In this document: one piece after another, positions 1 to 64,000 of the stretch
Numbering within the stretch: position 1 is the first letter of the stretch
Layout: the number at the start of each line of letters is the position of its first letter
DNA from: Reclinomonas americana ATCC 50394
Lineage: Eukaryota
DNA: 64,000 nucleotides
Direction of reading: 5' to 3'
Assembly (NCBI GenBank): GCA_048213135.1
Contig: PS015400.1
Coordinates: 1 to 64,000, forward strand
Notes under the pieces: generated by a model
The model's input: the letters and a program-made list of their open reading frames with translations, nothing else
Database searches by the model: none
What the model was told of the DNA's origin: nothing
Position numbers and translations under genes: made by a program

Positions 1-81
1 GGGATCAATGAGATTGAGAGGGAGAAAAGCAGGGAGAGAGATCTAATGGCAGACCCTCTTCCCACACTACGTGTGCTGCAG

Positions 82-2844
82 CATTCTTTGTGTCGCTCCG
101 CTACGACGTGTATGGCTTGAAGCCCGTGCTGCACGGCCTGCTGCAGCCGAGCGTGATGCCGCAATCGATCGTTGACGGCATCAAGGCGTTGCTCGATGAA
201 GTCCAGAGAACAGGAGAGCCAACTGATGCTCAAGTCGCCAGGTGCGAAATGTGCATGCCGCCAATGCAATGTTCAGCGTCTGTACTCATCGCTCCCTCGC
301 TCGAACAGTGCCTATGCAGTGTGGCAAGTGGGTTGTAAGGCTGTCGAGTGCATCCAGAACACAGGCACTCGTTGCGTGATTGCAATACACATATGCATTA
401 TGTATGCACACGCACTGGCTGTTTTGACGAGGGTGTTGGTGTGTGTGTGTGCAGTGTTTCGCACATCTGAAAAGATGGCCGAGCTGCGCCATTGGGGTCC
501 CACAGTTGCATTGACGCTGGGCCATGTGTTTGAGAACGACGATGCCGTGAGCATGGACTATGGCTTGGCAATCAGCTGTTGCGCGCACGCTGTACGATAT
601 CTCTCATACAGAAAACCCACAACTGAAGTGCGCCACTCGTTCCTTGCAGCGACGCAAGCGGATCTCATGCTGGTGGCTCGGTCTGCGAATGGATCGTTGG
701 TGGCACCGTTCTTCTTTATCGAATGCCAGGCTGGAGCAGCGTACCGCAAAGAGTGAGTGTATGATATGGCAAGGGCCATAGCGAGAGGGGCAGAGAAGTG
801 TGGTGGTGGTGGTGGTGGTGATGATGATGATGATGATGTGCTGACAAGTGCCCAGGCATCGAACAGTGACGGTCATCGATGGCGACCTTGGCGAAGCCGT
901 GCGAGACGCCAATGTCGACTACTTTGCCAGTGACGCGTACAATCCCGAGGGCCTGCCGACAATGGGTCCAGAGGCGGTGGAGAGTGACGCGAGCAGCGGC
1001 AGTGCCAGTGCCAGTGCGCCACGTCCCGTGGGTGTCGATCGCCAACATCTCCCGCTTCGTTCGGCTCTGCTGTGCACCCTGTCCCGCCACCCAGATGTGC
1101 ACAAGGCGATGCACGAGGCCTGCTGCAATTGGTGGACTCTGGCGGCTCACATGGACCGCGACAAGTGGCCGACCTTGGTGACGGCGTTTGGCCTGACGAC
1201 CGAGTGGTCGCTGTCGCTGTTTGTGGTGACGCATGGCTCGTCGTCGGTCGAGCCGTTGCGCGCCATGCCGCTGCATTGGTTGCCGTGCGGTTCCGAGGAG
1301 ACGCAGGACGATCGAGTGGAGGAGATGAATCGCGCTCGAGCTGCCCTGCCGCAGCTGTGCATCTCGGTGGTTGGCACGTGGCATGTGATGCCGCCACCGA
1401 CAATCGAACCAGATGACCGCCAGTTGCCCACGGGGGAGTTGGATTTTTGTGGACACAGGGGTGAGGAGTGTGAGCAGTTGACGACGCGTGCTGCTGTAAG
1501 ATCGTGATGACGACATGCTGATGATCGTGAATGCGTGTGCACAGTGGGCGATCGCGACTCGCTGTTTGCGGCCCTTGTCAGTGTGGCGAGGATGTGTCGC
1601 GAGAGTGTGAGAGAATTGGGAGACCAAGCGGATCAGAGACTGACGGACGCACTCGCGAACGAGGGAAGGGATTCCGAGAAAACGACAAGCAGCGACATGT
1701 CGTCTGGTGAGTGTGTGACTACAAGACTCGTGCGTGTTCATTAGCGATTCATCGTGTGCTCCATGTACGTTCTCAGAGGGTCCCGAGTCTTTCGGCGGAG
1801 GCGTGTACGAAAAGACGTGTCAGTCGTGGCGCCACGCCGCATTCGAGATGCGCGTGTTGAAAGAGTTGCGGCATGCCGCCGACTCCCTCTCTACGGAGTC
1901 CGATCGCCAGGAGATTCTCAGCCGCCTGCCGACGCCGCTGGGTGTGGACAACAGAGTGCTGAAGCTGGTCGATCTCGCGAACGACCAAGTGCGCAATGTC
2001 GACGACCTGCGGATGGTGGTTCGCGACGTGGCCATGGCGCTACAGCATGCANNNNNNNNNNNNNNNNNNNNNNNNNNNNNNNNNNNNNNNNNNNNNNNNN
2101 NNNNNNNNNNNNNNNNNNNNNNNNNNNNNNNNNNNNNNNNNNNNNNNNNNNNNNNNNNNNNNNNNNNNNNNNNNNNNNNNNNNNNNNNNNNNNNNNNNNN
2201 NNNNNNNNNNNNNNNNNNNNNNNNNNNNNNNNNNNNNNNNNNNNNNNNNNNNNNNNNNNNNNNNNNNNNNNNNNNNNNNNNNNNNNNNNNNNNNNNNNNN
2301 NNNNCACGCTCATGGATGGGCGCACATGGATGTGAAGCCAGCCAACATACTGTACAACCGGCAAGTGGTGGCGGTGCTGATCGACTGGGGACTGGCGCGC
2401 AACTTGCGCGACCGGAGACGTGGCTGGGAGTGCATCGGCACTCCGTGCTACATGGTAATCGTCAATGAGTTCCTGTTCTTGTCGTTGATGTCTCTCACCG
2501 CAATATACTACGTGCAGTCGCCGGAGGCCATTGGTGTGGATCCGTTTGAGGAGACAAACTATGCGCCGGGCGCCGAGGCAGACATGTGGAGTCTGGGAGT
2601 GACGATTGCCAGCTACATCCTGGATGGTGTGTCGGACGTGATCGACGTGTTGTGCCACCCACACGAGCGAGCCAGGGCCGTGCTGTCGGCGGTGAGGGAT
2701 TATGCCAATCGACGCCGGCGCACAGAGCCGGAGTTGCAGGAGGCTGTGGAACTGGTGGAGGCACTGGTGAAGTTCTGGCCGGAGGAGCGACTGACGGCGG
2801 CGCAGGTGTTGGAGCACCCGTTTGTGTGCGAGGAAGGATTGTGA
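82..2844 (+). CDS. Multi-exon Ser/Thr protein kinase with long N-terminal extension (probably 5'-partial)
   Basis: Kinase motifs ALQHA/HAHGWAHMDVKPANIL, LIDWGLA, GTPCYM|SPE, ADMWSLG and RLTAAQVLEHPF (2030-2844). Upstream exons join by GT-AG introns (e.g. KE|HRTVTVID across ~753-855). A ctgcag acceptor at 81 suggests the gene starts upstream of the window. Confidence 0.8.
799..838. repeat. (GGT)n(GAT)n compound microsatellite in intron
   Basis: Directly visible; it produces the spurious poly-His/poly-Thr ORFs. Confidence 0.9.
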
Positions 2845-3673
2845 GNNNNNNNNNNNNNNNNNNNNNNNNNNNNNNNNNNNNNNNNNNNNNNNNNNNNNNN
2901 NNNNNNNNNNNNNNNNNNNNNNNNNNNNNNNNNNNNNNNNNNNNNNNNNNNNNNNNNNNNNNNNNNNNNNNNNNNNNNNNNNNNNNNNNNNNNNNNNNNN
3001 NNNNNNNNNNNNNNNNNNNNNNNNNNNNNNNNNNNNNNNNNNNNNNNNNNNNNNNNNNNNNNNNNNNNNNNNNNNNNNNNNNNNNNNNNNNNNNNNNNNN
3101 NNNNNNNNNNNNNNNNNNNNNNNNNNNNNNNNNNNNNNNNNNNNNNNNNNNNNNNNNNNNNNNNNNNNNNNNNNNNNNNNNNNNNNNNNNNNNNNNNNNN
3201 NNNNNNNNNNNNNNNNNNNNNNNNNNNNNNNNNNNNNNNNNNNNNNNNNNNNNNNNNNNNNNNNNNNNNNNNNNNNNNNNNNNNNNNNNNNNNNNNNNNN
3301 NNNNNNNNNNNNNNNNNNNNNNNNNNNNNNNNNNNNNNNNNNNNNNNNNNNNNNNNNNNNNNNNNNNNNNNNNNNAGCTGAAGGTGGAAGTAACGATGAG
3401 ATCGATTGCCTCTTTGTCATCCTCAGTGAATCATCTAACGCCTGTGGCTTGCTCAGTAGCTCAACACACGTCGATATATAACTATGCATCGATACCGGTA
3501 TTAGTCTCGAAGTGAACTTCGCAGTCGCGGAAAGTGCGTGGACTGTAAACAACGATGTTTTACGGCTTCCTTCCACAGTGCACACTCAATGGACTGGCGC
3601 ACACCAGCACAGACAGATACAGGCATGCTTCCGTCGTCCCCTTGTCCTCCACTCACATCTTGTCACGCACCAA

Positions 3674-6600
3674 TGAGTGCGCGCAAACACCGCAAGCTTC
3701 TCGCGAGCAGCAGCACCAAGAAGAAGAAGAGGCGACATCGCGAGCCACCCTCTGCCTCAGAACGTGATGACGACAGTGACTATGTGCCTGAAATGGAGGA
3801 GGGAGAAGAGGATGAGGATGATGAGGAAGATGAACTTGCAGATCTTGTGAAAGAGGAAGAAGAAGAAGGAGAGGAGGAGAAGCAGCTTCCCGAACGCAGT
3901 GTTCGTCATCGTCGAGCTTCTGAGGGACTGGATGCGTCGGAGGAGAGCAGCAATGTTCTGTGCGCAATTGGAATGGTGGAGAGTGCGAGGCACTTGGTGC
4001 AGAAGCGGGAAAAGTATTCGGGCAAGAAGCGCGTCGTCGTGAATGAGGAGAATGTGGAGGAGGGTAAGGGAGGTGAGTGGAGACACACACTCTCTGTGCA
4101 TTTTTTCATTGCTCCTCGAGTACCTCTCTCTCCCTGTCTCTCTCCCTATCTCTTTCTGTCTCTCTGTCTCTGTCTTCCTGCTCTCTCAGCAGCTGGTTTC
4201 GTTTTGGCAAGGCTTGCAAGTCTTGTCTCTCTGTCTCTCTCTTCCTGCTCTCTCAGCAGCTTGTAAGGCTTGCAAGTCCTGTGTGTCTCTCTCTCTCTCT
4301 GTCTGCATCTTTTCTTTGCTCCTCGTGTGCCTCTCTTCTTGCGTTGTCTTGTGCTTGTCGTTCTCTCCCTATCTCTCTCTCCCTATCTCTGTCTCTCTCT
4401 TCCTGCTCTCAGCAGCTTGTTTCGTTTTGCAAGTCTTGTGTCTCTCTCTCTCTGTGAGCGTGTCTGCATCTTTCGTGGCTCCTCGTGTGCCTGTTCCTTT
4501 CCGTTGTGTCTTCTTCTCCTTCACCCTATTCTTTCCCCCTGTTCCTTCCCCCTTCTCCTTCCCCCTTTCTCCCCCTTCCCCTTCCCTTTCCCCTCCCCTC
4601 CCCTCTTCCTCCCCCTTCCCGCTCTTCCTCCCCCTGTTCCTTCCCCTTCCCCTTCCCCTTCCCCTTACCCTTCCCCTTACCCTTACCCTCACCCTTACCC
4701 TTACCCTTACCCTTCCCCTTCCCCTCCCTTCCCCTCCCCTCCCCCCTTCCCCTTCCCCTTCCCCTTCAACCTTCCCCCTCCCCCTCTTCCTCCCCTTCCA
4801 GAGTACTCTTACTGCCCAATCGAACGCGAGCCTCCCGACGACATCTCCGCCACGTGGAACAAGGCATCGCGGTGGAATGTCTTAGAGAAACTCGTCCGCA
4901 CCTCATGGAGACGGTGCGTTGCTTTATTGGAAGGGGGCGGGAATTGGAACATCCTTTTCCTCTTCCTTCTCCCTTTGCCATTCCCTTCTATCTTCCCCCT
5001 TCTCAAGCGCTCGTTCTCAAATGCTGACATGCAGTGATGTCGACGCTCCGAATCCGAACTTGTTGCCGATTGAGACGGCGCCGTGCAGCTCCACCAACGC
5101 CGACGTGCAGGCGGCGTATGCAGAACTGCGCGAGGTGATTGCGGCGCTGGTGGAGGAACAGCTCTACGCTTCGTCGCTCCCATTGTTGTCCGATTCGATG
5201 CCGCCGGATGAGCACGATTTCGCGGAGGTAGAGAACGCGGCGGCGATGGAGCTCCTCGCCGTTCTCACTTCGTCCCTGCGGCGATTCGAACGCGATGAGC
5301 GGTACGTGCGTCCGAGAGCTTTGTTGCGTGTTCGAGTGCTGTTTACACCCTTACGCAGCGACGCCACCCTCGTCTCCTCCATCACCGATCGCTGTCTGCG
5401 GACGTGTGATGGTGCCGTGCGTGCCTCGCTGCATCTGCTTGTCCGTCAGTGGTGCGGTGCTGTTGATGCGCGACTGGAGTGCGCGTGGTTGCCATTGCAC
5501 TCACTGCGGGGGTTTTTTCGCGTTCTCGACAGGGAGTCGAAAAGGAAGTTGAACAACCCCAGGCGGCCACATGTACCTCTTGCCGCGGCGTGTTTGCAGC
5601 CAAATGTGCCGGGGAAGTTGCGCGAGAGGAGAGGGGAAGGGAAGGGAGGGGAAGGGGAAGGGAGAGGGGCATGTGAGGATATGAGACTGACTTGGAAGAG
5701 GGGAGACCGAGAAAAAGGTTGAGGGTGAGAATAAGTGAAGAAATGGCGAGAGAGATGAAAAGATGCACAGGCGTAGAAGTAAGAGAAAGTGCAGGAGGGA
5801 CGAGGTAAGGGAATCAGAGACAACATCTGGAGTCGTGAGGAGACAGGAAGGACAGCAGAAAGATATGGGGTTAGAATTGCACGGGGGGCGGAGAGCGTGA
5901 AACATGTGAGAGGTGAAAAGGCAGATACGCATTGGCGCGGAGTGGAGGTACTGGAAGGAAGCGATAAAACATGATAGTTGGCAAGCAGGGTATAGAGCTG
6001 TCACGCCAACATGTTGGTTGAAGAGCACATGAAACATGTTGTTTTGCTTTTTTTGTATTTCCCAAATCACATTCCCTTTTCTTTTCTCCTCTCTCTTTCA
6101 GCTCCTCACTCCCTACCCTCTCAATGCTGTTCCTCGTTCCCCTCGTTCCTCCTTTCCTTCTTTTCTCTCCTCTCGTCACTCTTCCCATTTTTTCACTGCC
6201 CTCCTTTCCACCCATTTCCTTCCAGTTCCCTCCTTCCTCCTCTCACTGCTCCTCTCCTCTCATTGCTCTCTCCTCTCGTTGCTTCGCTTCGCTGACTTTG
6301 CATGCCTGCCAGGGTCATCCAACGCGTTCACAAATCCATGGCCGACCTCTTCTCTGAAAAGACGCCCCAGGTGAGTTGTACACACTTTAGAGTACTTTGT
6401 GCTGCACTGCAGTCGTGATCTTACTGGTGCGAGTGCCCTGTGTTGCCGATTGAAGAAACAGACGCCGAAAAAGAGAGCGGTGAGCTGCCTTTTGTAATGC
6501 GCCGTAAACGAGTTTTTAGTGTCTCACTCTGACGACAGCCTGTGGAGCCTGAGGAGGAAGAGGCGGATGAGGTTTGTCGCGTTGCGGGCAAGTCTCGTGG

Positions 6601-9600
6601 CACACGCATCTACCGCCCACCCGTTATTCGCAGTCGAGCGAAGAGGAGAGAGGCGAAGACGACAAAGGGCACCGCGAGGCAGTTGCGCTCGCAGACTGCT
6701 GCGTGCTCTCCCTTCTTTCCTCACAGCTCTGTACAGGAGGACACGGACGAATCACAGGAGATTGTCGCCAAGGTTGCGTACGCGCCCCGCTCTCCTCTAT
6801 CTCCCTTGCCGTGCTCAGTTCATCACTGTCTGCTGCAGCCTGCGCGACGCGCCACCAAGAGAGATTTAGTTACGCAACTTGGAAGCAACCGGCCACGCTT
6901 TTTGTGTTGACTCGTGTTCGGCGTGCAGCGGGCACGGTCGAAGGGCGATGTCATTGTCGAGTCGGTGGGTGCTCGAGTTGCTGAGATCGATTGCCTGCAG
7001 CCTCTGACATGTGCTTTATCGCAGCTGGAGGTTATGGACAGTCCGCGATCGTCACAGGTACTCGCAGTACGCTGATAGGAGAAGGGACTTGTGAGGAGGA
7101 TGAAGAGGAGAAGAGTGATCTCTCTCTGAAAGAGAAAAGAGAAACTCTCTCTCTCTGAAAGAGAAAGGAGACGCTCTCTCTCTCTGAAAGAGAAAAGAGA
7201 CACTCGCTCTCTCTCTCTCTGTGGTGCTGACCCTCGTGTACTGCAGGATTCGGAGAGCAAACGCGCTAGTCCACTCGTGTCCTCGGTGCGGTGTATTGCG
7301 TGCTCATTTGTCGTCAGCAGTGAACTTATCCACTCCATTGCGCAGCTGCACGACGATGAAGATGAGCACAGGCAGTCGGTGAGTTATTTGCCGAAATGTG
7401 CGGTCATTGTGGTATGGAATACTGAGATCAAATCAATACAGCCGGTGGTCGAGGAGGACGAGGAGGATGCGGAAGAGGAGAAGAAGAAGAAAAAGAGGAA
7501 GAAGAGGGTGAAGAAAACGGAGCAGGAGAAGAAAAAGAAGAAGAAGATGAAGGAGGTTTGTTGGCTCTGAGTGCGTGCAGGGTCGGTTGGATGTGAGGTA
7601 ACTGACTGTGGTTGCGTTCATTGAACAGGAGAGCAGCGAGGAGGACAAGGAGGTGAGTGGGGAAGGGAAAGAGGGTAGGGGGAAGAGGAAACGGAGAAGG
7701 AGACGGATGTGTTGAGCTGAAGATCTGTAAGAAAGTGATGAGCTTTTGTGGAGAAGCTGAAAGAAGCAAGGGAATTATGGAGGAGGGGGGCATGATTGTG
7801 TTGACTAAATAGGAGAGCAGCGAGGAGAACGAGGTGATGCCAGGAGACAGAAGCAAGGGAAGTGCAGAGGAGAAGAGCAAGAACGAGGAGGGAGGCATGA
7901 TTGTTTACGGCCACGTCGGTAATTGACTCCGTTGTGTTGCTTGAACAGGAGAGGAGCGAGGAGGACGATGAGGAGGCAGAGGTGAGTAGTGAGGGGTAGA
8001 GAAGGGAAAGGAGAGAGAGGGTGGCTGTGGCGCGCCGGTTGCTGACCTTTCTTTGATGATCGAATAGGAGGCCGACGATGAGGAGGCAGAGGTGAGTAGG
8101 GAGGGGAGTAGAAGAGAAGGGAATGGGAGCGAGGGTGTGAGCCGGTTGCTAATCTTGGTCTATTGATCGAATAGGAGGCGGACGATGAGGAGGCAGAGGT
8201 GAGTAGGGAGGGGAAGAGAAGGGAAAGGAATGGGAGAGAGGGGGTAGGGGTGGGTGTGACGCGTCGGTTGCTGACCTTGCTTTGTTGATCGAATAGGAGG
8301 CGGGCAAAGAGGAGGAGGAGGTGAGTAGGGAGGGGGGAAGAAGGGAAAGGAGAGAGAGGGGAGGGGTGGGTTTGGCGCCGGCTGCTGACCTTGCTTTGAT
8401 GATCGAATAGGAGGCCGACGATGAGGAGGCAGAGGTGAGTAGGGAGGGAGGAAGGAGAGAGGGGGGAGGGGTGGGTTTGGCTCCGGTTGCTGACCTTGCT
8501 TTGTTGATCGAATAGGAGGCGGACGATGAGGAGGCGGAGGTGAGTAGGGACGGGGAGTAGAAGAGAAGGGAATGGGAGCGAGGGTGTGAGCCGGTTGCTG
8601 ATCTTGGTCTATTGATCGAATAGGAGGCGGACGATGAGGAGGCAGAGGTGAGTAGTGAGTGGGAGGGAAGGAAGTGGAAGGGGGAGGAGGAAAAGAGCAA
8701 GGAGAAGAAGAATGTCGAGATATATCGGCTCACTTCGCTTTTGTGTCAATCTACAAGGAGAGCGACGAGGACGAAAAGGTGAGTTTGGTCTCAGCGGCCG
8801 AGAAGGAAAGAGGGAAAGGCAAGCGGAGCAGTGGGAGTGGAGGGAGGGAGTGCGACACTCGATGGATGACTGTGCCACATGTTTGAATAACAGAAAGATG
8901 TTCTTGTAAGTGGAAATGAGTGTGAGCGAGGATCCAGAAAATAGTATTGCTTTCTCTTCACATGTGTGCACGTCGTTTGCTGTCTTTTGTGTCAATCGAA
9001 CCACGAGAGCAGCCAGGAGGACGAGATGATCACGGGAAGAGAAGAGAGGAGGGTGGAGTGGGAGGAGGGAGTGTGACAAGAGCGGGAACTGAGAGGAGGA
9101 TGCAGAAATGAGTTTGCCAAGCTCCCCCTGCTTGAATTGGAGAGCGGCGAGGACAAGGAGGGCAAGGAAGGGTGGAGAGAAAGTAGAGCGGAGCAGTGGA
9201 GTGGGAGGAGAGAGTGTGGCATGCGAACGGAGTGGTTGTCAGTGTGGGAAATAGAGAGGGACGCAGAATTGAGTATGGTTAGCACTCCCTGGTGGAATAG
9301 AGCGGAGAAAGGAGGAGAGAAAGTAGAGCAGAGCAGCGGAGTGAGAGGAGTGCGTGTGACACTCATGTTGAGAGGAAATGAGAGGTGGATGCAGAAGTGA
9401 GTTTGTCAAGCTTGCCCTACTTGAATAGGAGGAGGGGGAACGAGATCTGTCGAGCGTTTCATCGAGATCAGCACGAACAATGAGAGAAAGGACGCAGCTC
9501 GGTGTGTATCACTCACTCGCTTTGTTGCAGAAACGTGCCAAATTGAAGCGACGACTCGCAAAGGTTTGTCAGCACATCCGTCGAGTGCCTCCAGCTTCTC

Positions 9601-9907
9601 ATCACTCACCTCTTTGCTGCAGGAACGTGCTGAGGCGAAGCAACAGCGCGTACAGGTACCTCGTCGATCACCTCTGTTTCTCTTGTGCCCGTTTTGTCGC
9701 TGAATCCGCGCCCCGCAGCAGGAGTGTGACGAGTTGCAAATGAAGCAGCGGAGCGACAAGAAGGTATGGTTGATTGTGTGCTTGTCCCGTGCCTGTTTGC
9801 TGACTTGTTCCTCGTCGCAGCGTGCAAACCGCAAGAGAGCACGATCGCCGGCCGAGTCCGACGACTCGCCCGCGCCACCGCCAAAGAGGCGCTCACGGCG
9901 CAAGTGA
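3674..9907 (+). CDS. Large acidic/basic low-complexity protein of unknown function, probably nuclear; many exons including a micro-exon array
   Basis: Exons flanked by [12 protein letters not shown]...[64 protein letters not shown], ten E/D-rich micro-exons, and a last exon [28 protein letters not shown]. That all of these form one gene is an inference. Confidence 0.5.
4100..4800. repeat. Intronic pyrimidine-rich region: (CT)n tracts, three imperfect copies of cttcctgctct(ct)cagcagc, then CCCTTC/CCCTTA repeats
   Basis: Directly visible at ~4175, ~4240 and ~4400, and at 4530-4800. Confidence 0.85.
7621..8785 (+). repeat. Tandem array of intron+micro-exon units (105-134 bp period in the core)
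   Basis: Repeated gctgac...ttgatcgaatag GAGGC(C/G)GACGATGAGGAGGCAGAG gtgagt. Exons at 7629, 7813, 7949, 8068, 8175, 8297, 8411, 8516, 8624 and 8758. Confidence 0.9.
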
Positions 9908-10025
9908 AGCGGAGAAGAGTATTGTCGACAGAGTTATTGATTGGTTGTCGTCATTTCACAGCATGTACATTTGATTGACAGTGGGCGGGAAGGCAAAGGA
10001 TTAATTGCACCACGCAAGTGTTCCC

Positions 10026-12116
10026 TCACTGCGGCAGCGGCCAGCCGAGGCCGCGGAAGCCGGAGAACATGTCCCAGCACTTGTGCATCGACTTGAGCTT
10101 GTCGGACTCGTCGAACACCATTGTGTAGACGTAGTCGCACTGGGCGCTCTTCGGCGGCTCCGACGGGGGGATGGGGCCACCGGCCCCAGAGTGGGTGATG
10201 AAGAAGCTGCGCATGAAGGGGGAAAGTGAGTGGTGGATGAGAGGAGACGGGGGTGGGGGTGGTTCGCGTGCTCACCGAGCGACGACGACGGCGGTGCGCT
10301 CGTGGTCGTTGAAGGCCCAGGCGCGGACGTCGTAGGTGGCGCCAGGGGCGATGCCGGTGACGAGGCCTGGTCGAGGAGGGGGAGGGAGGGGGGGAAGGTG
10401 AGGGGAGGGGAGGGGAAGGGGAAGGGAGGAGGGGGGGAGGAGGGGGGAGAAGGAAGAAAGAAAGGATGAGAACGGAAGTGAGTGGAGAGGAAAGAGAAAG
10501 GGAGAAGGAGGAAAGAACGGAATGAGAAGGGGAGTGGGTGGAGAGGAACGAAAAGGAATGAGAAGGGCAAAAGAATGGGAAGGAGAGGAAACCAAACTAC
10601 ATCAGGTGGATGGGTAAGTTCCACACTTTGCGTGCAAGACAGCAACGATGCGAAGAGCAGATGAGGTGCTGGCGGAGGTGAAGAGCGTACAGTACAAGAA
10701 CAGTGCACGACAAGAGCAACATGAGCAGAAACATGACAGTCAGAGTGAGAAAACTGTGCTGAGTGGGTGAACGGGGAAAGAAGTTGCATATTCTCTCTTG
10801 AGGAAGCCGTACATCGGTGTTCGGGGCGAGACAGAGAACGAAGAGCGCCAGTGCAGGTGCACGAAGGAGAAGGAAAGAGAGAGAGAGAAGGAGAGAGACA
10901 GACAGACATAGAGACAGAAAGAGCGGATACACTCGCGAAAAAAGAGTTGCGCATTGAGATATCAGAGAATAGAGCAAGTTGCGACAGCACGGCCAGCAAA
11001 AGATTGCAGTCCATGCCACCTATATAGCGCGAGAACGGAACTGGAGAGTGAGACAGACAAAACAAGCAAGAGACGCGTATGGATGAGAGACGCGTATGGA
11101 TGAAGAGCACAAGGCGACGAGAGAAGAGTGCACGTCATACGAAGGGTCGTGAGAGAGGAAAGCACACCTGCACGAGAGAGCGAGCACATGCAGAGTTGGA
11201 AAGGGAGAGGGAGTGGGTAAGCAAGGACAAGTCTTGCGCAGAGAGGTGCCACACGAGAGACGAGTGCGCATCCGCTCGTGTGTGACGCGAATGCACAGCC
11301 ACTAACCCTTCATCCAGTCAGCATCTGCACATGCATGCACCACATCAGCAACCACTCGCCACACACAACAAGCACAAAGAAGCACGCAACATTCGCCAAC
11401 GGTCTTCATCGGCAACACGTCGCACTGGAACGTGTTGTCCGGGGCCAGGAACTCGGCCACACCTTCACCGCCCTGCGAATATTGGAGGTAATGGGAGAAA
11501 TATATCAGCAATTACGAACACGCGGTGACGAGGGAAAGAAAGGTGAGCAGACAACGAGGAGAGTGCAGAACAGGAGGTGGTGGAACACGGTGAGTGACAG
11601 GAGAAGTGAGACAAGAGACATGCAAGTTTGACATGATGAAAGCAAGAGGGAGAGAGTGAGAGTACGAGGAGATGGCGTAGGAGAGGAGTGTGTGTTGAGT
11701 GAGTGCTGGGAGGAGGGGAAGAGAGGGAGAGACAGAAGGTTGGAGCAAGGAGACATTTCCCACCTCGGGAAAATACTCACGCACTTGTCTTGCACAACAC
11801 GCAGCGCACAAACAGAAAACGGACACACACAGTATGGCAGCACATCATGCAAGAGTGTGCGTGTGTGTTCCGTGTGTGTGAGGAAGAGAGAGAAGAGAGA
11901 GAGAGAGAGAGAAAAGTGCAATGCATTCACACACACACACGCATGCATGCAAGTCAATCACTCACCGCGCCGCTCTCGACAGCGACAAAGAATGCGTGTG
12001 CTGCGTCCTGCGCACACACACAAGAGAGCAGAGAGAGAAAGAGAGCACAAGTCAGTCACACACTCACAGAACATGAGAAGCATTTTTTGCGTTGTGTTAC
12101 TCACGTGGAAAGACAT
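10026..12116 (-). CDS. SnoaL-like / NTF2-fold protein (polyketide/ester cyclase-like), ~141 aa, 6 exons
   Basis: Exons 12116-12105, 12007-11966, 11472-11391, 11324-11307, 10366-10276 and 10206-10026 splice GT-AG in frame to MSFHDAAHAFFVAVESGAGGEGVAEFLAPDNTFQCDVLPMKTVGEYADWMKGLVTGIAPGATYDVRAWAFNDHERTAVVVARFFITHSGAGGPIPPSEPPKSAQCDYVYTMVFDESDKLKSMHKCWDMFSGFRGLGWPLPQ. The pattern resembles bacterial SnoaL-like proteins (FF..E.G.G, WMKG, H.G.GGP.PP, DYVY, LGW). Confidence 0.8.
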
Positions 12117-12970
12117 TGTGTGTGTTTGAGAGAGTGAGAATGAGAGTGGCTTGCTTGTGCTCAGCGAGATGGGTGGAAGAAAGTAAGTTGCCTTTTGCAG
12201 GGTGGCCACTCGAATTTTTATCCCCAAAGATTGATGACAAATGTTCGATGGCCTGCTTTCTGTCATCATCCGCGTCGCAAACACGAACACGCGCGCGGGG
12301 GCATATAACTCGAGAATTGCCTTTTGCAGAATTGCATGTGAGGAGCACGACGCGCACAGAGGGGCGGTCGAACGATTGCGGGCGTGAAGTATTGGCGGTT
12401 GCGTGGCGGCGTGGGGTGAGAAAGGCGCGTGGGAGTTGGCAACGGCTTTCAATAGATACTCCGCTGGACACGCGAACGTTGTGAGTGCGAGACTCGGTTG
12501 GGGGGCCGCGTCAAATCGGACACACTGGAGCCTGTATTGTTTTTGAGTATTTTTTGTGGTACGTGCGGGAAGGCCTCTGTTCCCTCGGTTCTTGGCGACG
12601 AAGGCATTGTGCCAGCTGTTGGCTAGCAGGGCCGTGTATGGATGTGGAAGGGAGAGCGACGCGGATTTCGTTGCAGAATTTCTACTTGGCTTGTCGCGAT
12701 CGATCAAGGTTGAAAATAATCGCGCAGATGGCCTGGGAGCAACAAGGCCACTGGCGCAAATAGCACTGTTGCTGCATGAAGATCAAGTGAGACATCTCAC
12801 TTGGCCGGCGCATTGCGATGCCGTTGCCATAATCAACAGGCGGCAGTCATCAGCGACAACCACTCAACCGCACCTCAGCTCCTTCCCGGACTTCCATCCA
12901 CGTTGCCTGGCTTTATTGGGTTTTCCTCTGTGTTCTGACATGGCAAATTTCGCTTGCCACTTGGTGAGCA

Positions 12971-14233
12971 ATGGCAGAGTCCTCTGGAGATCCTGGTGGT
13001 TCTCCAGGAGATGACCGCTGCACTCCTCCGCCACGAGCAGGGCAGCGCGAGTTGGCTGAGCTCACACACGAACCCACGAGCAAGCCGCCTGTCAGCTCCA
13101 CTGCGTGCCGACCACACGTGGTGGAGTTGGCGGGAACCAGAAACGCATCCGTTACCGAGGATGCGTCTGGGACTCAACATGCGCTGCCGCTCCCACTGCC
13201 CCTGCGCAAAGACAGCAGTGCCCAACGCTCGGTGCCCGTTGCTGGCGCCGCGCATGCACTGCCGAGCGAGGGAAGTGGCGCGAGTGAGAAACATCGCATT
13301 TCCCCACCCTCCCCATCTGACGGTGATGACGACGATGAGGAGGAGGAGGATGACGATGTGGTGGACGTGGAAAGTCAGGGTGAACAAGAAAGCCCTCGAC
13401 TGGAAGCACCGGCACACTCCGTCGCAGTACGGAAGAAAGCTGCTGGCGTGTCCACCACCCGAGCACAGGGTGCCCAAGGCGCGAAGATTCAGGCTGCAGC
13501 CATGTCGACGAGGGTGACACGACTGGCAGTGCAGAAGGATCCCGAGCTGAAGGCACAAGTGTTCTCCCCCATACCCGAGATCCAGAAGGTGGTTCCTGGC
13601 TGCATCGGTGAGCGCTTGTCGGAGGCGCAAGATTCCAGTGCACAGCAACACTCTGGAAGAAGGATGGAAGCGCCGACCGGAGAGGTGGCCCACGCCCACA
13701 TGGGTGCGTCGGAGCCGGCCGGTATGGCGAGCCGCGGAAGCACGAAAATCACCACCGCGGCAGCGGGTGACGCCAGCCCACTTGGAGCGCCCAGCGACGC
13801 CATTGACCACGGCGAAGCAGGCGACGGGCGAGGCGAACCTGAGACGGCCGAGCAACAAAAGGCCGTCGCCGACAGCGGCGTACCACAGCCAATCTGCGCC
13901 CAGCGCTCCACTGCCCTCGGGGTAGTGTCCGAGCGCAGCAGCGGGCCCACGCCCCATCATGGCAATGCCGNNNNNNNNNNNNNNNNNNNNNNNNNNNNNN
14001 NNNNNNNNNNNNNNNNNNNNNNNNNNNNNNNNNNNNNNNNNNNNNNNNNNNNNNNNNNNNNNNNNNNNNNNNNNNNNNNNNNNNNNNNNNNNNNNNAAAG
14101 CCTCCTGCACCCACCGGGGATAAACAACACACTATATTTATTTGCACACGGTGCCATTATTATTCCTTACTTTAATGCCCAAGTTGATCGAGAGCATGCG
14201 GTTCGCCAGCAAGCAGCGCGTCGACCTGCGTGA
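12971..14233 (+). CDS. Hypothetical low-complexity protein (uncertain)
   Basis: ~1 kb intron-free open frame with an acidic patch (DGDDDDEEEEDDDVVD). No recognisable domain; it spans an N-gap and overlaps the GT61 3' end. Confidence 0.3.
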   Translation: MAESSGDPGGSPGDDRCTPPPRAGQRELAELTHEPTSKPPVSSTACRPHVVELAGTRNASVTEDASGTQHALPLPLPLRKDSSAQRSVPVAGAAHALPSEGSGASEKHRISPPSPSDGDDDDEEEEDDDVVDVESQGEQESPRLEAPAHSVAVRKKAAGVSTTRAQGAQGAKIQAAAMSTRVTRLAVQKDPELKAQVFSPIPEIQKVVPGCIGERLSEAQDSSAQQHSGRRMEAPTGEVAHAHMGASEPAGMASRGSTKITTAAAGDASPLGAPSDAIDHGEAGDGRGEPETAEQQKAVADSGVPQPICAQRSTALGVVSERSSGPTPHHGNAXXXXXXXXXXXXXXXXXXXXXXXXXXXXXXXXXXXXXXXXXXXSLLHPPGINNTLYLFAHGAIIIPYFNAQVDREHAVRQQAARRPA

Positions 14234-16637
14234 GTATCCAGCGTGCGTCGGAGAGTGGAAGCTGCAGAGCAGAGCCGTCGCTTCCGCGCTCGTCGAAATA
14301 CGCCAGCGTATGGCACCCCTGTGTGGCTGTGAGCTTGAGGTACACGAGGACACGATCGAAAGAGAAATCTTCCGACGACGAGGCAAACCTGATACGCTGC
14401 CATCATGGTGTGACAGGGGTTCCAGCTCTTTCCCGCACCGTGCCCCGCACCCGGTACCACCTCTATGTGCACGCATGGCTGTCGCCGTATGAAGGCACGA
14501 TGGGTGAAACCGGCACCGTGCGGACCAAAGACAATATCGGCGGTGTGGAACTCCAGGAGCGCCTGCAACTGCGTCTTGCCTTTGGCGACAAACTCGGTCA
14601 CCACAAAGTGCGGGAACTCGGTCTGGATGAGCTGCTTGATCTGCGGAGCACACAAGGGGTGAGGGAGCGAGGTGGTGGCGAGTTGAGCGCAGTGTTGAGC
14701 GCTCCCCCAACTTGTGGATACGTGGCCAGCGAGCGCGCTCCCGACCGCTGGATCACAAGGATGCGTCGCCGCGGTTTGCCATTGTTCACGTCGCGCAGCG
14801 GTGGCGCCGAGACTGCGAGTGGAGAAAACAGTCAGTCAATCGTGTCAGCGGGGCCGCTGGAGACAACCGCACACAGACAGACCTTCCCAAAACTCGCGCA
14901 AGGCCGACAGGATCATGTCCTTGTGTAATCTCTCGAAGACTTCCGTCATTCCCTGCAGCACCGAGGGGTGCGCGGCACCGCAGTACACTCCGCTGGCAAA
15001 ATACGCCTTTTTCGCCAGCACCGGTGGCGGACTCAGCAGCACCTGCACATTGCGGGGATTGGCCATTGCGATCGATGCTTACCAATCGTGGTCTTGCAGC
15101 GCTTCACCTGTTCTCGTCGGATACCGAGGGCCTCCATGAAGCCGTAGGAGACCTCCTCGCCATACACATTCTTCTGCACCAGAACATAGATGTTTTTCGA
15201 CGAGTGCACCTCCTCCCACACCTGCAGCCCGCATAGTCAGCCAAATATTACCGCGATTTTGCGCGTGAGACACAGAGAACGCGCACCAAGATGAAGCGTG
15301 GCAGCACTTCGCCGAGGTAGTGAAAGAAAGCGTCGCCCCAAGTCTGCTGCAGCGGCACCACCGCGTCCACCAACAGCACTCGACCTTCGGCTTTCCACGA
15401 GAAGCGAGCCGAGCGATCCACCGCACCGCATTGCCGTGCAATGAATACGCGATCCTTACTGAAGATGCGACCGTCGGCGGCCACCAGCTGAATGCAGAGC
15501 GCGTGAGAAGCGGCGTGTACACGAGGGCGTCGACAGAAGCGTCTCTCACCGCATTGTCGATGACGACCGAGTGTGCGCTCAGCGGTGCCGTGCGCGAATG
15601 CTGACCGAGACCCGGCGGTCCCATCAGCACCGGCTTGCCCACGTCGGTCGGACGGTTGCCGGGTGGTCGCAGTGGCAGTGGAAAGTAGAGCGGATCCGGC
15701 TTCAGCCAGGGCAAACATGCCGTGAGCGAGACGCGATGCGACTGAAAAACACTTGCCAGGCAGCCCACCTTGTCAAACTGCGGGTGCCTTCGAAAGACGT
15801 ACCCACTGCCGGGTGGCGCAGTGACCAGTGGCGAGCCCACAGCATCCTCCTCGGCGATGACCTGCGCCGGGCCAGAGCGATCGGCCGCAGTTCGCAGCAT
15901 GTGCGGCTGCACATCCAGCCACAAGCCCACTGCGCTCACGCATTCCTCTCGCACATCAAATGGCTTCTGCACCTCCGCAACCGCACCTGCCTCACCGAGC
16001 ACACCAGCAAGCACGCGGAACGATCCAGTGCGGAACAGAGACCACGGGAACTGTTCCACACACTGACTGGGGGTGAGACGCGATGGTGGAGGAGGGGGTG
16101 GTGGTGGTGGTGGTGGAGGAGGAGGAGGAGGTTGCGGAGTGGGCTCGACAGGAGGTGTCGGAGCTGGCTGCTCGACAGGAGGCGAGGGCTGTTCAATAGG
16201 AGGTGGTGGCGGTGGAGGTGCTGGTGGAGGTGCTGGAGGAGGTGGAGTTACAACATCACTCTCCGGCCGCAAGTCACCACCTGGTGGACCTACTGTCGGG
16301 TGTGAATCGCACAAACAAACACGTGCGCCACCACGAAAGGGAGAGAGAGAGAAGCATACCTGTTGGCAATGTATAATCTTGCGATCTGTCACTCTCACTG
16401 GCCACGTTCATGTCCACAGGAAGCACCTGAGCAGCACGTGTGAGTGCACGATAGAGAGAGAGAGATGCATACACACAGCGCAACAGTGACGACGGCGAAG
16501 AAGCTAATGATCATTGTGGACAGGCCCAAGAGAAGATACACGCGCACAACGCGCCCGGAGACACCAGCGTTGCTGGAGTGAGAGAGGAGTGGCGCATCAT
16601 CGCGGTCGGCAAACTGCACGTGATGGCGAGTGCTCAT
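14172..16637 (-). CDS. Glycosyltransferase family 61 (DUF563)-like type II membrane protein
   Basis: N-terminal TM (YLLLGLSTMIISFFAVVT), Pro-rich stem, QQTWGDAFFHYLGEVLPR, RILVIQRSGARSL and ADIVFGPHGAGFTH (GT61 hallmark). Last exon GCHTLAYFD...DQLGH*. Confidence 0.8.
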
Positions 16638-17033
16638 GGCCAATGCGTTGCGAGGTGAAAACTTCACGCAGCGCCAAAAGATCCTCGAGCTCGAAAGAGA
16701 ATTCACAATCGGATCATCATGATCGCCCTTCTCAGAGAGTACACCCGACACGCGCGTGGCAATGGATCTGGCAGTGAAGCACTCTCGACGTTGAAGGGAT
16801 CCGGAGACAAGTGTTCGGTTCGAGTTTCTCGAAATGTGTTTCTCCTCCTTCGCTGCCTCCTCCTCCTCCGCTGCAGTCGGGTATCACGTGCGATATACTT
16901 GCAGCGACCTCGTACAACGAGCCATGGTCGGTTTGTGCCGATTGGAATTTGATCGACCGAGTCAGCGATCTTCTTGGCCGGACAGGCGACAAGTACTGTA
17001 CCAGCAACGAACTACGTGGAGGGAGGGAGCCAC

Positions 17034-18866
17034 ATGCGCGCACCAGTGGCACTGCTGCACAGACATGTGCATGTCGCCTCTCTGCTTACCGCACTGCTGC
17101 TGCTTGCGCTCCTCCTTGGCGCTGCACATGCGACCGCGACAAGCGATCCATCCTCGCTGCAACGCATCATCGATCGCGTCGACAAGGTCGCACAACGAGT
17201 CGACGAGCTGCGAGAACGCGCCACCACTGTGCTCGTGGAAGCACAAGCTCGTCGTTCTTCTCACGAGCAGGTGCCAACACCATCACCGATCGATCGCGAG
17301 GTCTGTCATGCCTCTCTCACTCTCTGTGCGTGCGTGTGTATACTCAACAGCTGTGGTCAGTCAAAGGAATGCCCGCAATGCCCCTCGTGCCCCTCCTCGC
17401 CAAGCTCACCTCCTTCACCGCCTGCATCATGCGATTCATTCGCCATTCAACCGCTGCTGGCGAAGCCGGGCAGTGCGCGCAAGTTCTGGTACTTTGTGCC
17501 GAGGTCTGTCTCCAAACACTGTGTGCATTCATAGTCCATCTTCCGAGCGTTCCCTTGCTGATTGATCGATGATGGTGCACAGAGACGACGGGTTCAACAA
17601 TCAGGTGTGTGCGTCTCGTGACACAGCGATGGACGCTTGTTCTCATCGTTGGAGTTGCAGAAACTCGACGTAGTTCGCGCTATTGCCTTGGCGCGACTCA
17701 CACGGCGCACACTCGTGCTCCCCGAGTTCTCCGAGGAGGTCATGTGGGGCGTGGATCGCACTCGATTGCAGCCGTGGCCGTTTGCGGACTACTACGATCT
17801 CGAGGCGTTGCGCGAGTATGTGGATGTGGTGACGGTGGATGAGTTTCGCGACGAGTGCGGCGGGCAGTTGGAGTACTGGGGTTGTGCGCCGACATTTGGG
17901 TGCGATGAGCCGCGGCTGGCCCGCGTGCAACGCATCAACCTCGGCAGCCACAAGTCGAAGCTGCCGAACACACTGCCGGCGGTGCTGAAAGCCGTCGTCG
18001 ATGCACCGCGGTGCGCGGGCGGTCTGCCCGAGACGTCGTCTATGGTGTCGGTGTTGGGCGAGTATTCCAAGCACACTGTCGACACGCATCAGGGATTCAT
18101 GCTTGCTGCTCCTGGTTTCCGCGAAGTGTGGACTCTGTTGCGGCCGAGCGCGGTGGTGCAGCAGACGATTCAACGCTTCCGCGACGTCTTTGCTCTTCGC
18201 GAGGGTCAGTACGACTGCATCCACGTCCGTCGAGGCGACTACAAGGTGTGTCTGTCGTCGTTTTCGTGGCCGTGTTGGCAAGTGATCCCTCACCGCGTCC
18301 ATGATCAGGCTGGCGCCAACTGCAAGTTCCTCTCACCCGCCGAGTGTGCCGTGGCTGGCCCCAATTCGACCTACCAGCCCGACGACTACCTGTTGTCCAC
18401 CGTGCGCCAGCGACTACTGGACGGTGGAGAGCAGGGCTCGGTGCCGCTCCTGATCGCCTCGCACCACAAGGACGCGGACGATTTGCTGCGCTTGTTCTCC
18501 TCGTTGTATCCAAACAACAGGGTTTGTTTGTGCTTGTGTGCGCCACTCACTGTGAACCGTGAACTGATTCGATGCTTACTGCTGTGTGCAGTTGATCAGC
18601 CTGCACAAGCCGCCAAGTCCATACTCGGAACTCGGTGAGTTTGCACGTCCTTCTGTGCATCCTCGCGCAATGACACTCACTTGCTCACCCACCCATGCAC
18701 AGACTTTCCGGAGCAAGCTTCACGGAATGACATTCGCGGCTTGGCCGAGCAGCAGTTGTGCGGCGACGCCCGTCGCTTCATCGGCAACAGGTTCTCCAGC
18801 TGGAGCGCACACGTGTTCCTATTACGCGAGGCCAAGTTGTTAGACGACAGCACTTCTCGCTGGTAG
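17034..18866 (+). CDS. GDP-fucose protein O-fucosyltransferase family (O-FucT) protein
   Basis: Signal/TM (LLTALLLLALLLG), short coiled coil, DGFNNQ, LARLTRRTLVLP, CIHVRRGDY and EQQLCGDARRFIGNRFSSWS. Confidence 0.85.
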
Positions 18867-19065
18867 TTGGAGCGCACCGCCATGAAATGTATTACTGTTT
18901 GCACATCCGCTGCTGTCTGTGTTGCCGCGTGCGCGACAGTGCGTGGCGCCATCCACTGGACTCCGCTGCCAGTTCCCACACGGTCCATCTGGCGACCGCG
19001 CGTGGTTGCATTCGAGCGCCCCGCTGTCTCATGATGCTTGCCCCACCCACCTCGACGAATGCCTC

Positions 19066-20780
19066 TCAGCGACGGAGCACACGTCGAGGAGCTGCGGCCG
19101 CACCCGATGACGAAGCGCCGCTTGCCACCGCCTGACTCGCGTCTTCGTCGCCACCGCCTGCCGAAATCTGCACAGTCGTACAGTGAGTCGGCGTGCACGC
19201 AAACAACTCGGAGGTGAGCTTACAACGCACATCGAGCAGCTTCTCCAACATTTGCGTCATGATTGGCCGAATCCAGTTCGTCTCCAGCGCCGACAAGTTG
19301 TTCACACGCACACTGGTCACTGGCCGATCGAGAGCCTTGAGACCGGTGAGGATCTTCTCCTGGCGCACATGCTCTATGTCGTGCAGCAGGCTGCGGATCA
19401 ATGTGTGGTCCTCCAAGCACGAGGGCGCACTGACACACGACTGTTCGTCAGAGAATGGGAGTGGAGGAAGAGAAGAGAAGTCGCACAGGCAGACGCACCC
19501 GTCGAGCAATGCACGCGCGACCTCTACATAGTGCGGCGGGAGAGCCTCGAACGAGCTCTCGGAAGTCTTCTCCATGTCGAGCACCTGTTGCATGGAGGCT
19601 GCCGCACAACTCACTAGTCAACTCATTGCATACACAGACACATAGTCTTATGCGAACGGGCACGCACCAACAGAGAGCCAATCAGGAGGACGAATGGTCG
19701 CCTGTGTGAACGAGTGAGCACATGCACAACAACAACAGCAGCAGCAGCTCGTGACACTCTCTCACCTTGTTGACTTTCACCAAGTGCAGAGCCAGCCACA
19801 GAGGAACATGAGTGGATCGTGGCGGTTTGAAGGGTCCAAACGTGCCCTGTGTCACAAAGTGTGAACAACAAGATAATGACTCTCTCTCCGCTATCACTCT
19901 CACAGACCCCTGTCAATTCCAGCACGCCCACAGGCACCAGAGGCACAATCTGCACCTCCTCCTCTCCTGCCAGGAACTCCATCTCTNNNNNNNNNNNNNN
20001 NNNNNNNNNNNNNNNNNNNNNNNNNNNNNNNNNNNNNNNNNNNNNNNNNNNNNNNNNNNNNNNNNNNNNNNNNNNNNNNNNNNNNNNNNNNNNNNNNNNN
20101 NNNNNNNNNNNNNNNNNNNNNNNNNNNNNNNNNNNNNNNNNNNNNNNNNNNNNNNNNNNNNNNNNNNNNNNNNNNNNNNNNNNNNNNNNNNNNNNNNNNN
20201 NNNNNNNNNNNNNNNNNNNNNNNNNNNNNNNNNNNNNNNNNNNNNNNNNNNNNNNNNNNNNNNNNNNNNNNNNNNNNNNNNNNNNNNNNNNNNNNNNNNN
20301 NNNNNNNNNNNNNNNNNNNNNNNNNNNNNNNNNNNNNNNNNNNNNNNNNNNNNNNNNNNNNNNNNNNNNNNNNNNNNNNNNNNNNNNNNNNNNNNNNNNN
20401 NNNNNNNNNNNNNNNNNNNNNNNNNNNNNNNNNNNNNNNNNNNNNNNNNNNNNNNNNNNNNNNNNNNNNNNNNNNNNNNNNNNNNNNNNNNNNNNNNNNN
20501 NNNNNNNNNNNNNNNNNNNNNNNNNNNNNNNNNNNNNNNNNNNNNNNNNNNNNNNNNNNNNNNNNNNNNNNNNNNNNNNNNNNNNNNNNNNNNNNNNNNN
20601 NNNNNNNNNNNNNNNNNNNNNNNNNNNNNNNNNNNNNNNNNNNNNNNNNNNNNNNNNNNNNNNNNNNNNNNNNNNNNNNNNNNNNNNNNNNNNNNNNNNN
20701 NNNNNNNNNNNNNNNNNNNNNNNNNNNNNNNNNNNNNNNNNNNNNNNNNNNGCACTGCGGAAAGTGTTCACGCTCTCCAT
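19066..20780 (-). CDS. PSF2: GINS complex subunit Psf2
   Basis: MESVNTFRSA|EMEFLAGEEEVQIVP, GPFKPPRSTHVPLWLALHL, FEALPPHYVEVA, IRSLLHDIEHVRQEKI and VNNLSALETNWIRP. Confidence 0.92.
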
Positions 20781-20936
20781 TTTACGCAAATCAAGGCAAA
20801 CCCCTTGCGCGGGAAGGACAACTTGACAACATTCCGTCGTCGCCTTCACTTAAAAGCAACCCAACAAAAGTACCATTTGCATCTTGTGTTCTCAGAGCAG
20901 CAACATCAGCGGAGAAGCGGACGAGAGAACATAAGA

Positions 20937-23191
20937 TCAGGATCGCCACCGCGCGCGCTCCTCGTCGAGTTCTCGTCGGACTTCGGCCAATCGTCTCTCC
21001 AGACCAGGAGCGCCTTCGCGTATCGCCAGCTCCAGTGCGGCGATCTCCCCGAGTAGATCGACTTCGCTGCGCTGTGGCGGTGCGGCCACAAGCGCGGCGG
21101 AGCCCACCAGACGTTGTCGGACACCTGCNNNNNNNNNNNNNNNNNNNNGCTGACAATGGCGCGATCCACGGGACACTCGTTCTTCTGCTGCAGCCACTGG
21201 GCGATGCACAGGCGGTGGAAGCTGTGCGAGCACTGCAGTACTTCCACGTCGTCCTCGTCGGTCAACTCAGTCAAACAGATCGGGCACATGGGTCGCGAGT
21301 TTTCTGCGCGGCGTGTGTGAGTGCAAAAGCTTGCGAATTCGTTGACTGTGCCAAAAGACAAACCCTCTTCAGCCACGGCCGCGTCAGCCTCCGCGGCGTC
21401 CACACTGCCTCCCATCTCCAACGACAGCTGCAACTTCTCCAGTCGGAGCAGCAAATGATCGCGGTCAACACCCGCCGCACCTGGTCCCTCAACCAGCTGA
21501 CACTCAATGGCCATGACCTCGTCTCGCAACCGCTGAAAGTCCATGCGCATGTCATGCTCATCCTGCTGCGCCTGCACGCGTCGTGCTGCGAATCATGCAC
21601 GAAGCCGATGTCAGCCTCAGCACACATAAATTCAAGCACCGACTGTGAGGGGAGTTCTCACCGAAAACCTCGTCGGCCAGCGACGGCGACGGCGACGGTG
21701 ATTTCGGCTGTGAGGAGATGAGCGCCTGGATGCGCGCCCTCAGCTCGGCCTGCTCTCGCTTCCTCCGTGGTCGGAACGGTGTGATGCTACGCGACATCGT
21801 CAGTGACTACAGTACGCGGAGGCACCGTCGTGAAGCCACACGACGCAACTTCAACTGGTGATCGTGAACCCAGATGCTCCGCTGACTAATGGCGCGCTGG
21901 TAGCCCTCCACCGACGAAAATCCCACCACCTGGGAGAGAGAGAGAGAGAGGAGGGGAAGAGGTGAGTGGTGAGTGGCGACTGCGTTGTTGGGAACACGTG
22001 CTCCCACTGCAAGCGCACCATGAACGGCGTGTCGACCATTTTCCTGGAGGCCGACACAATGGGCCCGAACCGCTTCAGTGCCTTCAAAATGTCGTCACTT
22101 CGGATCCCCGCACAGTTGGCCACGTAGATCTGCAGTGCAGGAGAATGCAGTCAGTGCGAGAAGCTGACGATTCCCCGGAGCAACAATCAACATACCACTG
22201 TCGCAGCTGTGTGCAGCGGAAGAGAGCAACACAAGTCAGGCATTGCTGTCACGCTTGTGTAGACGACACACACAAACAGTAAAACGCACGAGCTGGTGCA
22301 TCAGCAGCCGACCCGGCCGCCGCCGATGCTGCCGCCGCTGATGATGATCCTCTGTCGGCAGCCGCCGACCCTGGACCTGACGATGAAGAGGGCGAGGTGC
22401 CGCTTCCAGAACCCGACGCACCGCGACCACCACCCACAGCAATCGGCAACGGCAGCAGACCAGAGCCCGACGCCGCCGACCCGTCAACCACAGCCGCCGG
22501 AATGACATTGGGCAGGATTGCCGACGGGTAGACCATACCACTGCCTCCACCTGACCCTGCTCCCCCTGCACCTGCCCCTGGCACAGCCGACCCCGCTGCT
22601 CCTGCTGCTGCACTGCTACCACCACCACCACCACTGACAAGAGGCGCACGATGCTGGTCACGAATCACATCCGTCGACGGCTGAAACCGCACACTGCTCA
22701 CATCGCCATGAGTGACGATCCCATACACAGACAACCAATGACCGCATTTACACACTTGCGCGACACCTTGCCCGCCGACACTGTCGTTGCGTTGCACGCA
22801 GCAATGCACTGTCGCGCTTGCTCCTCATCCTCAACTATGTGTGTGCGCGTGTGTGTGTCAAGGAGGGTCCAAGTCGACAAGTCAAACACACACAAACGCA
22901 ACACTCAATCATTGCCCATCGAGAGCGCCCGTCTCGTGAGGGCGCCAGCAACAGGTTCGTCACGTGACCATACTGCGCAGCAAACTGCACCAGAAGCGCT
23001 CTATCCGTCTATGTGTGTGTAAGAGAGAGTGTCAGAGAAAGCATGAGAGAATGAGAGGACGACAGTGGCACCTCTCGATGCAACGGGACCACATGCACAG
23101 TGCGTCTCCTGCGCTCGTCATCAGAGGGAGATGCGGCAGAGGGATGCCGCGCTGGGCGACGAGGAGGGTGCCCTCCTCTCTCTCCACTCAT
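20937..23191 (-). CDS. Two-RRM plus RING-H2 protein (putative RNA-binding E3 ubiquitin ligase)
   Basis: RRM1: RTVHVVPL...FAAQYGHV...RWAMIEFEDEEQARQCI. RRM2: IYVANC...LKRFGPIV...FMVVGFSSVEGYQRAI. RING-H2: CPICLTEL...LQCSHSFHRLCIAQWLQQKNECPVDR. Coiled-coil tail. Confidence 0.8.
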
Positions 23192-23252
23192 TGCACACGG
23201 TGAAATGGTCGGTGAAATCGCGCACTCTCTTTGTGGATCCGAGGAGCGCAGC

Positions 23253-23368
23253 ATGCAGGCCTTTGATGCACTGCATCCGAGTCTCGACTACTATGAGACA
23301 CAGCAGCGACGGAAGCGGTTTGCATGCTCATTCCTGTGTCACTTTGTGCGTGTGCCTCTTGCTCACTC

Positions 23369-23417
<49 letters not shown>

Positions 23418-25963
23418 CAGGTCACCACAAGTGTTCAACCCGCTGGTCGCGCTCACATGCACCGCCACTACCTTCTTTGCAGCATTGCATTCCACCGGAG
23501 CCAGCAGGCGTGTTGTCTTTTTTTGCAAAGTGCTGCGCGTGCTCTCACTCTCACAGCTCCTGATGCAGCAGCAACAGTGCTGGCTCATTAGCGCATCGGC
23601 ATGCACTGAGCGATGAGATGCTGAAGTGGTTGAGCGAGCGTCGATGGAATGCGCAGCGTGGCGAGTGGGAGACGCAGTTGCCGATGCCGATTGTGCATGG
23701 TCGGCGACACTTGCCGCTTCTGTATGGGCGCTATGAGTTGCTCGGGGCACTGGGAGAGGTTTCGTGTCGTGCTGCGAGGAGGGAGGAAGGCGGGCGAGTT
23801 GTTCCGACCGTTTGCGATGCAGGGTGCGTTCTCGTTCATCTTCAAGGCTCGCGACCTGGCGGCTGTTAATAAGATGCCGCGTTGTGTGGCCATCAAGGTG
23901 CGCGGTGTTAGTGGAGAACACCGAGCTTTGCGCTCTTGTTTTTGTTGAGCTGGGCACGGTGCAGATCATGAAGCCGGGCGACGATGCAATTGGTGTGGAC
24001 GAAGCCGATGTGATTCGCAGGTTGCACCGCGATGCCGACGGCGCCGACATTAATGTGGTGCGTGTGCGGCGGACGTTTTGGGTCGATGGGAGATACTGCA
24101 TTGGTGAGTGTGCAAGTGCAGGTGTGCGATCGCTGCAGTGCTCAGTCGTTGCTGATCGCGTGGCAGTGTTTGAGTTGCTGCAAGAAACGCTCTTGTCGTA
24201 CTACCGCAGCATACCTGCACGATCCATTCCCATTGCCACGCTGAAAAAGATCGCTCTGCAAATGATGTGTGCGCTGGAGCTGTTGAGACAACACACGATG
24301 GTGCGTTGGGTGTTCTCTTTTGTATGCCAGCACCGCGCTGACGAGCTGCACTCTGCAGTTGCATGCCGACCTCAAGCCGGAGAACGTGCTGTTCAGTCGC
24401 AATGACAGTGCCGACGATGGGGGCAGCGGCAGCGGCGACGGTTCGCAATCGGCTCGCATCAAGATTGCCGACTTTGGAAACAGCTTTCGCTTGGACACGC
24501 GGTCGTTGTACTATGAGGATTTCCAGGTGCAGAGCCTCTTCTATCGAGCCCCCGAGGTGCGGTTGTAGTTGTTGTTGGTGGTTGTGTCGTTGTCTCTCAC
24601 CTCTGCGATCAGGTGCTGTTGGGGTGTGATTTCGGTTTTCCCATTGACATGTGGAGCGTCGGCTGCATTCTGTGCGAGCTGTACTTGACGGAGCCACTGT
24701 TCCGGTGTGCCACACCCACGGCCATGTATTTGCAGCTGAGCAAGTACTATGGCCGCAACTTTGCACGGCGACACTTTGCCAATGGCGTGTATTACCGTTC
24801 CTACGTGCCATCGATCATGGACGCTCAGGGACCGCCAAAGTTGCGTGCGCCGAGACTGGTTTGTTTTCCGAGCTGTGCACGACGGCACTTTACTCACTTT
24901 TTGTATGCGTGTGACAGGCCGCTGAGCCGTGCGGAGGAAGTGGGGCAGACCATTGCGACGTACAGTGAGATACTGGACTCGGGCGATCATCAGTTTGTCA
25001 GGTTTGTTTGCTGTGGAGGCGATGCGTCCATCCCCGTGCATGACCGTGCCCGACTGCTTGCGCGCAGTTTCATCGCTGGCCTGATGATGGTCAACCCGAA
25101 TGCCCGTCTGACACCGTTGGAGGTTTTGTTTCTTCACCCCGGCCAGTCTCACAATATTCTGACCTCTCCTTGGTTTGCAGGCCCTGCGTCATCCTTTCCT
25201 GTCTTCCCTCTGCCCGTTCAGACTGCTTGTTCCATCACCCGGGCAGCCCAGTGTGCTTGAACATGTTGGAAACCGACTGTCGGGTCCGTGCGCCGTGCTG
25301 GGCCGAGTGGCGTCATCGTCGTCCCAGGAGTCAGCGGCCGGAGGGTGAGCTCGCCACTGCCACTTGTGTTTCGTGCTTTGTCGATTTCACTCAGTTCATG
25401 TGTCCCGCAGTCCACACTTGTTGTCGCCACTGTCACCAATCGGATTGTCATCCTCGTTATCGTCTGCGTCGTCTTCGTCGTCGTCGGGCGCATCGCTGCG
25501 CAGGTGCGTGAGTGCGTTTGTTGTTCTTGACGAGTGCGACATCTTCTCACGCGCATTCAGCAGCGTCGTGGATTCGTTCCCTCCAGCACCAGCGATACCG
25601 AGACCTGGGCTACCGCATGTTGGCAACGGAATGGACGAGGATGGGGAGGAGGAAGACGAAGAAGTGGTGGAACTGCCCGTTAGTCGCCCAGCAGGAGCAT
25701 CCGCCGCTGCAGCCGCTGCAGCAATGCTCAGCCGTTCACCACAAGCTGGACCTTCGTCCTCGTCACCACCACCACCACCACCACCGGCTGCACCACTAAG
25801 CGCCGCCGCCTCGGCTCACGAGCGTTTCGCCAAGAGCGCTGTCGCTCGCATGATCGCCACAAGTCAGCAGTCGCACCAGCGAACGGCGCACGAGGCGGGA
25901 CTGCCTGACCCGATACCACACAAGAGGCCTGCGCACGAGTCGCAAGTGAGGAGCTCCAGCTAA
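23253..25963 (+). CDS. CMGC kinase, DYRK/HIPK-like
   Basis: YELLGALGE|GAFSFIFKARD, VAIK, HADLKPENVL, IKIADFGNS, QSLFYRAPEVLLG and IDMWSVGCILCEL, followed by a low-complexity tail. The start codon is uncertain. Confidence 0.85.
23370..23413. repeat. (GT)n microsatellite in intron
   Basis: Directly visible. Confidence 0.95.
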
Positions 25964-25997
25964 CGACACACTCCAATGAAATCCTTGCCAATCAAGC

Positions 25998-26436
25998 ATG
26001 TCCCGTCGTCGCTGCGGTATTCAACCAATCGCACTGATAGAAAGAATGAGAACATCGCTCGTGCCCTCTGACAGTGACTCGCACGAGTGCTACGCATGCG
26101 GTCGCCCATTTCACTTGCCATGTGAGTGAGATGACAGTCGCTCCGCACCCCCTCCATCGCCTCATCACTGCACACAGGCGCATCGTGCGAGTTTGAGTCC
26201 AGCACAGGGCCCTGCGTGCTGGTCACTGGCGACTGTGGTCACTGGTACGACTTGTACACTACGCATGCGCTGTCTTTTTCTCACTCTCTCGTGCATGCAG
26301 TTTCCACGCGCATTGCATCGAAAATCAGCAGTTGTCAGCATCACGATCGCATCACTTCATGTGCCCGCTGCACGACACCGGTACGCGACCGGCGCTCTGT
26401 GTGTGAGAGGGAGGAGACGTACGCGTGTCACTTGAC

Positions 26437-26468
<32 letters not shown>

Positions 26469-27023
26469 CAGCGGTTGAGTGGCACGAGGTGGAGAGGTCT
26501 CCGTTGCGAGCGGCACCTCCGCGACTTGTCGGCGGTAGCAGATTCGAACAGAGGCCAACTTCCGCACCGCCCATGCGGACAGAGGGCATTCCCACCGTGT
26601 GCCTCATCTGCCACACTCATTTGCTGGATCACTGTGCGTGAGGAGGAGGAGGCAGAGGGAGAAGAGATTCATCTTCTGATTTCGCTGCCATGTGCAGGCA
26701 TTATGTGCAAGCGCGATCCGGCATTGGCACACTTGTGTTCCGTGGCCAATGGCGAGTGTGGTCACTGGTTTCATGCACACTGTATCGAGTCGCACACCAC
26801 GTGTCCACTCGATGGTTCGTGGCCTCTCTGTGCCTTCACCGTGAAGGTTGATAAGGATCCTCACCAATCCTGGCTTGTAGGGCGACAGTGGACTGAGTGC
26901 ATTCAACCTCGCGACACGCTGCTGAATGATGACGACGACGACGATGATGATGATGATATCTACTGTAGAGTACCAATGGCGCCACCGCCCCCCATCGACG
27001 ATGACTTAATCGGCGACTTGTAA
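25998..27023 (+). CDS. Protein with two tandem Rbx1/Apc11-like RING-H2 domains and an acidic tail
   Basis: Spliced: CYACGRPFHLPCASC...CVLVTGDCGHCFHAHCIE...CPLHD...W, then CLICHTHLLDHCIMC...CSVANGECGHWFHAHCIESHTTCPLDGRQW. Both match the Rbx1 spacing CxIC..C..C..C.V..G.C.H.FH.HCI..CPLD..W. Confidence 0.8.
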
Positions 27024-27141
27024 ACCAGCAACGAAGAAAAAGCACGGTGCAACCACACTCTATATTCGTCTGGCTGGGCACCACATAACAAGCGGGAGGT
27101 GAAGGGAAAAACACAGATTGCTGGCTGATGGCAAAAGGGCA

Positions 27142-30100
27142 TTACTCGTCCTTGACGGCCTTCTTGCTGCCGCCAAACACGGCCGACTTGATGAGCCTGC
27201 CCACGGCACGCACACGCGACCAGAACGAGCGAGCATACACGGCAATAATGCCCTCCGACACAATCTCCGTCGCATTGCTGGGAGTTGGGTAGAGCATAAT
27301 ACCGGGCATGGGGATGCGAATGGGGAAGCGATCCGACACGCACGACTGTGCAGGTGAGCAGTGAGCGATCCATGAGCGTTGCGTGCTTCANNNNNNNNNN
27401 NNNNNNNNNNNNNNNNNNNNNNNNNNNNNNNNNNNNNNNNNNNNNNNNNNNNNNNNNNNNNNNNNNNNNNNNNNNNNNNNNNNNNNNNNNNNNNNNNNNN
27501 NNNNNNNNNNNNNNNNNNNNNNNNNNNNNNNNNNNNNNNNNNNNNNNNNNNNNNNNNNNNNNNNNNNNNNNNNNNNNNNNNNNNNNNNNNNNNNNNNNNN
27601 NNNNNNNNNNNNNNNNNNNNNNNNNNNNNNNNNNNNNNNNNNNNNNNNNNNNNNNNNNNNNNNNNNNNNNNNNNNNNNNNNNNNNNNNNNNNNNNNNNNN
27701 NNNNNNNNNNNNNNNNNNNNNNNNNNNNNNNNNNNNNNNNNNNNNNNNNNNNNNNNNNNNNNNNNNNNNNNNNNNNNNNNNNNNNNNNNNNNNNNNNNNN
27801 NNNNNNNNNNNNNNNNNNNNNNNNNNNNNNNNNNNNNNNNNNNNNNNNNNNNNNNNNNNNNNNNNNNNNNNNNNNNNNNNNNNNNNNNNNNNNNNNNNNN
27901 NNNNNNNNNNNNNNNNNNNNNNNNNNNNNNNNNNNNNNNNNNNNNNNNNNNNNNNNNNNNNNNNNNNNNNNNNNNNNNNNNNNNNNNNNNNNNNNNNNNN
28001 NNNNNNNNNNNNNNNNNNNNNNNNNNNNNNNNNNNNNNNNNNCTCTGTCGCACAGACCTTCTGTCGCGTGCAGCCCCGCAGACCCTCGACGCCGTTGAAC
28101 TTGCCGAATCCTGAGATCTTGACACCGCCGAACGGCAGCGTCTGGATCAGGTAGGGGATGCCAAAGTCGTTGATGATGGTCTGTGCGCGCCACAGACACG
28201 CTGGTGAGCGGTGAGCCACGAGGACTGAAAGAACTAATGACTCACCGAGCCGGCCACAAGTTGCTTGCCCATGGCCTCCGCACGAGCATAGTTGGTGGAG
28301 AAGATCGACGACGACAAGCCGTAGCCTGCATCGCATGGGTGCGTGCGCGGTGAGAAAAAACAGTAACTGGAGGGAACCAAGGACGACTGCACGCATCACA
28401 CCAGTGCTGTTGGCATATTCCACGACCTCGTCATCCGAGCTCCACTTGAGCACGAGCATCACCGGGCCGAAGGCTTCCTCGTTCACAATGCGCATGTCGT
28501 GTGTGCAGTCCACCAGCACTGCAGCATTATCATTCGAAATCAGTGACGAGCGAGGCTCGACAACATGCCACACTCACGCAACTCGTAGGCTCGTAGAACT
28601 GGCCGCTGGGGTAGGCCGGGTTGCGGCGGCCACCGGCAAGCACGCGTGCGCCCTTGCTGACGGCGTCGCGCACCAGCTCTTCGACCTTGCCGATCTGTGA
28701 CGGCATGGTCATCGCACCGAGATCGACACCCGTCGGATCGCCGANNNNNNNNNNNNNNNNNNNNNNNNNNNNNNNNNNNNNNNNNNNNNNNNNNNNNNNN
28801 NNNNNNNNNNNNNNNNNNNNNNNNNNNNNNNNNNNNNNNNNNNNNNNNNNNNNNNNNNNNNNNNNNNNNNNNNNNNNNNNNNNNNNNNNNNNNNNNNNNN
28901 NNNNNNNNNNNNNNNNNNNNNNNNNNNNNNNNNNNNNNNNNNNNNNNNNNNNNNNNNNNNNNNNNNNNNNNNNNNNNNNNNNNNNNNNNNNNNNNNNNNN
29001 NNNNNNNNNNNNNNNNNNNNNNNNNNNNNNNNNNNNNNNNNNNNNNNNNNNNNNNNNNNNNNNNNNNNNNNNNNNNNNNNNNNNNNNNNNNNNNNNNNNN
29101 NNNNNNNNNNNNNNNNNNNNNNNNNNNNNNNNNNNNNNNNNNNNNNNNNNNNNNNNNNNNNNNNNNNNNNNNNNNNNNNNNNNNNNNNNNNNNNNNNNNN
29201 NNNNNNNNNNNNNNNNNNNNNNNNNNNNNNNNNNNNNNNNNNNNNNNNNNNNNNNNNNNNNNNNNNNNNNNNNNNNNNNNNNNNNNNNNNNNNNNNNNNN
29301 NNNNNNNNNNNNNNNNNNNNNNNNNNNNNNNNNNNNNNNNNNNNNNNNNNNNNNNNNNNNNNNNNNNNNNNNNNNNNNNNNNNNNNNNNNNNNNNNNNNN
29401 NNNNNNNNNNNNNNNNNNNNNNNNNNNNNNNNNNNNNNNNNNNNNNNNNNNNNNNNNNNNNNNNNNNNNNNNNNNNNNNNNNNNNNNNCTGTCGGTCCCT
29501 GGCGCATCTTCTTCGTTTTCTCGGCCACCTCCTCAATGAAGCGGTCGTACACTGTGTCCTGCACGTAGATGCTACGAAGCCAACACCACTTCAGCCATGT
29601 GGCCGCAGCGCGTGGAACCAGGGCACGATGCTCACCGTTCTGCCGCCAGACAGTTCTGACCGCAGTTGGTGAACACGCCGCGCATCACGTAGCCCATGAC
29701 CTGCGTCCAGTCGCAGTCGTCGCACACAATGAAGGGGTCCTTGCCACCCAGCTCCAGCACCACGTCGGTGAGATTGTCGGCGGCGGCCTTCATCACACGC
29801 TTGCCGTTCTCGGGGGAGCCAATGAACAGAATCTTCTCCACACCGGAGCGCACCAGTGCCTCGCCCGTCACACCGTCGCTGCACGCAACACAAAGAGTGA
29901 GAAGTTGGCAGAGGGAGAAAGAAAGAGAGAGAGGGAGAGAGCACGTACGAACCCGAGCAGCAGCTGCACGAGTTCGGCGTCGTGGCCATTGCGATGCAGC
30001 GCATCTTGAATGAAGCTGAAGAAGACACGTGCCGACCATGCTGCATACTCTGACGCCTGTGGATGCACACAAACACACCCGGGTGAGCCAGTGGTCTGTT

Positions 30101-31385
30101 GATAAGCATCCCAGCGTGGCGACACCAGACCTTGACACACACTCCGTTGCCAGCGAACAGCGCCGACACCAGCGGTCCGTAGATGTTGTGGAAGGGGTAG
30201 TTCCACGGAATAATGGTGCCAATCACACCCAGCGGGTGGTACTCGACCCACGCCTTCTTGGTGACCAGCATCAGCGGCACAGCGCGCGGCTCCGGCTGCA
30301 GCGCCTGCTCGCCATGCGCAATCGTGTGACGCAGCTTCTCGCACGTGGTGATGATCTCGCCCCACTGTGCCTCCAGCACTGCACCAATCGTCACCACACT
30401 GCGCGCAGTGCATGCACGCACAATGCACACACACGCACGCAACTCGTCTTGCCAGTGTCCCGACACGACATCTCACAGATCTCCTCCTGACGCTCGACAA
30501 TCGCCTCCAGCAGATCCGACAGCACCGCACGACGCTGGTCGAACGTGGTCTGTGCCCACTCACGCTGCGCGTGACGAGAGCGCGCCACTGCAGCTTCCAC
30601 CTGCGCGCACACACAGTGAGACATCGCACGCACACACACTGCTGCCCCGCGTGTGTGCATCTCACCTCCTCCTTGGTCATGCACTGCACCGGCGGCCCGA
30701 GGCTCTCACCAGTAGCCGGGTTGGTGCATGTCAGTGTCTGCGTGCGGGGGAGAGAGCGAGAGTGAGGTGCGGGCATGGTGACATGTGCAGAGTGTGAGAA
30801 GTCAGCGAAAAAAGAGCGCGACGCTGCAGCTGAGGAGAGAGAGAGAGCGCGCTGCGTGGACGACAGAAGAGCGAGAGATGTGCAGGAGTGCGCGCGTGTG
30901 TGTGTGTGCGTGTGTTGGAGACGACGATCATGCGTCTTTCGATCGCTGGCGATCGAGAAAGGAGTGTGCATCGAGCGCAAAAGTCGATGCCTACAGCTCT
31001 TCCACGTGCGCAACGGCCGTGGGAAACACGGGGAACGTGNNNNNNNNNNNNNNNNNNNNNNNNNNNNNNNNNNNNNNNNNNNNNNNNNNNNNNNNNNNNN
31101 NNNNNNNNNNNNNNNNNNNNNNNNNNNNNNNNNNNNNNNNNNNNNNNNNNNNNNNNNNNNNNNNNNNNNNNNNNNNNNNNNNNNNCACAGGGGCAGACAA
31201 CGAAGCGTTTTGGCATGTGAGAAGTCATCGAAAAAATGAAAATCGCAAGTGTGCCAAGGCCTGCATCGAACCCGCGACGCGCGCCACAAGAGGTGCAGCG
31301 GAAACACACACTCTCGTAGAGAGAGAGAGAGAGGTGAACCACGTTCCCTCCCATAGGAACGCACCTTGCGAGACGACGAGGCCAT
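27142..31385 (-). CDS. Aldehyde dehydrogenase, ALDH22/Msc7-like
   Basis: TNPATGESLG, GEIITTCEKL, VEYHPLGVIGTIIPWNYPFHN, LELGGKDPFIV, catalytic NCGQNC, EEAFGPVM and LPFGGVKISGFG. Proposed first exon MASSSRK|gtgcgt at 31385. Confidence 0.9.
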
Positions 31386-31792
31386 CAGCGCGTTGCTCGA
31401 AAAAATAAAAATTGTGGGCGACGATCGATTGAANNNNNNNNNNNNNNNNNNNNNNNNNNNNNNNNNNNNNNNNNNNNNNNNNNNNNNNNNNNNNNNNNNN
31501 NNNNNNNNNNNNNNNNNNNNNNNNNNNNNNNNNNNNNNNNNNNNNNNNNNNNNNNNNNNNNNNNNNNNNNNNNNNNNNNNNNNNNNNNNNNNNNNNNNNN
31601 NNNNNNNNNNNNNNNNNNNNNNNNNNNNNNNNNNNNNNNNNNNNNNNNNNNNNNNNNNNNNNNNNNNNNNNNNNNNNNNNTTTTTCGATTTGATCCGATG
31701 TCTAAACACGGCAAGTAGTGGGCGTCCAGTTGACGTTCTCTTCGATCGGTTCACAGCTCTTCCGTCTCTCCCACACACACACACACGCCACT

Positions 31793-33694
31793 ATGAGCGA
31801 GGGATCATCATCTGCAGCGCCGATGGAGGTGGAGACGGTGGCCGACCGCATTCGTCAGCAGGTGAGTGTGTGGCGATGACAAGAGTGGCACGTGCACATG
31901 CAGATGTCGCGTCCGCGTGCCCTGTTTGTTTTTTCCTTGTCTCTTCTCCGCGTGGTGTTGCATGTGTCCATGGGCACTCTTTTCGCATGTACATTATGTG
32001 CGCGTGTTCTTGTGTGATTTTGTGCGTGCGTGCCTGTTCATGTGAGCGACATCACCCACCCACTCGCTCTCTCGCTCTCTCTCGCCCAGATCGAGTTCTA
32101 CTTTTCCGACTCCAACATCCTCACCGATCGCCACATGCGGCAAAAGATGAGCGAGGATCCGAATGGACGTTGCGTTTCCTTGGCTTTCTTTGTGTCATGC
32201 ATGACAAGGCGACTGACTTGCTGTGACAGGCGTGGAGATTGCACACATTGCCTCGTTCAACCGTGTCAAGCAGATCTCGACCGACCTGGCGGAGGTTGTC
32301 GATGCGCTCCGTGCGAGCTCGGAGCTGGTCGTCGATGAGGAAGGTGAGGAGAGCAGAATGAGCTCTGAGTCTCTTGTCGAAGCATCCCTTCAGGCAGACA
32401 GAAGAGAGAAAGGGAAGCAGATAACGCTGTATGAGGCTCGACTCGGCGAGATTGGAAGGCAGTTCGTGCGGCACCACTCGAAGAAACACTGCAAGCATTC
32501 GCGAGCATCTGGCGTGCTGATCACCTCTCCTCTCTCTCTGTAGGCAAGATGGTCGGCCGTCGCAACCCGCTGCCGGAGAAGTCTGACTCGTTCGAGCGCA
32601 CCGTGTATGCCAAGGGATTGCCGGCGGAGACCACGATTGATTCGGTGCAGGGTGTGTTCAAGCCGCACGGCAAGGTGTTGTGCGTTCGGCTACGACGCGA
32701 TCGCGCCAAGAAGTTCAAGGTTTGTGTCCATGTTTTTTCCGCCCTGGTGCCGTGCGATGCACTGACGGCTGGCTGGTCGAGCAGGGATCAGTGTTTGTCG
32801 AGTTCGAGAGCAAGGAGGTGGCGGAGCGTGTGGCTGCCAGCGACATCGAGGTCGACGGCAAGAAGCTCACTCTGCACATGAAGTGCGTACACGGTCAATT
32901 CTCTGTCCTCGATTTCGCCTGCTCATTGTTTTGTGGTTGCAGGCCCGCATACGTGGCCATGAAGAACGAGGAGCGGCAACAGCGCAAGGTCGCCAAGAAG
33001 GGCGGCGAGGCGTCGGGCAGCAATGGCGCCTCGGCGGCTTCGGGCTCGGGCGCGGGAGGCAGCAGCGAGGGATACGCCAAGGGCTCGCTGCTGAAGCTGT
33101 ACGGCCTGGGTGGTGTCGATCGCACCGTTGTCAAGACCGCGTTGGCACAATTCGGCACCGTGGCCTTTGTGGAGGAGGGCGAGGAGGGTGAGGGCGAGGA
33201 GAAGAAGGCGTTTGTGATTGCCCGCTTCCAGACACCCGACGAGTGCAGCTTTGCATTGTCGGTGTGTTGTCCCCGAAATACATGACCACTCGTTTCGCTC
33301 GCTCACTCAGTGTGTCGCAGGAAATCGAGCGTGAGGGACCGGAAATCGGCGGCCACAAGCCCGTCAACATGTCGGTGGTGGAGGGCGCCGAGGAGGAGGA
33401 GTACTGGAACCGTGTGAAGGCCGCACAGCAGGCCAAGCACGAGCGCGGTGGCAACCGTGGTGGTGAGTGCTCCACCACTTCAATGTTGTAGTAATAAGGC
33501 TGCAGCTGAACAGAAGAGACACAGGTCGCGGCGGTCGTGGTCGTGGAGGCCGCGGGGGTCGCGGTGGCCGTGGTGGCCGCGGCGGTGGCGCCGGACGTGG
33601 CAAGAAGCGCTCGCGCGACGAGGGCGCCACGGAGGACGAGCCACCACAAAAGGTGCAGAAGACAGCAGCAGCAGCCGCCGGCGGCGACGAGTAA
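31793..33694 (+). CDS. SSB: La protein (La motif, RRM1, RRM2, RGG tail)
   Basis: RQQ|IEFYFSDSNILTDRHM, IASFNRVKQI, RTVYAKGLP, KFK|GSVFVEF, second RRM GSLLKLYGL...EEEEYWNRV and an RGG-rich end. Confidence 0.88.
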
Positions 33695-33888
33695 TCTCGG
33701 CAAAAGCGTCGGAAGGGGCAACTGCGGTACATTGGAATGAAACAACGATCGACGAACTAAGTCAAGCACATACACGCGACTTGTTGCTTGTTCAGGCGCA
33801 GACACGAGCAGTGGGAGAGAGAGAGAGACAAGAGAGTGCAGAGACAGAGCAGACAGACACAGAGACAAAGGGGTTTCCCTCGCAACAA

Positions 33889-35957
33889 ATGAGCGGCGAC
33901 CTGGCATCCTCCGCGGCAGTGCCCGCATCTCCCGTCAAGAGCGCTGTTCCGCAGCAGTTGATGGTACGCCAAGAGAGACTCTCCCTCACACACTCACACA
34001 CAGAGAGAGACAAGCTCGCATTCACCACTCTCCCCGCGAAAAAAATGCAGTCGCATTCATCGGCCTCCTCCCTCCCGCGCTCTCCTCTCCGCCACCGCAC
34101 ACACCCCGCCTCCGTCACCGACAGTGTCGGCTTCCTCACAAAAGCCGACACCGCCAACGACACTGTGCCAGTGCCTGTGCGAGTGGACCGCGGAGACGAG
34201 GACGACGACGAGGAATCGTCCTCGGATGATGGCGCCGGGCAGTCGGATCCACTCACGCGCTCGCCCAAGCGCGGAATCGCCATTGCCGCGTCGCCTGCTC
34301 GCGGCTCACTGCGCAGCATGGCGGCCTCGGCTCCACTCGCCTTTGGCAGCGCCAATCCAGTGGGCGCGAGTGCCGACGAGGTCAAGATGCCGTCGTCGTC
34401 GGTGGCGGGAAGCAGCAGTCGCGTGACGTCGCGCAAGCCGCGCGGTGATGACTCGTATCGTTTGCTCGAGGGCACTGGTGGAGGCGATAAGCAGGGGCAT
34501 AATAACAATGTCGTCGTTGGTGGTGCTGGGGACGATGAGGTGCGTGCGCGCGTGTCTCGGCACACGTGACTTCGTAGTCTGACTCGGTGGTGATAGGGCG
34601 ATGAGACGTCAACTGCGGATTTGCAGTCGGCGACACCGCCGGCGGCACGAGGGTGGCGTCGGCGCTTCTGCTCGCCGGCCCCGCTGATGATCTTCTTGTC
34701 GATCATGAATATCATTGTGTACTACGATCGAGGTGTGTCTCCTGCTTCGCGTGTACTACTTTGGTTTTTTTGTTCCTCATGTTGATGTTGGTGCTGAACG
34801 CTGTAGGTGTCATGGCCGCCACGCTGACCAATGTCAAGGACGAGTTCATGCTGGACAACTTTTGGGGTGGTGCGCTCGGCTCGGGCTTCCTCCTCGGCTT
34901 CATGGTCTTTGCGCCGGTGTTTGTGAGGTGCGCGCTGCAGTCACCGCGCCCGCTCCGTTTTTGTGTTGTGGTCGCCTGAAATGATGACGTGCGCGGGTGC
35001 ACAGTCTCACCTACTGCATGTCGATGCCGATCATTCTGTGCATCGGCATGTTGATTTGGGCGGCCTCGTGTATCGGCGCCGGCATTGCACCGGATTATTG
35101 GACGCTGCTGGCGTGCCGCTTGATTGTGGGTGCTGGTGAAGCTGTTGCGTTGTGCACTACCTCTTGAACGTGCATCGTGTACGGTGCTCATTTCTGTTGG
35201 GAGAACAGTCATTCGCCGGCCTCGCACCCACCTACATTGACGACAATGCCTCGCCAAAGACACGCACGCGATGGCTGGCTGTATTCTACTCGGCCATTCC
35301 CGTGGGCGGCGCGCTCGGTTACCTCGGTGGCGGCTTCCTCGGCGAGAAGGTGGCATGGCGGAGTGCCTTTTGGACGGAAGGGTGTGTTTTGGCGATCAGC
35401 CCCTGCATTGCCAGTCACAGCACTCATTTTCTCTCCCTTCCTTTCCCTGTCGCAGAGTGGCCATGATTCCTCTGGCCATCATGTGTCTCTTCCTGCCCGT
35501 GGACCAACGCCACCCCGATCGACACAAGGGAGAGGACTCGGACAAGAAGTACACGGTGGGCCAGGCGTTCCGCTACTTGTGGTGTTCGCCGTTGTACATG
35601 ATGATCGCGTGGTACGTTGGCATGCCTTTTTCCTTCGTCCGTGCGTGATCGACTCACTCTTGCTGCACGCATCACAGGGCGTACGCGGCCTTCACGTTCA
35701 CACTGGGAGGCTTCGCGTTCTGGGGTCCCAAGTACGTGCAAGACGAGCTCGGCTTCTCCCAGTCGACGGCCAACCTCGGATTCAGCGCATGTAGTGTGGT
35801 CACTGGCTTTATTGGCACAGGTGATTATCGAGGGTGGATGATCGGATGAGCAACGGTCGCTGACTCTCTCTGTGTGTGCAGCTCTCGGCGGCTGGATTGT
35901 CGACAAGGACACGGGAGAGGCCACGGGCATGCTTGGTTTGTCTGCCGCCTCCTTACC

Positions 35958-35997
<40 letters not shown>

Positions 35998-36669
35998 ACC
36001 GTCATCTCACCCGGCGTCCACGTCGATGCGCAGCGGTGAAAAAATCGCTGTTCTGGACAGTGTTATTCATGGTGGTGGCGTTCCCTTTTGGCGCCCTGTG
36101 CCTGGCCTGGACCAACCCGGTGTTCTTCTACATCTTTTTCGTCTTGTGCGAGCTGGCCATGCTCATGACCACGGCACCGGTGAATGCCGGCCTGCTGTCG
36201 TGTGTGCCGACACCTCTCCGTGCACACTCGATGTCCATGTCGATTTTCATTGTTGCGTCTTTGTGAGATGGGTGTGTGTGTGTGACTTTTAAATGTTCTG
36301 TTTAGCTCACCCTCTCCCTGCAGATCCACATTGGCGGTACGCAGAACACATCATGCATGCCACACGACACTCACGCGCTCACTCTCTTCCCTTTGCTCCA
36401 TCGCAGGCGATTTCCCCTCGCCATTGTTGGTGGGCGCCATTGCGGATCACACCGGCTCGCTGCGCATCGGCATGTACATGCTCATCATGTGGTTAGTGTT
36501 TGCTCTGATCCTGTGGGTCGCGGCATGGCTGTACACGCGCCATCGGCTCAAGCTCGGCGATGTCGGCTTCACCATCAAGGAGCGGCTGTCGCCCGTGGCC
36601 GCCGCCGACGAAGGCGAGGCGCGAAAGCGTCTGCGCGACAAGACCGTGCGAACATACGACTCGCTCTAA
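33889..36669 (+). CDS. Spinster-like MFS transporter
   Basis: YYDR|GVMAATL, GALGSGFLLGFMVFAPVF, RLIVGAGEA|SFAGLAPTYIDD, WLAVFYSAIPVGGALGY and GDFPSPLLVGAIAD, with a long disordered N-terminus. Confidence 0.9.
35958..35993. repeat. (CT)n microsatellite in intron
   Basis: Directly visible. Confidence 0.95.
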
Positions 36670-36712
36670 TCGCTTTTTGTGTCTAAGGTTGTAATGTAGG
36701 ACTCCCGATCTC

Positions 36713-37373
36713 TTACTTCATCAGCGATCCGCGGCGCGCACCAAGGTCACAGCTGCCGGTCTGGCACTGCGCATGCTTCTGCTCCAATCGCCGCACCGAC
36801 TCCTCCAGCGGTGGCCGTCTGGCCATCCAGAAGCGCGACCTGGCCCACGCCGAGTATATCCACTGCACCACCGGCGCCGTCAGCGGCCACTGCGATGCCG
36901 CCCACACCCATCCAAGTCCGAGTTCCGAATACAAGCGATAGAACACCTCGGGTCCGGAAATGACCTGCAGCTGCGTTGGAGGGCCATCGACGCGCACAAT
37001 CGCATGCATCGATCGCATGGCGGCGCCCACCGAAACCCCACAAAAGTGCTCCGGAACAAACTTTAGCGGATCGGTGATCTAATCGCCACATGATGAGACT
37101 CCGCGCACATAGGTGGGGACAACAGCATGATCGCAGTCTCACATCAACGTATGCCACATCGCGTTCTGCACTGAGTCCGCGTCGCTTTCCACGTGCCTGC
37201 AACCACGCGACCTCGCGGACGCACAGTGGGCACTCGCCATCGCAGAGGATCGTCAGGCGAGGCCACTCGTGCGCATGAGCAGCGTCGCAGGGAGGCGGAG
37301 GAATGCGCATAGTGGTCAGAGAAGGTGTCGCGGAGGAGGAGAAGGTGCGGGCAAGTCGCGCGAGACGGAGCAT
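36713..37373 (-). CDS. DCC1-like thiol-disulfide oxidoreductase (DUF393), with a possible mitochondrial presequence
   Basis: LTILCDGECPLCVREVAWL (DxxCxLC), MHAIV and SGPEVFYRLYSELGLGWVW. Arg/Ser-rich N-terminus MLRLARLARTFSSS. Confidence 0.85.
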
Positions 37374-37461
37374 GAGCTTGACTCCACAAAGACAACTCGT
37401 GCGATGGATGAGAGGGACACGGCGTGCAGGACGTTTCGTTGTGTGCAGGCAGGCAGGGAGC

Positions 37462-39974
37462 ATGGCCTCCTCACTGCCACCACCTCCTCTCCTCTCTTCG
37501 TCAGTAAAGGACGAGGCCGGTCGCGTGACTGTCAAGGTCAGACGCGACACTCTGTGCATGCACGAAGCGTCACACATGCGCTCATCCGTCTTTTCCACGC
37601 GCAGTCATACGCAGGCAAGAAACGCGCTGCAGTTGCAGAGGCAGCTGCAGGTGAGTCCCTTTGCCCCCACTTACTCATATGTGGAAGAGGGCTCTCACAG
37701 GTGCGTCAACACAGACGGCGAGGCGCCACCTGTGATCAAGCGCAAGTTGTCTCCTCGTCCTCCTCCACCTGCTGCTGCTGCTGCTGCACCTGCGCCACCC
37801 AAGAGGAAGCAGGAAAGAGTTCCGAGAAAGCGCAAGACCATGAGTGAGCTGCAGCTTCCCGGACCGCTTGTCACGCATTCCGTCTCCAGTGTGGCCACAG
37901 TGTCAGCTGAGGCACTGCTGATGGGCGTGGCGGAGATGCCGGCACCGGCACCGCGTCCGCAACGAGCTGCTGCTGCGTCTCTGCCGACCCGGTCGACGAG
38001 GGAACCGAAAAAGGGATACGCTTGCAAGTTCTATCTGCAGGGCCGGTGCAAGGAGGTACGGGCGTGTCGCGGGCAATGTCGTCGTTGATTGTGGCGTGCT
38101 GAGTGAGCNNNNNNNNNNNNNNNNNNNNNNNNNNNNNNNNNNNNNNNNNNNNNNNNNNNNNNNNNNNNNNNNNNNNNNNNNNNNNNNNNNNNNNNNNNNN
38201 NNNNNNNNNNNNNNNNNNNNNNNNNNNNNNNNNNNNNNNNNNNNNNNNNNNNNNNNNNNNNNNNNNNNNNNNNNNNNNNNNNNNNNNNNNNNNNNNNNNN
38301 NNNNNNNNNNNNNNNNNNNNNNNNNNNNNNNNNNNNNNNNNNNNNNNNNNNNNNNNNNNNNNNNNNNNNNNNNNNNNNNNNNNNNNNNNNNNNNNNNNNN
38401 NNNNNNNNNNNNNNNNNNNNNNNNNNNNNNNNNNNNNNNNNNNNNNNNNNNNNNNNNNNNNNNNNNNNNNNNNNNNNNNNNNNNNNNNNNNNNNNNNNNN
38501 NNNNNNNNNNNNNNNNNNNNNNNNNNNNNNNNNNNNNNNNNNNNNNNNNNNNNNNNNNNNNNNNNNNNNNNNNNNNNNNNNNNNNNNNNNNNNNNNNNNN
38601 NNNNNNNNNNNNNNNNNNNGGGTGTGTGTTGGGCGGCAGGGTGCCAGCTGTCCGTTCCCGCACGAGGGCGAGCCGATCACCAAGCGTGAGCTGTGCAAGT
38701 ATTATCTCAAGCACAACTGCACCAAGGGCGAGCAGTGCCCGTTCTCGCATAGTGCGCTGATCGTGGTTGTTCCTCCTCCTCTTCTTCTTCTGTCGTTGTC
38801 TCACTGGCGTGGTGCAGATCCGAAGCAGTTTCCGTGTCGGTATCATCAACTGTGGGGCTCGTGTACGCTCGGCGACGCATGTCCATTCTCGCATGATGCC
38901 ATCAGCGAGGAGCGACTGGCCGCACTGCGTGAGGACCGCGAACAGCACGTGCAGAAGAAAGAGTTTTGCCGCAGCGCACTGTCACTTTCCACGTATGCTA
39001 CCACCGTCTGATCTCCATCTGTGCATCGCAGNNNNNNNNNNNNNNNNNNNNNNNNNNNNNNNNNNNNNNNNNNNNNNNNNNNNNNNNNNNNNNNNNNNNN
39101 NNNNNNNNNNNNNNNNNNNNNNNNNNNNNNNNNNNNNNNNNNNNNNNNNNNNNNNNNNNNNNNNNNNNNNNNNNNNNNNNNNNNNNNNNNNNNNNNNNNN
39201 NNNNNNNNNNNNNNNNNNNNNNNNNNNNNNNNNNNNNNNNNNNNNNNNNNNNNNNNNNNNNNNNNNNNNNNNNNNNNNNNNNNNNNNNNNNNNNNNNNNN
39301 NNNNNNNNNNNNNNNNNNNNNNNNNNNNNNNNNNNNNNNNNNNNNNNNNNNNNNNNNNNNNNNNNNNNNNNNNNNNNNNNNNNNNNNNNNNNNNNNNNNN
39401 NNNNNNNNNNNNNNNNNNNNNNNNNNNNNNNNNNNNNNNNNNNNNNNNNNNNNNNNNNNNNNNNNNNNNNNNNNNNNNNNNNNNNNNNNNNNNNNNNNNN
39501 NNNNNNNNNNNNNNNNNNNNNNNNNNNNNNNNNNNNNNNNNNNNNNNNNNNNNNNNNNNNNNNNNNNNNNNNNNNNNNNNNNNNNNNNNNNNNNNNNNAG
39601 CATTGCTGGCTGCCGAGACGACGACCACTGTGCAGTCGCCGCCACCACCACCACCACCTGCTGCTGCCGTCGAAGCGACGCCAACATCGTCGCAGTTGAG
39701 CATGGTCAGTGCCGCCGCGGCGCCACTGCCTTCGTTTGTCGACGGTACCATGATTGTGCCGAGCGTCCCCGTCGAGCCTGCCGAGCATAAGGCTGACTCG
39801 ACATTACCATCTCTGCCACCACCACCACCTCCTCCGCCACCACGACCACCATCGCCACCACCAGTGGGCCTGCTATCTACCGACGGACTTCGTTCCGCCG
39901 TGTCGGCTTCACCGTTTGCTGCCTCGATGCTCGGCTTGGCATTCACCACCACCAAGCCCGCGGCACCCGGATAA
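37462..39974 (+). CDS. Triple CCCH zinc-finger protein (ZC3H4/6/8-like)
   Basis: CKFYLQGRCKE|GASCPFPH, CKYYLKHNCTKGEQCPFSH and FPCRYHQLWGSCTLGDACPFSH, with a Pro-rich tail. Confidence 0.85.
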
Positions 39975-40021
39975 CGCATGACATAGTGTGTGTAGAAGTA
40001 ATACAAGGGAACACAGACGCA

Positions 40022-42784
40022 TTAAATTAGGCTCGCTAACTCGAGTTTCTCGAGCAACTCTGTCACGTTGGACTGGTACTCCTTGTAGAATCTGGAGGCC
40101 TTGAATCGGCGGAACGAGTCTGCGCAACGAGGAAATGAGCCAACAGAAAGAAAGACACAGGGTGTTGTGTCGAGCAACAACACGGTTCCTCACCGGTGCG
40201 CATTGTGTACACCACGGATTTCACAGCGGGCTCAAAGCCCTCCACTCCCATCCCGTGGGAGAGATTTTCCAGCGTCTGCCGTCTTGCAAAGCCCGACAGA
40301 TTGAGCTCCAGCATCGCACCCGGCAGCAGGTACTGTCACCGCAGATGGTGAGACACCAGCCATGAACACGTACGCAGGCGGAGGAAAACTCACCTCGGAG
40401 CGAATGCGTTCCATTTCTTCGCGGATGCGAGTCGACTGCCGCCCACTACTCCGCTTGGCGCGCACTCGTAATCTTTGCACGTCTTCCCAGAACTGCGCAC
40501 GACATGTTGCACGTGAGCATCCCGAAAATGAAACGAGCCGCCCTCTCATCCTGCAACTCACCAGCAAATTCTCGACAGAGAACTCGGTGGCGAGGAATGC
40601 ACGGAACACTTGCCGTGCTGTTGCATCGTGCAGCACCTCCTCAAACGTGGTGGCCTGCAACAGTGTCTGTCCTAGTGGTTCTCGCAACTCCTCGCCCTCG
40701 TCCTGCACCTTGCGGGCACGGCGCATGCTCCTCCACGTGCCCCACAGCGGCACAATCACGGACAGAATGAGCGACGCAATCACGTCGACCACTACCAGAT
40801 ACGCCGGCCACGGCGACGTCGGCCACGAGTAGCCAGTCTCGGTGAGCACAAAGAACGGGAGAAGCACGAGGCAGCGCGCCACAATGCCGATTTTCAGCTC
40901 GCGGTTGATGCTGAACTCGTCGCGGACCTGGGCAACGACAAAGGGAGGTGGTGAGCGGCGACAGCACGGCGAGAGGGCAGTGTGTCACGCACGAGACGCA
41001 ACATTGCGCAGCAAAAAGATGAACACCAGGTTCGACAGAATGACAACGGCCATGACGGCGGCCACGACCAGCAGCGAGGTGCGTTCCAACTCTTGGCAGT
41101 GGCACGCTGCGTGACACGAGACAATGTAAGTCGGAGAGCGGCAGAGAACGAGCATAAGCGAGTGTACCTTCGCAGTAAGGAATCACCAAATCACCGATCT
41201 TGGTGGTCCGGCTGCGACTCTCCGAGGGGAACACCCAGATGGAGAGCGCCGTGATCAGTGTGAACATGACTAGCTCGAAGATGAGAAGGCACACCAGGAG
41301 GAACCACTCGCTGCGATGGCAGGTTCGTCAGCACCCAGCAGCACCTTCTCCTGTGGCAGACACTCACTCACCTGACAGTGTTTTCTCTCCTAAACAGCTT
41401 ATTCAGCGTGCCGTCGGTTGCGCGACCACGGCGAGGCGTGTTCTGCGCACGAAAGTCTCCGTCGGAGCTGGCGGCCGACAGCGGCGACCGCACATCGTCG
41501 TCGGCACGTGGCGTTTGGCCGACGTCTGTCATCTCGTCCTCGGTCATCTCGACCTGCAACGAACACACACGCTCATGAACAACGGTGTTGCGCAAGAAGC
41601 ACACACACAGAATGCGCACATCAACTGCCAAGCCGCTTTTCAGGGGCGTCTCTTCGCCGGCAGCGCTCGCCATGCTCTGTAACCGCGCATGGTCGCCACG
41701 CCTTCCAGGGGTGCTGGTGCCGGACTCGCTGCCCGTGGAAAAGTACCCGCTGGCGTTCATCGGCAGCGGCGAAATCGCGTCGACGGGACCCTCAAAGTCA
41801 AAGTCTGCCGACGAGTTTGAGCGCTGTGGCGCCAGCTTGGACCGCAGCTTTTCCACCGATAGCCGGAAAATGAGGAGCAAGCGAACACAGCGCAGAGCGT
41901 GTGGTGCTGCAGCGCGAGGAGGGGCCACGTGTCAGATTTGAGGCGGCTGACAAGAGAGTGGGGGGGGGGGATGGCACACACCCAAGTAGGCCGGCAGCGC
42001 CAAGTAGAGCACAAAAAAGTACACGGTGCATGGCATGTTGAGGAGGCGTTGTGAGAGGCCTCCAAACGCCAAGACAATGTAGCCTCCGACACTAGCGCGA
42101 CACACACACACGCGAGGTTACGAACAAACAGGAGCGGAGGAGACGTGACAGCAGCCACGGCGTACCTGGAGGCAAACAACAGCAAGGGCGACGACGCTCG
42201 TAATGGTTGCCTCTTGCGCCACATCAGCACCAACACCATGAGGAAGAGCCAGAATGCCGAGTACACCAGGTACAAGTAGAACACCGCCGGACCCGCAGTC
42301 TCCTGCAGACACAGAGAGTGAGGGCTAAACATAGCACTCGCTGGATGCACGTGTGCGAGAATATGCACTGACCCCTCACACAGACACATGCATGCACGCG
42401 CGAGCGCGACTCACGCAGCACATCGTGTCGACATCGACACACACAAAAGATTCACCAGTGTCCCCTCACACAAGCACAGAGGCATTCAAGCAGCGACACG
42501 CACACGCCCGAGTGCAGGGCACGCACAGAGAGAATGAGAGAGAGAGAGCAGAAGAGCGCGAGGAAACAAGACACGGACGCGTGAGTTCGGCATGGCATCA
42601 CTCACTCGCTCACACGCTCTCTCTCTCACAAACACAGACAAGACAGCGCGTGTGTGTGTGCGTGCGAGTGAGGCACACACACCTGCACACCGGTCTGCGA
42701 TCCATCTGTGCAGTGTGGATATTGACTCTTGGAGTACATCGGCATCCCCATGGCCTCATTCCAACACTGCGACACATACGACAT
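40022..42784 (-). CDS. 7TM-RGS protein (seven-transmembrane regulator of G-protein signalling)
   Basis: Seven hydrophobic segments followed by an RGS box: FEEVLHD...FRAFLATEFSVENLL|FWEDV, YLLPGAMLELNLS and MRT|DSFRRFKAS. Confidence 0.88.
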
Positions 42785-42937
42785 ATCGCCCACACAAAGC
42801 AAAGCAAAGCACACTAACTAACACACAACTAAACAAACACAAAGGGCGCACACGCGCGCGACGGAAGAACTGATTGACACAAAAAAGTGACTGCAGTGAA
42901 ATTTCATTCGCCTTTGCCTTCTATTCCCGCGTTCACT

Positions 42938-45900
42938 ATGAGTGGCGGCGATCGAGGTGTCGCGCAACCCCGCGCCTCCTCCTCGTCTTCCTCTGCGTCT
43001 TCAGCTGCGCGACGCACAATCACCAGTGAGCTGGAGTCGTCGATTGCCGCAGTTGCCACTGGTACGAATGATGATCAAAGTGTGTGTCTCTCTCTCTCAA
43101 CCCTTGCGCACACGTGCATGTTGGGTTCGTCTCTCTTGCTGTCTCTCATGCACACGTGTGTGTGTGTGTTGGCAGGTGCGAATGATGATGATGGTGGTGA
43201 TGTGGGAAGTGGGATTTCGCGACCGGGCAGTGCGAGTATTGTGGCGGTGGTGCCGGCACCGGCGCCTAGTGGAATGATGAGCTCCTCCTCGTCGTCGTCG
43301 TCGTTTCCGGATACCACTGGTGCGCATTTTTTCTCATTGGTTTGAGCGAGGAATGCTGCTGTCGCCAGCGAGAGAGGAGACGCGCAGTGCTGCCTGCGCT
43401 CGTGTTCTTGCAGAGAGTGAGAGTGGAGCGGGGTGCAACTTCGTGTTGGCATCCTCGGCACACACGTGTTTCACGACGAGTGTGAGATCCTCTCTTCCTC
43501 CTTCTTCTCCTTCTTCTTCTTCTTCTTCTTCCCCTCCTCCTTCTCCTTCTCCTTCTCCTCCTTCTCATCCTCCTTCTCCTCCTCCTTCTTCTTCTCCTCC
43601 TCCTTCTTCTTCTGCTCACCTTATTGTTGCTGCGTGGCCCACAGGTGCTTCCCTGGCCTCTCCGTCGCCGCCTCTCAACGAGGGACTGCCGCTGCGTCTG
43701 CTGTCGTCGCGACCGTCGTCTCGCGCATCAGGTATTCTTCTCGCTCGCGTTCTCTCTCCTTGGCACTCACAGTCGCTCACTCTGTGCGCGGCCTGGCAGA
43801 GGTGATCAACGCTGGCGATGTACCGCTGTCGTCGCGACATGCATTGGTGCCGATTCGAGTGCGCTGGGAGGGTGAGGCGCCAGTGGAGTTGCTCGTGCAC
43901 ACGCAGGTGTCGACGGGCGAGCTGGCACTGCAGTCGTCCAATCCCAATGTCGATCTGCCGGCCACGTACCTGCACAATGAGGCTCGTTAACAGTCTACCT
44001 CTCCTCATTCCTCCCTCTCGTCTCACGCGATGTGTGGGTGCACAGATCTTCAACAAGATCAACCGACTGGAGCGTGTGGTGATGCAGCCATTCCAGGAGC
44101 GCACACTGGTGTTGACGTACTGCCCAGTGGGTGGTTCCGACATGTCCTCGCCTGTGCTGTGGACGGGCGAGAGCAACCCGGCGTACGACGTCCACGGCAG
44201 TGTGGAGTTGTCGCTCGGTCTGACTGCGTCTGCGTCGGAGAGTGACTTGGCGTCACGATCGGTCAGCGCCGCGCACTCATTGGCACGCTGGTGCGAAGTG
44301 GGACTCACGCCTCCGCACAGGTCCGCTTCCCGTTCACGGCTCGTGTCTGCCGCTCCGTTTTGGAAACGGATTGCCGCGAGTTGCGCTTCGACTGTGTGGT
44401 GGGTGGCGTCGCCGTGCGCGATTTCACCGTGTGGAACCGGTCGGAGGTGCCATTGCATTTCAATCTGCGACTCAAGGTGTGTGAGAGTATCCGACTATCC
44501 ACTGTGGGCATTTCGCCTCGTCCGGCTCAAAAGTGACGCCTTCTTTTACCCTCCCACGCACATAGAACGACAACAAGAGCTTGCGTGTCGAGTTCACCGA
44601 CTGCGAGGTGAATGCACCGGCCAACATTGTCACAGTGCCGGGGTTTGCGCATTTCCGCTTGCGCGTTACGTGTCGTCCCCGTGAGGTCGGCAATTTCTCC
44701 GCCAAGCTTGTGGTAGAGAATCTCAGCAGCGACGACAACATGGCCGAGGTGCAGTTATTTGCCTCGGCGTACGCATCGGAGTCGTCGCCGGTGAGAGTCT
44801 GTCTCTCTCTCTCTCGTAATTCTGTTGTGGCAGAGTCTGACACCTAGTCGGCGTGTAGCACGCACTGGAGATCTCCGCTGCTTCGTCGGTAATCGATTTT
44901 GGTGACTGCTACGCCGGCCTGCCAGTACAGCGCACGTTCACCATTCGCAATATCACTGGCGACACTCTCGATGTGAATCTCTCGTCGGATGCGATGAAGG
45001 GCGAGGTTTGTGTCGCGTGTGCTCTCTCTCTCTCATTCGCGCATCGATTAATCCTCTCTTGTCCGTGCACAGGTCACGTTTTCACTGCCGAATCCCTCTG
45101 TCAAGACACAGAACGCCAACGACAGTCTCGCCGACGACGATGACATGTCCGACAATGGAAGCGACGGCGACTTTCATCGCTCGGCTGCCGCCACCGGTGA
45201 AATGCAGCACGGCGATGCTGGCGACGAGGAGTGGGACGAATCGAGCGGGTACTCTGCATCTCGTGGTCACAAGCAGCGCGGTATCGAGGTCGTGACGTTG
45301 GCTCCCGGCACCACTCGCATTCTCGAGGCGTGGTACACACCGCTGCCGACTCAGGAAGAGCGGTGCGCTTTGTGCCCCCAGTTCCCTATGAATCAGTCGA
45401 TTAGCGTTGCTCACTCGGTCTTTGCTGTGCTTTCTTGTGTCGGCAGAACTTCGAGTGCCGGTCGGGACCCAACCGGCGACGGCGAGAGTTCCAGTGGTGA
45501 ACGTGCGTGTATATGTGTATGCACGGCAACCAGTCGACTTGCGTTCGTTCTGACCGTTGCCTTTCGTCGCCCCTCACGAGCAGCCTCCTCGAGCACGGCA
45601 GTGACGCCGTCGACCACATCGGTTTCGGAGTTGCGCTTGTGGCCTCGCACATTCCGACTTGTTTTGCGGTACACACTGTCAGAGGCGAGTTCGGTTCTTG
45701 TACCTTTCATCGCGCAACTCGACAACTGACCGGTGCGGGATTGCAGTCGACGCCTACTCCAGTGGGCGACAGCGATCCGACCAAGGAGGACGCACTCGGC
45801 AGTGCCTCCTCGACAACCAAGCGCGGCGGCGGTGGCTCAGCAGCGCGAAGACCACGTGAGGTGGCGCTGCCTGCCAAGGCTCGTGTGTGCACAAGTGTGA

Positions 45901-48900
45901 TTCAAGTCGCCCCCGAGTTCCTGAACTTTGGCGAATGTGACATTGGTACGTGCTGTCAGCTGACACCGTGGTGAGTCCTGTTCTCACTTGGGCACGCGCG
46001 CACACACAGGCACCACCAAGACCGGTGCCATCCAGATTTTCAATCCCAGCGATCTGCCGGCGCGCGTCGCTGTGCAATGCAACTCGCACGTCATCTCGTT
46101 CAACAGCAAGGCTCGTCGTGGCTTCACCATTGCTCCAAAGCAGATGCGCGAGATCAAGCTCTCGTTCACACCGCGTCGTGTGAATCCCGACTACCGCAAG
46201 GAGATCACCGTCATCAACCATATGAACCGCGACAACTCGCTGTATGTGCAAGTGCGTGTGGCGGGTCAGCTGGGGGTGGTTGATGTATCGTCTTGACTCA
46301 CTCGCGCTGCATTCGTCGCCGTAGGTACGTGCCAACAACACGGATAGCCGCATGCTTTCCGTGCATGCACGCCTCTACTCGATCTCGTTCCCGAAGAAAT
46401 CCGGCTCCACGCTTCCACAGCAGTACTCTCAGTTGCGTCCATGTGACCCCCGCTTCGACCGGCGACACTGTTGGTGCTGACACGCTGTCATGCGCGAACC
46501 CATCAACAGAAAAGTCGACTTTGACTTTGTGGTGGCCAACTCACGTACCATGCGTTCGCTGGTCATCAAGAACAACACACAGAAGAAGCTGGTGCTGGCC
46601 GTGGAGTCCACGCGGGAAGTTGCGAACGAGAGTGCATGTACCGTGTCACGAACTCGCCCTCTTAAGCTCCTGCGTGTGCACCGTGCAGGACTATTCCGTG
46701 TATGTGGAGGACACGTCGCTTCTACATCGTGCTGGCACACGGAGCATGAGTCGCGCGCGCAAGGATATCAAGTTGGAGGCATTTGCCGATTCGCTAGACA
46801 ATCGCCGCGCAGATTCTGCACGGTTTGTTTCATTTTCTCTCTCTCTGTCTCCCACCAGCATTCACACGCGCCGTTGCTCACACGGCGTGGGATGCATCGC
46901 AGGCGAGTGGAGGAAGAGGCCTCGCCGGCGCGCCGACGATCGAGACTGCCAGCCGAGAGGTGTGAATCGAGCGTAGTTGTAGTGTTGCTTTATCTTGTTC
47001 TTGCGGTTTTAACTGTTTCTGTTGGTGTGTTCATGTGCAGCCTGGCGACTGATGCAAATGAGGCAAGTGTCGCTATCTCTGTCGCATTGCCTTTTGTGCC
47101 GCACTAAATCGTCGTTGCATAGGTGGATGGCGAAAGTGTTCTGGAATCACCTAGCGACGATCAGTACACTGCCATCTCACCAGCAGAGCTCGTGCACGAC
47201 TTTGAGACGTATCCCGTGCACAAGGCACCTCTTCTCGTCAGCCCAGAAGAAGAGGAGCGGTGCGTGCTCGTCACTTCCCCGACAACATGTGCGTGTGTTG
47301 GTGCTAAAATCGAGCTCTCTGCGTCGCAGCTACGTGTTGGCACGGATGCACACGCGCACATCGCTGGATTACTTGTTGCAAAACGAGATTCTGCGACGAG
47401 TCGATGTGCTGCGTCTTGGGCCGGAAGAGGAGACCACACTGTATGTGATTGCATGCCCCAAGCGAGGCGCTGCCACTGAACTGCGGCGCGTGAACTGGAG
47501 CTGCAACGGCTTCCTGACCTTTGACGTGAGGAAGTGTGATCGGTAAGAGAAATGCACGTGTGTGATGGTGGTGGCGGTGCACTCATCAACTCCTGTTGTA
47601 TCGTCGCAGTTCGGTGCTGGAGGTGTCGACAGCAGATGCCATTCCGCCGCTGAAAGTGGCCCTGCAGGCGCGAGTAACTGCCCTGTCATTCGCGCTGCCG
47701 CTCACGCACGTCAACTTTGGAGTCATGTACAACAATGGTACTGGCCTCCTCGTTTGCTCTCTGTGTTTGAAGTGCACTGACGTCTTTGCCAACTCGGCTG
47801 CAGAGCATCGCGAGAATCGCTTGGTGCTGTACAACAAGGGCGAGGTGCCGTTGCTGTTTCGTGTGTGGAAACGGCGCTCCATTGCCAGTGCCGACATTCA
47901 GCTCGTCAGTGCCAAGTACGGAGGTGCGTTTCTCGATTTGTTGTACTATCCTCGCTGTCGGTTTTCTCTCTTGTGCCCACACGCATGTCATCTTCTCAGT
48001 TATTCGAGCGTACGGCAGCCGAGATCTCAATTTTGCTTTCAAGCCGTCGCTGGCCGGCTGGTTCCAGGAGCAAATCTACATCGAAAACATTCTCGACCCC
48101 AGCGACACGCAGAGCATTCTTGTCAAGGCGCACGTCAAGAAGTTTGCCACATTCTGGCTCAAGGACTCGGTACGCACTCTACTCTGTGCGTGTGGTCTCT
48201 GCTTACTGTGTATGCGTTTCTGAATACTCGCGACGAACAGGAATTGGACTTTGGCACTGTGATGCTCGACGAGGTGTCGCGCGCACAAAATGTCTACATT
48301 GTGAACATGACGCGCAACTCTCGCATGTTCGAAGTCCGTGCCGAGCTGGACGAGTGGGCGCAGTTCCCGGTGGTGCCGGAGTTTATGTGAGTGGACGCAT
48401 CGTGTCGTACGTGCGTGTGTGTGTGTGTGTGTGTGTCTTCGTACAGACACAGTCGCGCTGACTCGTGGGACGTGACGCATGCAGCTTTGACCTGCAGCGA
48501 ACAGTGACCGACTTTGATGCCAAGAAGATCGAGGAGAGTATCGAGGCGCTGGACCGGAAATTGCGTATCCATCGGCGCAAGAAGAAGTTGGAGAAGGCAG
48601 CCAAGATCGAAGCCAAGCTGTCGGATCTGAAGCGTGCGCTTGAATTCTCCACTGGTCCAGCCCAGAAAGCAGCCAAGCGACAGGCCGAGGAGGATGCTGC
48701 GCTGGATGGCAGCGACGACGAGGCTGCAGGGAGCAAGTCACGAAAGGTATCATCCGCACATTGGAATTTATCCTGTGCCTTCTCCCCACCCCCCTTCTCA
48801 TTCCTCTTTCTTGTGACCAGTCCGCCTCGCGGTTCAAGACCGTGCCGAATGGTGTGCGATTTGTGGTGCCACGCAACGGTTTCCAAGTCGTCAACGTCCA

Positions 48901-51900
48901 AGTCCGGCTGTGTCAGCGACCATCCACTGGCGGCGAATCGCCTCGGTTCGGCTCGCCGCGCGTGCACACACACATTGTTGGCTTGTCTGCGGGGATTGAG
49001 GCTGACATGAATATTCTGTGCTAGGTATGCGCACCTCCCCGCTGCAGTTCGCCTCGGCATCTCTGGTCGAATGCTCGTTTACGAAACGAAAAACACGGAC
49101 AACACCAAGGTTTTGCGAGGACGTTGTGGGGCGATGTCTTCCTCCTCTCACTCACGCTGGCGTGATACAGTCGTTGGCGTACCACGTGCAGTTCTCCAAC
49201 AAGCACAGCAAGCCGGTGCTGCCGCTCTCGGTTGTCGGAGCCGGGAGAGCGCCGGCCACTCCCGACATTTCCGCCCCATCACCCGGGTTTGGCGACGACC
49301 TACCGATGGTCCGGTTGACGCAAGTTGCGCAACACTGTCTCACGCGCGCACGTCCGCACGAACTCGCGATCGTCGTTGCTGACGCCTTTTCTCGCTGCAG
49401 TTATTGGACGGAGGTCCACGATTGCCGTCCCAGTCGTCGGCGGAGGCCTCATCGCCGATGCAGGTGCAAGTCGGCAAAGAGCATCGAGTCGTGTTTCGAC
49501 TGGAGAACGATTTGCAGGTGCCGGTGCAGTACCACGCCGAGCTGCGTGAGTCGTCGCAGCGTGCCACTGTAGTCGTGCAGCCGACAGTCGGTTCGTGTCA
49601 GTCGGCGCTACTTGTGTGGCCGTCTCGCATCTCACCTCGTGTCGCACAGGCGAGGTGGCTGGTCGCTCTTCGTCGTTGCTCGAGCTGCTGGTGACGCCGG
49701 TATCAATCGGACGCATTCGACTCATTTTTGCTGTGCACTTGATCAGCGGACCGGAGGCGCATGTTCTCGAGCAGATTGTGAAGCTCAACTGCGTGCCGGA
49801 TTTCCCGCCGATTCGGTGCGCGTGCAGAAGTTAGCGCATCCTTTTTTCTTTACTGCTCATGCAAGACGTGCAGCTTGGTGGAGTACGGAGTCAATGATGT
49901 TGTCGACCTGGGCATGTGTGCTGTCGATGGCCGCAAGATGCGTGGCTACGCCTCCGTGCACCCGATTCGCATTGAGAATGTTGTGGCAGAAAAGGTTTGC
50001 GGGTACACAAGTGTGGGCATCGCGCGATTCTGCCGCCGTTCTCACGCCATCGTGTCGTGCAGCTCTTTGTGCAAGTCGATTGCAATCTGCATCAACAGAT
50101 TGACTTGTGGTGGGAGCAGCAGCAGGAGTCGCAGTCGCGGGGGAAACCACGCTCTAGCATCGGCGCCTTGCTCCCCGGAGCGCAATCGACACTCTTTGTT
50201 GGCCTCAAGCCCAACCTACCGCCGCAGGTGTGACCAACACATTTGTTGGTGTGGCTGTTCGTGTGTGTGTGTTTGTGTGTCTCACGACGGCTGCGCAGTT
50301 GCAAGCAAACCAATGTCGTGAGCTGATTGGCGGTCTCTCCTTCCGCGTGTACCAAGAACGCGTCCTCGACGATGGACCTGCGCGGCCCGCAGAGGAACGC
50401 GAAGATGTCGAGGACAAGGCGCTGATTTACTTGTCGAGTCAGAAGCTGCGAGGTCTGCTGCTGCTGTTGTGATGGGTGTGATGCGTGAGATTCTGGAAGC
50501 GTTCTCATCGTCGTGGTGTGTGCAGTGGTGGTCGGTCGCAGTATTCTGAACGTCGAGCCTCTCGTTCACGAACTCGGCACGGCACAAATGGGTGCTCGAG
50601 TCACTGGTCATTTTTCTGTCCGCAACGGTAGCGATCGTCTGCCCGTCCATTTCAGGTTGATTCCACCACCCGGTGTTCAGCTCTCACTGACGCACGGAAC
50701 TCTTGGTTCGCACCTGCGAATGCATGCATGCACGCACGCACGCACCTATTTGACCGATTGCTTACTTGTCGTTGCGTTTGGATGCAGCTGGACTGCTGGA
50801 TGCCACGCCGGAGATGCCCGCTGAAGTCGACGTGACGTACCAGCTGTACACGGTGCACTATGGTTTGCATCTGAAAACCATTCGACTGGTGAACATGGGT
50901 GTGCCGAACTCTGTCGCCGCCGCCGTCGACTCTGAGTCTGCGGGTGTGGTTCACCTGTCTTTTCGCTCCTCCTACGCTCTACCGCTTCATCTCACTGTTT
51001 CCATTCACTGCGTACAGAAGAAGATGCCTTTACAGTCCGCATTCAGCTCCGTTGCTTTGTCGACGAGCAGAGCCTTGCTGTGCGCGTGTTCTCCAGCACC
51101 AGCACCGTGTCTGGAGTACTGGTTGGTGTATTCTATCTCTCTCTCTCTCTCTCGCAGTTTGTTGTACTCACGTGTTGCGGCTGTCAACATAGTCGTCGGG
51201 CAGCGAACACGGAGCCCGGATCGATCCGCAGATGCACTTCAACAATGTGTATCTGCAATCCTCATGTACGTGCAAGTTTTTTTTGCAAGTCTCGTACCCT
51301 TGTCTGTGTGGGTGAATGACTGACATTGGCACTGGTGCAGCTGCGGGGACATCTGGCAAGTATCAGCTTTCCTACCGCCTTCCGCCGGCAGCCGAGCAAC
51401 ACTTGCTGGCCAACGCGCTGTGCGCCTGCTATCACATGATGCGCTCGATGACTGGCCACGGCACACCGTCGATTGACCGTGCGTCGTTATGATCGTCATC
51501 ATCACCTCACTTGTAGTGGACTCACTGTGCTGCAGCATCGAAACCATTTGTGACCCCGGATGTGCTGGCGCGCCTGCCCACCTACTGTCGAGTCCTGTTG
51601 CTGTGGAACTCGTCGGAAGCAGACATGCTACTGATCCCCAAGTCCAACCTCGACGTCCTTGTCCTCGCCGTCTCGCCAGACTTGGTTCCAGTTGCGCGCA
51701 CGGTCGATTGTCGCTCCTCCCTCTTTGACGCGCACACTCTGACAACCAATGACCACAGCGAACCGACATCACTGACACTCCGCCATCGGCTGTTGTGGAA
51801 GCTGTGACCGTCGAGTTGTCCTCCGTTCCGCTGAATGCTGTATCTGCCGCCGAGTCACCTGCATCGACGCGCAGAGGTACTTGTCGGTGTGGCACAAACT

Positions 51901-54900
51901 TGAATAACACGCGCGCGTGTGACTCAAATCAATGGCAGGTGCCGACACCATTTCGACCCCCGGTCGCACGGCACGCAACCCGTTCCCTCCGCAAACGGTG
52001 ACGGTTGCCACCAGCAGGTGATTTCTGCATGTTATTATGTGCCAGTGAGACAGATGTGTAACTTTCTGTGCAGTGCCACGAGTCCCGGTCCGGCATCTGC
52101 GCACAGCACCGCTGTTGGGCAGTGGCGAGTGTGTGGATCAGAAATCTACATTCCACCAGCCAGCGGCATTCCTGTCATTGTGTTGCTGTTGTCCACACTC
52201 AAGCGCTCGGCGGTCAACGACAGCTTTGGCCGGCAGTCGACTGGCCCCACTTTGACGGCCTCCAACCCCGGCACCCCATCGTCTGCGTCTGCAAACGCAC
52301 TCAACGTGTCGTCGTCGGGCTCGCTCACGGTGCGTATAACTTCGTGGAGCTGGGGTTGCATGATTTCTTATCGCATGACGGCACTCTTTCTTGCTGCAGG
52401 ATGAGAGCGGAGTCGCCTTGTCGCTGCCTGCTGGTGGCGAACATGTGGCACGAATTCATGTGGAAGGCAGCGTGGTGTTTGAGTCGGCGCTGGACGAGTC
52501 GCCGGATGACGGTCTGTGGTTTCTTGGCTCCTCGGCGTCGCCTGCACGCTCATTGCTAAATGCGCTCCACAGATGTGTTGCCGGTGGTAAAGCGTGTCAA
52601 GGTTCTTGCCGACACATGTGAGTCGGTGGGCGTACTCACAGAGCCACGCGTGTCTCTCGGTGAGCGATGTGCTTCCCCCTGCGTCTGGAAAAAATGCGTC
52701 ATGCTGATGCGGAGACGCTGCGCAGGTGAAATCGGTCACAAGCGGGAGTGGGCTGATGTCGATTTCTCGTTCACTGTCAACAATGTGAGCGACATTGCGT
52801 TGCATGTGCGAGTCCGCCAATTGCCGTCCATGGTGACGCTGGCTGGCGCGGTGAGTCGCTCTCTCTGTGCTCCTTGCTGTCACCACCTCTCACATGTCCA
52901 CGTGCTACTGCTGCAGCTCGGTGACGACGACGAGTTGGTGATTCCTACTCGGTGCTCGGCAGTTGTTCGCGGTGTGCTACACTCCGCGTCGCTGCAAGAC
53001 ACCGGCGTCTCTGGTTCATGGCGCACTGCCGTATCGCTGTACAATGTGTACCGTCCGGACAATGTGCTGGAAGTGGAGCTTGCGGCATTTGTCACGCAGC
53101 GCAAGTGGAGTTTCGAGAGATTGGTGGTGCGTACATCATGTTGCTCCACCCTCGACACAATCTCTCACCACTGCTTTCTTCGATGAGCAGCAACAACAGC
53201 AGCCGCAGCAAGCGCCGGCTGAACCAGACACGCTGTCGCCAGTCAGTGGCATGGAGGGATCCACCGATTCACTCCAGTCGACTGCATCGGCTGCCTCGTC
53301 GACGGCACGGCGATCAAGTGCGTGCTCCGTTTGCTCGCTTGGCGCGCGTGTGTGTGTGCGCTCTGTGCATGTAGCCTTACATTCTCGTTTTCCTTTCTGT
53401 TTTATCGTGTCACAGCTCCGCAGCAGAGTATTCTCTCGCTACGCTTGCCGCCACTCGTGTATCCGTCGCCGCGGGACACTCCACCCCCCGACGAGTGGTT
53501 TGTGTTGCAGAACGTGTCCGGCGAGGCCGTCACTGCGTGGTTCCAGTTTGAACCACGTGAGGGCGTGCAAGACGCACTGGCCGTGCAGGTCCTGTGGCGC
53601 CAGTCAAACGTGCCCATTTCGAAGATTGTGGCCACACCAGGCGAAGCAGTCGAAGTTCGAGTGCGTGTGTCGCTTACGGCCGATGGTCCACGTCAGCTCG
53701 CCTCTCTGCTGCAGAAGCTGTCTGCGGCATCGGGACAGCCGTCGGACGCCTCCGCCGCCGCTTTGCCTCTCTCCATTCCTGGTACGTGTGGCTGGGAGGG
53801 GACGCCATGTGGTTGTTATGTTGCGATACTTACTTTTGCTTCTGCAACACAGAGGGTGGTGTCAATTTGCTGGTCGGCTATCTGTTGCTTCGTGCTGCCG
53901 ATCAGCCAGACGAGCGTATTGCCATTCGCACGCGCATCATGCAGGGAACCACACTCGATGTTGTGCCGAATCGCTTGCATTTCCAGCTGACCGTCGAGGA
54001 GAGCGAATCTGATCGAACGGTGCGTCACACGTGGCGTTCTTGCTTTGTCCTTATCGTTGCTCACCGTTTGTTTTTGGAAAACATATGCATAGGCTGCCGA
54101 TGAGACGCTTCACTCGGACGACGCGCTTCCACAAGGACTGTGCGTTAACGACATTGATTCCTTTGTTATTGTGCCATAATGTCTGACGCAATGCACATGT
54201 GGCGATTTATGCAGTCGTGCGCTTGTGCGGCAGACCACGGTGGTGCCGCCGGTGCACACATTCACCATCCAGAATCACTCACACGCGGCCATGCCGTTCG
54301 CGGTGGAGCTGTTGAGCGGCTACCAGGACATGTTGAACATACACGTGGAGCCACATGGTGACTTGCACTCGTGGCAGTCTGCGAGTGTGTGTTTCCGAGA
54401 ATGCTGATCCATGCTGATTGTGCTTCAGCTGGTGTTCTGGATGGCCTCGGAATGTGCGAGTGCACCATCACGGTGGACCCGCTTACCGATCGACTGCCGG
54501 TACTGGAGAAGGAGGTGCAGGTGGCCATCTACCATCCGCAGTTGCCAAGCCAGCGCACCATCCTCCCCGTGACATTCTTCCGGTCTGTCGTGTCGCACAC
54601 CAAGGAGACGAATTCATCGTCAAGTTGCGAAAAGGCACCACTTTGTGTGTCGTGGTTTCTGTCTGTTTCTTACTCACTCCAACACAAAAGGCTCCGGCTC
54701 GGAGACTCCGACGTACTATACTCGAACGCCGCCGCGTCCAATCGCTCGTGCATTGGGTACGAGTATGATTCCGCCGTGACTGCATCGTGCATTATGTGTA
54801 CTCATCGCGCCACAGTGTCAGCGCAACATGCGCGCAGTGCCGCCATCAAGTTGCTCGGTTGCACCGCCATTCCGCAGATCAAGGCGCGCGGACGCGATGT

Positions 54901-57842
54901 GACAGTTTCGTTGTGACCAACAGCGTGGAGATGCAATCTGTGTTTGTGTGCTTGGGTTGATACCAACAATGTTCTTGTCATTGGTGTGTGCAGCGTTTCG
55001 AAATCAACTTGGGTCCTCAAACCGTGTCGAGCGAGCTTCTTGAGTGGGATGTGACGCTGGAGAGTCCACCGGGCGTTCTTATTCCGTACTCCATCTACCC
55101 CTCCACCAAATCCGACTGGGTACGTGTTGTTGGCTTGTGAATGCCAGCATTCTGTGTCTGTCACTCACGTGCCTGTGGCGCTGCGCAGCTTCGGATCAGT
55201 CGTACAGAAGGTGTACTGGGTGCCAACGGAAAGCAGCGGCAGACAGTGACGCTCTCGTTCAAGCGCGAGCAAGTCAACCTCTACTCGGCCTACGTAATTG
55301 TGGCCAATCGATCGAACCCAGTCGACATCAAGCCGATTCGCATCAGTATGCAGGTGCGTTGGTTCCCGTCAACCCGCATGCCGCGCATAGGGTAGAGGAG
55401 TGACTTACGTAACGGCAGGTGGTTGCCAACGACAATGTATTGCGTCGCAAGGAGAATGGACAAGTGGTGCCGTACTTTGACGTCAAGATCGACGGTCGAT
55501 CGTCGGAGCAGACTTCAGTTCTCGAGGTATGTTTTTTTTGCATCCAGCTCTGCAGATTGCTTGAGAACTGACCGATTCGTTTTGGCTCGTAGATTCACGA
55601 CTACGTTGGTACCAAAGTACAGCACCGGTTCCTGGAGATTTTCAACAACTCCGACATTGCACTCGAGTTCCAATTCTCCTCCAATGTTCGCGATTCGTCG
55701 GTGCAGCTCGGCTTCTCTTTGTCGCAGACATCACTAAAGAGGTCTGTGGCTGCGTTTTGTTTTGTGATGTGTATCGTGTCACTCGGATTGTCGCTGAATA
55801 CTTTGCGTGTACCCCCAGTTTCCACTCGCTGGTGGTGAATCCACACACCTCCGTCAAGGTGTTTGTGACTTTCCGCTCTCTCCGCTCGGCTGCCACCCTT
55901 CATGGCTCTGTTAGCACTGTCTCGATGACACCATCCATGTCGACGAGCGCCTTCTCGTCCTCGATGGATCTTCAGTCGATGGATGTGCCGCCGACCGCCG
56001 TCTCCAGTGGCGGAACTCTCGGCGCGGGCAGTGGAAACGGTGGCGGCGGTGCGCGTGTATCCGACGAGTCACTGTCAGCTGCTGACGGGGACGGAAGCGA
56101 TCGGTCTGCTCCTTGTCTACCATCTGGAAGAGTATGCGTGAGTGAGTGCTCATCATGTTGTCACAGCGCGTTGTCACGTACTACGGCATACACCACACAC
56201 GATGGCGAAATCTACGTGAATTGCCGGTAAGAAAATGTGACCTTCAGTTTGGAGCCATTGTGACTGCGTGTAGGTTGAACAGTCTCGTTACAGTCTCATT
56301 CGCGACTACCGCTTTGTGGTCCCGCTGCACGCTGTGTGCTGGTACCCGCAGCTGCGTGTCAGCACCAGCGAAGTGATGTTTGTACACCAGCCGTCCGGCA
56401 GTCGTCAATCCAGCGCGTCTGGTGCACTGCAACCTGGCGAGGATTTGGAGTGCGTTTCGCACTGCAGTCGTGTGTGTTTGCTCCTCTTCCCCGGCCATGA
56501 ATTCTCATCGCACGTGCGGCAGGGACGACGATCTCAACTTTGACCCACAGTTCGAGGATCTCATCGTGCAGAACCTGTTCCCGTCGGATCCACTCAACTT
56601 TGTGATTCGCAACGACTCGCGGTACTTTACGATCGATGTGCTGCCGGCCGATGCCGATGGTGAGCAGACGCGCCACGCCACGCCTCGCCTCGCCTGCATG
56701 TGTGTGCTTGTTGGTGACTAATATCGGAGACCACGCAGAAAGCGGCACGTCAACCTGTCTGCAGCAGTCTCTCTCGCGCGACTTTGGCGATGTGCTGTGC
56801 GAGTGCGCACTCCCGGCCAACACTCCACGCCAAGTGCTGCGAATCGCGCCGAATCTCCTCGCTTTGATGCACGCTGACGTGCTGTCTGGCAAGGAACGGT
56901 GAGCAGTCGGTGAAAATGTCTAGCTGTGTTTTCGTGTAGTCCTAATCGCGCTACAGCTACATTGAGGAGCACGTCACCATCTACGGAGCCGATTTGCGAG
57001 AAAAGTACTGGGTCACTCTCCGAATCGCCTTTGGCGAAGTGCGACAGTTCTTCTCGAACCCAAGTTCCAAGAGCGGCCACGTGTTTTCGCAACTCGAAAG
57101 CTCCACCGTCAGCTTCCTGCAGCGATTCTACAGTGTGTTCGATTCGGAGCTGCTGGTTCGCGCGTCGGATGCGGACGACACCGGTGGCGATCAATCGTCA
57201 TCCTCTGGTACGACATTGTATTTACTGGAATTCTCTCTGCCTGGTGTTCTGCTGCTCATCTCGCGCGCACTGCTTACGCACAGCATCGGGAGTGGCCCCA
57301 CTGACCGCGACCACGCGACAGACGGCAGTGTTGAACATTGACGAGTCGCCGGCCGGCCGACGACTCTACTTTGATCTACGCTACCTCACCGACGAACTGG
57401 TGTTTTACCTGCTCAAGGGCACTTCCTCGCTCAACTTTATCCACATTGCGCAGCTGGTCTGTCGTGTGTAGTTCGTGGTGCGGCAGCAGTAGCAGAAGCA
57501 ACATACTTACCTGTGTGTGTGTGTTTTTGTGGATTGCCACAGTTGTACAGCGTGTTGTACAAGCATCCACTGTTCACGCATTATCGGCGACCTGACACGG
57601 AGGCGATTCCGCAGTCGATGCGCAAGTGGATCGGACAACTCAGCTACTTTTTGAATTTCGTGCCGTCGGGCGAGGAATTTGCGTCGCTGCGAGCGATTGA
57701 GGAGCGTTGCTATCTGATGTTGCGAGGTGGCTCCGGTGCGGAGGCGGCTGGCAGTGGCAGCAGCAGCAGCGGCAGTGTGGGCACTGCGGCTGCCAGTATG
57801 AGTGCCGCCGGCAGCGGTGGCGACGGTGCCGTGCCTTCATGA
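42938..57842 (+). CDS. Giant multi-exon protein with repeated ASH/PapD-like Ig-fold domains
   Basis: Recurrent (L/V)xFG...hxhxN...hxh motifs: VIDFGDCYAG..FTIRN, FLNFGECDIG..IQIFN, VDFDFVV..LVIKN, VNFGVMY..LVLYN, LDFGTVML..VYIVN and HELGTAQMG..FSVRN. Dozens of GT-AG introns and a coiled coil at ~48500-48640. A single-gene model is inferred. Confidence 0.7.
43494..43612. repeat. (CTT/CCT)n low-complexity tract
   Basis: Directly visible; it produces the spurious poly-Arg antisense ORF. Confidence 0.9.
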
Positions 57843-58025
57843 CGTAGTTGTTATTACTATTATTATTGGAATTATGTTTATTGGCCACTGCTGCGACGTA
57901 GGAATGCATCGTAGATGCGCTGTTGGTATGCCGCAAACGCCTGGTTGCCGGCCAGTTTCTGCGAGAAAACACAGAGTACTTAGAGCGTGTGCGAAAAGCG
58001 CGAGAAGCGGTGTGAAGCAGCTGGG

Positions 58026-61000
58026 TTACGCAACAAACGCATCGCCTGTTCCATGTCTTTCCACAGACTGCTCTCGCTCCAACGAGGCCGCACGTTGCAC
58101 CGGGAAGAACGTCTCGTCGCCAGCACGTAGCCGCTCAAGCACAAATCTACAAAAGAAGTGAGTGCATGGGAAGCCAGGGAAACAGTAAGCACCAAAGATG
58201 AGCGGAACTGCTCGGTGCCGTTCAGACTGTGGTACGGCTTCAGTTGGACGGCAACGAGGAAGTTGAGGTAGTGCTGCACGTTGTGCTCGTGCGTCGTGTG
58301 ATGTCGGAAGCCTGGCGCCGTGGGTGTGAGTCACTGCGCGCACGCACAAATAATGCCAACAGCGCATGCAACACACCGTTCGATTTGCGGTCAAAGAGTG
58401 CTCGAGAGAGGCCACAGATGAAACACACGTTGTTTTGGTCTTTCGTGCGCTCCTCACGCTCATTACGCAGTTGCGAGAACGTGTCGAGAATTTGACTGCA
58501 GAGCAGGGTACTCGTGAGTATGCAACGGTACACGGAGTGACTTATGGTACAGTAAACTGCGATCGCAGCTCACCCGAAGATCATGCTGCGCAGCGAGAGA
58601 GAGACGGTTAGTGAGCGTGCGCAGTGTGACACGCACAGAAAGTGCACCCACGCACTTGAGAATGATAATGACCATGATGATCCAGAAGACCATGTTGAAA
58701 AAGATGCGTCCGCTACACACATCATGTCAGGATGAGCAGGAGGATAACATACGAATCATCGCGTACTGAAGTTAAGACGCACGGAGAGAGATCCACGGGG
58801 AACAGGTCCTCCCATACACCACCAACTCGCAATCCAATGCCGAACAGCGCGACCAAGTAGCACTGAATCATGCTCTCACACGTCTGCGCGGAAGCAGCAG
58901 CGTTAGTGCGCATTCGTGTCAGCGCGAAACGGGCGAGACGTCGAACCTTTTCACCCGTGTCTTTCATCACAAAAGTCGGTTGCATAAATAGGAAAGCGAA
59001 TGTTGCAAACAGGTAGAGCAGAACCATGGCAAGTGCCGCCTGGAGACAAAAGGCTGGATAAGAAGACTACAAGACAGAGGGAAACAAAAAAATCACACGC
59101 AGACGTAACAGTCAGCAGCAGTGACCACTTGTTGGTGGTGATCGACTGAAGCACTTGCTGCAGACCGGCTGACACGAATAGTACCTCCTGTGTGTTACGC
59201 GCCGACACGTGAGACATAAACAGGTTAACACACACAGTCAGGTGTTGATGCCGACAAACCAGAAGTAGGAAGGCGTAGAAAAACTCCGAAACTGCCAGCC
59301 CCAAGGACGCAAACACGACAGTGGCCACCTGCAAGATACAAAGCTCATGCAACGTAAGAAACGGGCGAGAGAGTTCTCGCGGGATTGCAGGCGGACGACG
59401 GCGCAACTCTGTACAGAAGGGCGAATTGCGTGACACATCCGAGCAAGACTCGCGAATAGTAGCGGAAGTTCCGTGGTAATTTGTCGGCGGCATCCTGGCA
59501 ACCGCGTTGTCAACACAACTGTTACCTACACAGCACACAGTGATTTGAAGTCGCTCACTCACCACAGTGTCTAATCGCGGACTCCAACGGTTCCAAGCGC
59601 CAAGAATGGCCTCGTAGACGAGATAGGTCACCAACGTGGTCGCAGCTAACGCCAACGCTATGGAACCGCCAATGAATAGCACAGTGCTCAGACCATCAGA
59701 TCGGTATCGCAGAGTCCTGTGATTGACGCAAACAGAAAACTGAGGCAATGTGTGCGCCAACACAGCAACGTGTTACTCAACAGCAATGAGTTGTCGTCGG
59801 CGTATGTGTCCACTTGACTGCCGAACAGAACAACGGCGTTCACAAAGAACGACACCAGCAGGAGCAGGCGAATGAGATTCTGCTCACATCAAAAAAGCAT
59901 TAGTCGAAAGTTCAGGTCGCGCAGCACCTGCATCGTATACGCACCACATAGTTCTTTCGCAAGAATAACAAGAATTTTCGATTGCGAAGACTGTACAAAT
60001 GACGCATCTCGCGATACGCCCATGGAACAACGGCGATGAGCGACTCAATCTTGTGTATGGGACTCTGTCGATCGGCAGTCGACAAGAAGTAGGAGAATGA
60101 TCGCTTGGACAGATATTGGCACTCGGGTGGTACTTCGTACCACAGCTGCACGTTGGTGTAGGCGTTGAGAAGAGCAAGTATCAGACGGCAATCCAACACT
60201 CGCACACACCGTCTCAATCTGGTCGTCACGCACAATCTCCACCACACCCACGGCCTCCTTGAAGAGCACCAGTGATGCAGCTCGTGAGCTGACATCATTT
60301 CTCGTCGACTTCAACACATTTTGCCAGCTCTCCGTTGGCGCGGATGAGAGCCACTGCATCAGCATGAAGCGGAGACGTCCCAGTTGGAGCAGCTACGGAG
60401 AAGCACACGCTGTGTTGTTAAAATGCACCCCCATCTCGAGCAGCAGTCGCCGCAATGACGAACCTCGTCTGAGAATTCACGCAGTATTCGAACTTCCATG
60501 GCATTGCGCGGAGCCGCCAGCTTGTCACTATCGTCGGCAACTTCATGCACTCGAACCGCAAGGTCGTACTGAACATCAAGCAGCAGCCATGAGAATCAAC
60601 GCAGCGGCGAAGTCACACAGAGAGAGCATGAAAGTATGTAACCATATGGTGGGGATTAAGAATGTCTGCAATGCGCTCCACTCGCGCCGCCGACTGCGAT
60701 GGATTGCCTTCCAGCACGGCAAGCAACATGGTGCAACACTCGACCTGTGCAACAAGCCAGTGATACGTTCAGGTTGAACACGGCTACAACACGGCGGCGA
60801 ACGGTCGCATTATAAAGGGAAAAACCTGGCTAAAGACAGTTGTCGGGCACGGCATTTCGCCGAGTGGGATGCCGAGAATGCGATTGGCAACTGACAATAT
60901 GTCCGACGACAGCGCCGCCTCCTGATTCGCCTGGCATGGCCTACAACAAGGGAGTGTCAACACTGCGCGCATCAAGAAGCCAGACCGAGAAAAAGCCCAC

Positions 61001-64000
61001 TGACCCTTGCAACAACTCAGTCACAGTTCGAATGCACTGCGACAGCAGCGGCGCAATCACACTGTCGATATTCGATTCCACGATCAATGCAAAGCGCGTG
61101 ATCTCTTCCATCATGTCGACATTGACTGGATAGCCGGCCTGCGTCCGCACAAAATGCTGCAAGCGGAACAACAAGTATGAGAGACTGCATACCGAGCACA
61201 CCAGCTGCCGCAGAGTGTCGTCGAACCTGGAGTGGCGAGAAATGACCTTCGGCCATGAGCTGGATGAGCACGAGAATCTCCATGGGGCACGAATCCACCA
61301 GCGGACTCTCCCACGGGAGGACGACTTCGGCTGCACTGAACTGCTTGTAGAATTCCATCACATGCTGAGGCGTCACCCAGCGCTGTGATGGGCGCCGTCG
61401 AACAGTGGCCCAGTCCACAATTTCTTGCGCCGCCAAGTGGAGACGCCTGCGCAATGACACAAAGAAATCGTCGTGCTCGAGGCTGGCCAGCGCACCACGC
61501 ACAGCCACTTGAGCCAGGCGATTTCCACCAGCAAGGACGCGACACAGAACCACCAGTGCGCCACGGGCAATGTTATGCAGCGGTGCTCTGGAGATGATGC
61601 TCATCATCTGGCAGAACCCCCTCAGACATGAGAGGCAGCATTCGAGAGAGACGAAAGAGCCAATCTTGAACGGTAGAACGCAACTGAAGAGACCACATCC
61701 TGCTGCACAAGCATATCACTGCTCGCACGCTCCATCGCTACCATGCTCAGCAGAGTCAACAGCTTGGAGGCCAGCGTGCTCTCCGCCGAATGCATGTCGG
61801 TGACGGCAACGGCCGACACCCTGCGTGAAGCAGCACGCCACTTGTTCAGCCCCAGTACGTACGCTACGTGTGTGACATTCTTCTTTCACTCACCGCAGAT
61901 TGCGAATGAGAGTGTGACATGCTTGCGGGACCTGGCGCAGCAGCTCCACCATGCTAGCGTAGTCGGGTCCACAGCGACGGCCAGCGGCACTGTTGACGAG
62001 CGGAGACAAATGAGAGAGAATGCGCAGGGCTGCAGCAGTGCACTGGCGTCGATCCAACGTAACATGATATTCATGTACTCCATAAATCGGCGGTGTCTGG
62101 CGTCACACAGGAGGAGAACGTCAGCAAACGGATACGTACTCGTATGCACACACACACAGTACTTACAATACTTCGTCAGCCGACAACGCCGCCGTGACCT
62201 CATTGTCCATGCTCCCCAACTCCACGGTCGTCGAGTCTTTCACACCGTCGTCGCCGTCGTCGTCATCCGTCACGGCGGTGAGCGACGACGAGAGTCTAAA
62301 CAGTGGATCGGAGGCCGTTTGCGTGGGATTGAGACGCTGCTCCAAACGAGCAACGGCCATGCCGAGGCTAGCAACTCGGCGTTCGTCCAATCCACGTACA
62401 TTGAGTGACGCACTGTACAACTGCCGCAAGTGCGTGACCAGGCGTCGATACAGTTCACCGTGGGTACTGTGAGAGGTGACGTAAAATGAAACTGATGAAG
62501 GAAAGCGACTGCCACACGCTGCTGTCACTCACCGCTGCATACTGCGAGCAACGAGCAAAAAGTCCACCAGAAGCCCAACAATGCGCCCGAGTATGTACTC
62601 GTCGGCGCCGGCCTTCCCAAACAGCGTCTGATCGCCCACTACGCTGGACGACGATGCTTCGTCTTCCAGGTCCTCGACTCCCACCTCGTAGTCCTCCATT
62701 GCACCGACAAGCAGCGAGTGCGTCGGTGAACTGTGACCGGCTGTTGGACAAGGGACAGAAATATCGAAACATCAGAAAACAGACAAACGAAACGTGTCGG
62801 CAGCGAACACAGATGCCGAGTCGACCGGCAGCCGTCGGCGTACGGTCGGCGACGGCACCAGCGACTCGCGGGTTCCCGTGCGCTGTCGCTCAAAGGAAGC
62901 TCGGGCACTCCACGCACCGCTGATGTAGTTGACGATCTCTGCATCGAGGAATTGCAGAAGCGACTGACTGTTGCTAAGATCCAGCACCGTCGGCGACACC
63001 ATGCCGGTATCGACATACACCTGCCAGAGTGGGAAAGAGAGTGCGTGAGACATTCGACGGCAGTCGACGAGGCAAGAATACCGCAATAACGACGTTACGC
63101 ACTGAGCGAATGAATGTGACCAGTGCACAGCGCAGTTCAATTGGAACGCCTTCCTCGATCAGCATCGACACGGCCTCTTCAAATGCCAGCGTCGACTGCA
63201 CGATGCTCTCAATCTGGCCACACCACCGTTGCGTGTGAGAAGACAAAACAAACACAGTCAAATGGGGAGTGCGCACAGGAGACGAACCGCAGTCTGCCGC
63301 CCAGACGCACACTTGGCAAGCACGCGCAACAGATCAATGTGGTACGCCAGCGGTCCTTGCGGGCGGTAACGATGGTCATCGGTCAACATCAATTCGCGAC
63401 TGCGGAGGGGTGAGTGACGATGGGGAGCAAGCAAGAGACGAGGGAATCAGAAGACCCACCGCTCAGCACGACCATTCTTGCCGCTGAACAGCAGCAGGGA
63501 CCGGGGGTGGTGTTGAACAAGAGCTTCGGCCACCAGCCGTTGATTGCGAGGAACCGGCAAGTCGTCGACAATGACCGACACCTCAAGAAGCTCCAAATGC
63601 CGACGCTGATGAGTGGCAGCACAACTGCTGGCGGCCAACTCGATGAGATCCACGGGAACTCGTTGTGCCAGCAGCGCCGAATTGCGAAAGATGTACGGCA
63701 GCAGCGAGTCTGCACCGACGTCACACCTGCAAGCGCAAACACTGTCAGTATCATACAGTGGTGATCAAGAGAGGGTTGACATGGCGCTCACAAGTAATGC
63801 GACTGAAAGAGCGTGATGTGCTCAGAGAACATGCGCTGCACAATCGGGCACAGCACAAGCGAAACCTGCGAAACAACATGTTGGTAAGCAGCACAGCACA
63901 GTCTGTTGTGGGCGCCGTGACTACACAACACACCGCCAACAGAGAGGAATACAGGCCACTGACTGCGGACTTGACAAGGGTTCGCTGCGCAGGGCGGCAG
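58026..64000 (-). CDS. Inositol 1,4,5-trisphosphate/ryanodine receptor-like Ca2+ channel (3' part; continues beyond the window)
   Basis: RIH-associated-like LIQLMAEGHFSPLQ|HFVRTQ and VTELLQG|PCQANQ, VGVVEIVRDDQIE, TM segments, pore GLRVGGVWEDL, IILN|MIFG|QILDTFSQLR, C-terminal CFICGLSR...HEHN..HYL.F and NGTEQ|FV. Confidence 0.9.

What the first reader, a model, noticed from the sequence alone, without database searches (positions are those of the whole stretch)
7621..8785. Tandem array of ten phase-0 acidic micro-exons, each duplicated with its own intron
Seen: ten 21-33 nt exons (7629-7652 ESSEEDKE, 7813-7833 ESSEENE, 7949-7981 [11 protein letters not shown], 8068-8091, 8175-8198, 8411-8434, 8516-8539 and 8624-8647 EADDEEAE, 8297-8320 EAGKEEEE, 8758-8778 ESDEDEK). 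All lengths are multiples of 3 and all lie between an AG and a GTGA donor. In the core units the branch-like motif (gctgac/gctaat/gctgat), acceptor, exon and donor are conserved while the purine-rich spacer varies. Inference: the repeat unit is an intron+exon cassette, so exon skipping or copy-number change could tune the length and charge of an acidic tract without frameshift. This is reminiscent of schistosome micro-exon genes, but here in an apparently nuclear protein.
Basis: partly seen in the sequence, partly recalled or inferred. Interest (0 to 1): 0.75.

Follow-up and report, generated by a model that had tools for sequence, protein, structure and literature searches.

The report
Tandem acidic micro-exon cassette array
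A gene of an unidentified microbial eukaryote appears to have built a long acidic protein tract by repeatedly copying a tiny 24-base exon together with its intron, but no RNA data could be found to show that the copies are really spliced.

Summary
All ten 21-33 nt segments sit at the stated coordinates. Each is a multiple of 3, open in one frame, preceded by AG and followed by GTGA.

Six or seven of them form one tandem repeat of about 107 bp, made of a 24-nt exon plus an intron of about 83 nt (7958-8671). It is the highest-scoring tandem repeat in the window. The repeat grew partly by a recent copy of a four-unit block.

Each unit carries a full set of splice signals. These are a GTGAGTAG donor, a CTGAC-type branch about 23 nt before the acceptor, and an AG-free stretch of 25-52 nt in otherwise AG-rich introns.

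The + strand can only encode the 81-residue tract (57 acidic residues) if these introns are removed. Two decayed copies downstream have lost both splice sites. The array lies inside a longer chain of phase-0 micro-exons running to a TGA at 9907.

What is missing is any evidence of transcription or comparison with relatives. No RNA run was listed, no genome is held, and no homologue was found.

Verdict: probably a real intron+exon cassette array (about 0.6). The idea that it tunes tract length is untested. It is a new variant of tandem exon duplication, comparable to titin PEVK, collagen and schistosome micro-exon genes.

The parts
7442..7555 (+). Putative upstream exon (114 nt, phase 0) encoding an acidic then lysine-rich stretch; donor GTTTGT
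   Evidence: open 3n segment between CAG and GTTTGT
7556..7628 (+). Putative 73-nt intron leading into the first cassette; CTGAC branch-like motif 24 nt before the acceptor
   Evidence: The size and motifs match homology-supported ALDH introns of about 65-75 nt
7629..7652 (+). Micro-exon candidate 1, 24 nt, ESSEEDKE
   Evidence: Its intron tail plus exon is 82% identical to 7918-7973
7813..7833 (+). Micro-exon candidate 2, 21 nt, ESSEENE; donor GTGATG
7949..7981 (+). Micro-exon candidate 3, 33 nt, [11 protein letters not shown]; its 3' part starts the tandem array
7958..8671 (+). Core tandem array: 107-bp unit x6.4, each unit a 24-nt exon plus an 81-98-nt intron. Includes a higher-order duplication of a 4-unit block (7958-8241 vs 8411-8690, 88.9% identity)
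8068..8091 (+). Micro-exon candidate 4, EADDEEAE
8175..8198 (+). Micro-exon candidate 5, EADDEEAE
8297..8320 (+). Micro-exon candidate 6, EAGKEEEE (the one diverged core copy; still 24 nt and open)
8411..8434 (+). Micro-exon candidate 7, EADDEEAE
8516..8539 (+). Micro-exon candidate 8, EADDEEAE
8624..8647 (+). Micro-exon candidate 9, EADDEEAE
8758..8778 (+). Micro-exon candidate 10, 21 nt, ESDEDEK; an older cassette whose intron tail is still alignable to the core units
8779..9428 (+). Putative 650-nt intron made of about four decayed cassette units with a period of about 140 nt
9005..9025 (+). Decayed cassette (pseudo-exon): CAC in place of the acceptor YAG, and ATGATC in place of the GT donor
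   Evidence: alignment A4 and the sequence
9140..9160 (+). Decayed cassette (pseudo-exon): TTG in place of TAG, and no GT after the exon-like part
   Evidence: alignment A4 and the sequence
9429..9455 (+). Next putative exon after a cassette-type acceptor (TTGAATAG). Either 27 nt with a weak GTTTCA donor, or read through to 9563 (135 nt); both stay in frame
9531..9563 (+). 33-nt basic micro-exon ([11 protein letters not shown]), a paralogue of the next cassette
   Evidence: alignment A3
9623..9655 (+). 33-nt micro-exon ([11 protein letters not shown]), a paralogue of 9531-9563. The intron tails are more alike than the exons
9719..9763 (+). 45-nt phase-0 exon
9821..9907 (+). Terminal exon with a K/R-rich tail and a TGA stop

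Best explanation
The region is the middle of a + strand protein-coding gene. The gene runs at least from about 6313 to the TGA at 9907 and may start at an ATG at 3649. Its 3' half is a chain of about 25 phase-0 micro-exons.

The ten segments are real exons. They descend from one ancestral cassette made of the 3' end of an intron (branch, AG-free tract, acceptor), an acidic exon of 21-33 nt, and a GTGAG donor with the 5' part of the next intron. Unequal recombination or replication slippage copied this cassette in tandem, most recently as a four-unit block. Each copy brings all the signals needed to remove the intron on either side, so in an organism that recognises short introns one by one every new copy is spliced in by default and adds 8 acidic residues without a frameshift.

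Together the ten exons give an 81-residue tract with 57 Glu/Asp, next to lysine-rich stretches. This suggests a disordered acidic-basic region of a probably nuclear protein. Older copies that lose their splice sites become part of the long intron at 8779-9428.

Shown: the anatomy, the duplication history, the frame arithmetic and the decayed copies. Inferred: transcription, splicing, protein location, and any regulated skipping.
For: 1. Anatomy. 10 of 10 segments are AG|3n open frame|GTGA. In some searches the flanking intron-like segments are 73-160 nt. A CTGAC-, CTAAT-, CTGAT- or TTGAC-type motif lies 23-26 nt before the acceptor in 9 of the 10 introns from 7556 to 8757 (9 nt in the tenth). 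AG-free zones of 25-52 nt precede the acceptor, although AG occurs 0.11-0.15 times per nt in the rest of the nine GA-rich introns.

2. Control introns. In the ALDH gene on the - strand, introns placed by homology to P0003 are about 65-75 nt. Their donors are GTGAGA, GTTGCG, GTCTGG and GTTCGT/GTACGT, with CTCAC-type branches and CAG acceptors. The cassette introns therefore fit this genome's style. ALDH exons are about 110-270 nt.

3. Splicing is needed for coding. On retention, 9 of 10 introns have an in-frame stop inside the intron, and the tenth shifts frame to a stop at 8780. No + strand ORF of 40 aa or more crosses 7813-8623.

4. Duplication unit. TRF finds a 107-bp unit x6.4. A block at offset 453 is 88.9% identical over 287 nt.

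5. Old cassettes keep their sites while the rest of the intron has diverged. 7597-7653 vs 7918-7973 is 82% identical over only the intron tail plus exon.

6. Internal negative control. Two related copies (9005-9025, 9140-9160) have lost both acceptor and donor.

7. A second, independent cassette pair in the same gene (9531 and 9623) keeps a 33-nt length and near-identical intron tails while the exons diverged.

8. Among the five EADDEEAE copies, the only two variable sites are third positions of Ala codons, so both are synonymous (read). My rough arithmetic gives P of about 0.03, and the copies are not independent.

9. Uniqueness. These ten form the longest micro-exon chain in the window, 10 against 3-4 elsewhere. 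The intron-tail 31-mer occurs only in the array (4 of 4 matches, 0 expected).

10. The six - strand ORFs across the array match no Pfam family (0 of 6).
Against: There is no transcript evidence of any kind, and no orthologue to show that the acidic tract is part of a conserved protein.

The gene's larger 5' ORFs match no family. Pfam gives only sub-threshold hits. HMMER against 1.84 billion representatives gave one hit, a repetitive protein that I judge spurious.

Most of the near-identity among core units reflects recent duplication. One intron pair, 8092-8174 vs 8540-8623, differs by one substitution and one indel. It therefore says little about selection. The spacer may vary more simply because it is slippage-prone simple sequence.

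Once duplicates are collapsed, about five independent cassettes remain, against background chains of 3-4.

The cassette introns are purine-rich (66-76%) with TAG acceptors, unlike the pyrimidine/GT-rich control introns with CAG acceptors.

I chose the wider 25-exon chain with a filter that required 3n open frames, so its phase uniformity is partly circular. One exon was mis-set by 1 nt; it should be 6737-6772.

A short-read assembly with 11 N gaps may have collapsed or mis-ordered units.
Confidence: 0.6

Rival explanations
1. The array is a minisatellite inside one long intron, from about 7556 or 7653 to 9428 or 9530. It was seeded by duplication of one real or former exon with its flanks. The copies are pseudo-exons that are mostly or wholly skipped, so the mature mRNA lacks most of the acidic octapeptides.
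For: All junctions are phase 0, so skipping the whole array also keeps the frame. The same gene model needs other long, repeat-filled introns: 4073-4802 with CCTTCC x43, and 8779-9428. Two cassette copies are demonstrably dead. The high identity of the units is explained by their youth.
Against: Each unit retains a strong consensus donor (GTGAGTAG, 80/80 identical cells) and a complete branch/acceptor module. In a genome whose verified introns are about 65-75 nt, the nearest-pair introns of 73-160 nt should be removed one by one. The older cassettes 7629, 7813 and 8758 kept both sites and a 3n length although their introns diverged.
Confidence: 0.22
2. The region is not part of a functional coding gene. 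It is GA-rich, low-complexity repeat DNA in which AG and GT abound, and the exon-like pattern was propagated by duplication of one chance configuration.
For: The locus has no homologue or family match. GA- and CT-rich simple repeats are common around it. Loose intron-like patterns occur about 5 per kb on either strand across the window.
Against: Downstream, four well-formed short introns (57-75 nt, CTCAC/CTGAC branches, CAG acceptors) join 33-45-nt open exons to a terminal ORF ending in TGA. The pyrimidine-containing, AG-free intron tails are sharply set off from the purine-rich bodies. Intron-like patterns are enriched on the + strand (10.3 per kb) and depleted on the - strand (1.9 per kb) across 6300-9910. 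The chain of ten is unique in the window.
Confidence: 0.1
3. The repeat encodes a repetitive protein on the - strand, where ORFs of 158-267 aa run through the array.
For: Six - strand ORFs of 140 aa or more overlap 7431-9238.
Against: The units are 105-122 nt long and not multiples of 3, so these ORFs change frame from unit to unit. They are open mainly because the - strand is A-poor. 0 of 6 match a Pfam family. The translations are low-complexity S/P/L-rich strings. Intron-like signals are depleted on the - strand here.
Confidence: 0.03

Closest known systems
Titin PEVK region (vertebrates)
   Same: Over 100 short, highly repetitive exons encode a disordered, charged tract. The region expands and contracts by tandem or segmental duplication of exon+intron blocks through replication slippage or recombination. 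Its length is varied by alternative splicing (PMC6469411, passages read).
   Different: There is no sequence relationship. PEVK exons are longer (I recall mostly about 75-90 nt; this figure is not from a call) and sit among long vertebrate introns. Here the exons are 21-33 nt with introns of about 80-160 nt, the tract is purely acidic, and splicing is unverified.
Schistosome micro-exon genes (MEGs)
   Same: [quoted passage not shown] The 3' half of this gene has the same look.
   Different: That paper reports that MEG products all carry a signal peptide and that MEGs appear restricted to platyhelminths. The candidate N-termini here are basic or non-hydrophobic. The genome has 65-75-nt introns and 57% GC, and its best named ALDH matches are amoebozoan. 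MEG micro-exons are not described there as a homogeneous tandem array of one cassette.
Fibrillar collagen 54-bp exon units
   Same: This is the classical case of a repetitive protein built by tandem duplication of a short phase-0 exon together with its intron (PMC2852846 and PMC4450265: search listing and abstract starts only; the 54-bp unit model itself is recalled).
   Different: That unit is 54 bp and encodes Gly-X-Y triplets in a structural helix of animals. Here the unit is 24 nt and encodes an acidic disordered tract in a microbial eukaryote.
Introner-like mobile introns
   Same: Near-identical intron copies occur within one genome.
   Different: Introners are dispersed through many genes and do not carry an exon. 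Here the copies are strictly tandem, and the intron-tail 31-mer is found nowhere else in the 64 kb (4 of 4 matches lie in the array). The description of introners is recalled, not taken from a call.

Membership tests
Tandem exon-duplication array (titin PEVK / collagen type) | The repeat unit contains one exon plus one complete intron | tested here: met
   A 107-bp unit made of a 24-nt open segment plus an 81-98-nt segment with donor, branch-like motif and acceptor
Tandem exon-duplication array (titin PEVK / collagen type) | Exons are symmetrical (3n, same phase), so copy number can change without a frameshift | tested here: met
   10 of 10 lengths are multiples of 3 and open in the same phase
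Tandem exon-duplication array (titin PEVK / collagen type) | The copies are transcribed and spliced into mRNA | not testable with these tools
   No RNA run was listed, no genome is held, and no spliced form was found in metagenome contigs
Schistosome-type micro-exon gene (MEG) | Most of the coding region is made of very small symmetrical exons | tested here: inconclusive
   Met for the putative 3' module 6314-9907, where 22 of 25 putative exons are 48 nt or shorter and all are 3n (though selected with a 3n filter). If the exons at 3649-5560 belong to the gene, micro-exons make up only about a third of the CDS by my estimate
Schistosome-type micro-exon gene (MEG) | The product has a signal peptide and is secreted | tested here: not met
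   By inspection only: neither candidate start has a hydrophobic core (a basic MSARKHRK... at 3649; MADLFSEK... at 6338). No signal-peptide predictor was available
Schistosome-type micro-exon gene (MEG) | Alternative 'pick and mix' inclusion of micro-exons | not testable with these tools
   No transcript data
Schistosome-type micro-exon gene (MEG) | Platyhelminth origin | tested here: inconclusive
   The organism is unidentified. The best named ALDH matches are dictyostelids and Acanthamoeba at 67-73% identity, and the introns of 65-75 nt and 57% GC do not suggest a flatworm
Introner-like mobile intron | Dispersed copies in unrelated genes | tested here: not met
   The 31-mer of the intron tail, with up to 3 mismatches, gives 4 matches, all inside the array. 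Only this 64-kb window could be searched

The most novel reading that the evidence does not exclude
A self-expanding micro-exon module has arisen outside flatworms, in a probably nuclear acidic-basic disordered protein of a short-intron protist. Intron+exon cassettes are born by unequal recombination, each adding 8 acidic residues. They are spliced in automatically because every copy brings its own splice signals, and they die by losing those signals and merging into a growing intron. Copy number between strains, or differential inclusion within cells, would then set the length and charge of the tract. This would be a compact, experimentally tractable model of exon birth and death and of charge tuning in disordered regions.
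Probability: 0.2. Interest if true: 0.7.

Novelty: new variant of a known kind. Interest (0 to 1): 0.45.

Why it matters
If the cassettes are spliced, this is an unusually clean natural example of how a protein's disordered charged tract can grow in quantum steps by duplicating an exon together with its intron. Young copies, old copies and dead copies all sit side by side in under 2 kb.

It would also show that micro-exon-dominated gene architecture, so far described as a flatworm peculiarity (PMC4350168), can arise independently in a microbial eukaryote with short introns.

It also carries a practical warning for annotation. Gene predictors usually miss 21-24-nt exons, so such genes would be mis-modelled as having one long intron.

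If the copies are not spliced, the region is merely a minisatellite that carries fossil splice sites.

Tried and rejected
- RNA evidence: the look-up of sequencing runs on 6300-9950 (kind rna) listed no RNA holder, so read laying could not be used. This is not evidence either way.
- Whole genome: none is held.
- Homologues of the gene's largest ORF (5036-5560): the word-index search of longer proteins found none. Full HMMER against 1.84 billion representatives gave one hit, P0001, at E 4e-7. It is an internally repetitive 306-aa protein matching 33 residues, and I judged it spurious.
- Metagenome scans: the exact 24-nt exon gave 0 hits. The protein-pattern scan gave 519 pattern matches, none confirmed by tblastn.
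- Organism identification: the O-FucT ORF gave no hits. The ALDH exon gave 672 hits, the best named ones being amoebozoan at 67-73% identity, which does not fix the lineage. P0002's high score comes from an internal duplication in that protein.
- Rfam at gathering thresholds: 0 matches in the window.
- Pfam: 141 of 155 ORFs of 140 aa or more were scanned and the other 14. Nothing matched in 3505-10600. At E up to 1, only sub-threshold hits appeared (Rpc31, HAUS4 and others) for the gene's exons.
- A loose intron-pattern density test proved weakly discriminating, with a background of about 5 per kb.
- A strict-motif chain search broke the array into pieces because CTAAT/CTGAT branch variants were excluded. 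The relaxed version is.
- The ALDH rows used slightly wrong coordinates and are disregarded.
- Introner-like dispersal was rejected.
- A coding reading on the - strand was rejected.
- Reading 9504-9530 as an intron was rejected because 27 nt is far shorter than any control intron.
Full report
**1. What is in the sequence**

The window is eukaryotic DNA with about 57% GC between eleven runs of N. At the coordinates given, all ten segments exist as described.
- Lengths are 24, 21, 33, 24 (six times) and 21 nt.
- Each is open in one frame and encodes E/D/S/A-rich peptides.
- Each is preceded by AG. Nine are followed by GTGAG and one by GTGAT.

Tandem Repeats Finder reports a 107-bp unit repeated 6.4 times at 7958-8671 (79% matches, 9% indels, score 793). 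It is the top-scoring tandem repeat of the whole 64 kb. One unit is a 24-nt exon-like segment plus an 81-98-nt intron-like segment.

**2. History of the array**

A blastn self-comparison shows the unit offsets of about 110, 217 and 339 nt. It also shows a stronger match at offset 453: 7958-8241 vs 8411-8690, 88.9% identity over 287 nt. This means a block of four units was copied recently.
- Within that block, one intron pair (8092-8174 vs 8540-8623) differs by one substitution and one indel.
- The outer cassettes are older relatives. 7597-7653 matches 7918-7973 at 82% over just the intron tail plus exon.
- The tail of the intron before 8758 is still alignable to the core tail.

An eight-way alignment shows a shared module: a T-rich tail, YAG, GAGAGCAGCGAGGAGGAC..., then GTGAG.

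Two further copies in the long stretch 8779-9428 have lost both splice sites.
- 9005-9025 has CAC in place of the acceptor and ATGATC in place of the donor.
- 9140-9160 has TTG in place of TAG and no GT after the exon-like part.

That stretch is itself a degraded repeat with a period of about 140 nt.

**3. Do the units look like this organism's introns?**

For a control I mapped an aldehyde dehydrogenase gene on the - strand (about 30740-27178). I used PDB matches and tblastn with P0003, a 71%-identical transcriptome-derived protein.
- Reading the splice sites gives introns of about 65-75 nt.
- Their donors are GTGAGA, GTTGCG, GTCTGG and GTTCGT/GTACGT, with CTCAC-type motifs 15-25 nt before a CAG acceptor.
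- The ALDH exons are about 110-270 nt.

The cassette introns compare as follows.
- They are 73-160 nt long.
- They have the strongest possible donor, GTGAGTAG, invariant in 5 of 5 full core units.
- Their branch-like motifs are CTGAC, CTAAT, CTGAT, TTGAC or CTCAC. The motif lies 23-26 nt before the acceptor in 9 of the 10 introns from 7556 to 8757, and 9 nt before it in the tenth.
- An AG-free zone of 25-52 nt precedes the acceptor, even though AG occurs 0.11-0.15 times per nt in the rest of the nine GA-rich introns.

They differ from the controls in being purine-rich (66-76%) and in using TAG rather than CAG acceptors. Micro-exons are not the norm for this genome, judging by the ALDH exons.

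**4. Coding logic**

No + strand ORF of 40 aa or more crosses 7813-8623. If an intron were retained, 9 of 10 give an in-frame stop inside the intron, and the tenth shifts frame to a stop at 8780. The acidic peptides can therefore be joined only by splicing.

The ten exons sum to 81 residues: 57 Glu/Asp, 12 Ala, 6 Ser and 4 Lys/Arg.

Among the five EADDEEAE copies, the only two variable sites are third positions of the two Ala codons (read). Both are synonymous. This is suggestive (my rough estimate is P about 0.03), but the numbers are small and the copies are not independent. The sixth core copy (8297) has several non-synonymous changes but stays 24 nt, open and charged.

**5. Wider gene**

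The array sits in a longer chain of candidate phase-0 micro-exons on the + strand.
- Upstream: 6456-6479, 6539-6571, 6634-6681, 6737-6772, 6929-6964, 7025-7057, 7247-7285, 7346-7378 and 7442-7555. One search printed the fourth of these one base off.
- Downstream: 9429-9455 (or read through to 9563), 9531-9563, 9623-9655, 9719-9763 and a terminal exon 9821-9907 ending in TGA.

The last four introns are 57-75 nt and have typical tails. The cassettes at 9531 and 9623 are themselves paralogues. Both exons are 33 nt, and the intron tails are more alike than the exons. This is an older, independent instance of the same growth mode and a hint of selection on the splice signals.

A caveat applies. I picked this chain with a filter that demanded 3n open frames, so its uniform phase is partly circular, and the middle part (6773-7246) is uncertain.

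Larger exons at 3649-4072, 4803-4915 and 5036 onwards join in consistent phases by my reading. They may be the 5' part of the same gene.

The K/R-rich stretches suggest a nuclear protein. They are the lysine run in 7442-7555, [11 protein letters not shown], and the C-terminal KRRSRRK. This is inference only.

**6. Specificity**

A signal-based search for chains of phase-0 micro-exon candidates finds the ten cassettes as the longest chain in the window. The next best are 4 on the - strand and 3 on the + strand with the gene masked. A stricter motif set breaks the array into pieces.

Collapsing the young duplicates leaves about five independent cassettes, so this statistic alone is modest.

The intron-tail 31-mer occurs only in the array (4 of 4 matches, 0 expected), so it is not a dispersed, introner-like element in this window. 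The six - strand ORFs over the array match no Pfam family. They change frame from unit to unit because unit lengths are not multiples of 3.

**7. What could not be done**

- The gene has no detectable homologue.
- Metagenome scans with the exact exon and with peptide patterns found nothing.
- The organism remains unidentified. The best named ALDH matches are dictyostelids and Acanthamoeba at 67-73% identity, which is a weak hint at most.

**8. Interpretation**

The most likely reading (about 0.6) is a real array of intron+exon cassettes that grew by tandem duplication and is spliced into an acidic disordered tract.
- Every copy inherits a complete donor and a complete branch/acceptor module.
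- This genome removes short introns of 65-75 nt.
- Together these make default inclusion of each copy the mechanistic expectation.
- The two copies that lost both sites show what release from that role looks like.

The main rival (about 0.22) is that the array is a minisatellite within one long intron and its units are skipped. Frame arithmetic cannot separate the two readings, because everything is phase 0.

**9. Comparison with what is known**

The growth mode matches titin's PEVK region. That region has over 100 short repetitive exons, expands by slippage or recombination and block duplication, and has its length set by alternative splicing (PMC6469411, passages read). It also matches the classical collagen exon-unit model (PMC2852846 and PMC4450265, listings and abstract starts only).

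[quoted passage not shown] That paper reports that all MEG products have signal peptides and that the genes appear restricted to platyhelminths (PMC4350168, passages read). DeMarco et al. 2010 is cited there and was not read. Here the signal-peptide feature fails on inspection, so this is not a member of that family, only an analogue.

Two literature searches for tandem micro-exon arrays outside these systems turned up no protist case. They were keyword searches of an open-access library and do not prove absence.

**10. Verdict**

- Novelty: a new variant of a known kind (tandem exon duplication).
- Interest is 0.45, limited by the complete lack of expression data.

Noticed in passing
window 9531-9563 and 9623-9655: Two adjacent 33-nt basic micro-exons are paralogues. 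Their upstream intron tails (ATCACTCAC...TGCAG) are more conserved than the exons themselves, which marks an older cassette duplication in the same gene.
   Followed up: yes
window 9005-9025 and 9140-9160 (within 8779-9428): Decayed copies of the acidic cassette that have lost both acceptor and donor. The 650-nt stretch is a degraded repeat with a period of about 140 nt.
   Followed up: yes
window 27178-30740, - strand: An ALDH22-like aldehyde dehydrogenase gene split by introns of about 65-75 nt, one with an unusual GTTGCG donor. It is interrupted by N gaps. The best named relatives are dictyostelids and Acanthamoeba at 67-73% identity over one exon.
   Followed up: partly
window 4544-4799: A CCTTCC hexamer microsatellite x43 inside a putative 730-nt intron (4073-4802) of the same or an upstream gene. 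CT-rich and GA-rich simple repeats are common across the locus.
   Followed up: no
window 7119-7214: A 29-nt tandem repeat x3.3 (TCTCTCTCTGAAAGAGAAAAGAGACACTC) inside the putative intron 7058-7246.
   Followed up: no
window 10026-10271, - strand: An 81-codon ORF ends about 120 nt from the TGA of the micro-exon gene, which suggests a convergent, closely packed neighbouring gene. It has no Pfam match at E up to 1.
   Followed up: partly
window 10445-10556: A 56-nt GA-rich tandem repeat x2 just beyond the gene's 3' end.
   Followed up: no
window 17622-18635 (+), 19069-19617 (-), 24517-25257 (+), 26436-27020 (+): Single ORFs with Pfam matches to GDP-fucose protein O-fucosyltransferase, GINS Sld5, protein kinase and RING-H2. 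They confirm a gene-bearing eukaryotic region. The O-FucT ORF found no relatives in the word-index search.
   Followed up: no
window 2052-39598 (11 runs): Eleven runs of N (20-765 nt, 4561 nt in total) account for the apparent low-GC islands in the composition profile. None lies between 3376 and 13970, so the array is in uninterrupted sequence.
   Followed up: yes
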